Source of the DNA: Candidatus Saccharibacteria bacterium QS_5_54_17
GTDB taxonomy: Bacteria > Patescibacteriota > Saccharimonadia > QS-5-54-17
Reading direction: 5' to 3'
DNA length: 64,000 bases
Assembly (NCBI GenBank): GCA_003022365.1
Contig: PXOU01000018.1
Span: 11,900-75,899 of the forward strand
The notes below the pieces were generated by a model. That model made no database searches, was not told the origin of the DNA, and saw only the letters and a list, made by a program, of their open reading frames with translations. How positions within the stretch are numbered: position 1 is the stretch's first letter; each line of letters begins with the position of its first letter. This document shows, in pieces, positions 1 to 64,000 of the stretch. The translations under genes and the position numbers were made by a program.

Positions 1-599
1 CCCACACCACCGGCGTGGCCGTGTTCGACGACGGGGAGCTGCTCCATATGGCCATCCTGCCCGTGGGCTCAGCCCATATCAGTAATGACATCGCCATCGG
101 TTTGCGGACCGAGATAGAAACTGCTGACAAAATTAAGCTGGAGCACGTGGACGCCGATCCCGGCAATCCGCATAAGAACGAGGCATTCTCCGTGCCGGAA
201 CTCAACGGCGAGTTACTCCAGGTCAACACGGCTGACGTCAACTCCATCGCCCGGGCGCGGCTGGAAGAGTTGTGCCAGTTGATTAACAGCGAATTACAGA
301 AAGCCAAGCGGGACGGTATGTTGCCCGGCGGCGCCATTTTCAGCGGCGGCGGCGCCAATCTGCACGGGCTGACCGAGTTCGCCAAACAGTATCTCCGCCT
401 TCCGGCGCACTTGAAAATGCCCCAAGGTTTCTCCGGCATCGTGGATACCATCGAAAACCCCGAGTTCGCCACGGCCGTCGGGCTGATGCTGGAAGATATG
501 CGGGCGGAGGACGCCGGTTCCAGCAAAAAGGAACTGCAAACCTTGATTTCCGGTCTGAGAGACGCCGTAGGCGGCGTGATGGACCGTTTCCGGGGCTGA
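1..599 (+). CDS. ftsA: Cell division protein FtsA, C-terminal ~199 aa; the 5' end lies outside the window
   Basis: In-frame from position 3. Actin-like ATPase C-terminal half (…FSGGGANLHGL…). Directly upstream of ftsZ. Confidence 0.85.
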   Translation, partial: HTTGVAVFDDGELLHMAILPVGSAHISNDIAIGLRTEIETADKIKLEHVDADPGNPHKNEAFSVPELNGELLQVNTADVNSIARARLEELCQLINSELQKAKRDGMLPGGAIFSGGGANLHGLTEFAKQYLRLPAHLKMPQGFSGIVDTIENPEFATAVGLMLEDMRAEDAGSSKKELQTLISGLRDAVGGVMDRFRG

Positions 600-1330
600 T
601 AGGCCGCGTAGGAACAGGGAGCAGGAAGCAAGTAGCAAGTAAAAAAATGCAAATCCTCTCTTGTCATTCCGGCCGCCGAGCCGGAATCCATTAATCCGAC
701 ATGATCTAAAAAGCACTTTTTATACAAAATTCACGATCGTGAACTATACATAAAAGATAAGCGCAATTGCAAGGAACGTCCTTGCAAGATTAAAATCGCT
801 ACTAAAAGCGCTACTTGGCGCAAAATTGCAAGGACGTTCCTTGCAAAAATAGATCCTGAAATAAATTCAGGATGACAAAAAGTGTGTCATTCCGAACTTG
901 GTTCGGAATCGAGTCTGAAACAGATCCTGAAATAAATTCAGGATGACAATAGGGGAAGATCCTGAAACAAGCCTGCCTACCGGCAAGGTAGGTTCAGGAT
1001 GACATTTCTTTTTTGTCACCCGCTTTGTCATTCCGCCCCCGAGCCGGAATCCATTAAGCCGATACGGTATATCTTAAAAACCTGACTGCCGCACACAGAT
1101 TATACTCGAGGCTCAAAACCGTGCGCATAGCAGCACGCAGACAGCAGACAGTAAACGGCAGACAGGGAGCAGGGAGCGGGCAGCAGGAAGCAGGGAGTAA
1201 GAAGTAAGCAGATCTTAAGAGGGGTGGCGAAAAATTGTCATCCTGAACTTGTTTCAGGATCGGTTTCAGGATCTATTTCAGACTCGATTCCGAACCAAGT
1301 TCGGAATGACAAAGAGGGGAGGTCGCTGGC
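600..1330. repeat. Mosaic intergenic repeat array (hairpin modules GTCATYC…GRATGAC, twin-palindrome element 764-848, AG-rich trailer 600-650)
   Basis: Direct sequence comparison with 17 other arrays in the window. Confidence 0.8.
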
Positions 1331-1403
1331 AACCGAATACATTATTTGCCAACGCGAGTACATCAGTTATACTGACATAAGAATCAATGGGAGAGCAGAT
1401 GTT

Positions 1404-2648
1404 ATGCCCGAAGTAGTGCCAAGCGTGGAAACCTTCGCCCGGATTAAAGTGCTAGGCCTCGGCGGCGGCGGTGGCGAGGCGCTCAATCGCATGATTGACA
1501 TGGGCGTGGAAAACGTCGAGTTCGTGGCCGTCAATACCGATGCCCAAGCCCTGGACAATGCCAAAGCGACTACTAAGCTCCATATCGGCAAGGAAACCAC
1601 CCGGGGGCTGGGTGCCGGCGCCGACCCCCAGATCGGCCAACAAGCGGCCGAAGAGTCCATGGAAGACATCAAACAGTCGCTGGAAGGGACGGATATGGCA
1701 TTTATTATGATGTGCGCCGGCGGCGGTACGGCCAGCGGCGCCGCGCCCCTGGTAGCCGAAGCGGCCCGCCAGCAAGGCATCCTGACGGTAGGATTTGCCA
1801 CCCGGCCGTTCGCCTTCGAAGGGGAAACCCGCCGGGCGAATGCCGACAGTGCCATCGAACGGATGCGCAAAAGCGTCGATACTTTGATCACCATCCCCAA
1901 CGACCGCCTATTACAAACCATTGACCGCAAAACCCCGCTTTTGGAGGCCTTTTCGGTGGTGGATGACGTGCTGCGCCAGGGCGTGCAGGGCATTTCCAAC
2001 CTGATCACCGTCCACGGGTTGATCAACCTGGACTTCGCCGACGTCCGCTCGGTTATGGATAATGCCGGTTCGGCGCTGATGGGGATCGGCAGCGCCAGCG
2101 GCGAAGACCGGGCAGTTACCGCCGCCCGGGAAGCCATCGAGTCGCCGCTGCTGGAAGTCTCCATCGACGGCGCCCGCGGCGTGCTGTTTAACGTCACCGG
2201 CGGCCGCGACATGGGGATGCACGAGATCAACGAAGCCGCCGAAACCATCACCTCGGCCATTGATCCCGACGCCAACATCATCTTCGGGGCGACCATTGAT
2301 GAGAATCTGGAAGACGAGCTGCGTCTGACAGTGGTAGCCACCGGTTTCGATGCCGCCGTGGCCGATCGAGAGCCGGCCGGCGGCCTGGCTTACTTCAATA
2401 AACCCAACGACGGGGAAACCGTCACCGACGAGGATCTCCCCGAGCAAAGCCTGAACCTGGATGAGGAAACCCCGGCCGGCGCCGCCTCCCAGGAAACCGA
2501 CGCCTGGTCATTCTCCGGTGATGACGATGACTTCGATGTGCCGGCCTTCGTCCGCAATCGCGACCGCGGGGAGCAGCAAAATAAAGACGAAAAAGCCGAT
2601 CAAGACGGCCAATCCCCGGGCAAAAAACGGAAGAAGAAACGGAAATAA
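1404..2648 (+). CDS. ftsZ: Cell division GTPase FtsZ
   Basis: GGGTGSG tubulin signature. Conserved C-terminal peptide DFDVPAFVR. ATG at 1404 with GGGAG 10 nt upstream. The ORF-track start at 1224 is read from a repeat module. Confidence 0.95.
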   Translation: MPEVVPSVETFARIKVLGLGGGGGEALNRMIDMGVENVEFVAVNTDAQALDNAKATTKLHIGKETTRGLGAGADPQIGQQAAEESMEDIKQSLEGTDMAFIMMCAGGGTASGAAPLVAEAARQQGILTVGFATRPFAFEGETRRANADSAIERMRKSVDTLITIPNDRLLQTIDRKTPLLEAFSVVDDVLRQGVQGISNLITVHGLINLDFADVRSVMDNAGSALMGIGSASGEDRAVTAAREAIESPLLEVSIDGARGVLFNVTGGRDMGMHEINEAAETITSAIDPDANIIFGATIDENLEDELRLTVVATGFDAAVADREPAGGLAYFNKPNDGETVTDEDLPEQSLNLDEETPAGAASQETDAWSFSGDDDDFDVPAFVRNRDRGEQQNKDEKADQDGQSPGKKRKKKRK

Positions 2649-3170
2649 CCCACAGGAATAAGAAGTAAGCAGTAAGAAGCAAGAAGTAAGTTTCGGAATC
2701 GGTTCTGAAATAGATCCTGAAACTGATCCCGGATCGGGGTCCGGGATGACATCTTCAGGATGATGGTTATTTTTCGTCACCTTCTTTGTCATTCCGGCCA
2801 CCGAGCCGGAATCCATGAACCCGATATGATCCAGAAACAGATTCTGAAACAAGCCTGCCTACCGGCAAGGCAGGTTCAGGATGACATTTCTTTTTCGCCA
2901 CCCTCTCTGTCATTCCGAACTTGGTTCGGAATCTCATTCTGCAACAGAGAAACAGATCCCGGATCGGAGTCCGGGATGACATCTTCAGGTTCAGGATGAC
3001 GCCTTTAGAGCCCGTCCTGAACTTGTTTCAGGGATGACAATTCAGGAATGATGTTCAGCCCGGTTTTTGTTGCCGGGTTTTGATAATGATTCCGGGTGCT
3101 CGCGCACAAACACCTCCTTGTTGTTTACTGCATCCGAGGTGTTCGATATGTCGTGTCACTATACGCAAGT
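2649..3170. repeat. Mosaic intergenic repeat array; the last ~110 bp (3055-3166) is a module also found at 22040-22164
   Basis: Sequence identity to other arrays. Confidence 0.8.
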
Positions 3171-3207
3171 TTTGAAGAGTATACCTTGGTGTGCCATTAT
3201 TATTGCA

Positions 3208-3987
3208 ATGACCAATGTTTTTGATCTCAAACAATTTGCAAACGAAAAAGGTTTAGAATTGCCTCACCAGAGTGCAATTCTTGAAGAAGCAACAGAAAAC
3301 ATAGTTTCCAAATATTCACATGATAAAGAACAGATAAAAGACAACTTCGATTCTATGATTTTTGAAACGGAAAAAGAGGCGTACAACGTATATCTTAAGC
3401 ACGAGCAACAGTACGGCGAAAGAGTATTCAACGCTTTCTTCGAATACCTGCAAGAAAATAAAGAAATTAATGCTATCAATGAAGCCGGATCTGTTCTCGG
3501 AAGTTATTTTTACTCACTCGATAGGTTTTTTCTCTCACTAAAGCAGTCACGAACTGTGAGGGCAGGGAAAACATTCGAAGGCATCACGAGGAATCTCTTC
3601 AAAATTCTCGATTATCCTTTCGAAGAACAAGTTACGATTGATGGAGGCAATACCCCGGATTTTCTCATGCCTTCAGCTGAGCATTATGAAGCCAATGCAC
3701 CAGATTGCATCATTTTTACATCGAAACGTACTTTACGCGAACGATGGCGCCAGATTGTGACAGAAGGAACAAGGGGTCTTGGTTTCTATCTCGCGACCAT
3801 GGACGAAGGAATATCCAAGGCTCAATTGAATGAAATGCAGCATAACAGGATATTCGTTGTGGTACCCGAACAAATAAAAACAAAAAAATATTCAGAAACC
3901 GTCAATGTTCTCAGCTTCACCCGATTTTTTAATGACTATCTCGATCCTGCAGTTGAAAGATGGCGACGGAACGGAGTTATCAGTTGA
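3208..3987 (+). CDS. Putative type II restriction endonuclease (family not recognised)
   Basis: AT-rich ORF directly upstream of a C5-MTase and vsr. No recognisable conserved domain by eye. An alternative start is ATG 3148 (GAGGT SD, inside the repeat module). Confidence 0.45.
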   Translation: MTNVFDLKQFANEKGLELPHQSAILEEATENIVSKYSHDKEQIKDNFDSMIFETEKEAYNVYLKHEQQYGERVFNAFFEYLQENKEINAINEAGSVLGSYFYSLDRFFLSLKQSRTVRAGKTFEGITRNLFKILDYPFEEQVTIDGGNTPDFLMPSAEHYEANAPDCIIFTSKRTLRERWRQIVTEGTRGLGFYLATMDEGISKAQLNEMQHNRIFVVVPEQIKTKKYSETVNVLSFTRFFNDYLDPAVERWRRNGVIS

Positions 3988-4073
3988 ATGACCGTTGTTA
4001 CTTCCGAGAAGTTGCAATACGAACAAAAAACGAATATCATAAAAGCATAAGCATATAAATAAGGAGAGCTTTT

Positions 4074-5228
4074 GTGGTTATGGATAATAGGCTAAGATTA
4101 AATCAGCTAAGTTTTTGGGAGAAAAGGGAGGTGCGGTCAGTGATTCCAGCAAAGAATAGTGTAAAAGGATATCGATTTATAGATTTATTCGCAGGAATCG
4201 GTGGAATCAGGTCCGCTTTCGAGAATTCTGGTAATACATGTGTTTTTTCTTCCGAGTGGGACAAGCACTGCCAAGCTACTTACAAGGCAAATTTCGGAGA
4301 AAAGCCCTATGGGGACATAACAAAAATCAATGAGAAGGATATTCCGGATCATGACATACTATTAGCCGGTTTTCCGTGCCAACCTTTTTCAGTGGCCGGT
4401 GTGTCCAAAAAACTCAGCTTGAAGCGCCAACATGGCTTTGCGGACGAAGAGCAGGGAAATCTGTTTTTTGATATAGCTCGTATAATTGCAGAGAAAAGAC
4501 CAACTGCTTTCATGCTTGAAAATGTTAAAAATCTTAAAAGCCATGATGGCGGCAAAACGTTTGAAGTTATTCGCAATACTCTGGAAGATCTGGGATACAG
4601 CGTGCACGAAAAAGTCATTGATGCGATTGATTATGTCCCCCAGCACAGGGAAAGAATTTTCATAGTAGGGTTCGATAAAAAGAAAGCCGGAGATATCAAT
4701 TTCAATTTTCCCCAACCGCCGCGCACAAAAAATGCGATTGCCGATATACTCGAAAAAGATGCTGATGAAAAACACACACTTTCAGATAAGCTTTGGAATT
4801 ATCTGCAGGGTTATGCTGATATTCATAAAGAAAAAGGTAACGGTTTTGGGTTCGGTCTTATTGATCCCGAAACTGATACAGCAACACGCACACTCAGTGC
4901 ACGATATTACAAGGATGGATCAGAAATTCTCATAAAACAGGCTGATAATAACCCTCGAAAACTTACGCCACGGGAGTGCGCCAGACTGATGGGGTTTGAT
5001 GATTCATTTCAAATTCCTGTTTCAGATACACAAGCTTACAAACAGTTCGGTAATTCAGTAGTGGTTCCTGTAGTTGGCGCAGTTGCCTCGCAGCTGGTTC
5101 ATGCGCTAGATTCAGTATATGGACGGACTGTCGAGAGAAGCCCGAAGCAGAAACATGTCAAAAATCGGGGCAAAAAACACAAAACCCGAGTTACTGGTAC
5201 GGAAATTCCTGCACAACAAGGGTTATAG
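4074..5228 (+). CDS. DNA (cytosine-5)-methyltransferase, HpaII/MspI-like
   Basis: C5-MTase motifs: FAGIGG (I), PCQPFS (IV), ENV (VI), QFGNSV (VIII). FSSEWD, RERIFIVGF and KGNGFGF resemble M.HpaII from memory. AGGAG SD before GTG 4074. Confidence 0.9.
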   Translation: MVMDNRLRLNQLSFWEKREVRSVIPAKNSVKGYRFIDLFAGIGGIRSAFENSGNTCVFSSEWDKHCQATYKANFGEKPYGDITKINEKDIPDHDILLAGFPCQPFSVAGVSKKLSLKRQHGFADEEQGNLFFDIARIIAEKRPTAFMLENVKNLKSHDGGKTFEVIRNTLEDLGYSVHEKVIDAIDYVPQHRERIFIVGFDKKKAGDINFNFPQPPRTKNAIADILEKDADEKHTLSDKLWNYLQGYADIHKEKGNGFGFGLIDPETDTATRTLSARYYKDGSEILIKQADNNPRKLTPRECARLMGFDDSFQIPVSDTQAYKQFGNSVVVPVVGAVASQLVHALDSVYGRTVERSPKQKHVKNRGKKHKTRVTGTEIPAQQGL

Positions 5229-5541
5229 GTACAGGTTATATAGCAATCTTCCGGGAAAGCCGGACATTGTTTTTGGAAGTAAAAAAGTGGCCGTTTTTAT
5301 TCATGGTTGCTTCTGGCACCAGCATGGATGCCATATGTCATACATCCCAAAAAACAATCGTAAATTCTGGCTGGACAAACTGAAACAGAATGTTGCCAGG
5401 GATGAAAAGGTTTCGAACGAATTGCACGAATCGGGATGGTTCGTTGTAACAGTATGGGAATGTGAAGTGTACAGGGATATTGATGAAACAGTAGAAAAAA
5501 TAAAAGAGACGTTACAAGCTACTACTCATACTGCAAGTTAA
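5119..5541 (+). CDS. vsr: Very-short-patch repair endonuclease Vsr
   Basis: SRSRNMS…KNTKPE N-terminus and FIHGCFWHQH motif. Overlaps the MTase 3' end by 110 nt in another frame. Confidence 0.9.
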   Translation: MDGLSREARSRNMSKIGAKNTKPELLVRKFLHNKGYRYRLYSNLPGKPDIVFGSKKVAVFIHGCFWHQHGCHMSYIPKNNRKFWLDKLKQNVARDEKVSNELHESGWFVVTVWECEVYRDIDETVEKIKETLQATTHTAS

Positions 5542-5592
5542 CACTGAATCAAATTATTCAGGGTCACCCGCTTTGTCATTCCCGCTGCCGGG

Positions 5593-5627
5593 GTGTTTTT
5601 CCCTGCGGCGGATCTATCCGCTATAAT
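5593..5627 (+). promoter_or_regulatory. Candidate secA promoter (perfect -10 TATAAT at 5622-5627, weak -35)
   Basis: Seen in sequence 50 nt upstream of the secA GTG. Confidence 0.35.
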
Positions 5628-5676
5628 GCATAGGTGTCCACTCAGAGGCGTAACAAGATTGGAAGTTGAGCTTTAA

Positions 5677-8343
5677 GTGAACGTACAGCAATTTTTAACC
5701 CGGATTTTCGGCGACGCGGCCCAGCAGCAACTGAAGAAACTGTGGCCGTTGGTCCATGCCATCAACGACCACGAGGCGTCAGTCGCCCAATTAAGTGACG
5801 AGGAGCTGGCCGCCAAAACCGACCAATTCAAAACGGCGTTGGCGGAAGAATCCCAGACCCTGGACGGTTTATTACCCGAAGCCTTCGCGGTGGTGCGGGA
5901 GACCGCCAAGCGCACGCTGAGGCAACGGCATTTCGACGTGCAGCTGCTGGGCGGGATCGTCATGCACCAGGGCAACATCGCCGAGATGAAAACCGGTGAA
6001 GGTAAAACCCTGGTGGCCACCCTCCCGCTGTATCTGAACGCTCTGGAGGGCAAGGGTGCCCACATCGTGACGGTCAACGATTACCTGGCCCGCCGTGACG
6101 CCGGCTGGATGGGGCAGGTGTATCATTTCCTGGGGCTGTCGGTGGGGTCGATCGTCCACGGCAACCAGGCCTACATCTATGACCCCGACGTTACCGATGA
6201 AACCCACTCCGACCCGCGCCTGCAGCATTTCCGCAGCGCTACCAAGGCCGAAGTCTATAATTGCGACATCGTCTACGGCACCAACAACGAATTCGGTTTC
6301 GATTACCTGCGGGACAACATGGCCAACACTAAAGACGACATCGTCCAGCAAGAGCTGAATTTCGCCATCGTCGACGAAGTGGACTCCATCCTCATCGACG
6401 AAGCCCGGACGCCGTTGATCATCTCCGCTCCGGGCGATAAACAGGTCACCACTTACCAGCAGTTCGCCCGGCTGGCGGGCCAACTCTCCCGTGAGGAAGA
6501 TTACACGGTGGATGAAAAACAACGGGCCGTATCCTTAACCGAAGACGGCGTCAACAAGGTCGAGCAGACGTTAGGCATCGACAACCTCTACGACTCCGAG
6601 CACGTCCAGTCCATATTCCACCTGGAGCAAGCACTGAAAGCCAAGGCGCTCTTCATTAATAACAAGAATTACGTGGTCCGGGATGGGGAAGTTATCATCG
6701 TCGACGAATTCACCGGCCGACTGATGCCCGGCCGGCGCTTCAGCGAAGGCATCCACCAGGCCATCGAAGCCAAGGAGGGCGTCCCGGTATTGCAGGAGTC
6801 AACCACCCTGGCGACCATTAGCTTCCAGAACTATTTCCGTTTGTACGACAAACTGGCCGGCATGACCGGTACCGCCAAGACCGAGGAAGAGGAATTCCAG
6901 AACATCTACAATTTGGACGTGGCCATTATTCCCACCAACGAGCCAATTATCCGCCAGGATCTCTCGGACCGGATTTACAAGACTGAGCACGGCAAATTCG
7001 AGTCCGTGGCTGATGACGTGGCGGAGCGGTATGAGAAGGGGCAGCCGGTGTTGCTGGGCACGGTATCGATTGAGAAAAACGAGCAACTCAGCAGCATGCT
7101 GGAGGACCGCGGTATTCCCCATGAAGTGCTGAATGCCAAAAACAACGAACGGGAAGCCGAGATCATTGCCCGGGCCGGTCGGGAAGGGGCAGTAACCCTG
7201 GCCACCAACATCGCCGGGCGGGGGACCGACATCGTCCTGGGCGGCGACCCCGATGACGCCGCCACTCGTGAGGAGTGGCAGCGGGCCCATGATCGGGTGG
7301 TGGAGCTGGGCGGGCTGCACGTGCTCGGCAGCGAACGCCACGAAGCCCGCCGGATCGACAATCAGCTCCGCGGCCGTTCCGGGCGGCAGGGCGACCCGGG
7401 AAGCACCCAGTTCTACGTCAGCCTGGAAGATGATCTGATGCGCGTGTTCGGCGGTGAACGGATGAGCGGCTTGATGAATTCGGTCGGCGTGGACGAGAAG
7501 ACGCCCATCGAGAGCAAAATGGTGTCCCGGAGTCTGGAGAGTGCCCAGAAGCGGGTGGAATCCCATAACTACGACCAGCGCAAAAACGTACTCCAATACG
7601 ACGACGTCATGAACCGCCACCGGGAAGCCATTTATGCCCGGCGGCGGGAAATTTTGGAAGAAAAACCGCTCAAAGAGGAAATTCTGGGAATGGTGGAAAC
7701 CCAGATCCAACATTTGATTTACTCCCACACTTCCGATGAGACCAACCGACTGGACCGGGCTGAGCTGTGGGAAGGGCTGGAAAGCTTCCTCTCGCTTGAT
7801 TATGAACGCCTGGAGCATGTCGCCGACGCCGAGTTACCCGGGGAGCTGATGGAACAGGCCCGGGAACTGTATGCGCAGCGGGAGCAGGAGTTTGGCTCGG
7901 AGGTCACCCGCCAGCTGGAGCGGCAGGTGTATCTGCAGGCGCTGGACCGGTTATGGATGGAGCATTTAGAAAGCATGGACCATTTGCGCGAGGGCATCCA
8001 CCTGAGGAGCGTGGGCCAGAAAGACCCGCTGGTGGAGTACAAAAAGGAAGCCCACACCATGTTTAATCAGCTGATGAGCAGCATCGACCGGGAAGTCGCC
8101 ACCACTATTTTCCGGCTGGTTCCTACCGAACAGATGACCGAAACCGAAACCGAGCTGACCCGGGCGGCCGAAAATGCCCAAGCGGAAGGCGGCAACACCT
8201 CAGATCAGTCCCAAGGCACGGTCCGCAAATCGCCAGCCGAGAAAATCGGCCGGAACAGCTTATGCCCCTGTGGTTCCGGGTTGAAATACAAGAAATGTGG
8301 CTTGATTGACGCGCCCCAACACCAAGCGGCTGCCGCTGAGTAA
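5677..8343 (+). CDS. secA: Preprotein translocase ATPase SecA
   Basis: DEAD-like motor motifs. C-terminal Zn finger CPCGSGLKYKKCG. GTG start with GGAAG SD. Confidence 0.95.
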   Translation: MNVQQFLTRIFGDAAQQQLKKLWPLVHAINDHEASVAQLSDEELAAKTDQFKTALAEESQTLDGLLPEAFAVVRETAKRTLRQRHFDVQLLGGIVMHQGNIAEMKTGEGKTLVATLPLYLNALEGKGAHIVTVNDYLARRDAGWMGQVYHFLGLSVGSIVHGNQAYIYDPDVTDETHSDPRLQHFRSATKAEVYNCDIVYGTNNEFGFDYLRDNMANTKDDIVQQELNFAIVDEVDSILIDEARTPLIISAPGDKQVTTYQQFARLAGQLSREEDYTVDEKQRAVSLTEDGVNKVEQTLGIDNLYDSEHVQSIFHLEQALKAKALFINNKNYVVRDGEVIIVDEFTGRLMPGRRFSEGIHQAIEAKEGVPVLQESTTLATISFQNYFRLYDKLAGMTGTAKTEEEEFQNIYNLDVAIIPTNEPIIRQDLSDRIYKTEHGKFESVADDVAERYEKGQPVLLGTVSIEKNEQLSSMLEDRGIPHEVLNAKNNEREAEIIARAGREGAVTLATNIAGRGTDIVLGGDPDDAATREEWQRAHDRVVELGGLHVLGSERHEARRIDNQLRGRSGRQGDPGSTQFYVSLEDDLMRVFGGERMSGLMNSVGVDEKTPIESKMVSRSLESAQKRVESHNYDQRKNVLQYDDVMNRHREAIYARRREILEEKPLKEEILGMVETQIQHLIYSHTSDETNRLDRAELWEGLESFLSLDYERLEHVADAELPGELMEQARELYAQREQEFGSEVTRQLERQVYLQALDRLWMEHLESMDHLREGIHLRSVGQKDPLVEYKKEAHTMFNQLMSSIDREVATTIFRLVPTEQMTETETELTRAAENAQAEGGNTSDQSQGTVRKSPAEKIGRNSLCPCGSGLKYKKCGLIDAPQHQAAAAE

Positions 8344-8345
8344 AT

Positions 8346-9722
8346 ATGCAGATTGCCATCGCCGGTTATGGGCAGGAAGGGCGGGCGGTGCACCGGTATC
8401 TGCGGCGGCAGGAGGAAGAGACTGGGGTAAAATGCGACATTACCGTCTGTGATCAGAATCCGGAGTTGGAAGTGCCGGAAGACGTTTGGGCGCAGCTGGG
8501 AGAGGGGTATCTGGAGGGGCTGGACTCATGTGATCTGGTGTACCGTTCGCCCGGTATCCGGCCGGATACCCTCCAGTACCTGAATCCCGGGCTTGACGGG
8601 AATCGAATCACCACTGCCACTAACCAATTTTTTACGGCCTGCCCCAGCGGCAATATCATCGGAGTGACCGGCACCAAAGGCAAGGGGACCACCACCACCC
8701 TGATCGCCCGGATACTCACGACTGCCGGCCAGCAAGCTCACGTGGGCGGCAATATCGGCACGCCGGCGCTGGATTTGCTGGGCGACATCGGCCCGGAGGA
8801 CTGGGTGGTACTGGAGCTGTCCAGTTTCCAGTTGTTCGATATTGACCGCAGTCCTCATATCGGGGTGTGTCTGATGATCGCGCCCGATCACCTGGATTGG
8901 CATACCGATATGGAGGAGTATGTCGATGCCAAGTCCCACATATTCGCTCTCCAGGAGACCTGTGATATAGCCGTCTACAACGCCGACAATGCCTACGCCT
9001 CCCGTCTGGCGGAGAAGAGTCCCGGGCGGAAGATTGCCTTCGGGGCCAGTGGCGAGGCTGATGTCCGGGGAACAGATGAGGGGATTTACACCGACGATCA
9101 AAAGGTAATTGCGGCGGCCGACATCGGGCTCCGCGGCCCCCACAACCGGGAAAACGTCTGCGCGGCGACCGGCGCCGCCATCGCCGCCCTCCGGGAATCC
9201 CTTCCCGTCGGTGATTGCGCCGGGGTGCATCCGCCACCGGGCACTCAAGGCTCCGTGGCAGCTGCCATCCGGGATTTTCACGGACTGGAGCACCGGCTGG
9301 AGTACGTGGGTAACGCGAATGGGGTATCCTTTTATAACGATTCCTTTTCCACCAATCCAGCTCCCACCATCGCCGCCATCCGGAGCTTCAGCGAGGGGCA
9401 AGTCCTCATCCTGGGCGGTTCTCCCAAGGGAGCCGATTTTGAGGAATTAGCCCGGGAGATCGCCGGCTCGCCGGTCAAGCACGCCGTATTGACCGGTGAG
9501 GAGGCTGAGCGCCTCCAGGCGGCGCTGGAGCAGGCCGGCTTTACGGCCCATTCCTGGGGCGGGGACCGCATGCCTGGCTTGGTGGCGGAAGCGGTAAGCC
9601 GGGCGGAAACCGGTGATGTCGTTCTTCTCAGCCCCGCCTGTGCCAGCTTCGACATGTTTGCGGATTACAAAGACCGGGGCCAGCAGTTCAAGCAGGCAGT
9701 AGCGGCCCTCAATAATCAGTAG
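8346..9722 (+). CDS. murD: UDP-N-acetylmuramoylalanine--D-glutamate ligase MurD
   Basis: GVTGTKGKGTT P-loop and Mur ligase fold. Starts 3 nt after the secA stop. Confidence 0.9.
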   Translation: MQIAIAGYGQEGRAVHRYLRRQEEETGVKCDITVCDQNPELEVPEDVWAQLGEGYLEGLDSCDLVYRSPGIRPDTLQYLNPGLDGNRITTATNQFFTACPSGNIIGVTGTKGKGTTTTLIARILTTAGQQAHVGGNIGTPALDLLGDIGPEDWVVLELSSFQLFDIDRSPHIGVCLMIAPDHLDWHTDMEEYVDAKSHIFALQETCDIAVYNADNAYASRLAEKSPGRKIAFGASGEADVRGTDEGIYTDDQKVIAAADIGLRGPHNRENVCAATGAAIAALRESLPVGDCAGVHPPPGTQGSVAAAIRDFHGLEHRLEYVGNANGVSFYNDSFSTNPAPTIAAIRSFSEGQVLILGGSPKGADFEELAREIAGSPVKHAVLTGEEAERLQAALEQAGFTAHSWGGDRMPGLVAEAVSRAETGDVVLLSPACASFDMFADYKDRGQQFKQAVAALNNQ

Positions 9723-10150
9723 AGGGGTAGACGGAGAACGGGGAGTAAGAAGCAAGCAGTAAGGAGTAAGTGGGAGAGGTGACACGCAATTGCAAGGACC
9801 GTCCTTGCAATGGGAGAGTTTTCTCTCTCTTTGTCATTCCGAATTTAGTTCGGAATCGTTGCTGCAATAGATCCTGAAATAAATTCAGGATGACAATAGG
9901 GGAATATCCTGAAACAAGCCTGCCTGCCGGCAGGCAGGTTCAGGATGACATCTTTTTTTGCCACCCCCTCTGTCATTCCGAAGACGTCATCCCGGACCCC
10001 GCCCGCACTGAGCAAGGTCGAAGTGATCCGGGATCAGTTCGGAATCGGCTCTGAGCCTGCAACAGATCCTGAAACAAGTTCAGGATGACATCCTTAGGAG
10101 GACATGATGTTCAATAGCCCCGAGACTATACGCTTCTTGTGAGATCTTTT
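9723..10150. repeat. Mosaic intergenic repeat array
   Basis: AG-rich trailer 9723-9775, TTGCAAGGACCGTCCTTGCAA palindrome 9787-9815, hairpin modules, and a partial TGTTCAATA…GACTATACG module 10096-10133. Confidence 0.8.
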
Positions 10151-10207
10151 CCGGCGTGATGTAATAGGCAGGATTACTAGTTAAATAAGAAACCGGGAGA
10201 ATAGCCG

Positions 10208-11470
10208 ATGCAACACACAGTCAGGGAAATTACATTAGATAACGGTGCTAAGGGGCTGTTGCTGCACGTCCCCGGGGTAGATGTGGTCCGGATGCTGGTC
10301 GAATTCCGGGCCGGATTTGACCTGGGCGATTGGGGCAAGTACGAGCTACCCCACGTCACCGAGCATTTGATGTTTACCAATCAATCCTACCCGGAACCGA
10401 ACCAGTTTTCCCGGGAAGTCGAGAAAAACGGGGCCTTTTGTAACGCCACCACCTCGGATACCAGCCTGGCCTACGAATATGAATGCGCCACCTTCGAAGC
10501 CGAGCGAATCGCCGGGCTGATCGGCATCCAGATCACCGAGCCGACATTTCCCGCCCGTGAACTGACCAGTGAGTTAAACAACGTGGCCGATGAACTGGAT
10601 AACGATATATCGGATCCCGGCCCGGCGGTCAACAACAATTTACAGGCCGCCGCCTATGACATGCCCGACTTCCGCCGCCGGCGTGATCAACTCTCGGCCA
10701 TTACGGAAGACGATGTGCGGGAGTGGTACCGGCAAACCCACACCTCGGATAATATGCGGTTTTTGGTAGCCGGCGATGTCGATTTTGACACGGAGGTTTT
10801 ACCGGGTTTGAACGTCGATTTACCCCGGGACGAGCGGTTGGCGGTGCCCTACGTGGCGAGCACCAAACTGGAGGAGCCGGTGGTGGAGTATCGTGACATG
10901 CCCCAGATCTATTACCGGTTTACCTCGCGTTTATCCCAGTCCTATTCCTACCGGGAGCTGATAGCCGCCCGCCTCATGAGCGACGCCCTGTCAGCCGGAT
11001 TTTCCGCCACCCTGTTCGGCGAAGCCCGCGACCGGGGCTTAGTCTACGACCTGGCTATGCGGGTGGGCCGGGATACACACACTACTGAATGGAACTTCGG
11101 GGGACCGGTGTCGCCCGCCCACGCCGACACCTATTTCCAGCTGGCCGCCGATAAGATACGCCAAGCCCAGAACGGTGACATATCCGGGGAGCAGTTCGAC
11201 CGGATGAAACGCTTGTTGCGCGGAAACCGGGCCCGTAAGTACCAGACGCCGGGGAGTTTATTGAGCTACTACGATATGTTTTTGGAGGACGACCACTACG
11301 AAGCGTTTGAGGAATTCTACCGGTTGCTGGATGACATAACCCTCGATGAAGCCGCCCGGGCGTTCGCCGGATTATTCCAGGAAAATGTCTGGGGCGCGAG
11401 TTTCCTGGGCAACGTGGACGAGACGGCCGCGGCGCGGTACCGGGATATTGTCTCGCCCCTGTGGGATTGA
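10208..11470 (+). CDS. M16-family (pitrilysin/insulinase-like) zinc peptidase
   Basis: Inverted zinc motif HVTEH. GGGAGA SD. Confidence 0.8.
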   Translation: MQHTVREITLDNGAKGLLLHVPGVDVVRMLVEFRAGFDLGDWGKYELPHVTEHLMFTNQSYPEPNQFSREVEKNGAFCNATTSDTSLAYEYECATFEAERIAGLIGIQITEPTFPARELTSELNNVADELDNDISDPGPAVNNNLQAAAYDMPDFRRRRDQLSAITEDDVREWYRQTHTSDNMRFLVAGDVDFDTEVLPGLNVDLPRDERLAVPYVASTKLEEPVVEYRDMPQIYYRFTSRLSQSYSYRELIAARLMSDALSAGFSATLFGEARDRGLVYDLAMRVGRDTHTTEWNFGGPVSPAHADTYFQLAADKIRQAQNGDISGEQFDRMKRLLRGNRARKYQTPGSLLSYYDMFLEDDHYEAFEEFYRLLDDITLDEAARAFAGLFQENVWGASFLGNVDETAAARYRDIVSPLWD

Positions 11471-11497
11471 GGTTCGGTTAAGTGAGCGGAGGTTAGC

Positions 11498-12304
11498 GTG
11501 CGGTTCAATGTAGGCTCCCTTTCCACGGCCAAAGACGGGTCCCGGACCAACGAAGACACCGTATTGGTCTGGGAAGAGGCGGGGCTGTTCGGGGTGTTCG
11601 ACGGCATCGGCGGCGGTGGTGACGGCGACGTGGCCAGCTCGGTGGCTGCCCAGGCGGTGACGTCCTTTTACGCCCGTGAGTCGGGCGAGGTGGCGGCGGA
11701 CTCCTCCCAAGCTGACGGCCTGGCTCGCCAGGCGCTGGTGGAAGCCGGGCGGGCGCTGGCTCGGCGAGCAGCCCAAGCGCCATCGGTGAGTGCCGAGATG
11801 GGTACCACCGCCACCATCGGCTGTGTGCATCACGAAGAAGACGGTTTTGGCTTAACCTACGCGCATGTGGGGGATTCCGGGCTACTCGTCTACCGGCGCG
11901 ACCAGGATCACCTGACTTTCCTTACCGAAGATGAAGCCCAGGAGAATGTACTGGACAACGCCCTGACTGCCCGGGAGGAGGTGCTCCACGGTGTGCGCCA
12001 ATACGCTCGCGTAACGCTCCAGCCGGGCGACCGGCTGGTCTTTTTCACTGACGGCATCAGCGGCGACACTCCTGACCAACGGCTCAGCCGGGCGGAATAC
12101 CGGCAGGCGATCGTCGGGGTGTCGCCGCAGCAGGCGGCCCGGGCGTTGTCGGAGACCAGCCGCAAATCTGACGACACCTCGGTTGTGGTGGTGGATCCGC
12201 TGGTGGATGAGGCGAACAGGAAGCAGGAAGTAAGAAGCAAGCGGGAGACGGGGAGTAGACAGCAGACGGTAGACAGTAGACAGGGAACGGGGAACAGGGA
12301 GTAA
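11498..12304 (+). CDS. PP2C-family Ser/Thr protein phosphatase
   Basis: FDGIGGGGDGD metal-binding motif. GTG start with GGAGG SD. The last ~25 codons are translated from the AG-rich repeat module. Confidence 0.85.
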   Translation: MRFNVGSLSTAKDGSRTNEDTVLVWEEAGLFGVFDGIGGGGDGDVASSVAAQAVTSFYARESGEVAADSSQADGLARQALVEAGRALARRAAQAPSVSAEMGTTATIGCVHHEEDGFGLTYAHVGDSGLLVYRRDQDHLTFLTEDEAQENVLDNALTAREEVLHGVRQYARVTLQPGDRLVFFTDGISGDTPDQRLSRAEYRQAIVGVSPQQAARALSETSRKSDDTSVVVVDPLVDEANRKQEVRSKRETGSRQQTVDSRQGTGNRE

Positions 12305-12500
12305 GGAGTAAGAAGCAAGAAGCAAGTGAAAAAATGCAAAACCTCTATGTCATTCCGAGCCTCCTCCGTCATTCTGAACTTGTTTCAGAATCAGCATTGA
12401 AATAGATCCTGAAATAAATTCAGGATGACAATAGGGGAGGATCCTGAAATAAATTCAGGATGACATCTTCAGGAATGACATCTTTAGGAATGATACTTCG
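12305..12500. repeat. Mosaic intergenic repeat array
   Basis: AAAATGCAAAACCTCT-TGTCATTCC module plus TCCTGAA hairpins. Confidence 0.8.
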
Positions 12501-12539
12501 TCCGCGCATTGACACATCCTCATCAACATGCGTATTTAA

Positions 12540-12568
12540 TTGACAAATCATAAAAATTTTGCTAGAGT
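12540..12568 (+). promoter_or_regulatory. Sigma70-type promoter TTGACA-N17-TAGAGT
   Basis: Exact 17-nt spacing. About 90 nt upstream of ATG 12657. Confidence 0.55.
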
Positions 12569-12656
12569 ATTTTTAGCCTAGTCCCGGTATTCCCCGGGCC
12601 TATGCGCCCACATCAGCCTTTATTAATTTTATACAAACTCCCAAGAGGTATATCAG

Positions 12657-14309
12657 ATGGCACAAGAAACACCCGAATTCGATCCCAATCAGGAAGCGGT
12701 CCAGGACCCGGCGTCCGGGGAGCCAGCGGAAACGGAATCGAATAATGAGGGAAAACCGGATGAGAACCGGCAACCGGAGGACGCCCGGGACTCGAATGAC
12801 GAAAAGGAATCGGCAGAGTCGGAAGTAGAAACGCCGGAATCCGGCAATGAGCACTTTCGGGGTTTGCGGGGTTCGCTCCAGCGCGGCAGGCGCGCCAGGC
12901 GCGGCAAATCCCATGCATCAGCGGAAAACCAAGACGGGGAAGCCGGAGCGGAAGCTTCCGGAAACGAACCGGAGGAACCGGATGATGCGGGAGAACCGGA
13001 TGAGGACCCACAACCGGAGGATGAGCAGGATTCAGATGACAAGGAGGGATCGGAACCAAATCAAGATCCGTACGTAATCAGTGCAGTAGCGGGAGCGCCC
13101 GGCGACGGTGAAGCGGTCCAGCAACCGGACGCTACCGGGGCGGAAGTGAATGATGCCGCCGGCGAAGCACAGCAGAATCAAGATCAGCAGGAACAGAATC
13201 AAAATCAGGCGGAACTGAGCCAAGCGGACCGCAATCGCCGCGACTTCCTCCGCCAGATGAAGGACACATCCAAGGAAGCCGTCCTGGGGGCAACGACGAA
13301 AGCCCAGATGTGGTGGCAGCGAGACCCGGAAAAACCTGGTAAGGCCAAATACGGTGTCGTCCTCGGGGCGATCGCCGTCACCGCCACCTCCAAGTACCTT
13401 CCTGAGGCAATCGACTCTATACAAGGCGGGGAGGCAACCGCCGGTTCGCCGGTAGGAGAGAGCGGCGGCACCCCGGTGAACCCCGCCGAGTCCGCGCCCG
13501 AGGCGGCTCCCTATGCCGCTGGCGGCCAAGTCGAGGGGACGCTCGAAAAAGTAGCCCCAGAGGCCCAGGCTCGTTTCGGCGAACTGGCCGGTGATCGGGT
13601 GGACATTACTATACCCAAGGGCAGTAACGTCTGGGATCAACTGGAACTGGCGGTTGACCAGCGGGCCGATGTGAGCTTTGAACGCAAGCAGGAGATAGTC
13701 GATGCCATGGTTGATCAGATGCGAGTCGAGTACCCGGGGCAGGATCTGAGCCACGTACACCCCGGTGATTCTTTCAGTGTCGAGCTGCCGGGTGGGGAGG
13801 CAACGGCCGACTCGTCATCGGTAGGAGAGAGCAGTAGCGCGCCGGTGGACTCTGCCGAATCCGCGTCTGATGCGGCTTCCGAAACTGCTGGGGGTCAAGC
13901 TAGCGAAACGGCCTCGATCGAGACCACTCCCGGCACTGCTGGAGGCCAAGCTGGCGAAACGGCCTCGCTGGATACTGCTCCCGACGCCGCAGAAGGCCAA
14001 GCCGGCCACACGACCGCGTCCGAAGCCATTGGAAGCCAGGTCGCCCAAACGGCCGGGGAAGTATCCCCGGAAGCTCAGGCTCGCTTCGGTGAACTGGCCG
14101 GTGAACGGGTGGATATCACCATCCCCGAGGACAGTAATCTGCGGGATCAACTGGAAATGGCGGTCGACCAGCGCACCGGCGTGGTGGACTTTGCCCGCAA
14201 GCAGGAAATAGTGGACGCCATGGTCGATCAGCTTCGAACCGAATACCCCAGCCAGAATCTGGACTACGCCCACACCGGCGATTCCTTCAGCATCCACCTG
14301 CCCGCCTAA
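12657..14309 (+). CDS. Hypothetical acidic low-complexity protein with two ~85-aa C-terminal repeats (AQARFGELAG…VDAMVDQ…)
   Basis: AAGAGG SD. Long ORF with an internal duplicated domain and one hydrophobic segment. Confidence 0.6.
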   Translation: MAQETPEFDPNQEAVQDPASGEPAETESNNEGKPDENRQPEDARDSNDEKESAESEVETPESGNEHFRGLRGSLQRGRRARRGKSHASAENQDGEAGAEASGNEPEEPDDAGEPDEDPQPEDEQDSDDKEGSEPNQDPYVISAVAGAPGDGEAVQQPDATGAEVNDAAGEAQQNQDQQEQNQNQAELSQADRNRRDFLRQMKDTSKEAVLGATTKAQMWWQRDPEKPGKAKYGVVLGAIAVTATSKYLPEAIDSIQGGEATAGSPVGESGGTPVNPAESAPEAAPYAAGGQVEGTLEKVAPEAQARFGELAGDRVDITIPKGSNVWDQLELAVDQRADVSFERKQEIVDAMVDQMRVEYPGQDLSHVHPGDSFSVELPGGEATADSSSVGESSSAPVDSAESASDAASETAGGQASETASIETTPGTAGGQAGETASLDTAPDAAEGQAGHTTASEAIGSQVAQTAGEVSPEAQARFGELAGERVDITIPEDSNLRDQLEMAVDQRTGVVDFARKQEIVDAMVDQLRTEYPSQNLDYAHTGDSFSIHLPA

Positions 14310-14560
14310 TGCAGGAGACAAGGAACAAGGAACAGGGAGCAAGGAGCAAGGAGCAAGGAACAAGGAGTAAATGGAGAAATACAAACCCTCTCTGTCATTC
14401 CGAGCCCCCTCCGTCATTCTGAACTTGTTTCAGAATCAGCATTGAAATAGATCCTGAAATAAATTCAGGATGACATCTTCAGAGCCTGTCCTGAACTTGT
14501 TTCAGGAATGACATCTTCAGAGTCTGTTGCCCTTCACTCCCTGTCTCCTGTCTACTGATT
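14310..14560. repeat. Mosaic intergenic repeat array
   Basis: The (CAAGGAG)n trailer directly follows the stop codon. Confidence 0.8.
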
Positions 14561-14608
14561 CAATAGCCACAACTGCTTTGACACAATCTATAGTATATTT
14601 CTAAATGA

Positions 14609-14637
14609 TTGACACTAGAACAAAAAAATGGTAGTGT
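14609..14637 (+). promoter_or_regulatory. Sigma70-type promoter TTGACA-N17-TAGTGT
   Basis: Same architecture as the promoter at 12540. Confidence 0.45.
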
Positions 14638-14643
14638 AAAAAC

Positions 14644-14795
14644 ATCTGATTGGTGTGGGGTGGAAATCACGCCGATGGCCGGTCCGGAACCGGGCCATCT
14701 GAGGTGAGGGACCCGGGCCAATACGGGGTGCCTTGACAAGCCGCGTACGTGCATTCGAGATGCACGCCGCGTCTTTGCCCGCCCGGGCAAGGACG
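14644..14795 (+). promoter_or_regulatory. Structured GC-rich leader RNA; candidate riboswitch (ydaO/c-di-AMP-like motifs GGGGTGGAAATC, CCGGAACCG, GGGACCCG, ACGGGGTGCC)
   Basis: Nested hairpins GATGGCC…GGCCATC. Sits between the promoter and the terminator, 170 nt upstream of the CDS. Confidence 0.4.
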
Positions 14796-14802
14796 TTTTT
14801 TT
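14770..14802 (+). terminator. Intrinsic terminator (12-bp stem CGTCTTTGCCCG/CGGGCAAGGACG plus T7)
   Basis: Perfect GC-rich hairpin followed by TTTTTTT. Confidence 0.7.
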
Positions 14803-14968
14803 ATGTGTTCGAAATACCAGAGAGATCGATTACCAACCACGCTTGTCACGTGCTCGCCCTGACCCAAGGGAAAACTCACCGGCGGGGAGCATGGTGCTCC
14901 GCACTCGAGCGGGGCAGCCTGCTCCCTGCCCGGGGAGTGCAGCTAGCCTCTAAAGGAGGTGAAAGCGG

Positions 14969-17041
14969 ATGGACTATGTTATTTGGTTCATCCTGCTGCT
15001 GGCTTTACTCCTCTTCGCTGGGAAGGACTACGTCCTTCCCTGGTGGAGGCGCCGGCAGCAGAGCTCGGACTCCTCAGCGAGTCCGAGCAGCTCGGCGGAG
15101 ACGCCGTCGAGCCCAGAACCCGACTCGGACCCCGAATCCGAGTCGGAATCGGAGTCCGAGCCCGAGCAGGACTCGGAGTCGGAGCCCGAAAACGGGCCCG
15201 ACCCGGAGTCGGCGTCTGAAACCGAGCCAGTTCCGGCCCCTGAGCCGGAACCTGAGCTCGATTCCGATTCGGAACCCGAGTCCAAATCGGAGTCCGAGTC
15301 CGAGCAGGACTCGGGGTCCAGCGCCGCCACGGCCAAACGGCCACGGCGACTTACGCGACAGCAGGTCGGAGCCGGCCTGCTGATTGTCGTCCTTGTTCTG
15401 TCATTGGGCGGCAATGTCGTGCTGTATTGGATGGTAGAGGGCCTGAACGATACGGTCGCCTCCATGCAAGAACAGCTCGACGAGCTCCGCGATCAAAATG
15501 ATCGCGGAGGGGAGGTCGCAGATGGCCACGGAAGGCCAGGAGGCGCCGTCGCCACCCAGGACGAGGCGGAAGCCCAAGCGGCATCCGCCGAGCAAGTGGA
15601 GGCCTGCGCCGCGCAAAAGCCGGTGCAGTTCGACGTCCAGCCGAGCGGTCGGTGGGGAGAGCCCGTCGAGGCGGAAACCCACCAGGCCGCCCTTGCGGAG
15701 CTAGAGAAAACGCTCTGTGAGCGTCCAGATATTTTGGCCGCTCTCAGTACCGAGTTCGGACTTACCGATGCCGGCTTCGCGGTCGATGAGCAGGTGGCAT
15801 TGGCCACCTCATACATCGACAATCGTGAAAAGTGGCGTCAGGCTGTGGATGAGCTGATGGCTCATATTCACAGCCAGGATGTACGGCTCGGTGTCGAAGA
15901 AGGTCGCTACAAGACCTTCTTCATGGAGGCCACGGAGGGCGTTCCCTGGTTATTCCAGGATGTTCGCACATCCGGGCCTCGAAAGGTCCTCCGCGTGGGT
16001 GATACGGACCTGCAGCTTATTTGCAGGTTCCAACCACGCGAGGCAGCGCCAGCGCCCGCGCCACAGCCGGCTCCCGAGCAGTCGGAGTCGGATCATGTAC
16101 ACCAGCCGTCCGGCGGCGGCCAGGAACGCGTCGTCGAACAGCCAGACGACGTGTCATCTCCTGATGACAACCAGTCATCAGGAGATTCCCCCGACCGTTC
16201 TTCGGATGACGGCCGGTCATCCGACGGCGACGCGGATGAGTTGGTCATCCGCGTCTGCGACATTCGGTTGAAGGAGAAACGGGTTGTGCCGCAAAGTGCG
16301 GCCAACCAGTTTGACCACTTTACCCTCGACTTTTCGAAGTGCGAGGGTGACGACAGCTCCGACGAGTCCTCCGACAGTGAGGACTCCGAGGACTCTTCGG
16401 AGTCCTCCGATGATTCGTCTGACGCGCAAAAGGACCCCAGTGAGGGTCCGATGCGCAACGACGACATCTCCGAGTCCGTCAAAGGACCGGGGACGACCGC
16501 ACCCGGTGGCGATCCGGGGGAGGCCGACGCTCCCGAGGACCATGACCGGTCCCGGGAGGACGTGGCCGACGACGGGTGCGAGGGCGACTGCCCCGCCCCG
16601 GAGTCCAGCCCACAACCGGATTCGGAGCGCACTCCGGAATCCGGCGACCAGCCGCCAGCGGCGGACGAGCCCAGCGGCGGCAACGACCCGGAGGGGAACG
16701 ACCCCGGGTCGTGTGGTGACGGCGCTCGTAGCTGCGGCTATGAGCAGCCTGGCTCGTCGGATGGCACACCCCCTGAGGACGACCAGTCCTCTGGAGGTGG
16801 CCAAAGCGGAGTCGTCGAGCAGCCCGCCGACGACTCTTCCGGAGAGTCTTCCGCTGATGACAGCGGGAACTCGTCCTCCGGCGGCGACTCTGATGACAGC
16901 CAGTCATCCGAGTCGTCCGACAGCGACTCGTCCTCTGACAATGAGGCGTCTAGCGGTTCCTCGGAGGACTCCTCCGAGGTTGGTACCGACTCGAAGGCTG
17001 AGGACGACGACACGAGTCAGCACGTGGATAACTCGTTCTGA
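14969..17041 (+). CDS. Hypothetical membrane protein, extremely Ser/Asp/Glu/Pro-rich and disordered, with 2 TM segments
   Basis: AAAGGAGG SD. N-terminal TM helix and a possible ~130-aa globular core. Confidence 0.55.
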   Translation: MDYVIWFILLLALLLFAGKDYVLPWWRRRQQSSDSSASPSSSAETPSSPEPDSDPESESESESEPEQDSESEPENGPDPESASETEPVPAPEPEPELDSDSEPESKSESESEQDSGSSAATAKRPRRLTRQQVGAGLLIVVLVLSLGGNVVLYWMVEGLNDTVASMQEQLDELRDQNDRGGEVADGHGRPGGAVATQDEAEAQAASAEQVEACAAQKPVQFDVQPSGRWGEPVEAETHQAALAELEKTLCERPDILAALSTEFGLTDAGFAVDEQVALATSYIDNREKWRQAVDELMAHIHSQDVRLGVEEGRYKTFFMEATEGVPWLFQDVRTSGPRKVLRVGDTDLQLICRFQPREAAPAPAPQPAPEQSESDHVHQPSGGGQERVVEQPDDVSSPDDNQSSGDSPDRSSDDGRSSDGDADELVIRVCDIRLKEKRVVPQSAANQFDHFTLDFSKCEGDDSSDESSDSEDSEDSSESSDDSSDAQKDPSEGPMRNDDISESVKGPGTTAPGGDPGEADAPEDHDRSREDVADDGCEGDCPAPESSPQPDSERTPESGDQPPAADEPSGGNDPEGNDPGSCGDGARSCGYEQPGSSDGTPPEDDQSSGGGQSGVVEQPADDSSGESSADDSGNSSSGGDSDDSQSSESSDSDSSSDNEASSGSSEDSSEVGTDSKAEDDDTSQHVDNSF

Positions 17042-17456
17042 CTCGTTCGCTTAAGAGGGGCACTACCATGTAACCGTTTTGCCTCTCTCGAGGCCCCCAT
17101 CCCGGGTACGGGGCGGCGCCGAGGCAAGCGGTTATTGGTAATGCTCTCCCTTTTTGTCGTCTACCTCAGGGTAGACGAATGAGTGTTCGAGCACTAGGAG
17201 GCGCAGAAGCGCGACGTATCGAATGGCTCAGCCATTCCGATTCATTCCGCGGCACGCTGCCCCTCCACTCCTCTCGAATACAGGTACGCGGCTTGAGAGG
17301 CGCCTCCCCAGGCGCACGTTGACAAAACAACCCTCGAGCGCTCCTCAAACACCAGCTCGAGGCTCTTTCGAGCACCAGAAGACGCATACGCATTTGCAAT
17401 TGATGGTAATCCAAACGGTAATCCCATGTAATCCAATAGAAGGAAAGGAGAGATAT

Positions 17457-19136
17457 ATGCGGAATTTAAAAAATTACGCCTCATACATACCCAAGCAGTT
17501 CGTGGTCATGTTGGCGATTATGGCGCTGGTAGCGGCGCCGCTTGGGACCTACGCCAACTGGTCCCCGGAACGGGAGACCTACACCATGGACAACCCGGCC
17601 GAGAAAGTCACCTTCAACTCGATGACCGACAACTCCAACTACGGAGACGAGCGGACCTTTTTCGACGCCAAACCGGCCTCCAACAACAGCGAGGGAGGCT
17701 TTCAGGATGAAATCCAGGTCGGCGATCTGGAAGACGGCCAGGAAGTTACGCTCCGGATGTACGTCCACAACAACGCCAAAGAGGAGTTAAACGAAAGCTC
17801 CAGCGATGACGACAACGTCGGATTCGACGGGGAAGGCATCGCCAAAAATACCCGCGTCAGCGTTATGCTGCCGGAGGACACCACTCGGAGTATGCGATCG
17901 ATCGGCTACGTATCCGCCGATAACGCCGAGCCCGGCCAGGTCAGCGATACGCTGGATCTGAAGTCCAGCGACCGGCCGTTTAACGTGGAATACGTGGACG
18001 GTTCGGCGACGCTGTACAACAACGTCCACGAGAGTGGCATCCAGCTCAGCGACAAGATCGTGACTGATGAGGGTGCCCAAGTCGGCTATGAGCGGATGAA
18101 CGGTAATTATCCCGGTTGCTTCCAGTACGCTTCCATCGTGACCTTAAAAGTCAAGGTCAATAAAGCCGACGTCGGCGTCACCAAACAGGTACGCCAGGCC
18201 GGTGACGAGGACTGGCACAGCGAAATCGAGGCCCAACCCGGCGACAAGCTGGAGTACTTGATCAGCCTGGAGAACACCGGCGATTCCAAGCTGAAAAACG
18301 TGGCCGTGGCTGACAACCTGCCCAAGTACATGTCCTACGTGGAAGGCAGCACCAAGTACGCCAATGGCGCAACCGACGGTGAAAAGACCAATCTGGATAG
18401 CGACAACCTCACCAGAGGCGGGGTCGACCTGGGCAACTACGGCCCCGGCGCCAATGCCTTCGTTAAGTTCCAAGCCCAACTGGATTCGGCCGACAAGTTC
18501 GACAAATGCGGTGAGTACCGACTACGCAACGTCGGCATCGTGCGGCCGTTCCACGAGAGCGACCAGATGAACCAGTTCCTCAATACCGCCGATGTGGTGG
18601 TCAACGTGGAGTGTGAACCCGAACCGGAAGAGCCGGAAGTTTCCTTTAGTTGTCAGGACCTGGAAGCCAGCGACCGGCAGGGGACCGAAAGCCTGGAAAC
18701 TACCTTTACGGCCAAGGCGCAGGTGAACAACACAAGCATCACCGAGTACCAGTGGGACTTCGACGGCGACGGTGAAGTTGACGCCACCACCGACAACAAC
18801 CAGATTACCTACACCTACAACCAGCCGGGTGACTACACCGCCCAGGTAAAGGTGGTTACCGAAGACGGGGAGACCGACTTCATCCAGGATTGCCGGGAAG
18901 CCATCACCGTGCAACCGGCCGAGTCTCAAGAGGACGAAGAGCAAGAGCAGGAAGAACAGCAGCAGCAACAGCAACAACAACAGCAGCAGCAACAACAGCA
19001 AACCTCGGAAGAGCTTCCCAACACCGGCATCGGCAGCACGCTGGCCGGTATCTTCGGCAGCGGCGCCTTGGGCGTCAGCGTCCGGAGCTGGTGGCAGAGC
19101 CGGCGCGGATACTTAGCCAGCTTACTGGGCGAGTAA
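17457..19136 (+). CDS. Cell-surface protein: signal peptide, DUF11-like repeat domain, PKD domain, poly-Gln linker, LPNTG sortase anchor
   Basis: AAGGAGAG SD. PKD motif WDFDGDG. C-terminal LPNTG followed by a hydrophobic stretch and RSWWQSRRG. Confidence 0.8.
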   Translation: MRNLKNYASYIPKQFVVMLAIMALVAAPLGTYANWSPERETYTMDNPAEKVTFNSMTDNSNYGDERTFFDAKPASNNSEGGFQDEIQVGDLEDGQEVTLRMYVHNNAKEELNESSSDDDNVGFDGEGIAKNTRVSVMLPEDTTRSMRSIGYVSADNAEPGQVSDTLDLKSSDRPFNVEYVDGSATLYNNVHESGIQLSDKIVTDEGAQVGYERMNGNYPGCFQYASIVTLKVKVNKADVGVTKQVRQAGDEDWHSEIEAQPGDKLEYLISLENTGDSKLKNVAVADNLPKYMSYVEGSTKYANGATDGEKTNLDSDNLTRGGVDLGNYGPGANAFVKFQAQLDSADKFDKCGEYRLRNVGIVRPFHESDQMNQFLNTADVVVNVECEPEPEEPEVSFSCQDLEASDRQGTESLETTFTAKAQVNNTSITEYQWDFDGDGEVDATTDNNQITYTYNQPGDYTAQVKVVTEDGETDFIQDCREAITVQPAESQEDEEQEQEEQQQQQQQQQQQQQQQTSEELPNTGIGSTLAGIFGSGALGVSVRSWWQSRRGYLASLLGE

Positions 19137-19139
19137 CGC

Positions 19140-19745
19140 GCACCTAACCCGGGGGGTGAGCTTCATCTCTCACCCCTCCGCGCTCCCTGGGGGTACCACA
19201 GGAGTACCCCCAGGTGCCAACCAAGAGGAAGCAAGTGGGGGTCAGTAGACAGCAGACAGTAGACAGGGGAAAAACAACGGGAAGCAAGGAGTAAGAAGTA
19301 AGAAGCAAGTGGCAGTCAGTAGACAGGAGACAGCAGACAGGGGAAAAAGAACGGGAAGTAAGCAGTAAGTAAGAGGCGCGACACACAATTACAAGGAACG
19401 TCCTTGCAATATTAAAAATCACTACCAAAAGCGCTACTTGGCGCAAAATTGCAAGGACGTTCCTTGCAAAAGGAGGGTTTTTTCTCTTTTTGTCACTGGG
19501 AATTTAGTTCGGAATCGTTTCTACAGCAGATCCTGGAATAGATCCTGAAATAAATTCAGGATGACAGTAGGAATAGATCCTGAAACAAGCCTGCCTGCCG
19601 GCAGGCAGGTTCAGGATGACATTTTCCGTTACCCCCCCTCTGTCATTCCGAAGACGTCATCCCGGACCCCGCCTGCACTGAGTAAGGTCGAAGTGATCCG
19701 GGATCAGTTCGGAATCTGATTCCGCAACAGGGGAACGATCACGGA
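19140..19745. repeat. Mosaic intergenic repeat array (two tandem AG-rich trailers, twin-palindrome element 19385-19471)
   Basis: Sequence identity to other arrays. Confidence 0.8.
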
Positions 19746-19788
19746 TCTGGGCGGGGCGACCCCTGTCAATCGCTCTACCTTCAATCAC

Positions 19789-19820
19789 TTGACATTAATC
19801 ATATAAAATGCTACTATAAT
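19789..19820 (+). promoter_or_regulatory. Sigma70-type promoter TTGACA-N17-TACTATAAT
   Basis: Near-consensus promoter about 125 nt upstream of ATG 19945. Confidence 0.55.
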
Positions 19821-19944
19821 GGCACCATATGCATTCCGGGGTGGAGTTTTGCCAAATTGGCAATTCCATACCAAAACAGTTGCCTCATGAGGGCAAAGGA
19901 TTGTATACTAGGGATTGTTAATAAGGAGATTTGGAGGTTTGAGG

Positions 19945-21639
19945 ATGTTATTAAGTGCCTTGCAGCGAAAGAATGTTTTCTTAATCATCGGGGTATTCCT
20001 GCTGAGTATTACCGGTATATTCCAGATGAATTCCGGCCCGACCCATGCCATCCATGGCAACGACGTCATCGACGGCGGGGTCAGCAGCGAACAGGAACTG
20101 CAGCAGATTGTCAGAGACGACAGCAGCGACCCGCATGCCCACCACATATTTAACCAAGCCTTCGGCGGCTATACGACACCTGAGGATATGACCGGCATGC
20201 AAAGGGGTACCCTGCACCGTGACGGCCGGGTGACGGTCAACGGCGAAACGGTGGCCCGGAATGCCGCTACTTCCGGACGAAAACATTTCAGCCAACATGA
20301 CCAGGTCCTGGCCAGGGATAACAACGGAGATCCGATTGCCTATTACGCCCCAGCACCGCACCGTTTCGACGAGGACGCCCAGAGTCCGGAGGTGTTGGTC
20401 AAGCTGGACGAGAACGGCCAGTACCAGCACGCCGTGCTTACCAGCTGCGGCAACCCGGTCATCGCTGACGCCGTCCAACAAGAACCGGAACCTGAGCCGG
20501 AACCGGAAGTTTCCTTTAGCTGTCAGGATCTGGATGCCAACGACAGCTCGGCCGTGGGCACGCTGACCACCACCTTCACCGCCGACGTTGAGGTGAAAAA
20601 CACGGAAGTCACCGAGTACCAATGGGACTTCGACAGCGACGGCAACGTTGACGCCACCAGCCGGGACAACAAGGTGAAACATACCTACCGGGAGCCGGGC
20701 GAATACATCGCCCAGGTGAATGTGGTCACCCAAGACGGGGAAACCGGCTTTACCCCGCGCTGCAAGACGCGGATCACCGTCCAGGAAGAATCCGAACCAG
20801 AACCAGAACCCGAGCCGGAACCGGTAGTTTCCTTTAGCTGTGAAGACCTGGACGCCAGCGACAGCTACGGCCGGGGGAACCTGACCACCACCTTTACCGC
20901 CGACGCCCAGGCCGAAAACACGAACATCACCGAGTACCAATGGGACTTCGACGGCGACCAAAATGTTGATAAAACTACCCAGGACAATCAGGTTACCCAC
21001 ACCTATGAGGAAGTCGGTGAGCACACCGCCGCGGTCAAGGTCGTAACCCAGGACGGGAAGACCGGCTTCAGCAGCCAGTGCCAAACCTCAGTGACCGTCG
21101 ATGAAGCGTCTGAGCCGGAACCCGAAGAAGCTGCCTTCGAATGTGATGGTCTCAGCGTCAGCGACCGCCAGGGGACTGAAAGCCTGGAAACCACCTTCAC
21201 CGCCGACGCCGATACCCAAAACACATCAGTCACCGAGTACCAATGGGACTTCGACGGCGACCAGAATGTCGATGAAACCACCCAGGAAAACCAGATCACC
21301 CACACCTACACCCAGCCGGGCGAGTACACCGCCCAGGTGAACGTGGTCACCGAAGACGGGGAAACCGGCTTCACCGCAGATTGCCGGGAAGCCATCACCG
21401 TCGAAGAAAAACCCGAACCTCAAGAGGACCAACAACAGCAGCAACAGCAACAGCAACAGCAACAACAGCAACAACAACAGCAGCAGCAACAGCAAACTAG
21501 CAAACAACAGCCCGATCAGTTGGCCAATACCGGTCTCGGCAGCGCGGCCATGGGATTGATGGGCAGCGCTTCCCTGGGCGTCGGCCTCCGCAGCTGGTGG
21601 CGCACCAAACGCAACCTGCGCCAGAGCCTGCGCGGATAA
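19945..21639 (+). CDS. Cell-surface protein with 4 tandem PKD domains, (EP)n linkers, a poly-Gln tract and a LANTG sortase-type anchor
   Basis: GGAGG SD before ATG 19945. Signal peptide. Four WDFD(G/S)DG PKD repeats. C-terminal LANTG, hydrophobic stretch and RSWWRTKRN. Confidence 0.8.
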   Translation: MLLSALQRKNVFLIIGVFLLSITGIFQMNSGPTHAIHGNDVIDGGVSSEQELQQIVRDDSSDPHAHHIFNQAFGGYTTPEDMTGMQRGTLHRDGRVTVNGETVARNAATSGRKHFSQHDQVLARDNNGDPIAYYAPAPHRFDEDAQSPEVLVKLDENGQYQHAVLTSCGNPVIADAVQQEPEPEPEPEVSFSCQDLDANDSSAVGTLTTTFTADVEVKNTEVTEYQWDFDSDGNVDATSRDNKVKHTYREPGEYIAQVNVVTQDGETGFTPRCKTRITVQEESEPEPEPEPEPVVSFSCEDLDASDSYGRGNLTTTFTADAQAENTNITEYQWDFDGDQNVDKTTQDNQVTHTYEEVGEHTAAVKVVTQDGKTGFSSQCQTSVTVDEASEPEPEEAAFECDGLSVSDRQGTESLETTFTADADTQNTSVTEYQWDFDGDQNVDETTQENQITHTYTQPGEYTAQVNVVTEDGETGFTADCREAITVEEKPEPQEDQQQQQQQQQQQQQQQQQQQQQQTSKQQPDQLANTGLGSAAMGLMGSASLGVGLRSWWRTKRNLRQSLRG

Positions 21640-21769
21640 GCCGGGCAACTCGAGAAAACAAGACACAGACACCCGGGCCCCATGGGGCCCGGGTAAAAAA
21701 ATTACCAACTTCCGCCGGGCCACGCGGGGTAGAACACGTGAATGAATCCTGCCGCCCCGCTCCCGTGTA

Positions 21770-22170
21770 CCCTCTTTGTCACTGTGAACCTCCTCTGTCA
21801 CTGCGAATTTAGTTCGGAATCGTTTCTGCAACAGTTCCTGAAATAGATCCTGAAACAAGCCTGCCTGCCGGCAGGCAGGTTCAGGATGACACTTCTTTTT
21901 CGTTACCCCCCCCTCTGTCATTCCGAAGACGTCATCCCGGACCCCGATCCGGGATCAGGTTCGGAATCCAATCCTGACACTGGGCCTAAAACTGATCCTG
22001 AAATAAATTCAGGATGACAATTCAGGGGTGACATATTCAGGAATGACATTTAGTCCGGTTTTTGTTGCAGGGTTTTTGATAATAGTTCCGGGTTTTACGC
22101 CCGTGAACACCTCCTTGTTGTTTACTGCATCCGAGGTGTTCAATAAGCCGGGCGACTATACGCCATACTT
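21770..22170. repeat. Mosaic intergenic repeat array ending in a 110-bp module shared with 3055-3166
   Basis: Sequence identity. Confidence 0.8.
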
Positions 22171-22206
22171 AACCGGGTAGCAGTAATCCTTTATACTGCC
22201 CGTGTA

Positions 22207-23301
22207 ATGCATGAGATAACCAAAGAACTCCACGCGCTGCTCGGGCGCATCGAAGAAGCCAGCCGCCAGCTGGGCATCGAAACCAAGCAACGCCGGATCT
22301 CGGAAATGGAGCGTTCCATGCAGTCGCCGGAATTCTGGCAGGATCCCGAGACGGCGGCGGCGACCTCCAAGCAACACGCCCATTTGAAAAAACAGGTGGA
22401 CTCCTGGCAACAGTTGCGCCAAGACGCCCGGGCGGCGCTGGATCTGGCCCGGATGGAAGATCACCAGTTGCTGGAGGAGCTAAAGGAGCAATATACCGAC
22501 ATTAAATCCCGGTTCGAGGAAAAGGAATTGGAAGTCAAACTCTCCGGAGTCTACGACGGCCATGACGCCATCCTCCACATCCATAGCGGCACCGGCGGAA
22601 CCGACGCCCAGGACTGGGCGCGGATGCTGGAACGGATGTACCTGCGATTCGCCGACCGGAGCCAGCTGCAGGCGGAAATTTTGAGCCGGTCCCAAGGCGA
22701 GGAAGCCGGTATTAAGAGCGCCATTGTCCGACTGGAAGGCTCCTATGCCTACGGGCGGCTGAAAGGTGAGCACGGCGTGCACCGGCTGGTGAGAAAAAGC
22801 CCCTTTAATTCCGATAATTTGCGCCAGACCAGTTTCGCCCTGGTGGAGGTGACCCCCGACATCCCCGAACCGGAAACTGATGACATTAATGAAAATGATG
22901 TAACCATCGATACCTATCGGGCCAGCGGCAAAGGTGGCCAGGGGGTAAACACCACCGACTCGGCCGTCCGGATCACCCACCAACCCACCGGCATCATGGT
23001 GGCTATTCAGAACGAACGTTCCCAACTGCACAACAAGCAAACCGCCTGGAAGATCCTCCGCGCCCGCCTGGCCCGGCTCCGGGAGGAACAGCGGGCGGAA
23101 ACCATCGACGAACTCCGAGGGTCCCATTTAACCGAGCAGTGGGGGAGCCAGATCCGCAATTACGTACTCCATCCCTATACCTTAGTCAAGGATACCCGGA
23201 CCGGAGTGGAAACTGCCCAAGCCGAAGCAGTCCTGGAAGGCGAGCTGGATGATTTCATCGACGCCTACTTAACCCAGCAGATCGGAGTCAGTAGGCAGTA
23301 G
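22207..23301 (+). CDS. prfB: Peptide chain release factor 2
   Basis: SPF and GGQ motifs. Uninterrupted ORF with no +1 frameshift site. Confidence 0.9.
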   Translation: MHEITKELHALLGRIEEASRQLGIETKQRRISEMERSMQSPEFWQDPETAAATSKQHAHLKKQVDSWQQLRQDARAALDLARMEDHQLLEELKEQYTDIKSRFEEKELEVKLSGVYDGHDAILHIHSGTGGTDAQDWARMLERMYLRFADRSQLQAEILSRSQGEEAGIKSAIVRLEGSYAYGRLKGEHGVHRLVRKSPFNSDNLRQTSFALVEVTPDIPEPETDDINENDVTIDTYRASGKGGQGVNTTDSAVRITHQPTGIMVAIQNERSQLHNKQTAWKILRARLARLREEQRAETIDELRGSHLTEQWGSQIRNYVLHPYTLVKDTRTGVETAQAEAVLEGELDDFIDAYLTQQIGVSRQ

Positions 23302-23640
23302 ACAGGGAACAAGGAACAGGGAACAAGGAGCAGGGAGCAAGAAGTAAGTGACACGCAATTGCAAGGAACGTCCTTGCAATATTAAAAATCGTTACCAAAA
23401 GCGCTACTTGGCGCGAAATTGCAAGGACGTTCCTTGCAAAAGGAGGGCCTCCTCTCTTTTTGTCACTGCGAACTTGGTTCGGAATCGTTTCTGCAAAAAA
23501 TCCCGGCATAGATCCTGAAACAAGCCTGCCTGCCGGCAGGCAGGTTCAGGATGACAATAGGGGAAGATCCTGAAACAAGTTCAGGATGACACTTTTCCCC
23601 TCTCTGTCATTCCGGCCGGCGAGCCGGAATCCTTTAACGT
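23302..23640. repeat. Mosaic intergenic repeat array (twin-palindrome element 23355-23441)
   Basis: Sequence identity. Confidence 0.8.
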
Positions 23641-23656
23641 GTGTTAAGATAAACCC

Positions 23657-24334
23657 GTGATACTACTTGATCGGCTGGGAAAGCAATACGGATCCAACGA
23701 GGCACTGTCCCACGTTAATTTACACATTCACCCCAAGGAGTTCGTTACGGTGGTGGGGGAATCCGGCGCCGGCAAATCGACGCTGATCCGCTTATTAATC
23801 CGGGAAGAGAAGCCCTCGTCGGGGAAAATCATCGTCGGTGGCATCGACTATGAAGGCGTCAAACGCCGGGACATTCCCCGGCTGCGCCGCCGCATCGGGG
23901 TGGTGTTCCAGGACTTCAAGTTGCTGCCCAACCGGAACGTACGTGAAAACGTGGCCTTTGCCCTGGAGATTACCGGAGCCCGGCCCAGTGTCATCAAACA
24001 CACTGTGCCCAAAGTCTTGCAATTGGTGGGGTTGGCGGGGAAAGAACATAATTTCCCCCGGGAACTTTCCGGCGGTGAACAGCAGCGGGTGGCCATCGCC
24101 CGGGCGGTGGTGCGCCAGCCCAAGATTCTGATCGCCGACGAGCCGACCGGCAACCTGGACCCCAAACACTCCTGGGACATCATCGAATTACTGCTGAAAA
24201 TTAACCGCTACGGAACCACTGTGATTTTGGCCACCCATAACCGGGATATCGTTAACGCCCTGCAGCGCCGGGTGGTCACCCTCCGCGGCGGCCGCGTCAT
24301 CGATGATCAGGAACAGGGAGCCTACAATGTATAG
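23657..24334 (+). CDS. ftsE: Cell division ABC ATPase FtsE
   Basis: Walker [18 protein letters not shown] signature and Walker B. Confidence 0.9.
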
Positions 24335-24418
24335 CCGGGCAGCAGCCTACAGGCGATTGTATAATCCGTTCCGGCTCGGGGCTTGCTGCTGGCGCCCCGC
24401 TCTGGGTAGGAGGGGCCC

Positions 24419-25345
24419 GTGCTAGTCCGCAAGCTCTTCATGCTGACTCGGGTCATGGAGGCGGGGACGCGGAATTTCTTCCGGAACGCCTGGCTGAGCG
24501 TGGCTGCTATCACCGTCATGGCGGTGACGCTGACCATCATGTTGTCAGCGGTGGTGTTCAATATGGCGCTGGGCAACACGCTGGATAAGGTGACGGAGAA
24601 GATCGACGTGGCGGTTTACTTCAACGATGAGGCCTCGCGGTCGCAAATTGACCAGTTTCAAGAGGCGCTTCTGGCTCGTGGCAACGTGACTGCGGTCGAT
24701 TTCATTTCCAAATCCGAGGCGCGGGAGCGGTACCGGGAGGAACGCAGCTCTCAGCAAGGAGAACAGCCCATCGACCCGGTTACCCCAGGCGACAACCCCT
24801 TGCCCCGCTCGGTCGAGATCACGGTGGCCGATCTTACCCGGGTGGGGCAAATCTCGGATCTGGCCCAAAGCCAACAATACGCGCCCATTGTCGAGGAAAC
24901 CTCCTTAGGCGGGGACCAACGGGATACCATCCAGCGGATCGCCACGGTGCGTGAATCTTTACTGACGGCCGGTTTGGTGGCTAGCTTGATTTTTGCCGGC
25001 ATTTCGGTATTGATTATCTTTAATACCATCCGGATGGCCATATTCGCCCGGGGAGAAGAGATCAGCATCATGCGGCTCATAGGGGCGACTAACGCCTTCA
25101 TACGGGGGCCGTTCCTGTTCGAGGCCATCCTGGACGGGATTATCGCAGCCTTGATCGCGCTGGGACTGGTGTACGCCCTGTTGTTCCGGAGCGGGGCCTC
25201 GCTAATCGATTACGTGGATTTCGAAAGTACCGTTACCTTCTTCGCCGAGGCGTGGCCGCTGGTGGCAGGGGGGACGATTCTGGCCGGTATCCTGCTGGGC
25301 GCCTTTTCCAGCACCCTGGCCATGGCCCGGTATTTGCGGCTGTAA
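24419..25345 (+). CDS. ftsX: Cell division permease FtsX
   Basis: 4-TM FtsX topology with a large extracellular loop. GTAGGAGG SD. Follows ftsE. Confidence 0.85.
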   Translation: MLVRKLFMLTRVMEAGTRNFFRNAWLSVAAITVMAVTLTIMLSAVVFNMALGNTLDKVTEKIDVAVYFNDEASRSQIDQFQEALLARGNVTAVDFISKSEARERYREERSSQQGEQPIDPVTPGDNPLPRSVEITVADLTRVGQISDLAQSQQYAPIVEETSLGGDQRDTIQRIATVRESLLTAGLVASLIFAGISVLIIFNTIRMAIFARGEEISIMRLIGATNAFIRGPFLFEAILDGIIAALIALGLVYALLFRSGASLIDYVDFESTVTFFAEAWPLVAGGTILAGILLGAFSSTLAMARYLRL

Positions 25346-25569
25346 CAGGGCGGCGGGGAAGAGCAATATAAAGATCGATATAGCCCCTATACCACACCCG
25401 CCTCCTCGATAATTAAGGTCATAAATCAGATTTGAGCCAGTTACACGGGCGTGCTAGTCTGCCAAATGCTTGCTTGGCGCGAGCTTACATCATTTTCCCG
25501 TTACTCCCGGCGCCAGTAAGCATTGACATTTTGTACTTCATTTTGTACAATAAGGAGTGGTCAGCAGCA

Positions 25570-26748
25570 ATGCGACACGTTCACAGTATGCGAAAAACAA
25601 AAACGACCCCCAAAATAACTATAGTTGTAGTGATCACCGTGGTAGCGGTGGCCGGGTTGCTGGCGCAGCGGATCGCCTCCACCTCCGCCCAGTCGCTGCA
25701 GCAGCTGGAGGGAGAGATTAGCCAGCTGGAAGAGCGGATCCAGGATTCCCGTAATCGGTTGCAGGAGTTACGCGACAAAAAAGATACCCTGAAGAACAAG
25801 CTGGAGATCATCCGAACCGACATTAATAAAAAAGAGGCCGAGTTACGCCAGACCCGCCAGGAAATCGCCTCCACTGAAGCGGAGATCCGGGAGACGAAGC
25901 AGAAACTCCGTCGGCAGAAAAAGCTGATGCAGGAAAACGCCGCCACCTTATACAAAGAAGGCGACCCGACTACGCTGGAAATGCTGTTTTCCAGCGACAG
26001 CTTCAGTGATTTCATCGACCGGAAGCAGTACCTGGACAGCGTCAAGGAGAGCCTGGATGAAGCGGCTGCCAAAGTGAAGCAGCTGCAAGGTGAACTGGAA
26101 GACAAAAAAGCCAAACTGGAAGATAAACGCCGGCAGCAGAAAAGCGAAAAGCGGGCCTTGCAAGCCCGCCGCAATGAGCAACAGCGACTGCTGGAGAAAA
26201 CTCGGGGAAGAGAAGAGCGGTATCAGCAACTTCTCAGCCAGCAACAGGAAGAATTACAGCGAAAACGCCAGCAAAAACGCCAAGCCTACCAACGCTACTT
26301 AAGCCGTAACGATGTAGAATTGGTGGCGGGCGATCCTAACAAAGGCGGTTATCCTGACAGATGGGCGAATCCGCCCCGGAACGACAGAGTGGATGAGTGG
26401 GGTATGTATAACCGCCAGTGCACCAGCTACGCCGCTTGGAGAGTCCATGATGACGGCAAACATATGCCCGAGTGGGGTCGGACTGACAATGCGGATGCCA
26501 AATATTGGTACAATTTAGCACGGAGAGATGATATTCCCACCGGCGGGTCACCAAGAGAGGGGGCCATCGCGGTGTGGCGCGAAGGAGATGGTATGGGGGA
26601 TACATATGGACACGTTGCCTATGTCGAAAATGTCAATGATGATGGTTCGATTTGGGTAAGCCAGTACAATGTAACACCCGGCGAATACAATGAAATGGGG
26701 GTAAGTAAGGACAAAGCCGCTCAATTAGATTACGTCTATTTCCAGTAA
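25570..26748 (+). CDS. Coiled-coil plus CHAP-domain peptidoglycan hydrolase (PcsB-like)
   Basis: Signal anchor, long coiled coil, C-terminal CHAP domain (NRQCTSYAAWRV…GHVAYVE). AAGGAG SD before ATG 25570. Confidence 0.8.
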   Translation: MRHVHSMRKTKTTPKITIVVVITVVAVAGLLAQRIASTSAQSLQQLEGEISQLEERIQDSRNRLQELRDKKDTLKNKLEIIRTDINKKEAELRQTRQEIASTEAEIRETKQKLRRQKKLMQENAATLYKEGDPTTLEMLFSSDSFSDFIDRKQYLDSVKESLDEAAAKVKQLQGELEDKKAKLEDKRRQQKSEKRALQARRNEQQRLLEKTRGREERYQQLLSQQQEELQRKRQQKRQAYQRYLSRNDVELVAGDPNKGGYPDRWANPPRNDRVDEWGMYNRQCTSYAAWRVHDDGKHMPEWGRTDNADAKYWYNLARRDDIPTGGSPREGAIAVWREGDGMGDTYGHVAYVENVNDDGSIWVSQYNVTPGEYNEMGVSKDKAAQLDYVYFQ

Positions 26749-26769
26749 TCATTCGACGATCCCGCCTGC

Positions 26770-27250
26770 GTTAAACGGATACTCCCGGGGCCAAAACAGG
26801 AAGCAGGAAGTAAGTGGGAGACATATACGTAATTGCAAGGACGGTCCTTGCAAAAGGAGGGTTCTCTCTCTTTGTCATTCCGAATTTAATTCGGAATCGT
26901 TTCTGTAACAGATCCTGAAACAAGTTCAGGATGACACTTCTTTTTCGTTACCCCTCTCCGTCATTCCGAAGACGTCATCCCGGACCCCGATCCAAGATCA
27001 GTTCGGAATCGGGTTTGAAACTGATCCTGAAACCGATCCTGAAACAAGTTCAGGATGACAATAGGGGAAGATCCTGAAATAAATTCAGGATGACACTCCT
27101 TTTTCGTTACCCCTCTCCGTCATTCCGAAGACGTCATCCCGGACCCCGATCCGGGATCAGGTTCGGAATCGGCTCTGATTTTAAAACCTCCTTGTTGTTT
27201 ACTGCATCCGAGATGTTCAATATGTCCCGAGACTATACGGGCCTACATTC
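26770..27250. repeat. Mosaic intergenic repeat array
   Basis: Sequence identity, including the TGTTCAATA…GACTATACG module 27186-27240. Confidence 0.8.
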
Positions 27251-28200
27251 GACTTTCGATCCGAACACTTGCCTTGGTTAACTCTTCCGAGAATACCTCG
27301 TTGGGCGTGGCGTAGTCCAGGCATTTTCTGGGCCGGTTTTATGGTATTCGTTGGTGCCCCGCTGCCAGGAGGAATAGGGATCGGCGAAGTACACATTCGT
27401 ACCAAGACCGTTGGTCAGTTGCTCGTGTCGGGAGTGCTCCTTGCCATTATCCAGCGTTGTGCTCAGTCGGCTCCCGGGAGGCAGGGTGGCAAAGATAGCC
27501 AGCTGGGCGGAGAGGGTTTCCGCCGAGGCAATCCGATCAACTTTACGAGCAAACGTCTTACGGCTCTTTCTTTCTACCTCGGTGTGAATACCATCTTTGT
27601 GGACACGCCGGCCTTCGATACTGTCACCCTCGAAATGCCCGAACTCCGCCCGCTCTTCAACCGTCACCGGCCGCTGATGAATGGATACCCGATTTGGTAT
27701 ACGGCTGCGACAGGTTTTGCGGCCGCCCTGTTTGCGCCGCTTCTTCTGTTTCCGGGGCAGATACTCCCAGAGCCGTTTACCCTTGTTCTCCTCGGCATAG
27801 ATGAACCGGTAGATGGTTTCGTGGTTGATGTGCCGGGTCTTCTCCCGTGGATAGTCTCGCTTCAGCCGGCCGCTGATCTGCTCTGGACTCCAACCATCCC
27901 CCAATCTGGCGTGGACGTAGGCGTAGAGCCAGGGATTCTTGAGGGGGTGTCGTTGATAACTCCGCGCCCTGCGCTGCTCTGACAGATGCTGGGCCCGTAT
28001 AGCTACATATTCGCCGCCCACTGGACCGCCTTGTCGGATTTCAGCAGCGATAGTGGTATGAGACCGGCCGAGACGACGACCGATCTCCCTGTTTGACAAC
28101 CCTTGGGCGTGCCAGAGGGCCAGTTTGTCCCGTTCCACGGGAGTAAGTTTGGTGTGATGTTGCTTCATAATCCGAGTCTACCCTTCCCGGAAGGGTGGTC
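27250..28200 (-). mobile_element. IS30-family insertion sequence relic (3' end missing)
   Basis: IS30-like transposase ORF. No intact terminal inverted repeats are discernible. Confidence 0.55.
27278..28168 (-). CDS. IS30-family transposase, C-terminally truncated after the catalytic E
   Basis: N-terminal HTH and a DDE region (GHFEGD…TLDNGKE…RGTNE). The sequence diverges immediately after NE. Confidence 0.75.
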   Translation of the reverse strand: MKQHHTKLTPVERDKLALWHAQGLSNREIGRRLGRSHTTIAAEIRQGGPVGGEYVAIRAQHLSEQRRARSYQRHPLKNPWLYAYVHARLGDGWSPEQISGRLKRDYPREKTRHINHETIYRFIYAEENKGKRLWEYLPRKQKKRRKQGGRKTCRSRIPNRVSIHQRPVTVEERAEFGHFEGDSIEGRRVHKDGIHTEVERKSRKTFARKVDRIASAETLSAQLAIFATLPPGSRLSTTLDNGKEHSRHEQLTNGLGTNVYFADPYSSWQRGTNEYHKTGPENAWTTPRPTRYSRKS

Positions 28201-28261
28201 GGATCACAAATAGAACTTAGGGGGCGCCCGGGGTTTTTGCTGGTGTGCTACAATAGCGTGA

Positions 28262-29491
28262 GTGGAACAAAACCAAAGCGACGAGCAGAAAAACAACAAA
28301 CGGTTCCAGGGAGGTTTTGGGCTGCCCACGGTGTTGGCCGTCGGCGCGGTGGTGGGTATCTTGGGCTTCGGATTGGGCAAACAGACCGGTCCCCTCAACC
28401 TGAACCAATACGCCTCCACCAATCAGGAGCTTCCCCAGGACCTCAGCTACCAATCGGTGGAGGAAGTCTACGACAAACTCCGGGAAAGATACGCCGGTGA
28501 CCTGGAGCGGGAGGCGCTCATCAACGGCATGAAAAGCGGGTTGGTCAAGGCAGCCGACGACCCGTTTACCCAGTACTTGGACGCCGAAGCGGCCACCAGA
28601 TTAGAGCAAAACCTGGAAGGCGAATTCGGCGGCATCGGTGCTGAAATCGGCAGACGTGACGGGCAACTGGTGATCGTGGCCCCGCTTGAGGGCACTCCGG
28701 CCGATGAAGCCGGCTTACAACCCCAGGATGCCATCGTGGCGGTGGACGGGGATAACGCCTCCGAGTGGACCATTCAGAAAGCCGTCAAGCGGATCCGGGG
28801 TGAAGAAGGGACCGATGTCACCCTGACCATCGTCCGTGATAACCAGAGCCGTGACGTTACCATCACCCGCGGGCAGATCGATACCCCCAGCGTCAAATCC
28901 GAGATGAAAAAGGGAGACATTGGCTACATCGAACTGACCCAGTTCAGCCAGGACTCCGCCCAGGAATTCCACCGGGCCGCCTCCCAGCTGCAGCAGCAAG
29001 GCGCCGAATCCATCATCGTCGACGTGCGCAATAACACCGGCGGTTATCTGGAGGCGGGCATTAACATCACCAGTGAATTCCTGGAGTCGGGGACGGTGAT
29101 CACCGAGCAACGCCGGGACGGGGAAGTCTTGAGCACGGAACGAGCCAGTAGCGGCGGTGAGTTGATGGGTGTGCCAGCGGTAGTCTTAATCAACGGCGGT
29201 TCGGCCAGCGCCAGCGAGATCATGGCCGGGGCGCTGCGGGACCACGACGCGGCCACCCTGGTGGGCCAGCAAACCTTCGGCAAGGGCAGCGTACAGGACT
29301 TAGCCGAATTCAGCGACGGCAGCGTCTTGAAAGTTACCATCGCCCGATGGTACACACCGGATGGCTCCAACATCGCCGAGGAAGGCATTACGCCGGACAA
29401 AGAGGTCAAAGCCAGCCGGGAAGAGATCCAAAACGGCAATGACCCGCAATTGCAACGGGCGCTGGACATACTCACCCAGCAGCGGGAATAG
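28262..29491 (+). CDS. Carboxyl-terminal processing protease (S41, PDZ-containing), CtpA-like
   Basis: PDZ domain and S41 motif GGSASASE. N-terminal membrane anchor. GTG start. Confidence 0.85.
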   Translation: MEQNQSDEQKNNKRFQGGFGLPTVLAVGAVVGILGFGLGKQTGPLNLNQYASTNQELPQDLSYQSVEEVYDKLRERYAGDLEREALINGMKSGLVKAADDPFTQYLDAEAATRLEQNLEGEFGGIGAEIGRRDGQLVIVAPLEGTPADEAGLQPQDAIVAVDGDNASEWTIQKAVKRIRGEEGTDVTLTIVRDNQSRDVTITRGQIDTPSVKSEMKKGDIGYIELTQFSQDSAQEFHRAASQLQQQGAESIIVDVRNNTGGYLEAGINITSEFLESGTVITEQRRDGEVLSTERASSGGELMGVPAVVLINGGSASASEIMAGALRDHDAATLVGQQTFGKGSVQDLAEFSDGSVLKVTIARWYTPDGSNIAEEGITPDKEVKASREEIQNGNDPQLQRALDILTQQRE

Positions 29492-29866
29492 GAAGCAAGT
29501 AGCAAGAAGCAGGGAGCAGCAAGAAGTAAGTGGAAAGAAGCAAGTTTCGGAATCAGCTTTGAAACAGATCCTGAAACAAGTTCAGGATGACATCTCTTTT
29601 TCGTTACCCCCTCTGTCATTCCGAACTTGGTTCGGAATCTAATTCTGTAATACGGAAACTTATCCCGGATCACTTCGACCTTGTCCGCCCCAGGCGGACA
29701 GGCTCAGTGCGGGCGGGGTCCATAGCCTGTCCTGAATTCATTTCAGGAATGACATCTTCAGAGCCTGTCCTGAACTTGTTTCAGGAATGACAGGTTCAGA
29801 GCCTGTTGCTTCTCACCCCCTGTCTACCGTCTACTGTCTGCTGATTACTGTCTTTTGTTCCCCGCG
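29492..29866. repeat. Mosaic intergenic repeat array; 29800-29866 is a reverse-oriented trailer that supplies the last ~15 codons of pyrG
   Basis: Sequence identity. Confidence 0.8.
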
Positions 29867-31451
29867 CGGCTGCTTGGATGAATCCGCAGAACAAGGGATT
29901 GGGCCGCTGGGGTCGGGAGGTGAATTCGGGGTGGAACTGGCTGCCCACGAAGAAGGGGTGGTCCGCTAACTCCACCATCTCTACCAGTTCGTTATCCGGG
30001 GAAACCCCGGACAAGACCAAGCCGGCTTGTTGCAACGGTTCCCGGTAGTCGTTGTTGAACTCGTACCGGTGCCGGTGCCGCTCCCGGATGCGGTCCGTGC
30101 CATATAACCCGCGGGCCAGGCTGTCCTCGGAGATCAAGCATTGGTAGTCGCCCAGCCGCATGGTGCCGCCCATATCCTCGGTTTCTTGTTGGCTGCTCAT
30201 CAGGCTGATGACCGGGTGTGGGGTGTGGGGGTCAAATTCGGTGGAATTAACGTCCCCGTTCAGCGTCTTCCGGCCGAGGGCGATGACACCGACTTGCATG
30301 CCTAGACACAGGCCCAGATAGGGGAGCTGGTTATCCATGGCATACCGGGCCGCTTTAATCTTGCCTTCGATGCCGCGGGCGCCGAATCCGCCCGGGATAA
30401 TGATGCCATCGATATGCCGCAGGCTCCGCTTATCCAGGCGCCGCCCCAAACGTTCGGCGTCCAGCCAGGTGATGTCGGCTTTGACACCGTGATGCCAGCA
30501 GGCGGCTTTTATAGCTTCGAATACGCTTTTGTAGGTATCTTCGTGGGCCATGTACTTGGCGACCACCCCGATGCAAACAGTCGGTACGTCGTCCCGGGCG
30601 GCCCGCTCGACTAATTGATGCCAGGACCCCAGATCTGTTTTGCCAGGTTTCAGGTTGAGTTTTTCGGTCAGGGTGTCGGCGACAGTCTGGAGTCTCAAGG
30701 GAATCTGGTAGACGCTGTCAACCGTGGGTACGACGCTGATGGCTTCGGCGTCGATGTCGGTGTACATCCGGAGTTTGTGCCGGACGGCGTGGTTGGCTTC
30801 CTGTTCGGAGCGGGCGATCAGGATGTCGGGCGTGACCCCAAAACTGCGTAGATTGCGGACCGCGTTCTGGGCCGGTTTGGTCTTGATCTCTTTGCTGGCT
30901 TCGATATAGGGCAGATAGACCACGTGTATATACCGGACGTTTTCCGGTCCGACCCGTTGCTTGAACTCCCGGATGGCTTCCAGGGAACTTAAGCTCTCAT
31001 AATCACCGACCGTACCGCCGATCTCCACGAAATGTACGTCCTGTCCCTCGCCGGCGGCGGCGATCTCGTCCTGGATGGCGTCGGTGATGTGGGGAATGAT
31101 CTGGACGGTTTTGCCCAGGTACTCGCCGGCCCGCTCGTCGTTGATGACCCGGGAGAGCACCCGGCCGATCATCAGCGAGCTTTTCTGGTCCAGCTCCTGG
31201 TCCAGGAATCGTTCGTAATGTCCCAAGTCCAGATCGGTTTCGGCGCCGTCGGCGGTAACGAATACCTCGCCGTGTTCGGCCGGGTTCAAAGTGCCGGCAT
31301 CGGTGTTCAGGTACGGATCGCATTTTTGTATGTTTACGTTCATCCCGCGGGATTTGAGAATTTTAGCCAGACTGGCGGCGGTGATGCCTTTGCCGACGCC
31401 GGACAGCACGCCGCCGGTTACAAATACGTATTTCGTTTGCCGCCGCGCCAC
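29796..31451 (-). CDS. pyrG: CTP synthase
   Basis: KYVFVTGG N-terminus and GATase GLCLGMQ. GTG start with AGGAGG SD. The ORF-track start at 31508 is over-extended. Confidence 0.95.
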   Translation of the reverse strand: MARRQTKYVFVTGGVLSGVGKGITAASLAKILKSRGMNVNIQKCDPYLNTDAGTLNPAEHGEVFVTADGAETDLDLGHYERFLDQELDQKSSLMIGRVLSRVINDERAGEYLGKTVQIIPHITDAIQDEIAAAGEGQDVHFVEIGGTVGDYESLSSLEAIREFKQRVGPENVRYIHVVYLPYIEASKEIKTKPAQNAVRNLRSFGVTPDILIARSEQEANHAVRHKLRMYTDIDAEAISVVPTVDSVYQIPLRLQTVADTLTEKLNLKPGKTDLGSWHQLVERAARDDVPTVCIGVVAKYMAHEDTYKSVFEAIKAACWHHGVKADITWLDAERLGRRLDKRSLRHIDGIIIPGGFGARGIEGKIKAARYAMDNQLPYLGLCLGMQVGVIALGRKTLNGDVNSTEFDPHTPHPVISLMSSQQETEDMGGTMRLGDYQCLISEDSLARGLYGTDRIRERHRHRYEFNNDYREPLQQAGLVLSGVSPDNELVEMVELADHPFFVGSQFHPEFTSRPQRPNPLFCGFIQAAARGTKDSNQQTVDGRQGVRSNRL

Positions 31452-31627
31452 CGGCCGCCTCCTGATAAACTGCCCGCATCGTACCATGGCCCAACCGTCC
31501 TGGCGCAAATCGTGATGGGTGGGGTATAATGGGAGTGACGAGTCACCATGTATACGTTCGCTGCTATGATAACCACGCCCATCTATTCCTTGGCTTCATC
31601 GAGCAGTAAACCCGGTAGACTGCTGCT

Positions 31628-32779
31628 GTGCATTTAGCGGTGCTGGGCGGGCTTCCGCGCTTGTCCCGGGCCGAACTGGAACGGATGCATTCCGGTGTGT
31701 CCGCCCACAGTGACGTTACGGCCGTGTTCGAAGAGGCCAGCTCGACCGGACCGGGCGGAAGCAGCAAAATCGCCCGGGTCATTGACCAACTGCCCACCAC
31801 TGATCCCAAAGCCATAGAATCCCAAATCCTCGACCACATTCCCGCCTATATGGGGGAAGCGGCGGGGAAGCTGTCGTTCGGCATCAGTCTGTATGGGGCT
31901 AGGTGGGGTGGGTACAAAAGCTTCTGTCTGAACGCCAAAAAACGCCTCAAATCGGCCGGTTTCCGGCCGCGGGTGGTATTAGGTCGTGAGCAGGCGCTCA
32001 GCTCCGCCCAAGTACTCCACAACGGGTTGGACCAAAGCAGGAGCGAACTCATCATCAGCATCGGCTCACAAGAGACCTACATTGCCCAAACGTACTGGGT
32101 GCAAGATGTGGACGCGCTGAGCAAGCGGGATATCCAGCGCCCCTGTCGGGACATGGAGACAGGGATGTTGCCGCCCAAACTGGCCCGAATGATGATTAAC
32201 CTGGCCGGCGGTTCACACCTATTTGATCCGTTCTGCGGCAGCGGGGTGGTGCTGGGGGAAGCGGTGTTGATGGGCAAGGAAGCAGTCGGAAGCGACATCA
32301 ATCCCGAGGCAGTGGAGTGCGCCCGGGCCAATTTGGAGTGGCTGGAGCAGGTGTTCGCCACCGGCTCCGCTCCGTCTTTGCAGGTTGCCGACGCACGAGG
32401 GGTGGCCATCCCGTCCGGCGTGGACGCGGTGGTGGGGGAAATGGATTTGGGGCCCATCATGACCCGGCAGGCGCCGCGAAGCAGATTGAACCAATTGGCG
32501 GATGAGGCCAATTCACTTCTGGCTGACACCTTGGGCGGACTGCAACCACAACTCTCCCATGGCACCCCCCTGTGCTTGGCCGCACCCGTCTGGCCAAGCG
32601 GGGAAGGCTTCATACGGCCGGCGCTGGCTGCTGTTGGCGACAACGACGGAGCAATTGACGAGGTGGGCGCCCTGGGGTACAATCAGATTGATATACCCGG
32701 CGTCAGATATAGGGATCTGCATTACCGCAGACGTGGTCAGTACGTAGGCCGGCAATTAATGCTGTTGGAGCGAATCTAA
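31628..32779 (+). CDS. Class I SAM-dependent RNA methyltransferase (UPF0020/Trm14/RlmL-like, DPFCGSG motif)
   Basis: GTG start. Motif PPKLARMMINLA…DPFCGSG. Confidence 0.6.
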   Translation: MHLAVLGGLPRLSRAELERMHSGVSAHSDVTAVFEEASSTGPGGSSKIARVIDQLPTTDPKAIESQILDHIPAYMGEAAGKLSFGISLYGARWGGYKSFCLNAKKRLKSAGFRPRVVLGREQALSSAQVLHNGLDQSRSELIISIGSQETYIAQTYWVQDVDALSKRDIQRPCRDMETGMLPPKLARMMINLAGGSHLFDPFCGSGVVLGEAVLMGKEAVGSDINPEAVECARANLEWLEQVFATGSAPSLQVADARGVAIPSGVDAVVGEMDLGPIMTRQAPRSRLNQLADEANSLLADTLGGLQPQLSHGTPLCLAAPVWPSGEGFIRPALAAVGDNDGAIDEVGALGYNQIDIPGVRYRDLHYRRRGQYVGRQLMLLERI

Positions 32780-33052
32780 ATGTCGAAGGTTAAAAAGGGC
32801 GGTACAGTCAAAAATCTGCACGACTCACCCGGTCAGCGGCTGGGAGTTAAGCGATTCAGCGGCGAAGCCGTCAAAGCCGGCAACGTGCTGGTGCGGCAAC
32901 GGGGCATGACCAAGCGCCCGGGCGAAGGCGCCCGCGTGGGCCGGGATTACACCATCTACGCGGTCCGGGACGGGGAAGTCGAGTTTCATCAGACCCGGGT
33001 CCGGCGTTTCAGCGGCCACCGGGTTCGCCGGACGGTGGTTTCGGTTCGCTAA
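32780..33052 (+). CDS. rpmA: 50S ribosomal protein L27
   Basis: KKGGTVKN…RLGVKRFSGE…VRQRG motifs. Starts at the stop codon of the upstream gene. Confidence 0.9.
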   Translation: MSKVKKGGTVKNLHDSPGQRLGVKRFSGEAVKAGNVLVRQRGMTKRPGEGARVGRDYTIYAVRDGEVEFHQTRVRRFSGHRVRRTVVSVR

Positions 33053-33059
33053 GGCGCGA

Positions 33060-33523
33060 GAAAGCGTGGCGAGTAGCGCATATAGTCTCCCGGCGGCGGG
33101 ATTAGGAAGCAAGCAAAAAACAGAAAGTAGACGGCGAGTGAGAAACAGCAGGCTCTGAATATGTCATTCCTGAAACAAGTTCAGGACAGGCTCTGAATTT
33201 ATTTCAGGATCGGTTTCAGAATCATCCTTTCTTGTCATCCTGAACTTGGTTCAGGATCTGTTTTAAAACCATATCGGGTTAATGGATTCCGGCTCGACGG
33301 CCGGAATGACAAAGGGGCTGTGCAACTTTTGCAAGGACCGTCCTTGCAATTTTGCGCCGAGCAGCGCTTTTGGTAGCGATTTTTAATTTTGCAAGGACGG
33401 TCCTTGCAATTGTCGGTCCGGGATCGTTTTTCTGTTGCAGAATGAGATTCCGAAACAAGTTCGGAATGACAAAGAGGAAAAACAAGGAGGTGTTCAATAA
33501 GCAGGGAGACTATACGCCCGTAT
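33060..33523. repeat. Mosaic intergenic repeat array (inverted twin-palindrome element 33326-33412)
   Basis: Sequence identity. Confidence 0.8.
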
Positions 33524-33910
33524 TTATTCTTCCAGGCCTAAGTGGTATTTGATCCGGGAAATCACGTCGGCAATGACGACCTGGGATTTGACCAGATAGT
33601 CGTCCACGCCCAGATCCTTGGCTTTCTGCTGGTCGGATTCCTGGTTCAGGGCGGTCAGCATGACGATTTTGGCATCGGCGACTTCGGGGGTGTTGCGGAT
33701 GATGTCCAACACGTCGAATCCGCTGATCTTGGGCATCATGACATCCAGGAGAATCAAATCCGGTCGTTGCTCCAGGGCGTCACTGAGCGCTTGTTCGCCG
33801 TCATCACAGTGGCCTACTTGAAACCCTTCCGCTTCCAGGCGGGCTTGGTAGACGTTCGCCAACCCTTCATCATCTTCCACCAGAAGTATCTTTTTGCCGG
33901 TATCGTCCAT
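33524..33910 (-). CDS. Single-domain response regulator (CheY-like receiver)
   Basis: KKILLVEDD…LDVMMP…K receiver motifs. Start chosen at MDDTGKK. Confidence 0.75.
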   Translation of the reverse strand: MDDTGKKILLVEDDEGLANVYQARLEAEGFQVGHCDDGEQALSDALEQRPDLILLDVMMPKISGFDVLDIIRNTPEVADAKIVMLTALNQESDQQKAKDLGVDDYLVKSQVVIADVISRIKYHLGLEE

Positions 33911-33949
33911 TAACCATAAGCATACCGCGCCTGCCCGCACATGTACAGC

Positions 33950-34345
33950 CCTCCAGCAGTAGGCAGACAGCAGACAGGGAAAAGGGAACAAGAAGCAAGA
34001 AGCAGGGAGCAGGGAGCAAGCAGTAAGAAGTAAGAAGCAAGAAGTAAAAGTCTGGTAAATCCACCTTCGGCGCCGCGATTCACACTCTTGTCATCCTGAA
34101 TTTATTTCAGGATCAGATTCCGAACCAAGTTCGGAATGACAAATAGGGTAACCTCGTAATAACAAACTTTCTCTATGTCATCCTGAAGACGTCATCCCGG
34201 ACCCCGCCGGCACTGAGCAAGGTCGAAGTGATCCGGGATCGTTTCCTTGTTGCAGAATGAGATTCCGAAACAGGTTCGGAATGACGGAGGAGGCTCGGAA
34301 TGACAAAGAGGGTTTGCATTTTCTCGCTTACTCCCTACTTCTTAC
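33950..34345. repeat. Mosaic intergenic repeat array
   Basis: AG-rich trailer 33950-34070, hairpin modules, and a reverse-oriented trailer 34300-34345. Confidence 0.8.
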
Positions 34346-34400
34346 TGCTTACTTCTGGTTCTATGCCCGGTGTGCTGAGGTGTACTACAATGCGTAGGTA

Positions 34401-35429
34401 ATGCACATGAATCTGCAGCGGTGGCTGATTCTGGCCGGTTTGTTGATAGGCGGGCTGCTGGTATACCTGGCCCGGGCCGATATACTGGAAGCCTATCAAC
34501 TGTTACGGGAGACCGAGTGGTGGATCCTGCTGCTGGTGGTACCCATCCAGTTTGTCAATTACATAATCAAGGCCCAGTTTCATCGGAGTATGCTCAGCCA
34601 TTTCGGGTACGCGGTGTCACTGTGGCGATTATTCGGGCTTAACTGGGCGATATTTTTCATGAACATCACCCTGCCCACGGTGGGCCTGTCTTCGGTGCCG
34701 TTGATGGGGACGGTCCTCCGTAATGACGACGTACCCCCCGGCAAAAGTACCCTGGTGTATTTTTCCAAATACGCCATTACCTACGCCTCTTATATTTTCA
34801 TCCTGCTCTTCGGCGTGTTGACGTTATACTTCGCCGGGGATATCGCCGCCATCACCATCCGGTTCACCGTCTTGCTGGGGGTGGCCATCATCGGCGTCAG
34901 CGTCTTCGGCCTATTCGCGCTGTATGACCAGCGGGCCTTCGACTGGGTCGTCTACCGGATCCAGCGCGTGGTGGATTGGATCAGCCGGAAGTTCCGACGA
35001 GGGAAAGAATTGATCGGTGCCGCCCGGATCAAAACCATGTTGGTTGATTTTTATGACGGATTTCACCAGGTCATGCGGAACCGGGCTTATCTGAAGCAGC
35101 CGTTCTGGTGGGGATTGGCCGGCAACGTGGCCGAGTTAGCGATCTTGTTCGTGGTCTTCTGGGCGCTGGGAGTGATTCCCAATCCCGGGGTGGTAGTCAT
35201 TGCCTACGCCTTTGCCAACGGGGCAGGTTTTCTCAGCGTCATTCCCGGCGACTTCGGCGTCTATGAAATCGTCATGGTGGCGGTCCTGTCGGCGGCCGGC
35301 GTGCCGCTGTCGGTGGGGGTTTCGGCCACCCTTTTGTACCGGGTGGTGGTCAAGTTCGCCTTTCTGCCGATCGGATTTTACTTCTATACTACCTACATCC
35401 GGGAGGTTCCCAGTGGCCAGCGACATTAG
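34401..35429 (+). CDS. Polytopic membrane protein, LPG-synthase-TM / flippase-like (UPF0104) family
   Basis: About 8 TM helices and family-like motifs. Confidence 0.65.
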   Translation: MHMNLQRWLILAGLLIGGLLVYLARADILEAYQLLRETEWWILLLVVPIQFVNYIIKAQFHRSMLSHFGYAVSLWRLFGLNWAIFFMNITLPTVGLSSVPLMGTVLRNDDVPPGKSTLVYFSKYAITYASYIFILLFGVLTLYFAGDIAAITIRFTVLLGVAIIGVSVFGLFALYDQRAFDWVVYRIQRVVDWISRKFRRGKELIGAARIKTMLVDFYDGFHQVMRNRAYLKQPFWWGLAGNVAELAILFVVFWALGVIPNPGVVVIAYAFANGAGFLSVIPGDFGVYEIVMVAVLSAAGVPLSVGVSATLLYRVVVKFAFLPIGFYFYTTYIREVPSGQRH

Positions 35430-36606
35430 CGTCAGCCAATTTATTCAGGCTATGAACGACACCCTGGCTGCCACCCATGCCATGGTGACGGTGGTGGGCG
35501 AGGTGTCCGGTTATAAAGAGTGGAACGGGCGGTTAGTCTTTTTCGATCTGAAAGACGAGGAGGCGGTGGTCAATTGTATGATCCCGCTGGGGATGCTGCG
35601 GGCGCCGGTGGAAGACGGCATGCGGATCCGGGTGCACGCGGCGGTTAAATTAACCCAGAAGGGCAGGTTTACCCTGAACGTCAAGCGCGTGGAACCGGTG
35701 GGGGAAGGCCATCTGCAACGACAGTTTGAGCTGTTAAAGGCTAAACTGGAGCGGGAAGGGCTGTTCGCCCCGGAGCGGAAACGGCCGGCTCCGGCGTTCC
35801 CGCGCCGGATCGCGGTGGTGACGTCGCTGGAATCGGCGGCCTATCGGGATTTCCGGAAAACTGTGGACGCCCGGTGGGGCGGGGTGGAGATCATCGCCGC
35901 CCATACCCAGGTGCAAGGCGAAACGGCGCCGGAAACCGTAGCTGCCGCGATTGCCTATATCGACCAACTATCCCCGGACGTAGACGTGCTGGTGGTCACC
36001 CGCGGCGGCGGCGGGCTGGAAGATCTGGCCGCCTTTAACAGTGAAAAGGTGGTCCGGGCGGTGGCCGGGAGCCGGGCGCCGACCGTGGTCGGGGTGGGCC
36101 ATGAGACTGATGTTTCCTTGAGCGATATGGCGGCCGATGTCCGGGCGGCGACGCCGAGCGATATCGCCCGGCACATCGTGCCCGACCGCGAAGAATTGCG
36201 GGCGTCACTGGCTCGAGATCGGCGGGTCATGGCCGGCTCGATGACTGGCTATATTGCTCAACAGCGCACCTGGCTCAACCAGCGGGTGGCGGCCATGGAA
36301 CGGGCCATAGATATTCCCCGTTATATGGAGCGGGTCACCCGGTCGAAAACTATGCTGGTTCGGCAGCAGCAACAACTATTGGCCCGGCAGCGGGAGCATC
36401 TGACGGGTTTACAGCGTACCTTAGGCAGCTATGATCCCGATGCCGTATTGCGGCGGGGCTACGCACTGGTGCGCCGCCAACAGGCCCTGATCAGGGAAGC
36501 AGCCAGAGTCTCGGTGGGGGAGCAGGTCGTGATACAATTAGCCCAAGGACAATTAGAGGCGGAAGTAACCGATGTCAGAGCAGAAGAAGACCACACCAGC
36601 CAATGA
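35413..36606 (+). CDS. xseA: Exodeoxyribonuclease VII large subunit
   Basis: N-terminal OB fold (ISVSQFIQAMNDTL…). GTG 35413 after a GGGAGG SD. The track ORF at 35200 overlaps the upstream gene. Confidence 0.85.
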   Translation: MASDISVSQFIQAMNDTLAATHAMVTVVGEVSGYKEWNGRLVFFDLKDEEAVVNCMIPLGMLRAPVEDGMRIRVHAAVKLTQKGRFTLNVKRVEPVGEGHLQRQFELLKAKLEREGLFAPERKRPAPAFPRRIAVVTSLESAAYRDFRKTVDARWGGVEIIAAHTQVQGETAPETVAAAIAYIDQLSPDVDVLVVTRGGGGLEDLAAFNSEKVVRAVAGSRAPTVVGVGHETDVSLSDMAADVRAATPSDIARHIVPDREELRASLARDRRVMAGSMTGYIAQQRTWLNQRVAAMERAIDIPRYMERVTRSKTMLVRQQQQLLARQREHLTGLQRTLGSYDPDAVLRRGYALVRRQQALIREAARVSVGEQVVIQLAQGQLEAEVTDVRAEEDHTSQ

Positions 36607-36853
36607 CTCCTCCGGATTCCAGCAACAACTCGGGGAGTTGGAACGGATCGTCGATTGGTTCGAGTCCGGAGAGATGGAAGATGTCGAGGAGGCGCTGGAA
36701 ACCTTCAAACGCGGCATGGAGCTGGCTCGGGAACTGGAAAAACGGCTGCAAGAGGCGGAGAATACAGTCCAGGAAATTACCCAAGGATTCGACCAGGATT
36801 CATTCGGCGAGGCGGATACAGACGAGGCGGATACAGACGAGGAATCGGCCTAG
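36572..36853 (+). CDS. xseB: Exodeoxyribonuclease VII small subunit
   Basis: Follows xseA. Helical, acidic C-terminus. Confidence 0.85.
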   Translation: MSEQKKTTPANDSSGFQQQLGELERIVDWFESGEMEDVEEALETFKRGMELARELEKRLQEAENTVQEITQGFDQDSFGEADTDEADTDEESA

Positions 36854-36856
36854 CTA

Positions 36857-37339
36857 ATGGTGTATTGGTGGATAGCCGCGGCCGTGGTGACGGCCTTTGG
36901 CATGGGGGCGCTGGTGGGAGCGCCGTGGTTGCCGACCTTCCGGCGGGAAACCGAAACCGCGCTCGATTTGCTGGATCTTGGCCCTGGGCAGACCGTAATT
37001 GATCTGGGTTCGGGTACGGGGACGTTTCTGCTGGTGGCCGCACGACGGGGCATCTACGGCGTCGGGTATGAAGTCAATCCGTTTTTGTACCTGTGGTCAT
37101 TGGCCCGAACCTGGCCGCAGCGGCGCTACATCCGCCTTTATTGGCGGAATTACTGGCGGGTGGAGCTTCCGCCGGCCGACGGGGTGTATGCCTTTTTAAT
37201 CAAGCGCTTCATGGGTAAACTGGACGCCAAACTCGGGCGGGAACTGCCGCCCGGTACGCCGGTGGCTACCTACACCTTCCAGATCCCCGGCCGGCGGCCC
37301 GAAAACCAGCGCGGCGGCGTATTCCTGTACCGTTACTGA
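36857..37339 (+). CDS. Small membrane-anchored class I SAM-dependent methyltransferase
   Basis: Motif I VIDLGSGTG and an N-terminal TM segment. Confidence 0.55.
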   Translation: MVYWWIAAAVVTAFGMGALVGAPWLPTFRRETETALDLLDLGPGQTVIDLGSGTGTFLLVAARRGIYGVGYEVNPFLYLWSLARTWPQRRYIRLYWRNYWRVELPPADGVYAFLIKRFMGKLDAKLGRELPPGTPVATYTFQIPGRRPENQRGGVFLYRY

Positions 37340-37379
37340 AGGCTAGCTGGCGAGTTTTCGCCCTTCATTCGTGCCTTTC

Positions 37380-37815
37380 GACAGAAACTTATTGAACAGC
37401 TTCTCGCTGTCCCTCTTTGTCATTCCGAATTTAGTTCGGAATCGTTTCTGCAACAGGGAAACGATCCCGGACCGGTAATTGCAAGGACCGTCCTTGCAAA
37501 ATTAAAAATCGCTACCAAAAGCGCTACTCGGCGCAAAATTGCAAGGACGGTCCTTGCAAGAGTTGCACAGTACCTCCGTCATTCCGGCCCCCGAGCCCCG
37601 AATCCATTAACCGATATGTTCCTGAAATCAAGCCTGCAATAGATCCTGAAACAAGTTCAGGACAGGCTATGACCCCGATCCGGGATCAGTTTCAGAATCT
37701 GTTTTATAACTGATTCCGAAACAAGTTCGGAATGACAGAGAGGCTTTGCATTTTTTTACTTGCTTCTTGCTTCTTACTGCTTACTTCCTATTCCCGCTGC
37801 CGGGAGACTATACGG
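37380..37815. repeat. Mosaic intergenic repeat array (twin-palindrome element 37476-37560)
   Basis: Sequence identity. Confidence 0.8.
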
Positions 37816-37857
37816 TCTTATTGCGCTTACTAACCACATGCGCTACGATGGGCGTCA

Positions 37858-38490
37858 ATGGCGGGAACCAAAAAGAACATTATCATAGGTGTGCTGGTGT
37901 TTTTGGTAGTAGTGCTGGGCTCGTTATCGGGCTGGGCGCTGCATCAATACCAGCAGGAGCGGACGGCCGTGCAACAGCGGATCGATGAGGAAGTCCAGAA
38001 GGCGCGGCAAGAACAGCGGCGAGCCGACGAAGCCCGGTTCGAACAGGAACGCAAAACACCCTATAAGGTGTATACGGCGCCGTCCGTTTACGGGTCTATC
38101 GCCATTTCCTACCCCAAGTCGTGGAGCGTCTACGTGGAAGACGACACCAGCGGCAACACCAACATAGATTTGTTTATACACCCGGACATTATCCGCCGGC
38201 AGGGTGGGCGTGACCGCCCGTTAGCTTTCCGCATGCAACTGGAAAATGGTCTGTTCGCTGATGTCACCGATGAGTACCGCAACGACGTGGAAAACGGTGA
38301 TTTAAAAGCCAGTGATGTCACCATTTCCGGCATAAAAGGGGTTCGATATGAAGGAAATATCCAAGATGACCACCAAGGCAGCCTGGTAGCCTTACCTTAT
38401 CGGGATCGGACCATATTGATGTGGATGGAAAGCCGGGATTTCTCCGAGGAGTTTAATACCATTCTGGAGCGGGTCGACATCACCCCCTAA
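37858..38490 (+). CDS. Hypothetical membrane-anchored protein
   Basis: N-terminal TM segment. No recognisable domain. Confidence 0.5.
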   Translation: MAGTKKNIIIGVLVFLVVVLGSLSGWALHQYQQERTAVQQRIDEEVQKARQEQRRADEARFEQERKTPYKVYTAPSVYGSIAISYPKSWSVYVEDDTSGNTNIDLFIHPDIIRRQGGRDRPLAFRMQLENGLFADVTDEYRNDVENGDLKASDVTISGIKGVRYEGNIQDDHQGSLVALPYRDRTILMWMESRDFSEEFNTILERVDITP

Positions 38491-38582
38491 AAGCTCTGCT
38501 GTTTGCGAATACCCCAGGGGAGTCTCATCGAAGCGGCGAGCGCGCGCCGCGTTGGAGGCGGGTTTACTGCTACAATGCCGGT

Positions 38583-39287
38583 ATGGGCAATCGGAATAGG
38601 CGAGGTGAGTTGGAGCTGATCGCGGCCGCCGCGCATGAGCTAAAAACCCCGTTGACGATCGTCCACGGGGTGAGCGCCATGCTAGCATCTGAGGCGTTTG
38701 GCGCCCTCAACGACCGGCAACAGGAGCAGATCGAGCATATCCGCCGGGCTGGCAACCGGATGAACGCCCTGGTGGAGAGTCTGTTGCATGTGGAGAACTT
38801 GCCCTATACCCAGGACATCCGACCGGTCCAGCTCCATAGCGAGTTGCAGGCGGTGATCGATGAGTTGAGCTCAACCGCCCAACAGCGAGATGTGTCCGTT
38901 CGCTGGCAGACGCGGCGGACGTTACCCCCTGTGCTGATCGACGCAAGCAGCAGCTATCAGCTCCTGAGCCACGCCCTGGCGGCGGTGATCAAACAGGTAC
39001 CCTCCGGCTCAGAGGTAGTGGTGCGAACCCGCCGCCGTGGTGATATGGTGGTCGTGCGCATCGACGCCCCCGGGGAGCCGATTACGCCCAAAGAGCTGAA
39101 CCGTATTGAGCACACCGTCGGCAAACAGATGCAACCGGTCGGGGCTTATGGATCAACGGGACTGAGTTGGTATATCGTCAAATCGATCATCAGCTTTTAT
39201 GAAGGGAAGCTGGGGGTGTCGCCACGGTCGGATTACACGGTCATATCGCTGCGGATCCCGATAAGTAATCAATTAAGCCTGTTTTGA
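38583..39287 (+). CDS. Soluble sensor histidine kinase (HisKA plus HATPase_c, no TM)
   Basis: H-box AAHELKTPL and G-box GSTGLSWYIV. Confidence 0.8.
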   Translation: MGNRNRRGELELIAAAAHELKTPLTIVHGVSAMLASEAFGALNDRQQEQIEHIRRAGNRMNALVESLLHVENLPYTQDIRPVQLHSELQAVIDELSSTAQQRDVSVRWQTRRTLPPVLIDASSSYQLLSHALAAVIKQVPSGSEVVVRTRRRGDMVVVRIDAPGEPITPKELNRIEHTVGKQMQPVGAYGSTGLSWYIVKSIISFYEGKLGVSPRSDYTVISLRIPISNQLSLF

Positions 39288-39600
39288 CGAAATAGGCGGC
39301 AGACAGGAAGAAGAAGCAAGGAGTAAGAAGTAGGGAGTAAGTGAGAAAATGCGAAGCCTCTTTGCCATTCCGAGCCCCCTCTGTCATTCCGAACTTGGTT
39401 CGGAATCGGCTGATACTGAAACAGATCCTGAAATAAATTCAGGATGACAAGGGAGGAGGATCCTGAAACAAGTTCAGGATGACAGTTCGGACCCACCTCT
39501 GAACCTGAAACGGATCCTGAAATTCAGGATGACACTCCTCTTTGTCATTCCGGCCCCCGTCCGCACTGAGCCATGTCGAAGTGAGCCCCGAATCCAGGGG
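39288..39600. repeat. Mosaic intergenic repeat array
   Basis: Sequence identity. Confidence 0.8.
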
Positions 39601-39682
39601 TAGGTGGCATAGGCAGGCTGGGTTTGTGTACAATAATGACTACCTTGAATGTAGCTTAGATATAAAAGATGAGGATACTCCG

Positions 39683-40051
39683 GTGAAAGTACTACTGGTG
39701 GAAGACGACGTCGATGTCAGTCTGATGTACGGGTCGCAACTGGAATTGGACCAACATGGGGTTACCTACGCCCGAACCGCTCAAGAAGCTCTGGACCTCA
39801 TGGAAGAGGCGGGCTTTGACGTGGTGGTGCTGGACATTCTGCTGCCGGGCAGTAACGGCATCGCGGTGTTGCAGGAATTGCAGGGATACGAAGATTGGCG
39901 CGGGACCCCGGTCGTGGTCTTGAGCAATCTGGACATCAAGGACTTGGGAGTAAGCGAGAACCACCTCCACGACTTGGGGGTGAAACAGTATTTGGTCAAA
40001 ATGCGAACCACGCCCGGCGATCTATCCTCAGCGGTAACATCGGCCGTTTAA
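39683..40051 (+). CDS. Single-domain response regulator
   Basis: VLLVEDD…LDILLPG receiver motifs. GTG start chosen; the track start at 39542 lies in a repeat. Confidence 0.7.
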   Translation: MKVLLVEDDVDVSLMYGSQLELDQHGVTYARTAQEALDLMEEAGFDVVVLDILLPGSNGIAVLQELQGYEDWRGTPVVVLSNLDIKDLGVSENHLHDLGVKQYLVKMRTTPGDLSSAVTSAV

Positions 40052-40070
40052 CGGGTATTATCAGGCGAAC

Positions 40071-40778
40071 ATGGCGACTTACAAAACGACCGGCATTATC
40101 CTGCGGCGCCACAACTACGGCGAGGCCGACCGCATATACACCATTCTGACTCCGGACGGCAAAATATCGGCCATTGCCAAAAGTGTGCGCCGGATCCGAG
40201 CCAAATTAGCCAGCCATTTGGAGGTGTTTACGACCATCGATTTGATGCTGGCTGAGGGTAAAAATTTGGATGTCATTACCGGTGCCCGCATCCGTGACCA
40301 GTACCCGCTTTCGGCGGATTACCAGCGGTTGCGGACCGGGTTTTTGTTCCTGGAAATGGCGGATAAACTGAGCCAGCAACAAGAAACGGGGGAAATATAT
40401 GCCTGTCTCCGGGAAGGGCTGGACGCCTTAGCCATCCATCCGCCACCGGCCGTGGAGCTGGCCTTCAAGTTGCGACTTTTGTATGCGCTGGGCCAGCAAC
40501 CGGATGTGGAAGTGAGCTGTGATAGCCGTAAACCGTTGCAGCCGGGTGCGACCTATTATTTCGATGTCACCCAGGGCGGGGTGGTGGAAGGTGCCATCCG
40601 GGACGGGGCTGCCCTTTCACCGGCGGCCGTTAAGCTGTGGCGGGTGTGTCTGCGAAGTAGCATCCACCAATCGGCCGGAATCACCGGTGCCCAAGCAGCA
40701 GCCGAGGAGAGCCTCCGGATCTGCGACCAATTTTACGACTATATGTACGGCATTCACTGCTATGCTTCGGACATATAA
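40071..40778 (+). CDS. recO: DNA repair protein RecO
   Basis: N-terminal OB fold GIILRRHNYGEADRI. Confidence 0.85.
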   Translation: MATYKTTGIILRRHNYGEADRIYTILTPDGKISAIAKSVRRIRAKLASHLEVFTTIDLMLAEGKNLDVITGARIRDQYPLSADYQRLRTGFLFLEMADKLSQQQETGEIYACLREGLDALAIHPPPAVELAFKLRLLYALGQQPDVEVSCDSRKPLQPGATYYFDVTQGGVVEGAIRDGAALSPAAVKLWRVCLRSSIHQSAGITGAQAAAEESLRICDQFYDYMYGIHCYASDI

Positions 40779-40893
40779 TCTGATAAATAGAACCGGTAAA
40801 TAAACCGGTAATAATTACCGGTTTAGTTCGTTGCAGGGGAACGACTAGACATGGTGATGCCGGTATGGTATATACATACAAATCAAGGATAAT

Positions 40894-41178
40894 ATGAAAA
40901 GGAATTTCCTGATGTATAATAGTAAGTTTAACCAAGTAACCGGACATAACCCGGGCACGGAAACGGGCGGCCAGGCAGCCACCAAGAACACGGAAGATGA
41001 TGTTGAAAAGGTGGTCCGGTTGGGTGATGTACAAAGTTCGGAGCAGGATAAAACCCGATTTGAAGAACCCCGATTTTTAGGGGAAGTGGCCGTTGCCGCT
41101 GCCCACCAAGAAACATCCGCCATAGTGGGTAGGTACGCGGACAAGTATGAAACAGCGGTAAGCGGTTCGGGGGACTAA
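40894..41178 (+). CDS. Small hypothetical protein (94 aa)
   Basis: AAGGA SD-like. No homology recognised. Confidence 0.3.
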   Translation: MKRNFLMYNSKFNQVTGHNPGTETGGQAATKNTEDDVEKVVRLGDVQSSEQDKTRFEEPRFLGEVAVAAAHQETSAIVGRYADKYETAVSGSGD

Positions 41179-41264
41179 CCCGCCTGGCTCATTGCCCGGA
41201 TTGGGCGGGGTAATTCACGCTGGCAACTTTATATCTACCCCTCTCATCAGCTATACTAACCCGC

Positions 41265-42638
41265 ATGAGTCAAAACAACCCCGATTTGGAAACATTGGTC
41301 AGCTTGGCCAAGCGGCGCGGCTTTATCTACCAGGGCAGCGGTATCTACGGCGGTCTGGCCGGTACCTGGGATTACGGACCTATGGGAGTGGAGCTGAAGC
41401 GGAATCTTCGTGACTTATGGTGGCGAATGTTCATGAGGGAACGTGATGATGTCTATGGCCTGGACACGGCCATTCTTATGAACCAGAAGGTATGGCAGGC
41501 CAGCGGGCATACCGGAGCCGGGTTTGCCGACCCCATGGTGGAAGACGTGGTGACCGGTGAACGCTACCGGGCCGATCACTTACTCGAGGAACATGGCGTG
41601 GAAAACGGGGAATCGCTGTCGCTTGCCGAGATCGATCAGATTATCAGCCAACGCGGGATTCTTAGTCCCAGTGGCAATTCGCTCAGCCAGTCCCGGGAAT
41701 ACAACATGATGTTCGAAACCTACGCCGGAGCCGTCCAGGATGAGACAAGCAAAACCTATCTCCGTCCCGAAACCGCCCAGGGTATGTTCGTCAATTTCCG
41801 GAATGTGGTGGATAGCTTGTACCCGGACTTGCCGTTCGGATTGGCACAAACGGGCCGGTGTTTCCGGAACGAGATCAGCCCGCGCGAGTTTTTGTTCCGG
41901 GTGCGCGAATTCGAGATCATGGAGCTGGAGTATTTCATAGAGCAACACGACTGGCAAAAGGTGTTCGAGGATTGGCGCCAGCAGTTTTACCGCTGGTGTG
42001 AAGCCGCCGGGCTGGACACCGAAAAGGTGCACGAACTGGACGTACCACAGGAGGAACGGGCCCATTATTCGGACAAAACGGTTGACTTCGAGTATGAATT
42101 CTCGTTCGGCACCAAGGAGATCGCGGCCGTAGCCTACCGGACGGACTTTGATCTGGGCAACCATACCGAGGAGTCCGGGGTCAGCCTCCAATACCCCAAA
42201 AAGGATCGCCAGGAACGCATCATCCCTCACGTTATCGAACCCACCTGGGGGTTAGACCGTAACCTATTGGCGGTGCTCTCCGAAGCCTATAGGGAGGAAG
42301 ATGTCGAGGGTGAAACCCGGGTGGTATTGGGGTTACCGTTTCGTCTGGCACCGGTGAAAGTAGCCGTCTTCCCGCTCTTGCAGAATAAACCCGAATTAGT
42401 CGAAAAAGCCCGTCAGGTATACCAGCAGCTGAAAAAAGAGTTCCCTGAGGTGATGTGGGACGGCAGCGGCAACGTCGGCAAACGCTACCGCCGTCAGGAC
42501 GAGATCGGCACTCCATACTGCGTGACGGTCGATTTCGATTCGCTGGAGGACGAATCGGTTACCGTCCGCGATCGTGACACCATGGAGCAGGAGCGGGTGA
42601 CTATCCAAGCTTTAAACAACTATATTGCTTCCCAGTAG
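41265..42638 (+). CDS. glyQS: Glycine--tRNA ligase (alpha2 dimeric type)
   Basis: Class II aaRS motifs and N-terminus LVSLAKRRGFIYQGSGIYGGL. Confidence 0.9.
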   Translation: MSQNNPDLETLVSLAKRRGFIYQGSGIYGGLAGTWDYGPMGVELKRNLRDLWWRMFMRERDDVYGLDTAILMNQKVWQASGHTGAGFADPMVEDVVTGERYRADHLLEEHGVENGESLSLAEIDQIISQRGILSPSGNSLSQSREYNMMFETYAGAVQDETSKTYLRPETAQGMFVNFRNVVDSLYPDLPFGLAQTGRCFRNEISPREFLFRVREFEIMELEYFIEQHDWQKVFEDWRQQFYRWCEAAGLDTEKVHELDVPQEERAHYSDKTVDFEYEFSFGTKEIAAVAYRTDFDLGNHTEESGVSLQYPKKDRQERIIPHVIEPTWGLDRNLLAVLSEAYREEDVEGETRVVLGLPFRLAPVKVAVFPLLQNKPELVEKARQVYQQLKKEFPEVMWDGSGNVGKRYRRQDEIGTPYCVTVDFDSLEDESVTVRDRDTMEQERVTIQALNNYIASQ

Positions 42639-42792
42639 TAGAGGAGTGGGGTTTAAAACGTGGCCGGATGTAATTACTCCCCAAGCCGATAGGCAAAAGA
42701 AGCCGGGACAGCCAAGATACTCGCCGGCCGCTGGGTCGTATTGGGTGGGTACGGCGGAAAGATCGACCCACTGCCTATGTGGCTGACCCTCC

Positions 42793-42822
42793 TTGCAAAA
42801 ACGGTAAAGTATGCCATAAAAT
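42793..42822 (+). promoter_or_regulatory. Candidate promoter TTGCAA-N18-TAAAAT
   Basis: 32 nt upstream of ATG 42854. Confidence 0.4.
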
Positions 42823-42853
42823 GCCGACGTCATAACACACGGAGCCAATACTC

Positions 42854-45058
42854 ATGAGTAACAACCCGGAAGCCCCACCAGGACAGACAACCCCACCGGG
42901 ACTACTTCCCGAGACTTATCAGGACTTACAAAAGTCAGGTGAAGTGGAGTGGGCTGTCCAACGAGAATCCGAGAAAGTCCCCAACGATCCCCACCAACGA
43001 GTAGCCACCTATCTGGGCTCACTAGTGGGCCGGCACGGTTTGCTGGGTGGATCGGAAGAGCGCCGCCAGTCCCAAGTCGCCCATCACGTCATGGACCCCG
43101 AAGACATTCCCGAAAGTTATTTCGAGCGGCAACGGGAAATCGCCCGCCAGCAGGGACACGGCGACATAGAGATTAACAATGAGATGCGCCGGCAGCACAC
43201 CGAAGCCCTCATCGCCGACCAAACGGCCAGCCTCAATGCCTGGGCTGAATACCTCAACGACCCCGATGCCGACTACCCAGCCTGGTTCCGCTACTACACC
43301 ATGCGCAACGTCCTTAAATTGGCTGATTACGACAAGGAAAAGGGGAGGTTCAGGAAACGCAGCAACAAAACCACCGCACCCTACCCGGAACTCAACCGCG
43401 AAGCCCTGGCCTACGTCTACGAGCGGCTCAACCGAAGGCTAAAGGGTGAGGAACAGAACGATGAACAACTCCAAGAACTCGTCCAACAAGCCAACTTCAA
43501 CAAACTCTACTCCCATGCCCTGGCCGAGTGCGTCCCCTCAGATCAGGAACAACTGCAAAGCACAGCCGGGGAATGGACCACCTATCAGCAGCTCGACCCT
43601 GAAGAAAACACAGAACGGGCTCGTCAACTGGCCCAGTCATTGCAAGGGTATGGCACCGGCTGGTGTACCGCCGGCGAAAGTACGGCCGAGCGGCACCTAA
43701 GACAAGGCGACTTCCATGTTTACTACTCCTATGACGAGGACGGGCAAGCGACCGTCCCCCGCGTGGCAGTGCGGATGGAGAACGGCCAGGTGGCCGAAGT
43801 CCGGGGTATCGCGCCCGACCAGAACCTGGAGCCGGCCATCACCGACATCGCTATGGAACGCCTCCAGGAACTACCCGGTGGCGAGGAATACCTCCAAGCC
43901 GCTGAGGGCATGAACCGGGTCACCGACATCGAAGCCCGGGCCCGCCAGGGACAGGAACTGACCGCCCGGGATATCTACTTCCTACGTGAGTACGGCGGCC
44001 AAATCCAAAATTTCGGCTACGGTAGAGACCCCCGAATAGATGAACTACTCCAAGACCGGGATCCGGAAGCGGACATGGACAGAATGATGGAAGAATTCGA
44101 CCACCCTCAACTAGCCCGGGATATGCTCAAATCCGGTGAAAGCGGGCGAAGCGATCTTGCCGACAACTTGGACAAGTTCCCACCCGAGGCCGTCGACCAG
44201 GTTCAACTGGCCCGGGAGCTTAGGGACAGTGGGCGCCCGGGAGATATGGAAATTCTCGCCCAAAACCTGGACAAGTTCCAACCTGATGCTCTCGACCACG
44301 CTGAATTTGCTCGAGATCTAATGAACGGGGGCTTGGAGTATATCCTCGCCGCCAACCTGGATAAGTTCCCAGAAGGCGCTGTCGATCATGCCAAATTTGC
44401 TCGGGATCTGATGGAGAGGAATAAGGAAATCCTCGCCAACAACCTGGATAAGTTCCCAGAAGGCGCTGTCGATCATGCCCAACTGGCCCGTCGTCTGGTG
44501 GACGGGGGCAGGGGGCATATTGTCGCCCAAAACCTGGATAAGTTCCCAGAAGGCGCTGTCGATCATGCCAAATTTGCTCGGGATCTGCTCGAATCCGGTC
44601 TATCCGGCCAAAAAATCCTCGCCCAAAACCTAAACAAATTCCGACTCGAGGCCGTCGACCAGGCCCAACTAGCATGCCGTCTGATGAACAATGGCGGGGT
44701 GGCCATCCTCGTCGACAACCTGCACAAGTTCCAACCCGAGTCCGTCAATTATACCGAATTGGCTCAATATCTGATGAACAATGGCGTGTATGGTATAGAA
44801 ACTCTCACTGACAACTTGGACAAGTTCCCATATGGTGCTGTCGACCACGCTGAATTGGTTCGCCGTATGATGAATAATGGCTCGAACGCTATCCTCGCCT
44901 GCAACCTGGACAAGTTCCAACCCGAGGCTGTTAACCAGCTCCAACTGGCCCGCAATCTGCTCGAATCCGGTGAAGAAGGCCGACACATCCTCGCCGACAA
45001 CCTACACAAGTTTCAGGAGCTACCCGATGATGTCCGGGAAAAATTGCCGGCAATATAG
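42854..45058 (+). CDS. Hypothetical cytoplasmic protein: ~420-aa N-terminal region plus ~12 tandem 29-30-aa repeats (NLDKFPEGAVDHAKFARDL…)
   Basis: GGAG SD. Clear periodic repeats at the protein and DNA level. Confidence 0.7.
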   Translation: MSNNPEAPPGQTTPPGLLPETYQDLQKSGEVEWAVQRESEKVPNDPHQRVATYLGSLVGRHGLLGGSEERRQSQVAHHVMDPEDIPESYFERQREIARQQGHGDIEINNEMRRQHTEALIADQTASLNAWAEYLNDPDADYPAWFRYYTMRNVLKLADYDKEKGRFRKRSNKTTAPYPELNREALAYVYERLNRRLKGEEQNDEQLQELVQQANFNKLYSHALAECVPSDQEQLQSTAGEWTTYQQLDPEENTERARQLAQSLQGYGTGWCTAGESTAERHLRQGDFHVYYSYDEDGQATVPRVAVRMENGQVAEVRGIAPDQNLEPAITDIAMERLQELPGGEEYLQAAEGMNRVTDIEARARQGQELTARDIYFLREYGGQIQNFGYGRDPRIDELLQDRDPEADMDRMMEEFDHPQLARDMLKSGESGRSDLADNLDKFPPEAVDQVQLARELRDSGRPGDMEILAQNLDKFQPDALDHAEFARDLMNGGLEYILAANLDKFPEGAVDHAKFARDLMERNKEILANNLDKFPEGAVDHAQLARRLVDGGRGHIVAQNLDKFPEGAVDHAKFARDLLESGLSGQKILAQNLNKFRLEAVDQAQLACRLMNNGGVAILVDNLHKFQPESVNYTELAQYLMNNGVYGIETLTDNLDKFPYGAVDHAELVRRMMNNGSNAILACNLDKFQPEAVNQLQLARNLLESGEEGRHILADNLHKFQELPDDVREKLPAI

Positions 45059-45250
45059 TTTCCCGGGTGCGGTAACCTCCAGGGGTGAATAACCCCGGAT
45101 ATCCGCTTTCTGGACGGCCTGGCTGGAAAAGGTAAGACGGCGGCAAGCGCTATAAACTGCCCGACACTTGGTTGTGACGTGGAAGGTGTAATATCGGAAT
45201 ATTTTGCGTTGTAGACAGTTTATTGTACAATAGGGAAAAGGAGAAACCCC

Positions 45251-46108
45251 ATGCATTCCGAGCAGAGAGGCGAAGGGGGAGCAGCAGATAATTATTCCGA
45301 TATGGCATCGACTGCCGAATACGCACCTGACTCGGCCGTTTTTTTCGAGCGCATTGCCGATCAGTCCTGGATGAGTGGGGAGGTTACCGAGAAATCCACG
45401 GCCCGCTTGAAGAGTGAACTCGACCAACAAGCCCGCCCGGCATTGGATGAATGGAGCTGGTTGTGGACACACCATTTGTTGCAATTGACCGATTATATGC
45501 GGCAGGCGGCTCGTCAAGAACCGAATATCGAAAACCTGGGAGTGTCAGATCCGGATACCCACCCGGAGATGCATCAGGAAATATCGGAAACCTCGCATAT
45601 GCCGGAAGGTATGAACGTCGATCATGAGTTGTTGCAACAGATTTTTGCAGTGGTGAGCGGGCACGTAATGGGGGAAGCGGCCCATTCACCCCGGACCACT
45701 GAGCCTGAGCAAGTGAGGGATAGGTGGTCGGAGGTGATGGGCGTTAACGGGGATAACCAAGCACCAAATCAAGCACATGCGAGCTCAGATCAGCTGGATA
45801 TGTACGCCCATCTTGAGACCACCTTCGATTCCATGCAGGTGATGCTGAATGCCCGGAACTTGATTATTGATCGGATCAGCGACATGAAAGCCCAGCTGGA
45901 CATGCAACCCGTCCAACAGGCCCGGCGGGACGAACTGTTCGACAAGGCGGAACGTCTGGCCCGGCACATCACCACGTCGTCAGAAGGTGAATCGCCTGCC
46001 AACGATGTCGACGAGACGTTTGTTGCCATCGCCCGGGACACCATCCGGCTTATACACGACAACAGTGTGGCGCGCCAGCACCGGCTCCGGCAAACCAACC
46101 CTGCCTGA
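45251..46108 (+). CDS. Hypothetical acidic protein
   Basis: AAAAGGAG SD. Follows the repeat protein on the same strand. Confidence 0.55.
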   Translation: MHSEQRGEGGAADNYSDMASTAEYAPDSAVFFERIADQSWMSGEVTEKSTARLKSELDQQARPALDEWSWLWTHHLLQLTDYMRQAARQEPNIENLGVSDPDTHPEMHQEISETSHMPEGMNVDHELLQQIFAVVSGHVMGEAAHSPRTTEPEQVRDRWSEVMGVNGDNQAPNQAHASSDQLDMYAHLETTFDSMQVMLNARNLIIDRISDMKAQLDMQPVQQARRDELFDKAERLARHITTSSEGESPANDVDETFVAIARDTIRLIHDNSVARQHRLRQTNPA

Positions 46109-46555
46109 GGAACAAGAAGCAAGCAGTAAGAAGCAAGAAGTAAGGAGCAAGCGGGGGTCAGTAGACAGGAGACGGTAGACAGTAGACAGGGAACAAAAAA
46201 CAAGAAGCAGGAAGTAAGGAGGAAGAAGTAAGTAGGAAATGCAAAGCCTCTTTGTCATTCCGGCCCCCGCCCGCACTGAGCAAGGTCGAAGTGAGCCCCG
46301 AATCCATGAAGCCGATATGGTTTAGAAACTGATCCTGAAACAAGTTCAGGATGACAAGAGAGGAAGATCCTGAAATAAATTCAGGATGACAATTTAGGGG
46401 TGACACTCCTCTCCGTCATTCCGAACTTGGTTCGGAATCGTTTCTACAACTGATCCTGAAACCGATCCTGAAATAAATTCAGAGCCTGTCCTGAACTTGT
46501 TTCAGGAATGACATCTTCAGAGCCTGTTGTTTCTCACCCCCTGTCGGACGAGGAT
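46109..46555. repeat. Mosaic intergenic repeat array
   Basis: Sequence identity. Confidence 0.8.
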
Positions 46556-47685
46556 TACTGGGGCGAAATACGCAGAATCCGGTCGTCGTTTTCTCCCGGG
46601 TCGCCGCGGCCGTCGCCATTGTTAGTTAATAGGTAGAGCTCCTCATCTGGGCCTTGGTGAACCGTGCGCAATCTGCCGTGGGTGTTGTGGAGTAAGCGCT
46701 CCAGCCGGCCTGAGGCGGGGTCATACCGCCAAAGACTTTGGCTCCGGAGGCCGGCGAAAAGCAATCTATCCTGCCACCTGGTGGGCAGCGCCTCACCGGT
46801 GTAGAATGCCGCTCCCGACGGCGCCCAGGTAATGTTGCCGCTGCTCTTGATGGGATCCTGATAATTTTCTACCGGCGCTCGCCCTGGCGAGTTATCAGCA
46901 TTACCCTCCACCTCCGGCCAACCATAATTGGCGCTCGGCTTGATGAGATTGATTTCGTCACGGGCTTTTGATCCGTGCTCGGTGGCGTACAGTTGACCGT
47001 CACCGTCCCAGGCCAATCCTTGGACGTTCCGGTGGCCGTGGGAATATACATAGGAATTGGGGTCCGGGTTGTCGACCGGGATACTGCCATCGGGAGTTAT
47101 GCGGAGGATTTTACCGGCCCGTGACTCCATGTCTTGCGCCGACGCCGGTGTCCGGGCGTCGCCGGTGCCCGCGTACAACATACCGTTGGGGCCGAACTCG
47201 ATCCGTCCGCCATTGTGGAAGGCAGCGCCGGGAATATTGTCGACCAGGATTTTCTCTTCCACCAGTTCATCGCCATTAAACCGGAACCGGGAGACGCGGT
47301 TGGTCTGCTCAGCACCCGTGTAGTAGATATATACGTATTGGTTGCTGGCGAAATCAGGGTCGAGTGCCAACCCCATCGTGCCGCCTTCGCTTTCGGCCCG
47401 GGGTAATTCCAGAATGGCCGGCTCCTGGAGTTCGCCGCCGCGGATGCGCTTTACCGTGCCGGGACGTTGGGTAAAAAATATGTCGCCGTCCTGGGTAAAG
47501 TCCAGGTCCCACGGGACGTTCAGATTGCTGGCCACGGTTTCGATGGTGACTCCCGCAGCGTCGCCGCGCTCGACCTGGCTGCCGGGCGGTTCCGCTATGG
47601 GAGCCGCCGGCAACCGGGTATAAACCAGCCACCCGACCCCGGCGACAAGGATGATAACTCCACTGATTATGAGCTTTCGGCGCAT
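46555..47685 (-). CDS. PQQ-dependent soluble sugar (glucose/sorbosone) dehydrogenase-like beta-propeller
   Basis: Family-like blades (GWPEVEG, LYATEHG). Signal anchor. Start chosen at MRRKLII; upstream residues in the track ORF come from a repeat. Confidence 0.8.
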   Translation of the reverse strand: MRRKLIISGVIILVAGVGWLVYTRLPAAPIAEPPGSQVERGDAAGVTIETVASNLNVPWDLDFTQDGDIFFTQRPGTVKRIRGGELQEPAILELPRAESEGGTMGLALDPDFASNQYVYIYYTGAEQTNRVSRFRFNGDELVEEKILVDNIPGAAFHNGGRIEFGPNGMLYAGTGDARTPASAQDMESRAGKILRITPDGSIPVDNPDPNSYVYSHGHRNVQGLAWDGDGQLYATEHGSKARDEINLIKPSANYGWPEVEGNADNSPGRAPVENYQDPIKSSGNITWAPSGAAFYTGEALPTRWQDRLLFAGLRSQSLWRYDPASGRLERLLHNTHGRLRTVHQGPDEELYLLTNNGDGRGDPGENDDRILRISPQ

Positions 47686-47689
47686 ACGA

Positions 47690-48060
47690 ACGATTATAGC
47701 AGGCGGGAACAGGGAACAGGGAACAGGGAGCAAGGAGCAAGGAGCAAGGAGCAAGAAGTAAGCAGTAAGCAGGAAAATACAAACCTCCTCTGTCATTCTG
47801 AACTTGGTTCAGAATCTAATTATGCAATCCGGAAACGGATCCCGAATCGACAATTGCAAGGACCGTCCCTGCAATACATAAATGCCGCATAAGCTTTTGT
47901 TTAGCAAATCTTGCAAGGACGGTCCTTGCAATTGCGTGTCACCTCTCACGCTTGCTTCTTACTGCTTACTCCTTGCTTCTTGTTCCTGTTATCCTGAAGA
48001 CGTCATCCCGGACTCCGATCCGGGATCCGTTTCAGGATCCTTTATAAGAACCACGGAAAA
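47690..48060. repeat. Mosaic intergenic repeat array (variant twin-palindrome element 47861-47933)
   Basis: Sequence identity. Confidence 0.8.
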
Positions 48061-48162
48061 AGGAAGCGGGTGCTGTTACTCCGCGTACATGTAGCGTCGT
48101 AGGTACTATGCTCGGCCCCATATACACTTTTGGGCCTGTGTTCGGAAAAATTTCGGTCCCGG

Positions 48163-48221
48163 GTGGGTAGACGTGGGTAGTTACATATACTAAATTGGAA
48201 TTAGTGGGTAGCAGTGGGTAA
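48163..48221 (+). promoter_or_regulatory. Four direct repeats GTGGGTA(G/A) in two pairs (48163, 48173, 48204, 48214): candidate MraZ operator
   Basis: Seen in sequence ~100 nt upstream of mraZ, with 10-bp periodicity. Confidence 0.5.
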
Positions 48222-48325
48222 ACGCCCAGCACCTTTTCCACCTATACACAGCCAGGACGCGCTCCGCTGAACCCAGGATGGGAAAAGGGAAGGCAAACGC
48301 CCACCTAAATCCAAGGGTAATTAAC

Positions 48326-48712
48326 ATGCCGCAACTCGATTACTTCGAACGCAAACTGGATTCCAAAAACCGGTTAACCATACCGACCGAAGTCCGGGAT
48401 GAGTTCGAAAACGGGGAAATGGTCATTACCCAAGGCTTTGGCAACTACTTGCACCTTTATAGTAAGCAGGTATGGGATGCGGACATGGAATCCGCCCTTT
48501 CAGGTGACATCCTGGATGAACGGATCGCCGATTTGAACGTCAAATTCCGGCTGGGAAAACAAACCACCCATCTGGACAAAAAACAGGGCCGCATTACCAT
48601 CGAACAGCGCTTGCTGGATTACGCCGGCATCGATACCGATATCGTGGCCGTCCGGGTGGGCAAATACTGGCGGCTGATGAGCCCGGACCGGACGCGGGTA
48701 GCGACTGAGTAA
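48326..48712 (+). CDS. mraZ: Transcriptional regulator MraZ
   Basis: Two tandem AbrB/SpoVT-like halves with DxKxR motifs (LDSKNRLTIP; LDKKQGRITI). Confidence 0.75.
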   Translation: MPQLDYFERKLDSKNRLTIPTEVRDEFENGEMVITQGFGNYLHLYSKQVWDADMESALSGDILDERIADLNVKFRLGKQTTHLDKKQGRITIEQRLLDYAGIDTDIVAVRVGKYWRLMSPDRTRVATE

Positions 48713-49079
48713 TACCGACATTCCCGCTGCGCTTGCCGTAGTTGATCAATCACTGATTTGCACATTCAAAAAACAAAAACAAAAACACCACAAAATAACT
48801 TGTCTGCGGACATTAATAGGTATTTTCCTACATTAATTCGCGCGAGATCAGCTATGTGGTAGCCAGCGGGTGGTTCCAGGGTTGGATACACCCATAAAAA
48901 ACAACCCTCGCACCTCAAATCTCCAAAACAACAACTCCACCTCACACGTCTCTCTTTTACGAAGGAATTATTATAATTCCTTACCACAACAACCCTCCCG
49001 CCGCTGGCGGGACGGGGCTCATAAAAACAAAAACCCCTCATAAAAACAAAAAGCTGGCTACTACATAGGTGGTCTTGAC

Positions 49080-49976
49080 ATGCCAAAACACACACCGGAA
49101 ACAAAATCCAACCAGGCGCCGCACCAACCGGTATTAGGCGAAGCGGTTTTAGACATGCTCACGCCCCGCCCGGGAGAGCGATATCTGGACTTGACGGCCG
49201 GCTACGGCGGCCATACCCGCCCCATTCTGGAGCGGACCGGATATCAGCCGGACCATGTACTGGTTGACCGTGACGAGGAAGCAGTCTCCTATCTTGCTTG
49301 CCAATTCGCCGATGATTTGGTCCGGATCATCCACAGCGATTATGAGGCGGCCTTGGCAGGATTCCACCCCGAAGATGTGTTCGATCTGATATGTTTGGAT
49401 CTGGGCGTGTCATCACCGCAACTTGACAGTGCAGAACGCGGATTCAGTTTTTCGGCCGATGGGCCATTGGATATGCGAATGGACCAAACCAGAGGTATAA
49501 CCGCGGCCGAATTACTCGATCGTTTGTCCGAGGCTGATATCGCCGACATATTGGCCCGATACGGCGAGGAGCGGCAATCGGGGCGTATCGCTCGTGCCAT
49601 CGCCCGAGCACGTCCCATCGAACGGACCACGCAGCTGTCGGAAATTGTGGCGGGTGCCTATACGGGCAAAAGCCGATTGCATCCGGCCACCCGGACGTTC
49701 CAAGCCCTCCGTATTGCCGTCAACGATGAAATCGGGCAATTGGAGCGGTCGCTGCCGATGATCGAATCCGTGTTGTCTTCCGGTGGGCGGATGGCGGTCA
49801 TTAGTTTTCACAGTCTGGAAGACCGCGCCGTCAAGCAATTCATCACCGGAAGCAGCCTGGAACCGCTTAACCGCGGGGTAATCCAGGGGAAAATTAACGA
49901 TGTTTCCAACCCGCGCGCCCGGAGCGCCAAGCTCCGGGCGGCGATCAAAAATACAAACGGCCCGGCCGGGGCCTAA
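49080..49976 (+). CDS. rsmH: 16S rRNA (cytosine1402-N4)-methyltransferase RsmH
   Basis: DLGVSSPQLD motif and SAM-binding motifs. Confidence 0.9.
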   Translation: MPKHTPETKSNQAPHQPVLGEAVLDMLTPRPGERYLDLTAGYGGHTRPILERTGYQPDHVLVDRDEEAVSYLACQFADDLVRIIHSDYEAALAGFHPEDVFDLICLDLGVSSPQLDSAERGFSFSADGPLDMRMDQTRGITAAELLDRLSEADIADILARYGEERQSGRIARAIARARPIERTTQLSEIVAGAYTGKSRLHPATRTFQALRIAVNDEIGQLERSLPMIESVLSSGGRMAVISFHSLEDRAVKQFITGSSLEPLNRGVIQGKINDVSNPRARSAKLRAAIKNTNGPAGA

Positions 49977-50013
49977 CCCGGTCGCAAAACAAACACCAGG
50001 GAGGAGGTAAGCT

Positions 50014-50094
50014 GTGGCTATCAAAGTACAAACGGCCGGAAGCAACCAAAAAGCCCAAGCCGTGAACGTCAAAGTTCTCGAGCCCGCCGCTTAA
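50014..50094 (+). CDS. Candidate 26-codon small ORF (MAIKVQTAGSNQKAQAVNVKVLEPAA) with a GGGAGGAGG SD
   Basis: Strongest SD in this region; GTG start 6 nt downstream of it. No homology recognised. Confidence 0.2.
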   Translation: MAIKVQTAGSNQKAQAVNVKVLEPAA

Positions 50095-50252
50095 GCGGCA
50101 GTTATGGGTATGGGCGCCGCGCCTTTCGCCTAAGTAGCGGCGCCCCCCCTTCAAGAAAAACAAGAAAGACAATAAAGACAACAGAAAACACAAACCAAAA
50201 CACCCGTTGCTGGGGCGAAGTTGCCCGAGCAACCAAGGAAAACAAAAACACT

Positions 50253-50597
50253 ATGTATCAACAACAAGCAATTCTGCGCCAACAACGCGCCCGGCGGGCC
50301 CGCCGGAATCGGGATGTGGGGACGCCCGGGGCCAGCAAGACACTGGGGCCGGTAACGACTACTTTATTTCTGGTGGTCATCGTCGGCGTACTCTCGCTTC
50401 TGTACCTGACGCAAGTTACCAAAACCAGCAGCCTGGATTATCAAATCAGCGATCTGAATCAAAAGCAGGAAAAGCTCCTCCAAGAGCAACAAAAGCTGCA
50501 AGTAGAAGCCGCCCGGCTGCGGTCGGTGGGACGGGTGGAAAACTCCGGGGTCGCGGCCGAACTTGAACCGGAAACCAATGTAACTTATGGACAGTAG
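50253..50597 (+). CDS. ftsL: FtsL/DivIC-like cell division protein (basic N-terminus, 1 TM, coiled coil)
   Basis: Position between rsmH and ftsI. Matching topology. Confidence 0.55.
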   Translation: MYQQQAILRQQRARRARRNRDVGTPGASKTLGPVTTTLFLVVIVGVLSLLYLTQVTKTSSLDYQISDLNQKQEKLLQEQQKLQVEAARLRSVGRVENSGVAAELEPETNVTYGQ

Positions 50598-52311
50598 CCG
50601 TTCCCGGATCACGACGTTAGGGGTGGTTTTTCTGCTGCTGGCCGGGGCAGTGGTGGTGCGTTTGGGGTATTTGCAGATACTCCGGGCTGATCACTTTTCG
50701 GTGTTGGCTACCCAATCCCAGTCCCGCAAATTCGAGATTCCCGCCCAAAGGGGTGAGATATTTATGCAGGATCGCGGGGAAGCAACGGCCGTGGCCATGA
50801 ATCGGAACCTGAAAACCTTATACGCCGACACCCGGTATATATATGATCAAACCCGGGTGGTACGGAAACTCAAAGACATCCTTGGAACCGATTTCACCCG
50901 AAAATTATCCGGTGCTGACGGATACACGCTGCTGAAGGAAGAAGTACCGTATGAGACGGCCCAAAAAATCAAGCAACTCGGGCTTTCGGGCATCGGATTA
51001 AGCGATAATTACACCCGGGTCTACCCCGAAGGCACGCTGGGAGCGCGGCTGCTGGGGTTCGTCAATCAGGACGGAGAAGGCCAGTACGGCGTGGAAGGCG
51101 GGCTGGACGAGGCACTGTCGGGCACCACCGGGTTTTTGGCTGCCGAAACCGATGCGGGCGGAATTCCCATTCCTTCCGAGGAGAACGTAGAGAAACAGGC
51201 CCGGGACGGGAAGGATGTGGTATTAACCATCGATCGGAACATCCAGGATTTCGCCGAATCGGCGCTCAAACGGGGTGCCCAAGAGACCGGAGCCCGATCC
51301 GGCCACGTGGTCATTATGGATCCGAACTCGGGTCGCGTCTTAGCTATGGCCAACTATCCCACCTATAATCCCAACACCTACCAAGAGGTGACTGATTATC
51401 AGCGCTTCCGGAACGTGACGGTCAGCCAAAAGTTCGAAGCCGGTTCGGTGTTCAAGCCCTTTACCATGGCGGCCGGGCTGGATTCGGGAAGCGTGACACC
51501 TGAGGAATCCTATTACGACCGCGGCTTCGTCCAGGTGGGCGAGCACAAAATTACCAATGCCCTGGGCGGCAGCGAACCCCGCAGCATGAGGGAAGTTATT
51601 ACCAATTCCGTCAACACCGGCGCCATATACGTACTCAAACAGTTGGGTGAGCAGTCGGGATCGGCGGGTATTTCCAAGGCCAATAAACAAACTTTGCATA
51701 ACTACTTTACCGATCGGTTTCATTTAACCGACGGCACCGGTGTAAAGCTGCCCGGTGAACCGTCGCTGAGCATGGACGCGCCGGGAGAAGTCAGCAACGT
51801 CAATTATGCCAATATGGCTTTCGGACAGGGCATAACCACCACCATGTTGCGGATGACCAGCTCCATGAGCGCGGTTATTAACGGCGGCACGCTGTATAAA
51901 CCGCAGGTGGTTGATTTCTACCGGACACCCGATCAAGAGGCGGGGCGGGACGTCAGCACCCAAGTGACGGATGATTCCGTAGTCTCCGAGAAAACCTCCC
52001 AGCAGATCCGGGCGATGATGGAAACGGTGGTCGAGCGCGGCGGGGGTTTCGGCGCCCGCATAGACGGCTACCGGGTGGGCGGGAAGACCGGTACGGCCCA
52101 GCTGCCTCACCCAGACGGGGGATATTATGAAGACAAGGAGATCGGTACTTTCATCGGTTTCGCCCCGGTTGAAGACCCCCAATACATTATGATGGTCCGG
52201 ATGGATCAACCGACGACCCCCGGTTTTGCCGGTTCGGTGGCGGCCGGCCCCGTTTTCGGTGACATCATGGAACAATTACTACGATATAAAGGTGTTCCGC
52301 CCGCCCAATAG
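50587..52311 (+). CDS. ftsI: Penicillin-binding protein (FtsI-type transpeptidase)
   Basis: N-terminal TM. SxxK (SVFK), SVN and KTG motifs. Confidence 0.9.
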   Translation: MDSSRSRITTLGVVFLLLAGAVVVRLGYLQILRADHFSVLATQSQSRKFEIPAQRGEIFMQDRGEATAVAMNRNLKTLYADTRYIYDQTRVVRKLKDILGTDFTRKLSGADGYTLLKEEVPYETAQKIKQLGLSGIGLSDNYTRVYPEGTLGARLLGFVNQDGEGQYGVEGGLDEALSGTTGFLAAETDAGGIPIPSEENVEKQARDGKDVVLTIDRNIQDFAESALKRGAQETGARSGHVVIMDPNSGRVLAMANYPTYNPNTYQEVTDYQRFRNVTVSQKFEAGSVFKPFTMAAGLDSGSVTPEESYYDRGFVQVGEHKITNALGGSEPRSMREVITNSVNTGAIYVLKQLGEQSGSAGISKANKQTLHNYFTDRFHLTDGTGVKLPGEPSLSMDAPGEVSNVNYANMAFGQGITTTMLRMTSSMSAVINGGTLYKPQVVDFYRTPDQEAGRDVSTQVTDDSVVSEKTSQQIRAMMETVVERGGGFGARIDGYRVGGKTGTAQLPHPDGGYYEDKEIGTFIGFAPVEDPQYIMMVRMDQPTTPGFAGSVAAGPVFGDIMEQLLRYKGVPPAQ

Positions 52312-52348
52312 ATGCTATATTGGACAATAGAAGGATTTAAAAAGCAAT

Positions 52349-53404
52349 ATGAACTCGATATTCAATCAACTACCCCCGCCCATTACCATCGAACCGCAGA
52401 TGCTATCCTGGCTGGTGCTGGCCGCCTTGGCAGGTTTTGTCCTGGCTATGGCCTTAACTCCCGTCTATACCTATTTCGCCTTTACCTATGAAGCCTGGAA
52501 ACGGGTGCGCCAATCGACGACGTCGGGAGAAAAAGCGCCGGTGTTCCATAAACTGCACCAGGAGAAACACCAACGTAATATCCCCACTATGGCGGGTGTC
52601 GTCATCGTGGTGTCCGTGGCCGTGGTGACTTTATTGTTTAACTATGACCAAGCCCAGACCTTGTTGCCGCTGCTGGCCTTGGTGGCGGCCGGCAGTGTCG
52701 GATTGGTGGACGATTTGATCAATATCCGGGGAGAGGGGACCGGGGTGGCCGGACTCCGGTCGCGGTTGAAATTTTGGTTGATACTATCTATCGCTGCCGG
52801 AGTTAGCGTCTACGCTTTCGTCAAATTGGGATACGTCAGCCTGGCCGTGCCGTTTTTGGGGCAAGTGCCGCTGGGATGGGGGTTGGTGCCGCTGTTTATC
52901 CTGGTGATTCTGGCCTCGGCCAACGCCGTCAACATTACTGACGGACTGGATGGACTGGCCGGCGGCTTGTCGACCATTGTCTTCGGCGTCTACTCCATAA
53001 TCGCGCTTCTGCAAGGGAATATGGGGATCGCGGTATTTTGCGCCACGGTGGTGGGCGTCATGCTCTCCTACACCTGGTTTAACATTTATCCGGCCCGCTT
53101 CTTCATGGGTGACAGCGGATCCTTCGCCTTGGGGACCACTTTGGGGGTCATCGCTTTGCTGACAGATACGGTACTCTTATTGCCGATTATCGGGGCCGTA
53201 TTCGTGCTGGAAGCCGGCTCCAGCAGCATCCAGTTGCTGTCCAAGCGGCTTCGGGGGCGGAAGATTTTCCACTCGGCGCCGCTGCACCATCATTTCGAAG
53301 CGATGGGATGGCCGGAAACCAAAGTCACCATGCGGTTCTGGGTACTGGGGTCGGTGTCGGGGACCATCGGTTTGATGATTGCCATATGGGGCGGACAATT
53401 GTAA
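52349..53404 (+). CDS. mraY: Phospho-N-acetylmuramoyl-pentapeptide transferase
   Basis: NITDGLDGLA motif. Polytopic membrane protein. Confidence 0.9.
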   Translation: MNSIFNQLPPPITIEPQMLSWLVLAALAGFVLAMALTPVYTYFAFTYEAWKRVRQSTTSGEKAPVFHKLHQEKHQRNIPTMAGVVIVVSVAVVTLLFNYDQAQTLLPLLALVAAGSVGLVDDLINIRGEGTGVAGLRSRLKFWLILSIAAGVSVYAFVKLGYVSLAVPFLGQVPLGWGLVPLFILVILASANAVNITDGLDGLAGGLSTIVFGVYSIIALLQGNMGIAVFCATVVGVMLSYTWFNIYPARFFMGDSGSFALGTTLGVIALLTDTVLLLPIIGAVFVLEAGSSSIQLLSKRLRGRKIFHSAPLHHHFEAMGWPETKVTMRFWVLGSVSGTIGLMIAIWGGQL

Positions 53405-53446
53405 TCGTTTTACGTTGAAAAATAAAAAAATACACAAGAGACACCG

Positions 53447-54691
53447 GTGAAAACATTAACCCGTATTCGAAACCAAAACCAAAATTACGCTCGCCAATCG
53501 ACTCGTCTTCGGGCCCATCGGCCGGATACCGGCCTGATCTTACTGGTCGGGATTTTGCTGGTCATCGGGGTGGTGGTGATTTATTCCATCAGCCCCACCT
53601 TGAGCCGGGAATTACTGGATGGGGGCAGTGAAAACTATTTCGCCTACGCCCAGTTAGGGCACATCGGTTTGGGAATCCTTGTCTTCGCGGTGGCCGCCAA
53701 AATCCCGCTCACTTGGTGGCGGAAATTATTGCCGTGGCTGGTGCTGGCGACATTGGCCAGCTTCCTGTTGATGCTGACGCCGCTTGGGGTGACTTCGGGC
53801 GGGGCGACCCGGTGGTTGGGTACCGCCTCGCTTAGCTTCCAGCCGGTGGAATTGGCCAAATTTACGCTGGTAATCGGGGCCGCCGCTTGGTTCAGCGGAC
53901 TGAAAGACGGGGAGATCAAGCGGTTTTCATTTGCTTTGGCGCCGCTGTTAATCGCCTTAGGGGTGTTGTCGGTATTCGTCGTCTTACACCAGTCGGATCT
54001 GGGATCAATGCTGGTTTTGGCCGCCATTGCCGCCTCGATTTTCTTTGTCGCCGGCGCGCCGTTGCGGCATATCGGCTACCTGTTGGGTATCGGGCTGGCC
54101 GGTATTATCCTGAGTATCGTCTTGGCGCCCCACCGTATGGAAAGGTTGCGGACATTTTTCAATCCCGAACAAGGAATAGCTGAGACGGGTTATCATCTCC
54201 ACCAAGCCTTGATCGCGGTCGGTTCGGGCGGCCTGTTCGGGCTGGGGCTGGGCGAAAGCGTCCAAGTCTATGGATATCTCCCCGAGGCGGCCAATGATTC
54301 GATTTTTGCCATTATCGGCGAAACCTTTGGATTGCTGGGCGGATTAGTCATCGTCGCCCTGTTTGTGCTATTGGTGTCCCGGTGTTTGGTCATTGCCCGC
54401 TGGGCCCACGACCGGTTTGCCGGTTATATCGCGCTGGGTATCGGGACATGGATCGCCGTCCAGGCCTTGATCAACATCACCGCTATGATCGGCATGATAC
54501 CTTTGAGCGGCATTACCTTGCCGCTGGTCAGCTACGGCGGATCCAGCTTATTGTTTGTTATGCTGGCGATGGGAGTCGTCACCCATATTTCTATGTATAC
54601 AGTAAGGAACCGGAATGAAAATCGTACTCACCGGGGGCGGAACGGGCGGGCACATCGCCCCGCTTTCGGCGGTAGCCCGGGCGCTGTCTAA
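53447..54691 (+). CDS. ftsW: SEDS-family peptidoglycan glycosyltransferase FtsW
   Basis: 10-TM SEDS architecture. Position between mraY and murG. Confidence 0.85.
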   Translation: MKTLTRIRNQNQNYARQSTRLRAHRPDTGLILLVGILLVIGVVVIYSISPTLSRELLDGGSENYFAYAQLGHIGLGILVFAVAAKIPLTWWRKLLPWLVLATLASFLLMLTPLGVTSGGATRWLGTASLSFQPVELAKFTLVIGAAAWFSGLKDGEIKRFSFALAPLLIALGVLSVFVVLHQSDLGSMLVLAAIAASIFFVAGAPLRHIGYLLGIGLAGIILSIVLAPHRMERLRTFFNPEQGIAETGYHLHQALIAVGSGGLFGLGLGESVQVYGYLPEAANDSIFAIIGETFGLLGGLVIVALFVLLVSRCLVIARWAHDRFAGYIALGIGTWIAVQALINITAMIGMIPLSGITLPLVSYGGSSLLFVMLAMGVVTHISMYTVRNRNENRTHRGRNGRAHRPAFGGSPGAV

Positions 54692-55694
54692 TCAGCAAAC
54701 CCCGCCTCACCTGCATTATATCGGCGAAGGGTCCCACTTGGAGCACCGGATGCTCTCCTGTGGCGACCGGTTATTATGCCATTCGGTGATGTCGGGCAAA
54801 TTCCGCCGCTATCACGGCGATTCCCTGTGGGCGCACCTGGCGGACGTACCAACGCTTACCCGGAACGCTCGCGACGCCGTTAAAGTAATGATCGGATTTT
54901 TCCAGAGTCTTTGGCTGCTGTTGGAAATCCGTCCCCAAGTGGTGTTTTCCAAGGGCGGGTATACCGCGCTGCCGGTCGGGTTGGCGGCGGCAGTTTTGCG
55001 CATTCGCCTGATAACCCATGATTCGGACGTGGTCCCGGGTCTGACCAATCGCGTGCTGGGTCGATTCGCCGCCGAGACCGCCTGTGGATTTCCCCGTGAA
55101 GGGAGCACATTTACCGGTAATCCGGTCAATCCGGATTTGCGGTCCGCTCCCGCCGCCGGGTGGGGATCCGACAAACCGGTGGTGATGTTTATGGGCGGCA
55201 GCTCGGGAGCCAATGTTATAAATCGATTGGTGTTCGGGAATGTGGACCGGCTGCGGGAGCGTTACACCATAGTGCACATTACCGGGCAAGCCGATCTCCC
55301 CAAGGCGCCGGAGCCGGCTTCCGACTATCGACCCTATGATTTTGTGGACCCGGCGACGATGGGCGGGTTGCTGAAGTCAGCCGACGTAGTACTATCCCGG
55401 GCCGGCGCCAACGCCATTGCCGATTTGGCCGCCTGCGGGGCGGCCGCCATTCTCATCCCCGGCCGTCATATGACGGGCGGGCAACAACTCCGCAACGCCA
55501 CCACCGTCACCGACTGCGGCGCTGCCTATTTGCTCCGTGAAGAGCACTTAGATATTGATTCGGTTACCGAAGCTATTGATTATGTTTATGCCCATCAGCA
55601 GCAGTATCGACGGGGCATGGAGGCGTTGGATCGGCCCCAAGCAGCCGCTGAATTGGCCACCATGATTACCGGCGGGAGTAACCATGCCTCGTAA
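54615..55694 (+). CDS. murG: UDP-GlcNAc:undecaprenyl-PP-MurNAc-pentapeptide GlcNAc transferase MurG
   Basis: N-terminal GGGTGGH loop. Overlaps the ftsW 3' end by 77 nt. Confidence 0.9.
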   Translation: MKIVLTGGGTGGHIAPLSAVARALSNQQTPPHLHYIGEGSHLEHRMLSCGDRLLCHSVMSGKFRRYHGDSLWAHLADVPTLTRNARDAVKVMIGFFQSLWLLLEIRPQVVFSKGGYTALPVGLAAAVLRIRLITHDSDVVPGLTNRVLGRFAAETACGFPREGSTFTGNPVNPDLRSAPAAGWGSDKPVVMFMGGSSGANVINRLVFGNVDRLRERYTIVHITGQADLPKAPEPASDYRPYDFVDPATMGGLLKSADVVLSRAGANAIADLAACGAAAILIPGRHMTGGQQLRNATTVTDCGAAYLLREEHLDIDSVTEAIDYVYAHQQQYRRGMEALDRPQAAAELATMITGGSNHAS

Positions 55695-56502
55695 ACAACG
55701 CCCAAACCATCGTTCCCGCCGCCCGGCAGCAGACGCTAACGGAGGGCGCCGGGAATCGCCGTCTCCGTTCCAAGCCCAGTATTACCGCGGCAGCCCGTCC
55801 AAGCAGTCAAACGCGCTGCCCGGGTGGAAGGTGGGGGTGGCGTTGGTTTGTCTGCTCGGGGCGGCCATCGCGGTCTTTGTATGGGGCCGGGTGGAAACGG
55901 TGGCCGTAACCGGCACCGATGACGGTGATGTCAAAACGGCCATCAGGGAACAGGTGCAGTCCCGATACGGGTTTCTGTGGCAGGCCTACACCCGTTCTCC
56001 GCCGCAGCATGGGCAGTATCCAGACACGGTGGCCACGGTGACCGTGACTCCGCAGTGGCGGAAACAACAACTCAACGCCTCAGTTACCATGAAAAAACCG
56101 CAATTACGGTGGCAGACGGGAGATTCGGTATATGCGGTGGGGGAGAACGGGAAGGTGCTTCACGCGGTGGAGGAGGCGAGCCAAAGCGGGGCGCCGCTGA
56201 TCCGCGACCAATCCGATTTGCCGGTGGAAGTCGCCGGAAAGGTGGTGTCCGGGCGCTTCGTGGCCTTTGCCCGCCAAATTGCCTATTCGGATCTGTCCAT
56301 CACTGGCCTGCGGATCATCAACACCACCAGCGAGCTGTACGCTGATCTCGAGCAGGGGTATTACGTCCGATTCGACACCACCGGTTCCGCCCAAGTCCAA
56401 CTGGATAATGTAAAGCGCATCCAAAAGATCGCCAAGCGCCAGAACGACGCCATCAACCAATACATTGACGTCCGCCTGCCGTACAAAGCCTACTATAAGT
56501 AG
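55684..56502 (+). CDS. ftsQ: FtsQ/DivIB-like cell division protein
   Basis: Basic N-terminus, 1 TM, POTRA-like region. Position after murG. Confidence 0.65.
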   Translation: MPRKQRPNHRSRRPAADANGGRRESPSPFQAQYYRGSPSKQSNALPGWKVGVALVCLLGAAIAVFVWGRVETVAVTGTDDGDVKTAIREQVQSRYGFLWQAYTRSPPQHGQYPDTVATVTVTPQWRKQQLNASVTMKKPQLRWQTGDSVYAVGENGKVLHAVEEASQSGAPLIRDQSDLPVEVAGKVVSGRFVAFARQIAYSDLSITGLRIINTTSELYADLEQGYYVRFDTTGSAQVQLDNVKRIQKIAKRQNDAINQYIDVRLPYKAYYK

Positions 56503-56880
56503 CCCGGTAGAGGGGGGTAAGCAGGTAACAGTAGGCGGTAGACAGCAGACAGCAGACAGGGAAAAAGGAACAAGTAGCAGGGAGCAAGGAGTAAGGAGTA
56601 AGCGGATCTTAAGAGGAGTGGCGAAAAAATGTCATCCTGAATTTATTTCAGGATCTGTTTTAGACTCAGAGCGATTCCGAAACTGATCCCGGATCGGAGT
56701 CCGGGATGACGTCTTCGGAATGACAAAGAGGGTAACAAAAAAAAGAAGTGCCCTCCTAAAGATGTCATCCTGAACTTGTTTCAGGATCTATTTAAAACCA
56801 TATCGGCTTAATGGATGCCGGCTCGGCGGCCGGAATGACAAAGAGGGGAGACAGGGAGTAAGGAGCAAGCAGCAGGGAGT
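56503..56880. repeat. Mosaic intergenic repeat array
   Basis: The trailer module directly follows the ftsQ stop. Confidence 0.8.
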
Positions 56881-57510
56881 AAAAAGCAAGTAAACGAATT
56901 CCAAATTCCAATAGAAATGTTCAGATTGCAAATAGGAGATTGCCCGACCCTGCTCTGTTTCTGTTCGTTTTTTGTTCAAACATGTTGGCGACAGCGACCA
57001 GGCGCAAAAAATATATGAAAATACTAGCGGCAAACATGTCAAATATACACAAAAATATAATAGGAAAGAGAAGAGGGGAAAGTGTCAATAGTCCCAAATC
57101 AAGCAATTCAATAAATAACCCCCGTAACTAATATGTTGTGGAAAACGTGACGTGCCTCACATCAACCGTAACGTATGTAATGCAGCTGCGGGAAGGTCTT
57201 TTAAAAGGTAGTCACCACAAGTAACACCACAGGCGAGATCACCGGAATAACCGGATTCGTTGGTGTAACTTGACGCGTTACACACCATCAGCTGCTCCAC
57301 TATCCCGGCCAAGGGACCCTGATACCACAAATAAGACGTACGATACGCCATATATTAGCTTACTGCGGGAACGTCGCAAAATATGCATTGTGCGACGTTG
57401 CATTTATTTCGGTTGTTTCGGTGCAATCGTCCGGCTCGATTGAGTTTGCTTTGCGGGTTACGCCCATGTATTCCTCCCTACCCGGCATTACCCTGTTTTG
57501 GTGTTATGGC

Positions 57511-60228
57511 TTATCGCCGTTTTCGGAGTTTGACCGTTTGTTCCGGCTGGATTCCGGCATCTTTAGTTGGCTTATCCTGAGCCTGATTATTTCCCGAATC
57601 CGAATTTGATGGCTGCTGCTGCGGCTGTTGCTGCCGCTTTTGATTGCCGCCGCGGCGTGTGCCGGTTTGTTTGTCTTTTCGCTGGTCTTTTTGCGGGGCT
57701 TGTTGCCGGGCTTTTTGGCCGTTTTGCTGCTTTTGCTGGCCGTTATAGTTGTTATTATTGTTATTTTGCGCCTGCGCGTTGTTTGCTTGATTGTTCGGTT
57801 TCTGTTCATCCACGTTGGTCCAGGAGCGAATCATGGCCTCCACGTTACTCCGGGCTGAGGCGAAATGAGTCCGGGAGTGTTCGATGATGCTGGGTATATA
57901 ATCGGTCTCAATATCGGGCACCCGGAGCGAATGGGCGGTAAATGGCGGCGCCTTTTCCCCATCGATGTTCATGTTAATGATGAAATGCTGGTTATGGAGC
58001 CGGATTAGATCATCATCCTCGAAGGTCGGCGAGAAATAGCGCGCCAGGTAGGGCGCGTCGTCAGCGCTCACCCGGAAGGAAACAATAGAACCCACGTTGC
58101 CGAATACCGCGTCTCTGACTTCCTGGGACATTTGTGAGATGTATTGATTGGCTATGGTGAGGTTCAGGCCGTATTTGCGGGCTTCGGACAGTATGACGGC
58201 AAATGAGTCGGTGGCGAAATTCTGGAATTCGTCCACGTATAAGTTGAAGGGCCGGCGGTTTTCCAGGTGCGTAATGTTGGCCCGGCTCATGGCGGCCAGT
58301 TGCACCTTGGTCACCAGCAGCGCGCCTAGGGTGGCGGCGTTGTCTTCCCCCACCTGCCCCCGGCTGAGATTGATAATCATAATCTTTCCCTCATCCATAA
58401 TGGCCCGGATGCTGAAGGCGCTTTGAGGCTGGCCGATGATATTCCGTACCAATGGGTTAGCCGTAAAGGCGCCGATCTTATTCAGAATCGGGGCGACCGC
58501 TTCGGAAGCGAATTTCTCGTTCCAGGAAGCGAATTCATTCACCCAGAAGTTTTTGACCACCGGATCCTGGATGTGGGCAATCACGTCGTCGCGGAACGGC
58601 TTTTCCGTCAGCATCCGGGTGATGCCCAGCAGCGTGGCGTTGGGGTAATCCAGCAGGGCCAGAATCGTGTAGCGGAGAATATACTCCAGTCGTGGACCCC
58701 AGGAATAGCCGAACATGCGTTTCAGAGCACCCACCACTTCGGAGGAAATGTGGCTTTTCAGGCTGGGATCGGTAACTTCCAGCGGATTAAAGGCAATGGG
58801 ATATTCCGTGTCGGCGGGATTAAAGTAGACCACGTCCTGGACCCGGTTCTGGGGTATGTAACGGAGGACGTCAGCGGAAAAGTCGCCGTGGGGGTCAATG
58901 ACGGCAAACCCGCTTCCCTGGTAGATGTCTGAGAGCGTCAACAGCAGCATTAAATAGGTTTTACCGGTGCCGGTTTGGCCGACCACGTAGACGTGCCGGC
59001 CGCGGTCGCTGCGTTTAATGCCGAATTGGTGATTATGTCCGCGGAAATCGGTAACCCCGACCGGGCTCAGCTCTTGCTGGGGGACGGATTCCACCGAGGG
59101 CAGATTGGACGGCGGTTCGGCTGTCTTGTTGTTGGCCCAGACCATGTTGGGCGTTTCCACGTTGGTGTGCGGCAGATGGTACAGACTGGCCAGCTCTTCG
59201 ATGTTGAGAATCGAACCCCGCTTAAGGAACAGCCGCGCCCGGTAGTGTTTGACGGCCTCTTCCCCGCTGGCCCGGTCGCCGACTTTAAAGCTGTTGGTGA
59301 CGTCGTTGAACTGTTTGAAGGCGCCGAACAGTGCCTGCATCCGGAGCCGGGTCAGATTCCGGTCAGTGCCGATGTGCACGAACCGGATTTTGACTTCATA
59401 GCCGAGCTTGGCGATTTTGTCGTTGGCGGACTGGATCATGGCTTTTTGCTGGTCAGAGAGTTCCGGTTGGCTGCTGCCCTCCGATGAACCGGCCGGCGGC
59501 CGCCACAGGGCGACGAAAAAATCCCCCAGCAGTTTCTGAATTTTATTGCCGGCTCCGCCGCCTCCGCTCCTGAGCCGGGCGATGAAAGCTTCCCCCTTGC
59601 GGTGCCAACTGTCGTCGATGGGCCGGGCCAGAATCTGGATCCAGGCCTGTTCGCCCGGCTCTTCCAGCTTGGCCAGCACGGCGGTGATGCCGCCCAATGG
59701 GTCGACTTCAAAACTGTTGAACGTCTGGATCGGCAAATAATCGGCGTTGGCCAGTTTCAGTTCCATTGATTGGGCGATGTGATCTTCGGGTAATTCCTGT
59801 CGGGCGTAATCCTCGGGGACTTCGACAATGTTGACACTGGGGTACTGGGCGTATACCTGGCCCTCTATAAAGTTGCGCAAGTGGCGCGGCGCCCAGATAT
59901 AAAACCGGATTTGCTGGTTGACGGCCGCGATTTCGAAACTGATGTGCTCCTGGATCCCTCCTTCCTTTATCAGCTCCTGCTTGGGCCGGAGGATGCCGTG
60001 CAGGCTGGCGAATAGTTGTTCGGCCGAGAGTTCGCGTTTGTCGTTGTTGCGGGGTACCTCCAGCATCAGCAGCGTCGACTCGGATCCGGTTACCCACCGC
60101 TGTTTGCGGACGTTTTGCCATATGAAAAATCCCAGCACGGCGACCACGATGATCCAGCCGTACCAATCGAACAGCAGTTTACCCAAGAATTTGAGTATCG
60201 CAAACAGTATCGTTAAGAGAAGATCCAT
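57511..60228 (-). CDS. Membrane-anchored P-loop ATPase of the FtsK/HerA-TraD/TraG/VirD4 (coupling-protein/DUF87-like) superfamily; Q/N-rich C-terminal tail
   Basis: 2 N-terminal TM helices. Walker A GQTGTGKT and Walker B LYVDEFQNF. VIDPHGDF segment. Confidence 0.75.
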   Translation of the reverse strand: MDLLLTILFAILKFLGKLLFDWYGWIIVVAVLGFFIWQNVRKQRWVTGSESTLLMLEVPRNNDKRELSAEQLFASLHGILRPKQELIKEGGIQEHISFEIAAVNQQIRFYIWAPRHLRNFIEGQVYAQYPSVNIVEVPEDYARQELPEDHIAQSMELKLANADYLPIQTFNSFEVDPLGGITAVLAKLEEPGEQAWIQILARPIDDSWHRKGEAFIARLRSGGGGAGNKIQKLLGDFFVALWRPPAGSSEGSSQPELSDQQKAMIQSANDKIAKLGYEVKIRFVHIGTDRNLTRLRMQALFGAFKQFNDVTNSFKVGDRASGEEAVKHYRARLFLKRGSILNIEELASLYHLPHTNVETPNMVWANNKTAEPPSNLPSVESVPQQELSPVGVTDFRGHNHQFGIKRSDRGRHVYVVGQTGTGKTYLMLLLTLSDIYQGSGFAVIDPHGDFSADVLRYIPQNRVQDVVYFNPADTEYPIAFNPLEVTDPSLKSHISSEVVGALKRMFGYSWGPRLEYILRYTILALLDYPNATLLGITRMLTEKPFRDDVIAHIQDPVVKNFWVNEFASWNEKFASEAVAPILNKIGAFTANPLVRNIIGQPQSAFSIRAIMDEGKIMIINLSRGQVGEDNAATLGALLVTKVQLAAMSRANITHLENRRPFNLYVDEFQNFATDSFAVILSEARKYGLNLTIANQYISQMSQEVRDAVFGNVGSIVSFRVSADDAPYLARYFSPTFEDDDLIRLHNQHFIINMNIDGEKAPPFTAHSLRVPDIETDYIPSIIEHSRTHFASARSNVEAMIRSWTNVDEQKPNNQANNAQAQNNNNNNYNGQQKQQNGQKARQQAPQKDQRKDKQTGTRRGGNQKRQQQPQQQPSNSDSGNNQAQDKPTKDAGIQPEQTVKLRKRR

Positions 60229-60240
60229 CTACCCGTGGTT

Positions 60241-61260
60241 TTATTCGTTCAGGGCGTAGGTTGCTTTCGCTACGCGCTTAAATTGATCCTTCCCTTGTAA
60301 GTTTAATATAATTGTCGTCGGTTTTACATGGCGTTGCGTTAACACCCGTTTTATGATCTCGTCACGGTGTAGTGGCGACTCCTGTCTGAGAATGCCGGCG
60401 ATCACGTCCGCCACCGTACCGGCGCTAAAGCCCCACTCGTTCAGTGCGTAAATGCCCCGCCCGACTAATACAAACCGGTCATCTTTGATGAGTTCATTGT
60501 GAATCGCCTGGGTGGTCACGTTTTTCCGCTTAAAGTCGGATTGTTTAATTTCTTCGGCAATTTCATTGAAGTGCATCGGCGTTTGGTTGCGCTGGAGGAT
60601 GACGAAAATTTTGTCCCGGATGCTCTTGGGGTTAACTTGCGACCAGGTTTCCAGTCCCCATTTGCCGTCCAGATGCGTTAATCCTTTCACCGAACGGGCT
60701 AAGCCGTGGAGATGGTGTGCTTCCCAGGCGGAAAAATGGTTATGGAGGGTGGTCAGGTCGATGGGCTCGTTGAGCTTGTGGACGGTCTTGAGTAGATCAT
60801 CCCGGTGCTGGGCGAGGGTTTTGTGATCGTGGTGGGCGTGTAAAAACATGCTGTGATGGAAAAAATCGTTTTCGGGGATGACGGTAATGTCGGGTACCAG
60901 GTGGGCTAAGAAGTTGACGTGGGCGTGCTGGTCGGTTTCCAGGTGCCGGGATATTTCATGCAAGGGCGCGATCCGTCCCAACTCTTCCAGCCCGTTGACC
61001 AAATGCTCACGCAGCGCTTGCAACTGATCCTGCTCCATCTGCTGCAGGCGCAACAAGGTATGTTTCTCGATCTGCCTGACCCGCTCCCGGGTAATACCCA
61101 GTATACTGCCGATCTCTTCCAGCGTCTCCCGGCGCCCTTCCAAACCGAACCGGCGCCGAATGATCTCTCGTTCGCGATCCTTATCCACCGTATCCAGTAT
61201 GTCGGTTGCGAGTTGTTGGATATCGGGTTTTGCTACATCAGCCGTGGCCGTTGTTTCCAT
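60241..61260 (-). CDS. DNA-binding protein: N-terminal sigma-70 region-4 HTH plus two HARE-HTH-like winged helices
   Basis: Region-4 signature RRRFGLEGRRETLEEIGSILGITRERVRQIE. Two C-terminal …DDRFVLVGRGIYALNEW / …FKRVAKATYALNE segments resembling the RpoE-delta N-terminal domain. Confidence 0.65.
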   Translation of the reverse strand: METTATADVAKPDIQQLATDILDTVDKDREREIIRRRFGLEGRRETLEEIGSILGITRERVRQIEKHTLLRLQQMEQDQLQALREHLVNGLEELGRIAPLHEISRHLETDQHAHVNFLAHLVPDITVIPENDFFHHSMFLHAHHDHKTLAQHRDDLLKTVHKLNEPIDLTTLHNHFSAWEAHHLHGLARSVKGLTHLDGKWGLETWSQVNPKSIRDKIFVILQRNQTPMHFNEIAEEIKQSDFKRKNVTTQAIHNELIKDDRFVLVGRGIYALNEWGFSAGTVADVIAGILRQESPLHRDEIIKRVLTQRHVKPTTIILNLQGKDQFKRVAKATYALNE

Positions 61261-61292
61261 GGGGTGACTCTTTTCAGATTTTCCTATATATG

Positions 61293-61321
61293 ATTATAAA
61301 ACAACCGTTGCGGGGTGTCAA
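61293..61321 (-). promoter_or_regulatory. Consensus sigma70 promoter on the minus strand: TTGACA-N17-TATAAT
   Basis: Perfect hexamers with 17-nt spacing, ~30 nt upstream of ATG 61260. Confidence 0.6.
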
Positions 61322-61329
61322 TTGAGGAT

Positions 61330-61725
61330 TACATAAGGGCTTTCGCTTCTATGAAAACCGGACGAAATGTCATTCCTGAAATAGATTAAGAGTAGGCTTT
61401 GAATCTGTCATCCTGAACTTGGTTCAGGATCTGTTTCAAAATTATCCTCTCTTGTCATCCTGAACCTGCCTGCCGGCAGGCAGGCCGGAATGACAACGAG
61501 AGTGACGAAAAAGAAGTGTCATCCTGAACTTGTTTCAGGATCTATTTCAATGCTGATTCTGAAACAAGTTCAGAATGACGGAGGAGGCTAAGAATAACAA
61601 AGAGGTTTTGCGTTTTTTATCACTTACTTCCTGCTTCTTACTTCTTGCTTCCTGTTCCCTCTTCCCTGTCTACCGTCTACCGTCTCCTGTCTACTGACTC
61701 CCACTTGCTGCTTACTTCTTACTTC
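61330..61725. repeat. Mosaic intergenic repeat array; a reverse-oriented trailer 61600-61725 follows the topA stop
   Basis: Sequence identity. Confidence 0.8.
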
Positions 61726-64000
61726 TTACTGCTTGCTTTTTGTTCCTTGGTTGGGTCCCGAACGCGAAGCGCTCCCCGACTTCTTGGATGTCTTGGATTT
61801 CTTTTTGACGTTGTCCAGGATTTCTTGTGCCTGCGCCCGGTCCAGATCTTGGGGAGTGATGTTCTTGGGTATTTTGGCGTTTTTGGAGCCGTTGGTTACG
61901 TAGGGTCCGAACCGGCCGTTGAGCACTTTGATGCCGCCCAGATCAGCGATGGTGCGTTTAGCTTTTTGCTCCCGCTGCTGGGTCAAGGCGGTTCGGGCGG
62001 TGGTTTGGGAGACACTGAACGGGTCGTCGCCTTCGGGGATGGCCGCGAAAGTATCCCCGCTTTTGACATACGGTCCGTAACGGCCGTAGTTGGCATAAAT
62101 CTCCGATCCGTCTTCCTCGGTTCCCACATAGCGGGGAAGTTGCAATAGGCGCAACGCCTCCTCAAAGGTAACGGAATGGATCTTTTCCCCGTTTGGGATG
62201 GGGGCGAATTTCGGTTTCTGCTCGTCTTCGGGGCGCCCCAGCTGCAACATGGGTCCGTACTTGCCCATCCGGGCGATGACGGGCCGGCCGGTATCCGGGT
62301 CGGTCCCTAGCTCCCGGGCGCCGCTGGCTTGCTCGCGGGAAAGCGATCCCGCTGCTTCGACTTTTTCATGGAAGGGGCCATAAAAGTCGGCAATCATGCG
62401 GTTCCAGGCTTCCTTGCCGCGGGCGACGCGGTCGAATGCCTCTTCCACTTCTTTGGTAAAGTCGTAATCCACGATGTCATCGAACTGCTTGGTCAAAAAG
62501 TCGTTTACCAGCAAGGCGATCTGGGTCGGGAATAGTTTATTCTTATCCTGCCCGTACATGATGGTTTCCTCGGCTTCGGTGACATCACTTCCGCCGCTCT
62601 CTAGTGACAGCGTGACGACGTCGCGTTTGCTTCCCGGGGTATTCCCCTTTTCGACATATCCCCGGTCCTGGATGGTCGAAATCGTCGGGGCGTAGGTGGA
62701 GGGCCGGCCGATGCCCATGGCTTCCAGTTTCCGTACCAAGGCCGCTTCACTGTAGCGGGTGGGCGGGCGTTTGAAGGTTTGCCGTGCCTGGACGGCATTC
62801 CGGGTTAGCGCCTCGCCGGCCTCGACCGTCGGCAGCACGATGTCGGTGATGGCCGTATCCTGGTGCGCTTTTAGCCAGCCCGGGAAGGTAATGACTTCTC
62901 CTTTAGCTTTGAACGGACTGCTAAGGCTCGGGGACTGAATGGTGATGGCGGTTTTATTGAGGGTGGCGGCGGCCATCTGGCTGGCCAGGGTTCGGCCGCG
63001 GATGAGTTCGTACAAGCGTTGCTCGCCCTTATCATCGGAGACTGACTGGGCGGCGACATCGGTGGGCCGGATAGCTTCATGGGCTTCCTGGGCGTCGGAG
63101 CGGCTCTTATAGCTACGGTATTGATGATATTCGGCCCCGAAGGTTTGCTCGACCACGCGCTTGATCTGTCCCAGCGCGTTACCCGAAAGCGTTACCGAGT
63201 CAGTCCGCATATAAGTGATGTGCCCGGCTTCATAGAGGCGCTGTGCCAACGTCATGGTTTGCTTGACGCTGTATCCCAGTTTCCGGGAGGCGACTTGTTG
63301 TAAGGTGGACGTCGTAAACGGCGCGGCCGGGTTGCGCGTGCCGGGTTTTTCCGTCACGTCTCCGACCGTGAATTGCGCATCCGCCATGGACTCCAGTAAC
63401 TGGCGCGCCGTGGATGCATCCCGGACGGTTTCGGCCAGTTCCGCCGGCAGTTCTTCCCCGCTCTGGGTACTGAATGTTGCCGATATTTTGAAGGTGCTCT
63501 CAGGCTCGAAATCCTCGATCTCCCGTTCGCGCTCCACAATCAACCGGACGGCTACCGATTGCACCCTTCCGGCGCTTAACCCCGGCTGTACTTTCCTCCA
63601 TAAGAGCGGTGATATTTCATATCCCACCAACCGGTCCAGCACCCGCCGGGCTTGTTGGGTGTCGACCAGGTTCTGGTCAATGCTGCGGGGGTTCCGCATG
63701 GCTTCGGTTATGGCCTGGGGGGTAATTTCGTGGAAGGTGATGCGTTTGGTCGATTGTTGACTGAGTTCCAGCACTTGCATTAAGTGCCAGGCGATGGCTT
63801 CCCCTTCCCGGTCCTCATCGGTTGCCAGCCAGACCGTGTCCGCCTTTTGGGCCGCTTGCTTGAGTTTGCGTATCTGGGGCTGTTTGTTGTCGGGGACGAT
63901 GTATTGGGGTTCGAATTGGTTCTGGGTGTCGATGGCCATTTCCTTGGAGGGTAGATCCCGTACGTGGCCGTAACTGGAGAGTACGGTATACTCCTCGCCC
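61726..64000 (-). CDS. topA: DNA topoisomerase I (N-terminus beyond the window end)
   Basis: Toprim DREGEAI. Active-site region RLYEAGHITYMRTDS. GHVRDLP is visible at 63940-64000. Lys-rich C-terminal tail. Confidence 0.9.
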   Translation of the reverse strand, partial: GEEYTVLSSYGHVRDLPSKEMAIDTQNQFEPQYIVPDNKQPQIRKLKQAAQKADTVWLATDEDREGEAIAWHLMQVLELSQQSTKRITFHEITPQAITEAMRNPRSIDQNLVDTQQARRVLDRLVGYEISPLLWRKVQPGLSAGRVQSVAVRLIVEREREIEDFEPESTFKISATFSTQSGEELPAELAETVRDASTARQLLESMADAQFTVGDVTEKPGTRNPAAPFTTSTLQQVASRKLGYSVKQTMTLAQRLYEAGHITYMRTDSVTLSGNALGQIKRVVEQTFGAEYHQYRSYKSRSDAQEAHEAIRPTDVAAQSVSDDKGEQRLYELIRGRTLASQMAAATLNKTAITIQSPSLSSPFKAKGEVITFPGWLKAHQDTAITDIVLPTVEAGEALTRNAVQARQTFKRPPTRYSEAALVRKLEAMGIGRPSTYAPTISTIQDRGYVEKGNTPGSKRDVVTLSLESGGSDVTEAEETIMYGQDKNKLFPTQIALLVNDFLTKQFDDIVDYDFTKEVEEAFDRVARGKEAWNRMIADFYGPFHEKVEAAGSLSREQASGARELGTDPDTGRPVIARMGKYGPMLQLGRPEDEQKPKFAPIPNGEKIHSVTFEEALRLLQLPRYVGTEEDGSEIYANYGRYGPYVKSGDTFAAIPEGDDPFSVSQTTARTALTQQREQKAKRTIADLGGIKVLNGRFGPYVTNGSKNAKIPKNITPQDLDRAQAQEILDNVKKKSKTSKKSGSASRSGPNQGTKSKQ

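What the first reader, a model, noticed from the sequence alone, without database searches (positions are those of the whole stretch)
600..1330. Pervasive combinatorial palindromic repeat arrays fill about 18 intergenic regions
Nearly every intergenic gap longer than about 150 bp is built from the same small module set. The modules are hairpins with a shared stem base GTCAT(T/C)C…G(A/G)ATGAC and variable interiors:
- GTCATTCCGAACTTGGTTCGGAATGAC
- TCCTGAAACAAGTTCAGGA
- TCCTGAAATAAATTCAGGA
- CCTGCCTGCCGGCAGGCAGG
- GTCATCCCGGACCCCGATCCGGGATC
- GTCATTCCGGCCGCCGAGCCGGAATC

They are concatenated in different orders and orientations. Arrays lie at 600-1330, 2649-3170, 9723-10150, 12305-12500, 14310-14560, 19140-19745, 21770-22170, 23302-23640, 26770-27250, 29492-29866, 33060-33523, 33950-34345, 37380-37815, 39288-39600, 46109-46555, 47690-48060, 56503-56880 and 61330-61725. 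By eye that is roughly 7 kb, more than 10% of the window. For a compact, otherwise gene-dense genome this is an exceptional load of REP/BIME- or MITE-like elements. I could not match it to a named repeat family.
Basis: seen in the sequence. Interest (0 to 1): 0.8.

Follow-up and report, generated by a model that had tools for sequence, protein, structure and literature searches.

The report
Mosaic hairpin-repeat arrays between genes
Most of the longer gaps between genes in this small Saccharibacteria (candidate phyla radiation) genome are packed with short hairpin repeats of two already-described kinds, one tied elsewhere to a small single-strand DNA nuclease and one to a tyrosine transposase, so this is a heavy new case of a known phenomenon, not a new kind of element.

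Summary
All 18 arrays exist. 66 of 68 GTCAT-tagged perfect hairpins are intergenic, against 0.6 expected by chance.

The hairpins fit the published "CGTC-tagged REP" superfamily, which includes Neisseria dRS3/NTS and the "Ssn-related motifs". They have a T/CGTC head, an 8-9 bp stem that starts AT, a short loop, and a C after the stem in 65 of 66.

The same 26-mer occurs in many phyla. In five loci from other genomes it lies next to an 82-104 aa single-domain GIY-YIG gene, flanking it on both sides in the two read in full.

In at least 14 metagenome contigs it adjoins an IS200-like (Y1, RAYT-like) transposase gene.

Other parts are purine-rich heptamer runs and small palindromes nested in hairpin loops.

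A syntenic relative (SecA 88% identical) has none of the named modules in 18 kb. A strain at 97% has them in a different order. Arrays continue outside the window.

No nuclease or transposase gene was found in about 80 kb of this genome, so how the repeats spread here is inferred.

Verdict: a new member of known kinds, arranged as NIME/BIME-like mosaics. Moderate interest.

The parts
600..1330 (.). Array 1, ftsA-ftsZ gap. Two sub-arrays, each opening with a heptamer run (608-647, 1153-1213). Contains an inverted doublet of the TTGCAAGGA palindrome (767-846) and 7 tagged hairpins.
   Evidence: The gap is 804 nt here and 227 nt in syntenic relative L121.
2649..3170 (.). Array 2, downstream of ftsZ. 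The hairpin at 2841-2895 carries a nested 21-nt palindrome that is absent from the orthologous hairpin of strain L123.
9723..10150 (.). Array 3. Order: heptamers, one TTGCAAGGA palindrome (9790-9810), tail-to-tail hairpin heterodimer (9832-9895), hairpin with nested CCTGCCTGCCGGCAGGCAGG (9919-9938), nested double hairpin.
12210..12500 (.). Array 4. Heptamer runs at 12210-12334 (overlapping the end of the PP2C ORF), tail-to-tail heterodimer at 12367-12430, then 15-nt half-hairpin tandem repeats at 12454-12493.
14310..14560 (.). Array 5. 87% identical to array 4 over 160 nt.
   Evidence: (family D17)
19140..19745 (.). Array 6. Heptamers, palindrome doublet at 19389-19469, hairpins, nested palindrome at 19590-19609.
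21770..22170 (.). Array 7. Includes a hairpin nested in the loop of another hairpin (21915-21969) and a conserved box just upstream of prfA (22105-22165).
   Evidence: (D20)
23288..23640 (.). Array 8. The palindrome doublet at 23359-23439 folds as a 22-bp single-strand DNA hairpin (dG -29.3 kcal/mol, z = -7.6).
26770..27250 (.). Array 9. Holds a 159-nt tandem duplication of a hairpin block. One ENA contig lacks about 90-125 nt here.
29480..29866 (.). Array 10, between convergent genes. Heptamer runs in sense orientation at both edges.
33060..33523 (.). Array 11, with modules in reversed order and orientation. Palindrome doublet at 33329-33409.
33950..34360 (.). Array 12. Bounded by inverted heptamer runs (33958-34052 on +, 34327-34356 on -).
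37380..37815 (.). Array 13. Palindrome doublet at 37479-37559 and a reversed heptamer run at 37750-37798.
39288..39600 (.). Array 14. Tail-to-tail heterodimer at 39382-39449.
46100..46555 (.). Array 15, between convergent genes.
47690..48060 (.). Array 16, between divergent genes. Bounded by inverted heptamer runs (47696-47777 on +, 47951-47990 on -). Palindrome pair at 47854-47931.
56503..56890 (.). Array 17.
61330..61750 (.). Array 18, between two minus-strand genes. Modules and heptamers are reversed. Tail-to-tail heterodimer at 61517-61580.
9832..9895 (+). Representative 64-nt tail-to-tail heterodimer: TGTCATTCCGAATTTAGTTCGGAATC, a 12-nt spacer, then GATCCTGAAATAAATTCAGGATGACA. It has the same layout as the hairpin-gene-hairpin units seen in other genomes, but without the gene.

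Best explanation
The arrays are intergenic mosaic clusters of several families of small elements that form single-strand DNA hairpins. They resemble Neisseria NIMEs and enterobacterial BIMEs. They expanded recently in one Saccharimonadia lineage.

Main component (shown). The hairpins are CGTC/TGTC-tagged REPs, the class that includes Neisseria dRS3/NTS and the "Ssn-related motifs". Each has an unpaired T/CGTC head, an 8-9 bp Watson-Crick stem that starts AT, a 3-6 nt loop, and a C right after the stem. In other genomes, including candidate-phyla-radiation genomes, the very same hairpins lie next to a roughly 95-aa single-domain GIY-YIG gene; in the two loci read in full (L049, L265) they flank it on both sides as outward-facing terminal inverted repeats.

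Second component (shown). The TTGCAAGGA-N3-TCCTTGCAA palindrome is present as inverted doublets that fold into one long hairpin, as REPINs do. In other metagenome contigs it adjoins, and in five contigs brackets, IS200-like Y1 (RAYT-like) transposase genes.

Other parts (shown). Purine-rich heptamer runs are an older feature of this lineage. Small palindromes sit inside hairpin loops.

Mechanism (inferred). The 64-76 nt tail-to-tail hairpin pairs are gene-less derivatives of hairpin-nuclease-hairpin units. They are recognised as folded single-strand DNA, during replication or DNA uptake, by an Ssn-type nuclease that binds the stem and its 3' C and cuts a few bases upstream. The TTGCAAGGA doublets are copied by a Y1 transposase. 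Both enzymes would be encoded elsewhere in the genome, or have been lost. Recombination between copies then shuffles the arrays.
For: Anatomy:
- 66 intergenic hairpins. The base before GTC is T in 52 and C in 14.
- The stem is 8-9 bp in 64 of 66. The loop is 3-6 nt in 53 and 25-32 nt in 13 (nested inserts).
- The base after the stem is C in 65 of 66.
- These match the written definition of CGTC REPs. The head and the 3' C are the features found critical for SsnA cleavage and binding.
- The hairpins fold with the head and tail unpaired.
- Stem variants differ by compensatory changes only: 100% of cells paired, and 4 of 8 pairs change on both sides.

Link to enzymes in other genomes:
- The same 26-mer lies next to 82-104 aa GIY-YIG ORFs (PF01541) in L049, L044, L054 and L100, and in a Levybacteria genome, L265. 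L049 and L265 were read in full and have a hairpin on each side of the gene.
- That nuclease subfamily has 5180 clusters. Its closest named members come from candidate-phyla-radiation genomes.
- The TTGCAAGGA palindrome adjoins Y1_Tnp genes in at least 14 of 120 contigs and brackets them in 5.
- The doublets in the window are inverted pairs that fold into a 22-bp hairpin.

Recent expansion and turnover:
- None of the named modules in 18 kb of a syntenic relative with SecA 88% identical, and a single generic GTCA-tagged hairpin.
- Module order differs in a strain at 97%, including a clean 21-nt palindrome insertion in a hairpin loop.
- Arrays also lie outside the window.
Against: - No GIY-YIG or Y1 transposase gene was found in the window or in the roughly 16 kb beside it. 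This is weak evidence, because such genes are usually single-copy and the genome is probably near 1 Mb.
- The published degenerate SRM search pattern matches only 3 sites here, because the stems are AT-rich.
- Dimer types are mixed: 16 tail-to-tail, 15 head-to-tail, 12 head-to-head. The published CGTC families are mostly head-to-head.
- The CCA tail is rare (4 of 66).
- The TTGCAAGGA palindromes lack the GTAG head of classical RAYT REPs.
- No published work shows that Ssn nucleases copy or move their motifs, so the copying step is unproven.
- The covariation alignment used sequences picked by a hairpin finder, so it is partly circular.
Confidence: 0.75

Rival explanations
1. The hairpins are kept mainly because they work in RNA. 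As 3'-UTR stem-loops they would stop transcription or protect mRNA from 3' exonucleases, as proposed for E. coli REPs. The arrays would then be host regulatory modules and not selfish DNA.
For: - The arrays are almost all intergenic, and most begin at or near a stop codon.
- Every unit folds stably.
- Di Nocera 2013 notes that many REPs lie downstream of ORFs and may act as RNA.
Against: - A close syntenic relative manages without them.
- Array content differs between strains whose SecA is 97% identical.
- Units occur in both orientations in the same gap.
- The hairpins lack U-tracts, and at least one gap has its own classical terminator downstream of the array (14769-14806).
- Arrays also sit between divergent genes (47690-48060).
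- The asymmetric head and tail are conserved, which a plain RNA stem-loop does not need.
Confidence: 0.12
2. The 64-76 nt units are classical MITEs. They would be cut and pasted by a DDE transposase that recognises TGTCAT...ATGACA terminal inverted repeats.
For: - The units have 26-nt inverted ends beginning TG and ending CA.
- They have no coding capacity and a high copy number.
Against: - The 8 units show no consistent target-site duplication.
- Single hairpins, head-to-tail runs and half-hairpin tandem repeats are as common as pairs.
- In two other genomes read in full (L049, L265) the gene bounded by the same ends is a GIY-YIG nuclease, not a DDE transposase, and it lies beside the hairpin in three more.
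- No transposase is present in about 80 kb.
Confidence: 0.05
3. The arrays are an assembly or binning artefact, or a local duplication confined to this region.
For: One short-read contig differs from the window by about 90-125 nt inside array 26770-27250. Contigs of the sister strain break inside repeats.
Against: - Three ENA contigs match the window at 100% over 12.6, 21.4 and 13.8 kb. They may be the source of the window, so they are not independent of it.
- A different sample (JGI) yields a related strain with the same modules.
- Arrays occur upstream and downstream of the window.
- The modules occur in isolate genomes of other phyla.
Confidence: 0.02

Closest known systems
Neisseria dRS3/NTS repeats in NIMEs (Neisseria intergenic mosaic elements), with the SsnA GIY-YIG single-strand nuclease (Chenal et al. 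2025, PMC11893778)
   Same: - The frame is the same: (C/T)GTCAT, then a stem, loop and stem, then ATC. Compare the NTS, CGTCATTCCCGCGMAVGCGGGAATCYRG.
- The head is conserved and oriented, and a C follows the stem.
- The repeats are almost all intergenic and clustered in mosaics with other repeats.
- In other genomes the same hairpins lie next to a small single-domain GIY-YIG gene, on both sides in the two read in full, in an IS-like layout.
   Different: - The stems are AT-rich (ATCCTGAA, ATTCCGAA), and most units escape the published search pattern.
- The host is a candidate-phyla-radiation bacterium, a group the paper does not mention.
- No ssn gene has yet been seen in this genome.
- Any effect on DNA uptake is untested.
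CGTC-tagged REP superfamily, families CGTC-1 to CGTC-4, including Rickettsia RPE-4/RPE-6 and the Wolbachia clusters (Di Nocera et al. 2013, PMC3733652)
   Same: - The head is CGTC or TGTC.
- The stem is 8-9 bp and starts AT.
- The loop is short.
- Pairs are heterodimers.
- Large clusters occur in host-associated bacteria with small genomes.
   Different: - The tail is rarely CCA.
- Tail-to-tail and head-to-tail pairs are as common as head-to-head pairs.
- The family was known in 5 phyla, and Patescibacteria is not one of them.
REPIN-RAYT systems and E. coli BIMEs (Bertels & Rainey 2011; Nunvar 2010)
   Same: - The TTGCAAGGA palindromes come as inverted doublets with a short spacer that fold into one long hairpin.
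- In other contigs the palindrome brackets a Y1 (IS200-like) transposase whose best NCBIfam match is "REP-associated tyrosine transposase".
   Different: - There is no GTAG head.
- The transposase scores below the NCBIfam cut-off (43 against 80 bits).
- The palindrome is spread over contigs whose GC content ranges from 0.30 to 0.66, whereas REPINs are described as vertically inherited.
- No RAYT was seen in about 80 kb here.
Cyanobacterial STRR heptanucleotide tandem repeats (from my own memory, not tested)
   Same: Period-7 tandem runs in intergenic DNA.
   Different: The units differ (AGCAAGG, AGTAAGA, GACAGTA). The runs here are purine-rich, oriented, and often mark the edges of arrays.

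Membership tests
CGTC-tagged REP (Di Nocera 2013) | Unpaired CGTC head at one end of the stem-loop (TGTC in many repeats) | tested here: met
   66 of 66 intergenic hairpins. The base before GTC is T in 52 and C in 14. The head is unpaired in the folds.
CGTC-tagged REP (Di Nocera 2013) | Stem of 8-9 bp whose first two pairs are A-T and T-A | tested here: met
   The stem is 8 bp in 53 units and 9 bp in 11, so 64 of 66. All begin AT. Note that the search required GTCA[CT].
CGTC-tagged REP (Di Nocera 2013) | Loop of 4-5 nt | tested here: inconclusive
   Loop lengths: 5 nt in 31 units, 3 nt in 12, 6 nt in 10, and 25-32 nt in 13 because of nested inserts.
CGTC-tagged REP (Di Nocera 2013) | Short unpaired tail, mostly CCA | tested here: not met
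   The first tail base is C in 65 of 66, but the tail is CCA in only 4 of 66.
CGTC-tagged REP (Di Nocera 2013) | Mostly head-to-head dimers | tested here: not met
   16 tail-to-tail, 15 head-to-tail and 12 head-to-head.
Ssn-related motif (SRM) / Ssn system (Chenal 2025) | Match to the published search sequence HGTCWYN(0-2)YYVSBRHN(0-5)WNVSBRGN(0-2)RNCYNB | tested here: not met
   3 matches in the window, against 0.4 in shuffles. Only the GC-rich GTCATCCCGGA type fits.
Ssn-related motif (SRM) / Ssn system (Chenal 2025) | Oriented hairpin with a conserved three bases upstream of the stem and a C right after it (the bases found critical for cutting and binding) | tested here: met
   GTC lies upstream in all units and a C follows in 65 of 66. 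Criteria taken.
Ssn-related motif (SRM) / Ssn system (Chenal 2025) | Motif flanks a single-domain GIY-YIG gene of about 94 aa (motif-gene-motif) | tested here: met
   Met in other genomes that carry the identical hairpin. L049 and L265 were read in full and have a hairpin on both sides of the gene; in L044, L054 and L100 the hairpin lies next to the gene. Membership of those proteins in CDD family cd10448 could not be checked.
Ssn-related motif (SRM) / Ssn system (Chenal 2025) | An ssn gene in the same genome as the repeats | not testable with these tools
   None in the window or in L120 and L143, about 80 kb in all. The rest of the genome could not be reached.
Ssn-related motif (SRM) / Ssn system (Chenal 2025) | Single-strand DNA-specific binding and cutting upstream of the motif | not testable with these tools
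   This needs biochemistry.
REPIN / RAYT | Two REPs in inverted orientation, with a short spacer, that fold into one long hairpin | tested here: met
   Six pairs, 57-60 nt start to start, at 767/826, 19389/19449, 23359/23419, 33329/33389, 37479/37539 and 47854/47911. In the five checked the centres are reverse complements, for example GGAACGTCC and GGACGTTCC; the 19389 copy is degenerate (TTACAAGGA). The 23359/23419 pair, the one folded, gives a 22-bp hairpin with z = -7.6.
REPIN / RAYT | A Y1 (RAYT) gene flanked by the same REP | tested here: met
   Met in other metagenome contigs. The gene is bracketed in L148, L153, L158, L247 and L256, and adjacent in at least 9 more. Pfam gives Y1_Tnp. 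The NCBIfam model REP_Tyr_transpos scores below its cut-off. No such gene was found in about 80 kb of this genome.
REPIN / RAYT | GTAG tetranucleotide head | tested here: not met
   The flanks read (A/C)AATTGCAAGGA...TCCTTGCAA(A/T)A, with no GTAG.
NIME / BIME mosaic element | Intergenic clusters of REP units interleaved with other repeat families, in variable order and orientation | tested here: met
   18 clusters. The modules are shared, but their order differs between clusters and between strains.
MITE (DDE transposase type) | Terminal inverted repeats plus a target-site duplication | tested here: not met
   Inverted ends are present, but 5 of 8 units have no duplication and the other three show only a 2-3 nt match.
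CRISPR array / known RNA family | Regular repeat-spacer period, or a match to an Rfam model | tested here: not met
   Spacing is irregular. Rfam gives 0 hits at gathering score, and only weak chance hits at E-values up to 10.

The most novel reading that the evidence does not exclude
In a bacterium that lives attached to a host cell and is thought to depend on imported DNA, at least three unrelated families of single-strand hairpin elements have expanded together to fill the longer intergenic gaps, inserting into each other's loops. They are the Ssn-type motifs, the RAYT-type REPINs and the small nested palindromes. No enzyme gene lies nearby.

The arrays might not be mere junk. They could act as genome-wide punctuation for a single-strand DNA restriction system that decides which incoming or replicating strands are cut between genes, as the NTS/SsnA pair does for transformation in Neisseria. 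Alternatively, they could be driven in trans by enzymes of other community members.

The identical 26-mer, and nucleases 50-80% identical across phyla, would then mark a mobile single-strand nuclease module that crosses phylum boundaries.
Probability: 0.15. Interest if true: 0.75.

Novelty: new member of a known kind. Interest (0 to 1): 0.5.

Why it matters
Candidate-phyla-radiation genomes are usually described as streamlined and poor in mobile DNA. Here roughly a tenth of a 64-kb stretch is recently gained hairpin repeats, and it roughly triples some intergenic gaps.

- It extends the CGTC-REP / Ssn-motif superfamily to Patescibacteria. It also shows that the published search pattern misses AT-rich variants, so that survey probably undercounts the family.
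- It gives a natural case where Ssn-type and RAYT-type repeats share the same arrays and nest in one another. This could help test how such repeats are copied, a question both source papers leave open.
- On the practical side, these arrays break short-read assemblies of such genomes.

Tried and rejected
- Rfam: no hit in the window at gathering score. At E-values up to 10 on 550-3250 only chance miRNA and sRNA hits appeared. No relevant family was found in 12 other loci.
- tRNA and tmRNA: none.
- Literature searches with sequence strings returned only unrelated primers. Searches for Saccharibacteria or Patescibacteria together with REP terms found nothing relevant.
- The published SRM pattern gave only 3 hits.
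- A GIY-YIG motif regex and tblastn with remembered YhbQ-like and consensus sequences found nothing in the window, L120, L123, L125 or L126. tblastn with real hairpin-associated GIY-YIG and RAYT proteins found nothing in this genome's loci.
- The look-up of the topA ORF as mechanically delimited failed, and my first ftsZ coordinates were out of frame.
- Viral contigs: only 16 hits among 2.9 million contigs, so phages are not an obvious carrier.
- PDB sequence search with the Y1 transposase: no hit.
- Considered and dropped after reading the sequences (no dedicated search was run):
  - Integron attC sites, because there is no GTTRRRY core and no integrase.
  - Hammerhead-like ribozyme cores, because the core bases are absent.
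  - IS91 target tetranucleotides in the loops, because they are not kept in the ATAAA-loop variant.
  - Intrinsic terminators, because there are no T-tracts.

Full report
**Observation**

The region 600-1330 and the other 17 listed regions are dense mosaics of short repeats.
- GATCCTGAAAYAARTTCAGGATGACA occurs 25 times at up to 2 mismatches, with 0 expected.
- GTCATTCCGAAYTTRGTTCGGAAT occurs 16 times, with 0 expected.
- A generic search for GTCA[CT] followed by a perfect stem of at least 7 bp finds 68 hairpins, against 0.6 in my own approximately dinucleotide-preserving shuffles. 66 of the 68 are intergenic.
- Intergenic DNA is 19.5% of the window. 39% of it, against 2.1% of coding DNA, lies in 11-mers seen at least four times.
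Six other gaps longer than 150 nt have none.

- The units are asymmetric, with a GTC head and a C tail. The symmetric module 1 as written does not occur.
- Several modules were not listed. These are 23 purine-rich period-7 runs, 14 copies of TTGCAAGGA-N3-TCCTTGCAA, and a loop insert, GCACTGAGCAAGGTCGAAGTG.

**Source and surroundings**

SecA places the organism in Saccharimonadia, within Patescibacteria (the candidate phyla radiation). The best named hits are about 69% identical. The flanking genes are ordinary housekeeping genes: ftsA, ftsZ, secA, prfA, ftsEX, pyrG, rpmA, xseAB, recO and the mraZ-murG cluster. There is no transposase.

The window is identical to contigs of ENA assembly ERZ27230158. 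The exception is one contig that lacks about 90-125 nt inside array 26770-27250.

**Not confined to the window, and recent**
- The 8.6 kb upstream (L120) holds 8 tagged hairpins in three gaps. The 7.3 kb downstream (L143) holds one array.
- A syntenic relative with SecA 88% identical (L121) has none of the named modules in 18 kb and a single generic GTCA-tagged hairpin. Its ftsA-ftsZ gap is 227 nt, against 804 nt here. A 69% relative (L122) has none at all.
- A strain at 97% from another sample (L123) has the modules in a different order.
- One difference between the strains is a clean polymorphism. The hairpin at window 2841-2895 holds a 21-nt palindrome in its loop, and the orthologous hairpin in L123 is uninterrupted.

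**What the hairpins are**

The exact 26-mer is found in at least 119 stretches of GTDB representative genomes. The hosts are many candidate-phyla-radiation groups, Melainabacteria, Bacteroidota, Alpha-, Gamma- and Deltaproteobacteria, Spirochaetes, Elusimicrobia and Dependentiae, and they include isolates. In 48 of 127 hits a second hairpin lies in inverted orientation within 120 nt upstream, mostly 5-45 nt away. The stems differ only by compensatory changes.

Two papers describe this class.
- Di Nocera et al. 2013 define CGTC-tagged REPs. The head is CGTC or TGTC, the stem is 8-9 bp and starts AT, the loop is 4-5 nt, and there is a short tail. CGTC-1 is Neisseria dRS3. Clusters occur in Neisseria and Wolbachia.
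- Chenal et al. 2025 show that the oriented Neisseria version (NTS, CGTCATTCCCGCGMAVGCGGGAATCYRG) and related "SRM" motifs are bound as single-strand DNA hairpins by SsnA, a 94-aa single-domain GIY-YIG nuclease. It cuts a few bases upstream. The three bases before the stem matter most for cutting, and the C after the stem matters most for binding. The gene is typically flanked by its motif.

The window's 66 hairpins fit this description.
- The base before GTC is T in 52 and C in 14.
- The stem is 8-9 bp in 64.
- The loop is 3-6 nt in 53.
- A C follows the stem in 65.

They depart from it in three ways: the CCA tail is rare, the dimer types are mixed, and only 3 fit the published degenerate search pattern because the stems are AT-rich.

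**Link to the nuclease**

Four of the 119 loci fetched for the 26-mer have an 82-104 aa ORF matching PF01541 next to it. In L049 perfect 26-nt inverted copies bound the gene.

That nuclease subfamily has 5180 clusters, and its nearest named members are from candidate-phyla-radiation genomes. In a Levybacteria genome the gene sits between folA and thyA. On one side is TGTCATCCTGAACTTGTTTCAGGATC and on the other GATTCCGAAATGAATTCGGAATGACA, with the heads pointing outward.

That is the same pairing of stem types as the eight 64-76 nt tail-to-tail heterodimers in the window. Those heterodimers have no consistent target duplication.

**Second family**

TTGCAAGGA-N3-TCCTTGCAA occurs in at least 120 metagenome stretches of varied GC content. 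At least 14 of them have a 203-231 aa Y1_Tnp gene beside the palindrome, and five have the gene bracketed by two copies. The best NCBIfam model is "REP-associated tyrosine transposase", below its cut-off.

In the window six pairs lie 57-60 nt apart start to start. In the five checked the centres are reverse complements, so they are inverted doublets. The pair that was folded forms a 22-bp hairpin (dG -29.3 kcal/mol, z = -7.6). That is the REPIN layout.

**Missing piece**

No GIY-YIG or Y1 gene lies in the roughly 80 kb of this genome that I could read. The mechanism of spread here is therefore inferred. Neither source paper shows how CGTC/SRM repeats are copied.

**Rivals**
- An RNA role for the hairpins is not excluded but is not needed. 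A close relative lacks them, their orientation is mixed, and separate terminators exist.
- A DDE-type MITE is unlikely.
- An assembly artefact is excluded.

**Verdict**

This is a heavy, recent expansion, in a candidate-phyla-radiation lineage, of two known kinds of hairpin repeat arranged as NIME/BIME-like mosaics. It is a new member of known kinds. I found no paper in the library describing these repeats in Patescibacteria.

Noticed in passing
window 608-647, 1153-1213, 2652-2690, 12210-12334, 14308-14375, 23293-23351, 33958-34052, 47696-47777 (+); 34327-34356, 37750-37798, 47951-47990, 61617-61749 (-): Purine-rich tandem runs of period 7, with units such as AGCAAGG, AGTAAGA, GACAGTA and AACAGGG. 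Many start at a stop codon in the sense orientation, which puts TAA/TAG in all three frames. Others bound an array on both sides in inverted orientation. Relatives without hairpin modules also have GGAGTAT/GAAGTAT runs after stop codons (L121 13625-13665 and 15790-15830; L124 1475-1525). The runs therefore look older than the hairpin invasion.
   Followed up: partly
window 3095-3165, 22105-22165, 27185-27240, 33475-33515, 10100-10132, 37790-37815; L123 14-58: A conserved box, ...CCTCCTTGTTGTTTACTGCATCCGAGGTGTTCAATA-N(6-8)-GAGACTATACG. It usually lies 40-90 nt upstream of a plus-strand start codon. It contains a 9-bp inverted repeat, GAACACCTC...GAGGTGTTC. It may be a promoter-carrying module or a 5'-UTR element. 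One copy (33475) faces the 3' end of a minus-strand gene.
   Followed up: no
window 3067-5541: An EcoRII-C-like endonuclease gene, a DNA cytosine methylase gene and a 68-aa ORF form a low-GC island (0.41, against 0.56 for the window). It sits between ftsZ and secA. It is absent from the 97% strain L123 and from relative L121, so it is a recent gain of a restriction-modification system right beside an array.
   Followed up: partly
window 26937-27026 vs L125 6821-6854: ENA contig k119_110486 lacks about 90-125 nt, one unit of a 159-nt tandem block, that the window has. This is either an assembly collapse or variation within the population.
   Followed up: partly
window 9993-10035, 19663-19705, 34198-34240, 39555-39590, 46262-46300; reversed with a further nested hairpin at 29670-29725: A 25-nt insert, CGCCCGCACTGAGCAAGGTCGAAGT, sits inside the loops of GTCATCCCGGA-type hairpins. 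At 29670-29725 the insert itself holds another small hairpin, GTCCGCCCCAGGCGGAC, giving three levels of nesting. Its origin is unknown.
   Followed up: no
window 12454-12493, 22007-22049, 14452-14527, 29724-29806; L265 1385-1446; L044 and L055 next to the hairpin: Tandem repeats of half-hairpins (15-nt unit TTCAGGAATGACATC, and 38-nt units) lie beside full hairpins. The same habit appears next to the GIY-YIG gene in a Levybacteria genome, where CATTGTCATCCTGAACT occurs three times.
   Followed up: no
window 56890-57510: About 600 nt of AT-richer DNA with no convincing ORF, no Rfam hit and none of the repeat modules, between array 17 and the DUF87/TrwB-like gene.
   Followed up: no
window 42854-45058; 17223-21639: Two kinds of repeat-rich proteins. 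A 734-aa protein has nine repeats of about 30 aa (period 87-99 nt). Two neighbouring large ORFs share 300-nt repeat units and long Gln/Glu-rich tracts.
   Followed up: no
L054 (binned as Gammaproteobacteria) vs P0144, P0172-P0178 (Levybacteria, Microgenomates): The hairpin-associated GIY-YIG protein of a bin labelled Gammaproteobacteria is 70-80% identical to proteins from candidate-phyla-radiation genomes. The copies in Flavobacteriaceae and Gammaproteobacteria are 49-61% identical to each other. This points to cross-phylum transfer of the unit, or to mis-binned contigs.
   Followed up: partly
L102 (Microgenomates) around position 160-190 of the reverse strand; window 9919-9938 and 4 more: The 20-nt palindrome CCTGCCTGCCGGCAGGCAGG also lies next to tagged hairpins in an unrelated candidate-phyla-radiation genome. 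It too is a shared, probably independent, small element. No partner protein was identified.
   Followed up: no

Follow-up and report, generated by a model that had tools for sequence, protein, structure and literature searches.

Short extragenic palindromes (REPs), the doublets that they form (REPINs) and the RAYT transposases associated with them have so far been characterised almost only in Proteobacteria. In Pseudomonas fluorescens SBW25 and other Proteobacteria most of the palindromes are paired in inverted orientation across a short spacer, each such doublet forms a single long hairpin that is the dispersed unit, and singlets appear to be remnants (PMC3116915, PMC3337134, PMC5581495). The excess of doublets, the hairpin, the decay to singlets and the flanking of the RAYT gene make up the published definition of the REPIN (PMC3116915, PMC3337134; for REPs and REPINs see also PMC2817692, PMC3333891), and the RAYTs described in PMC5581495 are single-copy and vertically inherited. 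A GTAG or CGTC tag at the foot of the hairpin marks most described REPs and defines two large super-families (PMC3733652, PMC6006769); not every REP carries such a tag (PMC6006769). The REP/BIME elements of E. coli, with their transposase TnpA-REP, consist of opposed REPs and a conserved linker of 30-40 bp, and form intergenic mosaics 3' of genes (PMC2817692, PMC3333891, PMC3479197). Insertion sequences of the IS200/IS605 family, such as IS608 and ISDra2, carry subterminal hairpins that are recognised as single-stranded DNA (ssDNA) by a Y1 transposase of the HUH type, and they insert 3' of a short target without duplicating it (PMC6006769).

In the literature searched we found no report linking REPs, REPINs or RAYTs to the Patescibacteria, and the phyla of this group are missing from a broad survey of Y1 HUH enzymes. 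The repeats described here are of an already known kind, form a new, untagged REP family and occur in a phylum where such elements had not been described before.

We analysed a 64-kb stretch of DNA (the window; GC content 56%) from an uncultured member of the Saccharimonadales (Saccharibacteria, Patescibacteria), placed by its SecA and release factor 2 (RF2) proteins. Identical proteins were found on two contigs of ENA assembly ERZ27230158, in which the same genome is split at the repeat-bearing spacers; the repeats are a cause of assembly breaks. The window carries housekeeping genes (ftsA, ftsZ, secA, murD and a mraZ-ftsI-mraY-ftsW-murG cluster) together with prfB, which encodes RF2, ftsEX, pyrG, rpmA, recO, topA and a gene for a type IV coupling ATPase; annotation of the window for tRNAs gave no match. 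Coding density is only ∼80%. Several other modular repeats crowd the intergenic spacers, among them 67 GTCA(T)-tagged hairpins, arrays of a 7-nt purine motif and a module of the form GTCATTCCG...CGGAATC.

Searching the window with the pattern TTGCAAGGANNNTCCTTGCAA at up to 3 mismatches, we found 14 copies of a 21-bp palindrome, TTGCAAGGA-NNN-TCCTTGCAA, where 0.04 were expected from dinucleotide-preserving shuffles. We read this palindrome as a REP. Twelve of the 14 are paired in six doublets of 78-81 bp, each composed of two inverted REPs around a spacer of 36-39 nt, and the other two are singlets. All are intergenic and lie outside long open reading frames. Outside the palindromes the 9-mer arm is nearly absent from the window: 26 of its 27 occurrences fall within the 14 REPs, none is in a coding region, and the sole isolated arm is a TCCTTGCAA half-site at 42790. 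We rejected a DNA uptake sequence on this distribution of the arm. The eight sites are as follows.

767..846, plus strand: doublet 1, with left REP at 767-787 (centre ACG), 38-nt spacer at 788-825 and right REP at 826-846 (centre CGT); ftsA, which ends at 599, lies on one side and ftsZ on the other; hairpin as ssDNA -28.9 kcal/mol, z -9.05.

9790..9810, no strand assigned: singlet, centre CCG, 68 nt past the murD stop codon; hairpin -9.7 kcal/mol, z -5.2; its outer flanks (GACACGCAA / ...GAGxxTTTTCTCTC) are those of doublets 2 and 3.

19389..19469, plus strand: doublet 2, with one mismatch in the left REP (TTACAAGGA) and a 39-nt spacer; flanked by two PKD-domain genes.

23359..23439, plus strand: doublet 3, 58 nt past the RF2 stop codon and upstream of ftsE; hairpin -29.3 kcal/mol, z -8.66.

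26833..26853, no strand assigned: singlet, centre CGG, flanked by convergent genes for a CHAP/PcsB hydrolase and an IS30-like transposase.

33329..33409, minus strand: doublet 4, whose spacer is the standard one in minus-strand orientation; flanked by the convergent rpmA (L27) and response-regulator genes.

37479..37559, plus strand: doublet 5, centres CCG/CGG, 98.8% identical to doublet 4; flanked by two hypothetical genes.

47854..47931, no strand assigned: doublet 6, inverted REPs with one mismatch in the left arm and an unrelated 36-nt spacer; it separates mraZ from a divergent GSDH-like gene; on the right it is bordered by the reverse complement of the GTGACACGCAA flank found at other copies; hairpin -26.3 kcal/mol, z -8.1.

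The six composites and two isolated palindromes of the initial annotation thus exist, far above chance (14 versus 0.04), although their coordinates needed correction by 3-8 bp. Its perfect 20-bp palindrome TTGCAAGGAC|GTCCTTGCAA could not be recovered: it has no match in the window even when 3 mismatches are allowed, because each palindrome has an odd centre and the real unit is 21 bp long. In three doublets 9-bp arms surround the triplet ACG or CGT, and in the other three and both singlets 10-bp arms surround a single C or G (CCG/CGG). Two arms, in the REPs at 19389 and 47854, have one mismatch each.

The stretch at 764-848 reads AA-TTGCAAGGAACGTCCTTGCAA-(38 nt)-TTGCAAGGACGTTCCTTGCAA. Each doublet combines a left palindrome with its exact reverse complement on the right, a feature missing from the initial annotation, so that the unit is bounded by 21-bp terminal inverted repeats; the central triplets are always reverse-complementary as well (ACG/CGT in three doublets, CCG/CGG in three). 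All six doublets are inverted at a spacing of 36-39 nt. As ssDNA the whole unit folds into a single hairpin with a stem of 21-22 bp and the core as its loop (energies from -26 to -29 kcal/mol, z from -8.1 to -9.05), like the REPINs of SBW25, in which the doublet is likewise the folding unit. Counted over the six copies, 98.4% of cells are paired between the two REPs of a doublet. At the only variable stem position three copies have A-T and the other three C-G, a change which the inter-REP helix absorbs; in the two local hairpins within the REPs 93.3% of cells are paired and the pair at the variable position is lost in three copies. This compensatory A-T/C-G swap is effectively one evolutionary event separating two sub-families and is suggestive only.

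Five of the units are 91-99% identical over 81 bp, spacer included. Doublet 6 retains the palindromes and their spacing, but its 36-nt spacer is unrelated, at ∼40% identity to the rest, and when we attempted to orient this variant spacer by alignment neither orientation scored clearly above shuffles. The conserved core of the initial annotation accordingly stands for four copies at no more than 2 mismatches and for the copy at 767, which has a 1-nt deletion, and fails for the sixth. Conservation of the core beyond this genome was not borne out by a scan of viral contigs with the core plus REP junction, which gave no match. As to the idea that the core encodes a small RNA, the core alone showed no significant fold (z -0.9 and -0.3); at the gathering level Rfam returned no match in the window, and with relaxed thresholds it returned nothing but generic miRNA-hairpin models, which scored 15-27 bits where the cut-offs are 52-95.

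Homology among the units stops at the REP ends, and the units are found in four distinct flank contexts, marking the doublet as a discrete unit. The 5' flank of the REPs and units is constantly RYAA (GCAA, ACAA or GTAA) and the 3' flank mostly AAG/GAG (AAG/AGG), A-rich; neither REPs nor doublets are flanked by a target-site duplication. The constant RYAA 5' flank fits insertion of the kind known from IS200/IS605 elements, 3' of a short target. Doublets 2 and 3, and likewise 4 and 5, also have tens of bases of flank in common, so part of the copy number could stem from duplication of a larger mosaic block. The foot of the hairpin carries neither the GTAG nor the CGTC tag, whether in the window or beside the RAYT-like genes of relatives described below; beside those genes, too, the 5' flank is RYAA and the 3' flank mostly AAG/AGG.

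These features permit a comparison with the known systems. In their inverted doublets with a short spacer and their hairpin, as well as in the occurrence of singlets as apparent remnants, the repeats are like the REPINs of SBW25. Unlike the REPs of SBW25, the window REP is an almost perfect 21-bp palindrome that bears no GTAG/CGTC tag, which places the element outside both tagged super-families. The host also differs, being a Patescibacterium with a reduced genome, and the stem is common to several CPR classes and is not species-specific. To the E. coli REP/BIME elements the likeness lies in the opposed REPs, in a conserved linker of similar length and in the intergenic mosaics 3' of genes. 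The linker of E. coli BIME-1/RIP elements binds IHF. The window spacer differs in containing no match to the IHF consensus WATCAANNNNTTR on either strand and in having no GTAG tag; a BIME-1/RIP IHF linker was rejected because neither spacer strand contains ATCAA.

Comparison with relatives showed that the elements turn over rapidly. Three relatives at 78-88% protein identity (L085, L091 and L092; 46 kb in total) contain no copy of the palindrome and hardly any of the other modules; most of their spacers are also considerably shorter, by up to ∼12-fold. The ftsA-ftsZ spacer is 804 bp in the window versus 227 bp in relatives, the spacer between rpmA and the response-regulator gene 471 bp versus 39 bp (L091) and 67 bp (L092), and the RF2-ftsE spacer 355 bp versus 248 and 68 bp in relatives. 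Relatives at 96-97% identity have the mosaic style in common with the window, and their orthologous spacers differ. The RF2-ftsE spacer, which holds a doublet in the window, has no REP in L090 (RF2 96% identical), and the PKD-PKD spacer, also with a doublet in the window, has in L090 a singlet preceded by a 7-nt piece of another palindrome. In L086 (SecA 97%) a half-REP, cut precisely in the middle of the palindrome and fused to a different module, lies 3' of ftsZ, where the window has no REP. These differences at orthologous spacers indicate that the element is recent, dispensable and fast-changing, and is not a conserved regulatory site.

Other genomes associate the palindrome with a transposase gene. 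A scan of 185,579 species genomes yielded 81 loci, chosen only for containing the palindrome; about half are from Patescibacteria, the central triplets are genome-specific, and the window's own species gave no match. By tblastn, 10 of these 81 palindrome-selected loci carry a gene for an IS200-like Y1 transposase, and in most of the 10 one or both gene ends have palindromes at a distance of 4-100 bp, often inverted; in L009 and L017 the sole palindrome is inside the open reading frame, and L027 has none nearby. At L088/L089 an inverted doublet of a variant, TTGCAGGACCWGGTCCTGCAA, lies 9 nt past the Y1 transposase gene, with no further copies of the variant within 20 kb. When metagenomes were scanned for two such palindromes separated by 25-55 nt of any sequence, the result was a single locus, L083, where five copies of the palindrome bracket a 203-aa open reading frame; these are direct repeats and not the same element as that of the window. 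Both L083 and L035 contain the 21-mer TTGCAAGGAACGTCCTTGCAA, identical to the first sub-family of the window. Adjacent REPs in other genomes were inverted in only 7 of 12 pairs.

The 203-aa protein is an IS200-like Y1 transposase (Pfam Y1_Tnp, 1.4e-8). Its sole NCBIfam match is the REP-associated tyrosine transposase NF047646 (1.3e-13), at 51 bits and thus under the equivalog cut-off of 80, and homologues carry the JGI label 'REP element-mobilizing transposase RayT'. A His-x-His motif (H77, H79) and Y137 are invariant in 32 aligned RAYT-like sequences. A phmmer search of the protein against PDB found nothing; a profile of the family matches ISDra2 TnpA in PDB, weakly, and gave no match to E. 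coli TnpA-REP there. Compared with TnpA-REP, then, the RAYT-like family is distantly related (51 against the 80-bit cut-off, and no PDB match). The gene order ruvA-ruvB-RAYT-recA occurs in at least three lineages, resembling the single-copy, vertically inherited RAYTs of PMC5581495. As with the RAYTs of SBW25, relatives have a syntenic and apparently single-copy Y1 gene flanked by the same palindromes. This is unlike IS200/IS605 elements, since the gene appears to be single-copy and syntenic (ruvAB-RAYT-recA), not multicopy, and the repeats are dispersed without it.

A RAYT-like gene, looked for by tblastn, is missing, as are ruvB and recA, from the 64-kb window and from the two ENA contigs of the same organism (L082/L084), so the link to a transposase comes from other genomes. 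Ranking 120 RAYT homologues by GC-driven amino-acid composition did not discriminate a RAYT of the host, and one candidate for that role, P0147, was rejected as coming from another sample.

We consider the twin-palindrome elements most likely to be small selfish DNA hairpins, that is REP doublets or REPINs of the RAYT-moved type, and we hold with reasonable confidence that the ∼80-bp composite belongs to the non-autonomous elements of REPIN type and depends in trans on a RAYT-like transposase for its mobility. Membership in the REPINs is weakened by the absent tag, the distant relationship of the protein and the flanks that some copies have in common, which would also be compatible with duplication of whole blocks. 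On the model of IS200/IS605 elements and of TnpA-REP from E. coli, the unit would fold when single-stranded, for example on the lagging-strand template, into the 21-bp-stem hairpin with the core as its loop, or alternatively into two hairpins of 9-10 bp. A RAYT-like HUH/Y1 transposase, which the host genome presumably encodes once elsewhere and which we would expect beside ruvB/recA, may bind the foot of the hairpin, cut the strand and rejoin it, so that the unit would be pasted 3' of a short RYAA target without target duplication, in a putative cut-and-paste cycle. The singlets may then be products of decay or deletion of doublets and the core a passenger loop, probably kept only because the copies share a recent ancestor. 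An influence on transcripts, if there is one, would be secondary. The earlier proposal that the palindromes bind a dimeric protein is partly sustained, in that they are probably a protein recognition element, but the evidence favours ssDNA hairpins and a RAYT-like HUH/Y1 transposase as the partners.

The main alternative, which we regard as rather unlikely, is a passive mosaic module: intergenic blocks shuffled by recombination, as in Neisseria NIMEs and E. coli BIMEs, would owe their spread to segmental duplication, to gene conversion and to deletions at hairpins, and no dedicated transposase would be at work today. NIMEs consist of repeated blocks between 20-bp inverted repeats called dRS3; the window shows a similar picture of a short palindrome bracketing a repeated segment within a dense intergenic mosaic. 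The GTCATTCCG...CGGAATC module seems to resemble dRS3 in form. No sequence relationship to NIMEs is known, however, and the window appears to contain neither an IS110/Piv-type recombinase nor a filamentous prophage. Passive shuffling would agree with spacers packed with the 67 tagged hairpins and purine arrays, with the longer flanks common to doublets 2/3 and 4/5, with the REP of L086 that is broken exactly at its centre and fused to another module, and with a window that lacks a transposase for the element. It accounts poorly for RAYT-like genes flanked by the same palindrome family in many Patescibacteria, for the sharp unit boundaries at the REP ends in four flank contexts, and for the inverted orientation and 36-39-nt spacing kept in all six doublets, even with a different spacer.

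It is improbable that the hairpins are RNA-level elements which act in 3' untranslated regions mainly as stabilisers or terminators of mRNA. Seven of the eight sites do lie 58-277 nt 3' of a stop codon, with co-directional or convergent neighbours, the hairpins are very stable, and action of this kind is reported for REPs of other bacteria (PMC3733652). Against such a role, the remaining copy is placed between divergent genes, and the sites are missing or different at orthologous spacers of close relatives, hence dispensable. Nor do the palindromes have a T-tail: an intrinsic terminator was rejected because none of them is among the 35 terminator-like calls in 18500-38400 and their 3' flanks are A-rich with no T-run. 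An RNA-level function would in any case account for a possible side effect, not for origin and spread.

Still less probable is the reading put forward in the initial annotation, of double-stranded operators for a dimeric regulator together with a small RNA encoded in the core. The arms are near-perfect inverted repeats whose sequence recurs in many Patescibacteria, and L083 has three copies between two divergent genes. The genes adjoining the window sites, however, have no common function, and the sites are mostly 3' of genes, missing from orthologous spacers of related species and variable among the 96-97% relatives. The core is without structure or an Rfam family, is replaceable, and was not found elsewhere in metagenome and viral-contig scans. 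Both the operator and the small-RNA readings are not supported, and the repeats reveal no new regulator or new RNA.

A classical MITE, here a deletion derivative of a DDE-type insertion sequence with the same 21-bp terminal inverted repeats, is the least probable reading. In its favour, the ∼80-bp unit is bounded by perfect 21-bp terminal inverted repeats, and at a distance of ∼425 bp from the singlet at 26833 there is an IS30-like transposase gene (27278-28168). Against it, the target site is not duplicated, with RYAA in one flank and mostly AAG/GAG in the other, and an end of the TTGCAAGGA type is missing past the far end of that gene, even if 3 mismatches are allowed. Ends that are themselves palindromic, with singlets common, are moreover typical of REPs and not of MITEs. 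Correia elements, another class of short repeat, create TA duplications, and the window copies differ from them in having none.

A more far-reaching reading, which we offer as a speculation and regard as unlikely, gives the palindrome and its enzyme a deeper history. The TTGCA(A)GGA/TCC(T)TGCAA stem and the Y1 enzyme could be an ancient, vertically inherited hairpin-nuclease system of Patescibacteria, encoded between ruvAB and recA, with its stem conserved across classes (Saccharibacteria, Nomurabacteria, Microgenomates) and domesticated for recombination or replication restart, and so not just selfish. In this one Saccharimonadales lineage it would have undergone a burst along with one or more further hairpin families and arrays of SD-like heptamers, filling ∼20% of a normally streamlined episymbiont genome.

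An expansion of this kind is unusual for a streamlined genome, and it provides a test case for whether such replicators persist under extreme genome reduction. The 21-nt hairpin offers a defined substrate for the biochemistry of the RAYT-like enzyme of the CPR, and in this ultra-small Saccharibacterium, which depends on a host, the expanded REPIN family would serve as a natural marker for the turnover of strains.

The intergenic regions of the window hold a second family of hairpins, commoner than REP (the 21-bp palindrome). In each copy a GTCA(T) tag precedes a stem-loop whose 6-12-bp stem is perfectly paired, and ATC often follows the complementary arm; we counted 67 copies in the 64 kb, with 30 on the plus strand and 37 on the minus strand; 60 of the 67 are intergenic. 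Examples lie at 885-909, 925-948, 1236-1262, 2908-2932, 19650-19716 and 26873-26897, and representative sequences are GTCATCCTGAAyttrTTCAGGATC, GTCATTCCGAACTTGGTTCGGAATC, GTCATCCCGGAccccgaTCCGGGATC and GTCATTCCGGCCgccgaGCCGGAATC. The stems of different copies are distinguished by compensatory changes. Judged by form, this looks like a tagged REP family with GTCA in place of GTAG, and it is similar to Neisseria dRS3. The family was absent in the relatives at 78-88% protein identity.

Broken REPs were seen in the loci of both closer relatives (96-97% protein identity). In L086 a REP is cut exactly at its centre and joined to a GTCAT module (1528-1550; gacacgcaaTTGCAAGGACC|ttgtcattcc), and in L090 a full REP singlet is preceded, at a distance of 8 nt, by a 7-nt REP fragment (gcgcaaTTGCAAG; 2418-2460). 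The centre-truncated copy and the fragment both look like products of a break in the hairpin, at its tip or in its stem.

In other genomes, REP palindromes were observed within the reading frame of the RAYT-like gene (an IS200-like Y1 transposase gene) itself at three Patescibacteria loci, namely L008 (6418-6438 and 6729-6749), L009 (3401-3421) and L017 (238-258). One explanation is that the element has inserted into the gene of its own putative transposase; the other is that tblastn aligned across an insertion. The gene order around the RAYT-like gene is kept in several Saccharibacteria (L083, L035 and L088/L089) as ruvC-ruvA-ruvB-RAYT-recA-(mazG)-recX, which places it between Holliday-junction genes and a recombinase gene.

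Other mobile or inserted genes were noted in the window:
3067-5228, EcoRII-C-domain endonuclease gene and C5 DNA methylase (Dcm-like) gene, between ftsZ and secA
27278-28168, minus strand, IS30-like transposase gene (HTH_38 and rve integrase core)

Since ftsZ directly adjoins secA in the relatives L085 and L086, the restriction-modification pair is a strain-specific insertion inside a repeat-filled spacer. Beside the IS30-like gene are several GTCAT modules and the REP singlet at 26833; no palindrome-related ends were found at the gene.

Low-complexity or repetitive coding stretches occur at 12990-13057, 15095-15342, 18912-19019, 21391-21522 and 44155-44970. The gene of a 690-aa protein contains 6- and 12-nt periodic repeats that are rich in Ser/Glu/Pro/Asp, both PKD-domain proteins end in a poly-Gln tail, and a 734-aa protein with nine ∼30-aa tandem repeats gave only a sub-threshold match to Pfam.

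Cumulative GC skew climbs nearly monotonically along the whole window; AT skew is positive in about the first 50 kb, but the final ∼12 kb and a few windows at 30-36 kb have negative values. Because of these skews and the gene strand bias (∼38 of 44 genes on the plus strand), the window appears to lie inside a single replichore, on the leading strand.

The window also contains arrays of 7-nt purine repeats, with units AGGGAGC, AAGGAGC, AAGAAGT, AAGCAGT and GACAGCA:
600-645
1148-1214
2655-2690
9724-9776
12266-12332
14304-14384
19226-19380
23288-23354
29474-29543
33951-34054
39288-39354
46098-46238
47695-47769
56505-56607
61644-61748, minus strand

Fourteen arrays are on the plus strand and four on the minus strand. 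Most are oriented as the sense strand of the upstream gene, whose stop codon generally precedes the array by only a few bases, the few exceptions (e.g. 33951-34054 and 47695-47769) lying 5' of minus-strand genes. Many include the Shine-Dalgarno-like AAGGAG, and an array often runs straight into GTGACACGCAA and a REP. Both L086 and L090 carry such arrays as well. These arrays are possibly less ordinary than the REPIN-like repeat itself.

Follow-up and report, generated by a model that had tools for sequence, protein, structure and literature searches.

Purine-rich heptanucleotide tandem arrays at gene boundaries in a Saccharibacteria bacterium

The gene for a 550-aa hypothetical protein (12657-14309; NCBI BRC19_02615) of Candidatus Saccharibacteria bacterium QS_5_54_17, a halophile from a salt habitat, ends in a TAA stop, and at +4 nt from this stop begins an array of purine-rich heptamers reading AGGAGAC, AAGGAAC, AAGGAAC, AGGGAGC, AAGGAGC, AAGGAGC, AAGGAAC and AAGGAGT. 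TRF assigned the array a period of 7 and 7.6 copies; folded alone it reached -0.7 kcal/mol (z = +0.4), i.e. no structure, and a scan of its own sequence gave no stop triplet. A conserved tail, AAATGGAGAAATACAAACCCTCTCTGTCATTCC, leads into GTCAT-headed hairpin repeats, and the intergenic island is closed by an inverted partner array, which abuts a TTGACA promoter-like box and whose orthologous arm in the close relative L129 has 10 units. All features are collected in Table 1, with positions in the window, the whole 64,000 nt stretch of DNA analysed.

Table 1. The array after gene 12657-14309 with its island, and the other arrays of the window.
Feature	Position	Strand	Remark
Array 17 nt after ftsA stop	616..636	+	
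Internal array of ftsA-ftsZ island, sense-upstream of ftsZ	1143..1205	+	Breaks orientation rule
Array 12 nt after ftsZ stop	2660..2687	+	
Array after murD-like stop	9740..9767	+	Array-like sequence from the stop itself
Array overlapping PP2C 3' end	12211..12323	+	Codes last ~26 aa and stop
TAA stop of 550-aa hypothetical gene	14307..14309	+	C-terminus ...SIHLPA* identical in relatives L129 and L130
Array of 8 purine-rich heptamers	14313..14368	+	86% purine; unstructured folded alone
Conserved junction tail leading into first hairpin repeat	14369..14401	+	7 copies in window vs 0 expected
GTCAT-headed REPIN/MITE-like palindromes, island interior	14393..14513 (14393-14437, 14450-14475, 14488-14513)		Hairpin modules
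Inverted partner array, core 14536-14556 (AGTAGAC AGGAGAC AGGGAGT)	14526..14558	-	Pairs with array 14313..14368, foldback z = -4.9
Two ~74-nt heptamer cycles, 108 nt after stop of first PKD-domain gene	19244..19377	+	Behind native hairpins
Array overlapping prfB stop	23290..23352	+	
Array starting within ctpA stop codon	29490..29537	+	Left arm of ctpA/pyrG foldback
Array overlapping pyrG 3' end	29801..29842	-	~13-aa array-coded tail; right arm of ctpA/pyrG foldback
Array 74 nt after rpmA (L27) stop	33126..33153	+	
Array ~51 nt upstream of response-regulator gene (-), non-coding strand	33961..34045	+	Left foldback arm between divergent genes
Array ~41 nt upstream of LPG-synthase gene (+), non-coding strand	34330..34360	-	Right arm of 33961 foldback
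Array ~55 nt upstream of gene 37858 (+), non-coding strand	37762..37803	-	Abuts promoter region
Array 24 nt after histidine-kinase stop	39311..39338	+	
Two-cycle array starting inside stop codon of gene 45251-46108	46107..46238	+	
Short array 13 nt after sugar dehydrogenase (GSDH) stop	46522..46542	-	
Array abutting extended -10 promoter (TGcTATAAT) of GSDH gene (-), non-coding strand	47705..47766	+	
Partner array closing 47695-47990 foldback	47954..47981	-	z = -9.2
Array 14 nt after ftsQ stop	56516..56599	+	
Second, internal array of ftsQ island	56846..56880	+	
Two-cycle array overlapping topA stop	61619..61734	-	

A regex census of runs of at least three consecutive units gave 29 runs in the window against 1.75 in shuffles, far above chance. 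The module described in the original prediction is real, with its array at 14313-14368 and its tail at 14369-14401. Of these runs 23, all intergenic, were counted as family members within the 64-kb window, while runs inside genes are chance-level three-unit runs outside the family. TRF reported period 7 (also 14, 21 and 28) at every array. The units follow a preferred 5' to 3' order, AGTAGAC-type, AGGGAAC, AGGGAGC/AAGGAGC, AAGAAGC/T and AAGT, and the ordered units build higher-order cycles of ~74 nt; transitions between unit types were counted as D to N 7 vs N to D 3, D to G 5 vs G to D 0, and N to G 8 vs G to N 4. The tail motif was counted at up to 3 mismatches (Table 1). Array plus tail is one among at least five junction types, and the way in which array, tail and hairpin are joined is preserved whichever way they are oriented. 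We assign the feature to the long simple-sequence repeat or STRR-type class, as a family of purine-rich heptanucleotide tandem arrays that is dispersed over the window and presumably genome-wide.

Candidate-phyla-radiation bacteria usually have very compact genomes; the coding share of this window is only 81%. The arrays lie at the outer edges of intergenic islands filled with repeats; inside are small GTCAT-headed hairpin repeats with 68 heads, none of them within genes. These hairpins are short imperfect palindromes with a conserved head, whereas the heptamer arrays are not palindromic. The sharing of one unit family by many loci, along with the conserved array-tail junction, fits mobile dispersal at least as well as local slippage.

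The position of the arrays relative to genes is far from random. Counted over the window and three close relatives, 47 of 54 arrays have their purine strand pointing away from the nearest ORF (p = 2e-8, a value that overstates independence, as orthologous arrays were counted in several genomes); 35 of these lie in sense after a stop and 12 in antisense upstream of genes, while 7 of the 54 break the rule. For 13 of the 23 arrays in the window the start falls within -100 to +30 nt of a stop; 5000 random placements gave 2.8 on average and never more than 10. The predicted sense placement after stops is accordingly strong: each of the 14 genes named has a sense-oriented array at its stop or directly behind it, and the C-termini of PP2C and PyrG are indeed translated from arrays. 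The census of orientation also shows that arrays are not found after stops only: the prediction had missed the inverted pairs, the limitation to long spacers, and the arrays beside or facing the 5' ends of opposite-strand genes at 14536-14556(-), 33961-34045(+), 34330-34360(-), 37762-37803(-), 47705-47766(+) and 47954-47981(-). Two array pairs sit between divergent genes. None of the nine gene ends with spacers of 80-220 nt has an array; the arrays are confined to long, repeat-filled spacers. Replication as the cause of the orientation was rejected, since the window is one replichore (cumulative GC skew rises throughout) and its 7 minus-strand arrays nevertheless follow gene boundaries.

The two strands of the arrays differ strongly in stop density, 5.4 per 100 nt in sense vs 0.23 in antisense. 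With stops frequent in sense and nearly absent in antisense, the sense orientation alone is harmless when an array overruns a stop. One may ask if the antisense strand is the relevant one, its C/U-rich, G-poor and unstructured complement, carried by any transcript that enters an ORF from outside, being a putative Rho loading site, or the array a template-strand roadblock; either would insulate genes from incoming or antisense transcription originating in the repeat islands. The rule applies to 5' and 3' gene ends alike, pyrimidines make up about 80% of the antisense strand, and the upstream arrays abut promoters of leaderless-type genes, all as such insulation would have it. Cyanobacteria obey the same rule, however, and to our knowledge lack Rho, and the count of promoter-like sequences in the islands was not above that of shuffles; we give the insulation idea little credence.

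In the close relatives L005, L129 and L130 the array is kept at 11 of 13 orthologous gene ends, and units, lengths, copy numbers, tails and interior modules differ. Fourfold degenerate sites of these relatives are 83-86% identical, and the arrays change much faster than synonymous sites. The array after gene 12657-14309, at +4 nt from the stop here, lies at +78 nt in two close relatives with identical C-terminus, and array-coded C-terminal tails range from 0 to 26 aa. An assembly artefact was rejected: the ENA contig matches without a difference over 7.2 kb, a segment with two arrays in it, and three further assemblies carry arrays too.

In more distant relatives the heptamer arrays are short and belong to other unit families (TGGAGTA in L006, AGGGTAA/AGCGTAA in L008), and purine-then-pyrimidine hairpins begin at the stop codon (z = -3.7 to -4.9). 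A one-off invasion absent from relatives was rejected, given the arrays in the L006 and L008 spacers. Orthologous outgroup spacers are short, and L131, with about 69% PyrG identity, has ordinary terminators instead. A Phycisphaeraceae (Planctomycetes) MAG shows the identical layout of stop, array, inverted array and start (z = -7.5), and the cyanobacterial loci L003 and L004 share GGGAACA/GGAGACA units. The array-junction pattern was found at only 3 loci in genome contigs, none of which belongs to the source genome, and the tail pattern had 0 matches in JGI metagenomes. Arrays of (AAGAAGY)n and (AAGGAGC)n were further seen at gene junctions in 22 viral contigs of 32-66% GC, hence the unit type is not lineage-specific.

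The original prediction had proposed that the module might be a post-stop ribosome-capture or termination/processing element. As a functional part of the mRNA, its Shine-Dalgarno-like AAGGAG/GGAGG hexamers would retain ribosomes that are terminating, and its TAA/TAG triplets would end read-through whatever the frame. Besides the 35 of 54 arrays found in sense after stops, such capture of ribosomes can draw on an approximately 7-fold enrichment of GGAG in the arrays (3.4 vs 0.5 per 100 nt), on stop triplets being about 2-fold enriched on the sense strand, and on the host's use of GGAGG-type sites for some genes. The Shine-Dalgarno-like content is real in this respect, but many arrays are of AAGAAG/AGTAGAC type with few such matches, and the claim of TAG/TAA in all three frames fails, being true for only 7 of 23 arrays; the array after gene 12657-14309 has no internal stop at all. 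Further, 12 of 54 arrays are upstream of a gene on its non-coding strand and therefore outside that gene's 3' UTR, some pairs lie between divergent genes, and the short spacers are empty. The shift of stop distance from +4 to +78 nt and the differences in unit content and copy number between close genomes also speak against a ribosome-capture or stop-based termination device, as do the GGGAATC repeats of Xanthomonas, which obey the same position rule without Shine-Dalgarno motifs or stops (PMC4692102). We consider this explanation very improbable. A Shine-Dalgarno site or small ORF starting from the tail ATG was likewise rejected: 3 of 9 tails lack the ATG, and the copy after gene 12657-14309 is in another frame. 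The next real genes start 200-800 nt away. Any role in termination or processing, which the arrays may have, would depend on the pairing of long foldbacks or on purine tracts prone to R-loops, and ribosome capture would have no part in it.

A selfish repeat favouring gene ends, the other suggestion made at the time, comes closer than ribosome capture. The arrays might be terminal segments of non-autonomous mobile mosaic elements (MITE/BIME/foldback-like) that spread into a compact genome's short spacers and have no cellular function. The orientation rule would then follow from the arrays being at the outer ends, and the position at stops from tiny ancestral spacers and the purging of insertions that break ORFs or promoters. 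It agrees with this that arrays are confined to islands crowded with REPIN/MITE-like hairpins, that the array-tail-hairpin junction is conserved in both orientations, that ordered units imply homologous copies, and that inverted arrays close islands into foldbacks; so do the short orthologous spacers of outgroups and the skewed stop densities, by which only a sense overrun is harmless. On the other hand, no transposase was found apart from one IS30-like gene, no RAYT (Y1 transposase) is among the window's 46 genes, and no target-site duplications were recognised. At least five different tails are joined to arrays, the island ends are not symmetric, with different tails at the two ends, and the arrays stay at orthologous sites while the interiors change. 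Moreover, the outgroups and the Planctomycetes MAG carry arrays without hairpin modules, while the hairpin element is found in at least 120 unrelated contigs without arrays, and Xanthomonas and Nostoc repeats obey the same rule with no link to mobile elements (PMC4692102). We hold the mobile origin to be unlikely, though it is the most serious of the alternatives.

The unit family, repeated at many loci, differs from lineage to lineage (AAGGAGC/AAGAAGC here, TGGAGTA in L006, AGGGTAA/AGCGTAA in L008), as might be expected if arrays were multi-site platforms for a heptamer-specific nucleic-acid-binding factor, such as a CsrA-like protein, S1 or a nucleoid or termination protein, co-evolving with the units. 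CsrA binds GGA motifs and CsrB has CAGGAUG repeats; CAGGAAG, CAAGGAG and similar units look like CsrA sites. Binding of S1, Csp or CsrA has been proposed for TAACTGA heptamers (MacGregor 2015, PMC4679880). Against a platform stand the lack of a candidate protein within the window, the heterogeneity of unit types inside single arrays, and the upstream non-coding-strand arrays, which are outside the mRNA of the adjacent gene. It seems a poor candidate. A known RNA family or tRNA-like element was rejected too: Rfam 15 gave no match at gathering score over the window and only chance-level matches at E <= 1 over 14250-15000, and no tRNAs were found. An intrinsic terminator did not fit the arrays within 9500-29490 either, where the terminator scan gave no stem with U-tract on arrays and matches in native hairpins or other modules. 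A literature search on the hairpin sequence and on Saccharibacteria repeats yielded nothing relevant.

Arrays by themselves do not fold. Roughly every second array is matched by an inverted partner at the opposite island edge, and in all four islands folded the paired arrays form the outer closing stem (z = -4.9, -9.2, -3.1 and -4.7). Foldback pairing is not the whole story, because 11 of 23 arrays have no partner. The explanation we prefer, with a probability of roughly 0.45, is that the arrays are slippage-prone heptamer repeats which form the arms of intergenic foldbacks and may be orientation-dependent, putative transcript boundaries. Replication slippage, together with recombination between arrays, would lengthen, shorten and rearrange the runs of units at a rate far above that of point substitution. 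The stretch that separates an array from its ORF may be expendable, and for this reason arrays would end flush with or over the stop codon; new stops and short C-terminal tails would be by-products of arrays overrunning stops. Hairpin modules would be gained and lost between the two arms.

The weakest step of this explanation is that the arrays would act on nucleic acid and not on ribosomes. For transcripts leaving an ORF the non-template strand would be purine-rich from the point where ribosomes exit, which might lead to slowing or blockage of the R-loop type. Where a partner array is present, the read-through RNA could fold into a long stem, and blockage and stem together may set transcript boundaries at either end of a gene.

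A bolder version, which we think rather doubtful, is that purine heptamer arrays form a putative class of transcription-boundary element that is general, specific in orientation and independent of hairpins, stalling RNA polymerase via R-loop-prone purine RNA. Arrays would start at the site of ribosome release from the mRNA or at the exit of divergent transcription from a promoter, paired arrays would lock the spacer into a long stem, and the order of unit types would set the register in which that stem pairs. If true, such a class would explain the purine-strand placement shared by Xanthomonas, Nostoc, the Phycisphaeraceae MAG and Saccharibacteria.

Heptamers are the commonest long simple-sequence repeats in bacteria, and their strict rule of ORF position and strand was described earlier and never explained. 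What is new here is that the rule holds in a candidate-phyla-radiation bacterium, that arrays serve as arms of long foldbacks colonised by hairpin repeats, and that they have rewritten protein C-termini among close relatives. The three close lineages, along with outgroups bearing other unit families, offer a clean comparative test between mutational debris, mobile DNA and boundary signals. In practical terms, the arrays account for C-terminal extensions that look odd, for false antisense ORF calls and for contig breaks in these MAGs.

Among known systems, the closest are the heptamers of Xanthomonas (GGGAATC) and Nostoc PCC 7120 (GGGGA(C/T)T), which follow the same position and strand rule, are transcribed and show no link to mobile elements (Rehm et al. 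2015, PMC4692102). Like these, the arrays are 7-nt tandem units at many intergenic loci, single or as inverted pairs, kept in close relatives with variation in length and sequence and next to genes of no particular functional class. Unlike them, they are A/G-mixed and mostly without G-quadruplex potential, as a canonical motif (G3+N1-7 four times) occurs in only 1 of 23 arrays (47705), and this counts out the sole mechanism proposed so far. They also differ by several ordered unit types, ~74-nt cycles, flanking hairpin-repeat islands and a small-genome candidate-phyla-radiation host, and pairs between divergent genes, under-represented in the study by Rehm et al., do occur here.

Dispersed intergenic tandem heptanucleotides are also known as cyanobacterial STRRs (Calothrix PCC 7601, as cited in PMC4692102) and among the heptamer-rich long simple-sequence repeats of Mrazek et al. 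2007 (as related in PMC4679880), where, according to these secondary accounts, units are sporadic and lineage-specific and slippage is the proposed source. The present arrays differ from STRRs in phylum and unit families. We know of no description of ordered multi-unit structure or foldback islands for STRRs. [quoted passage not shown] In enterobacteria and pseudomonads these sequences form extragenic mosaic islands of few motif types, often after stops or between convergent genes, with alternating small palindromes, and REPs are species-specific. Of the marks of a MITE or foldback transposon, inverted arrays close all four folded islands; the two ends carry different tails, no target duplication was recognised, and no partner transposase was seen. 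As to possible action, and not family membership, a purine-rich non-template strand blocks transcription via R-loops in an orientation-dependent manner in vitro, as found with T7 RNA polymerase on G-rich homopurine runs (Belotserkovskii et al., PMC3561996); the purine strand is likewise the non-template strand for transcripts leaving the adjacent ORF here, although the arrays are A/G-mixed with a pyrimidine every 7 nt. The arrays are a new example of an already known kind of bacterial repeat, and not a demonstrated ribosome-trapping signal.

The stop codon of the 550-aa gene (TAA at 14307-14309) is followed by eight heptamers at 14313-14368 and then by the tail AAATGGAGAAATACAAACCCTCTCTGTCATTCC, which runs to 14401. 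Tandem Repeats Finder detected period-7 arrays window-wide, with superperiods of 14, 21 and 28 and a 74-nt higher-order repeat at 19228-19369. A census with the pattern [AG][AG][GTC]N[AG][AG][CT], requiring at least three consecutive units, returned 29 runs in the window against 1.75 in shuffles, and 23 of the 29 were counted as intergenic members of one family. The units have a preferred order (AGTAGAC-type, AGGGAAC, AGGGAGC/AAGGAGC, AAGAAGC/T, AAGT), and it is because this order can restart that the 74-nt cycle arises. The tail occurs in seven copies in the window (0 expected), and arrays are also joined to at least four other sequences. Stop triplets number 5.4 per 100 nt on the purine strand and 0.23 on the complement; stops in all three frames, as claimed in the original prediction, are found in only 7/23 arrays, and the flagged array has none. 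No array carries an intrinsic-terminator signature (terminator scan of 9500-29490) or matches Rfam, and a G4 motif is present in only one of the 23. A further short repeat, CGTATAGTCTCCCGGCRGCGGGAWTAGGAAG, stands before some arrays or after some stops.

For 13/23 arrays the start falls in the interval from -100 to +30 nt around a stop; in 5000 random placements the count averaged 2.8 and never exceeded 10. The post-stop location originally proposed thus stands for these arrays, and all 14 genes then named do have an array at or just past the stop in sense orientation, PP2C and PyrG having array-coded C-termini as stated; what was missed are six arrays which adjoin or face gene 5' ends on the non-coding strand. 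Several of these abut leaderless-type promoters, as at the GSDH gene (ccTGcTATAAT, 7 nt, ATG). Pooling the window with three syntenic loci of close relatives, L005 and L129 (both JGI 3300046054) and L130 (JGI 3300046060), we found the 5' end of the purine strand toward the nearer ORF in 47 of 54 intergenic arrays. The full set of 54 divides into 35 post-stop sense, 12 upstream antisense, 5 upstream sense and 2 post-stop antisense. It should be noted that the binomial p-value of 2e-8 is inflated, as orthologous arrays are not independent. The arrays form a family of heptamer SSRs that obey an ORF-facing strand rule. Orientation set by replication was rejected, as GC skew climbs window-wide, yet seven arrays lie on the minus strand. 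At least 13 genes have a -10-like TAnnnT box 12-15 nt before the start codon without an SD, which suggests leaderless mRNAs; GGAGG-type SD sites are present at other genes.

Pfam scans mapped 46 genes, among them ftsA, ftsZ, an EcoRII/Dcm island, secA, a Mur ligase, an M16 peptidase, PP2C, the 550-aa gene, two PKD proteins, prfB, ftsEX, an IS30-like transposase, ctpA, pyrG(-), L27, response regulators, xseAB, a histidine kinase, recO, glyS, the sugar dehydrogenase (GSDH)(-), mraZ through ftsQ, a TrwB-like ATPase(-) and topA(-). PyrG homologues place the source genome among Saccharimonadales-like bacteria, and the 550-aa protein matches, at 100% identity, hypothetical protein BRC19_02615, encoded on a 172-kb contig of Candidatus Saccharibacteria bacterium QS_5_54_17. 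The division/cell-wall cluster is split, ftsA-ftsZ, followed by secA and the Mur ligase, lying apart from mraZ-mraW-ftsL-ftsI-mraY-ftsW-murG-ftsQ. The low-GC (41%) restriction-modification island between ftsZ and secA encodes an EcoRII C-terminal domain protein and a Dcm-type C5 methylase, and is lacking in L129 and L130. Part of ENA contig ERZ27230158:k119_85533 is identical to window 50447-57691; the IS30-like transposase (HTH_38 + rve) coincides in position with the end of the ENA short-read contig otherwise matching the window. Long in-frame tandem repeats occur within genes, with period 51 in the 550-aa protein and period 90 in a HEAT-like protein, and both PKD-domain proteins have CAG/CAA glutamine runs.

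The coding share of the window is only 81%, which is low for this group. Arrays are confined to long spacers packed with GTCAT-headed hairpin repeats (the window has 68 heads, all of them outside genes), and arrays are missing from all nine gene ends whose spacer measures 80-220 nt. A single array is unstructured (-0.7 kcal/mol, z = +0.4). Five of these repeat-filled islands bear an inverted array pair, one at each edge, and in all four that were folded the arrays form the closing stem; arrays frequently pair into foldbacks.

Coordinates of features in the window
Feature	Position (strand)	Remark
Foldback island	14307-14565	z = -4.9
Foldback island	47695-47990	z = -9.2
Foldback island	33955-34365	z = -3.1
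Foldback island	29486-29848	z = -4.7
Arrays at gene 5' ends	14536-14556(-), 33961-34045(+), 34330-34360(-), 37762-37803(-), 47705-47766(+), 47954-47981(-)	non-coding strand
-10-like TAnnnT boxes, examples	47685-47700, 34385-34400, 37844-37857	
Double-hairpin element, examples	14413-14437, 14450-14475, 14488-14513	also metagenome loci L009-L128
TTGCAAGGACNGTCCTTGCAA module, examples	9786-9806, 23360-23440, 37479-37560, 47830-47935	
CGTATAGTCTCCCGGCRGCGGGAWTAGGAAG repeat	33080-33110 (+), 37790-37830 (-), near 33490 and 27240	
Promoter-like site	14578-14599	TTGACA...TATATT
Promoter-like site	14609-14637	TTGACA...TAGTGT
Intrinsic terminator	14769-14802	strong
ftsA-ftsZ	1-2648	window start
Restriction-modification island	3067-5228	
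mraZ-ftsQ block	48278-56502	
IS30-like transposase	27278-28168 (-)	
In-frame tandem repeats within genes	13879-14006, 44255-44587, 18940-19001, 21430-21509	

Among the island repeats, a double-hairpin element of about 75 nt (TGTCAT-stem-loop-stem-GATC ... GAT-stem-loop-stem-ATGACA) matched no Rfam family and nothing in the literature, and looks REPIN/MITE-like. Its exact 26-mer TGTCATCCTGAANTTNTTTCAGGATC was recovered from at least 120 metagenome contigs, whose GC content spans 23-71%; an inverted partner accompanies 66/121 copies, and the stem of this partner varies, with compensatory changes. The palindromic module TTGCAAGGACNGTCCTTGCAA has 14 copies in the window, often paired about 60 nt apart around AAAAGCGCTAC and frequently followed by a terminator-like GGAGGG..CCTCTCTTTTTGTCA hairpin. 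The region 14578-14802 lacks a convincing ORF, has no match in Rfam and may be a small RNA; its TTGACA box is conserved in L129.

The 4-fold degenerate sites of three close lineages are 83-86% identical to the window, and arrays are kept at 11/13 orthologous gene ends, with differences in unit content, copy number, tail type and interior hairpin modules. At the flagged gene the C-terminus is ...SIHLPA-TAA in the window, L129 and L130, while the gap from stop to array is a unique 78-nt stretch in L129/L130 and the window array is at +4. In the partner array, which precedes the downstream TTGACA box, L129 has 10 units and the window 3. Array-coded tails are 0, 7 or 26 aa in PP2C and about 4 or 13 aa in PyrG. 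These differences show that arrays and islands outpace synonymous sites by far and that stop proximity is unconserved: array turnover is very quick, and the coding effects (stop capture, variable C-terminal tails) are incidental. We infer that the variation is driven by slippage and recombination. The DNA lying between an array and its ORF would be expendable, so that arrays become flush with stops, and hairpin modules would be gained or lost between the foldback arms.

Two more distant relatives, L006 (83% PyrG identity, 51% identity at 4-fold sites) and L008 (77% PyrG identity), seemed array-free with the initial detector, but short heptamer arrays are present in their spacers, built from other unit families (TGGAGTA/CATACTC in L006; AGGGTAA, AGCGTAA and CTCAACC in L008). 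Three of these spacers each fold into one long hairpin that starts at the stop codon (z = -3.7 to -4.9); its 5' arm is purine and its 3' arm pyrimidine. Arrays are absent from L131 (69% identity), where the terminators are of the ordinary kind. A Phycisphaeraceae MAG (CAZYPK010000118.1, 4452-4712) reads TGA, (GGGAACA/GGAGACA)n, spacer, inverted array, 21 nt, ATG, with a stem of ~57 bp (z = -7.5), the same layout despite the unrelated phylum; two cyanobacteria bear similar units. Further, (AAGAAGC)n, (AAGAAGT)n and (AAGGAGC)n stand at gene junctions in 22 IMG/VR viral contigs (L133-L154) of 32-66% GC. In some, such as L148, the last unit doubles as the SD of the following gene, and in others, such as L144, the array is the 5' arm of a terminator hairpin.

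The main rival explanation is that the arrays are merely the outer segments of non-autonomous mosaic elements. In its favour are the conserved junction of array and tail and a unit family spread genome-wide; against it speak the asymmetric ends, the stable array positions, the outgroup arrays that lack hairpin modules and the recurrence of the rule across phyla. The ribosome capture first proposed leaves upstream antisense copies and the absence from short spacers unexplained, and it fits poorly with an unconserved stop distance and the same rule in repeats without SD motifs or stops. Most speculatively, the ORF-facing arrays might mark transcript boundaries: purine-rich RNA would begin exactly where ribosomes leave, favouring R-loop-type slowing, the partner array would contribute a long stem, and the ordered unit types would set the pairing register. 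[quoted passage not shown]

The feature is real and striking, and best placed in the heptameric long-SSR class, any function being putative. Heptamers are the commonest long SSRs, with polymerase slippage as proposed source, according to the summary of Mrazek et al. 2007 in PMC4679880, and MacGregor 2015 describes TAACTGA heptamers immediately upstream of start codons (PMC4679880). The GGGAATC repeats of Xanthomonas and GGGGA(C/T)T repeats of Nostoc (Rehm et al. 2015, PMC4692102) form single arrays or inverted pairs and follow the same strand and position rule relative to ORFs as found here; they are mostly transcribed, no function was found, and in Xanthomonas 83% keep the same gene context between two species with varying lengths. 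The G-quadruplex proposal of that study is inapplicable to the window, as its units are A/G-mixed. Relative to the known heptameric long SSRs, the present family adds a new phylum, non-G4 units, a higher-order unit order and foldback islands containing REPIN-like hairpins.
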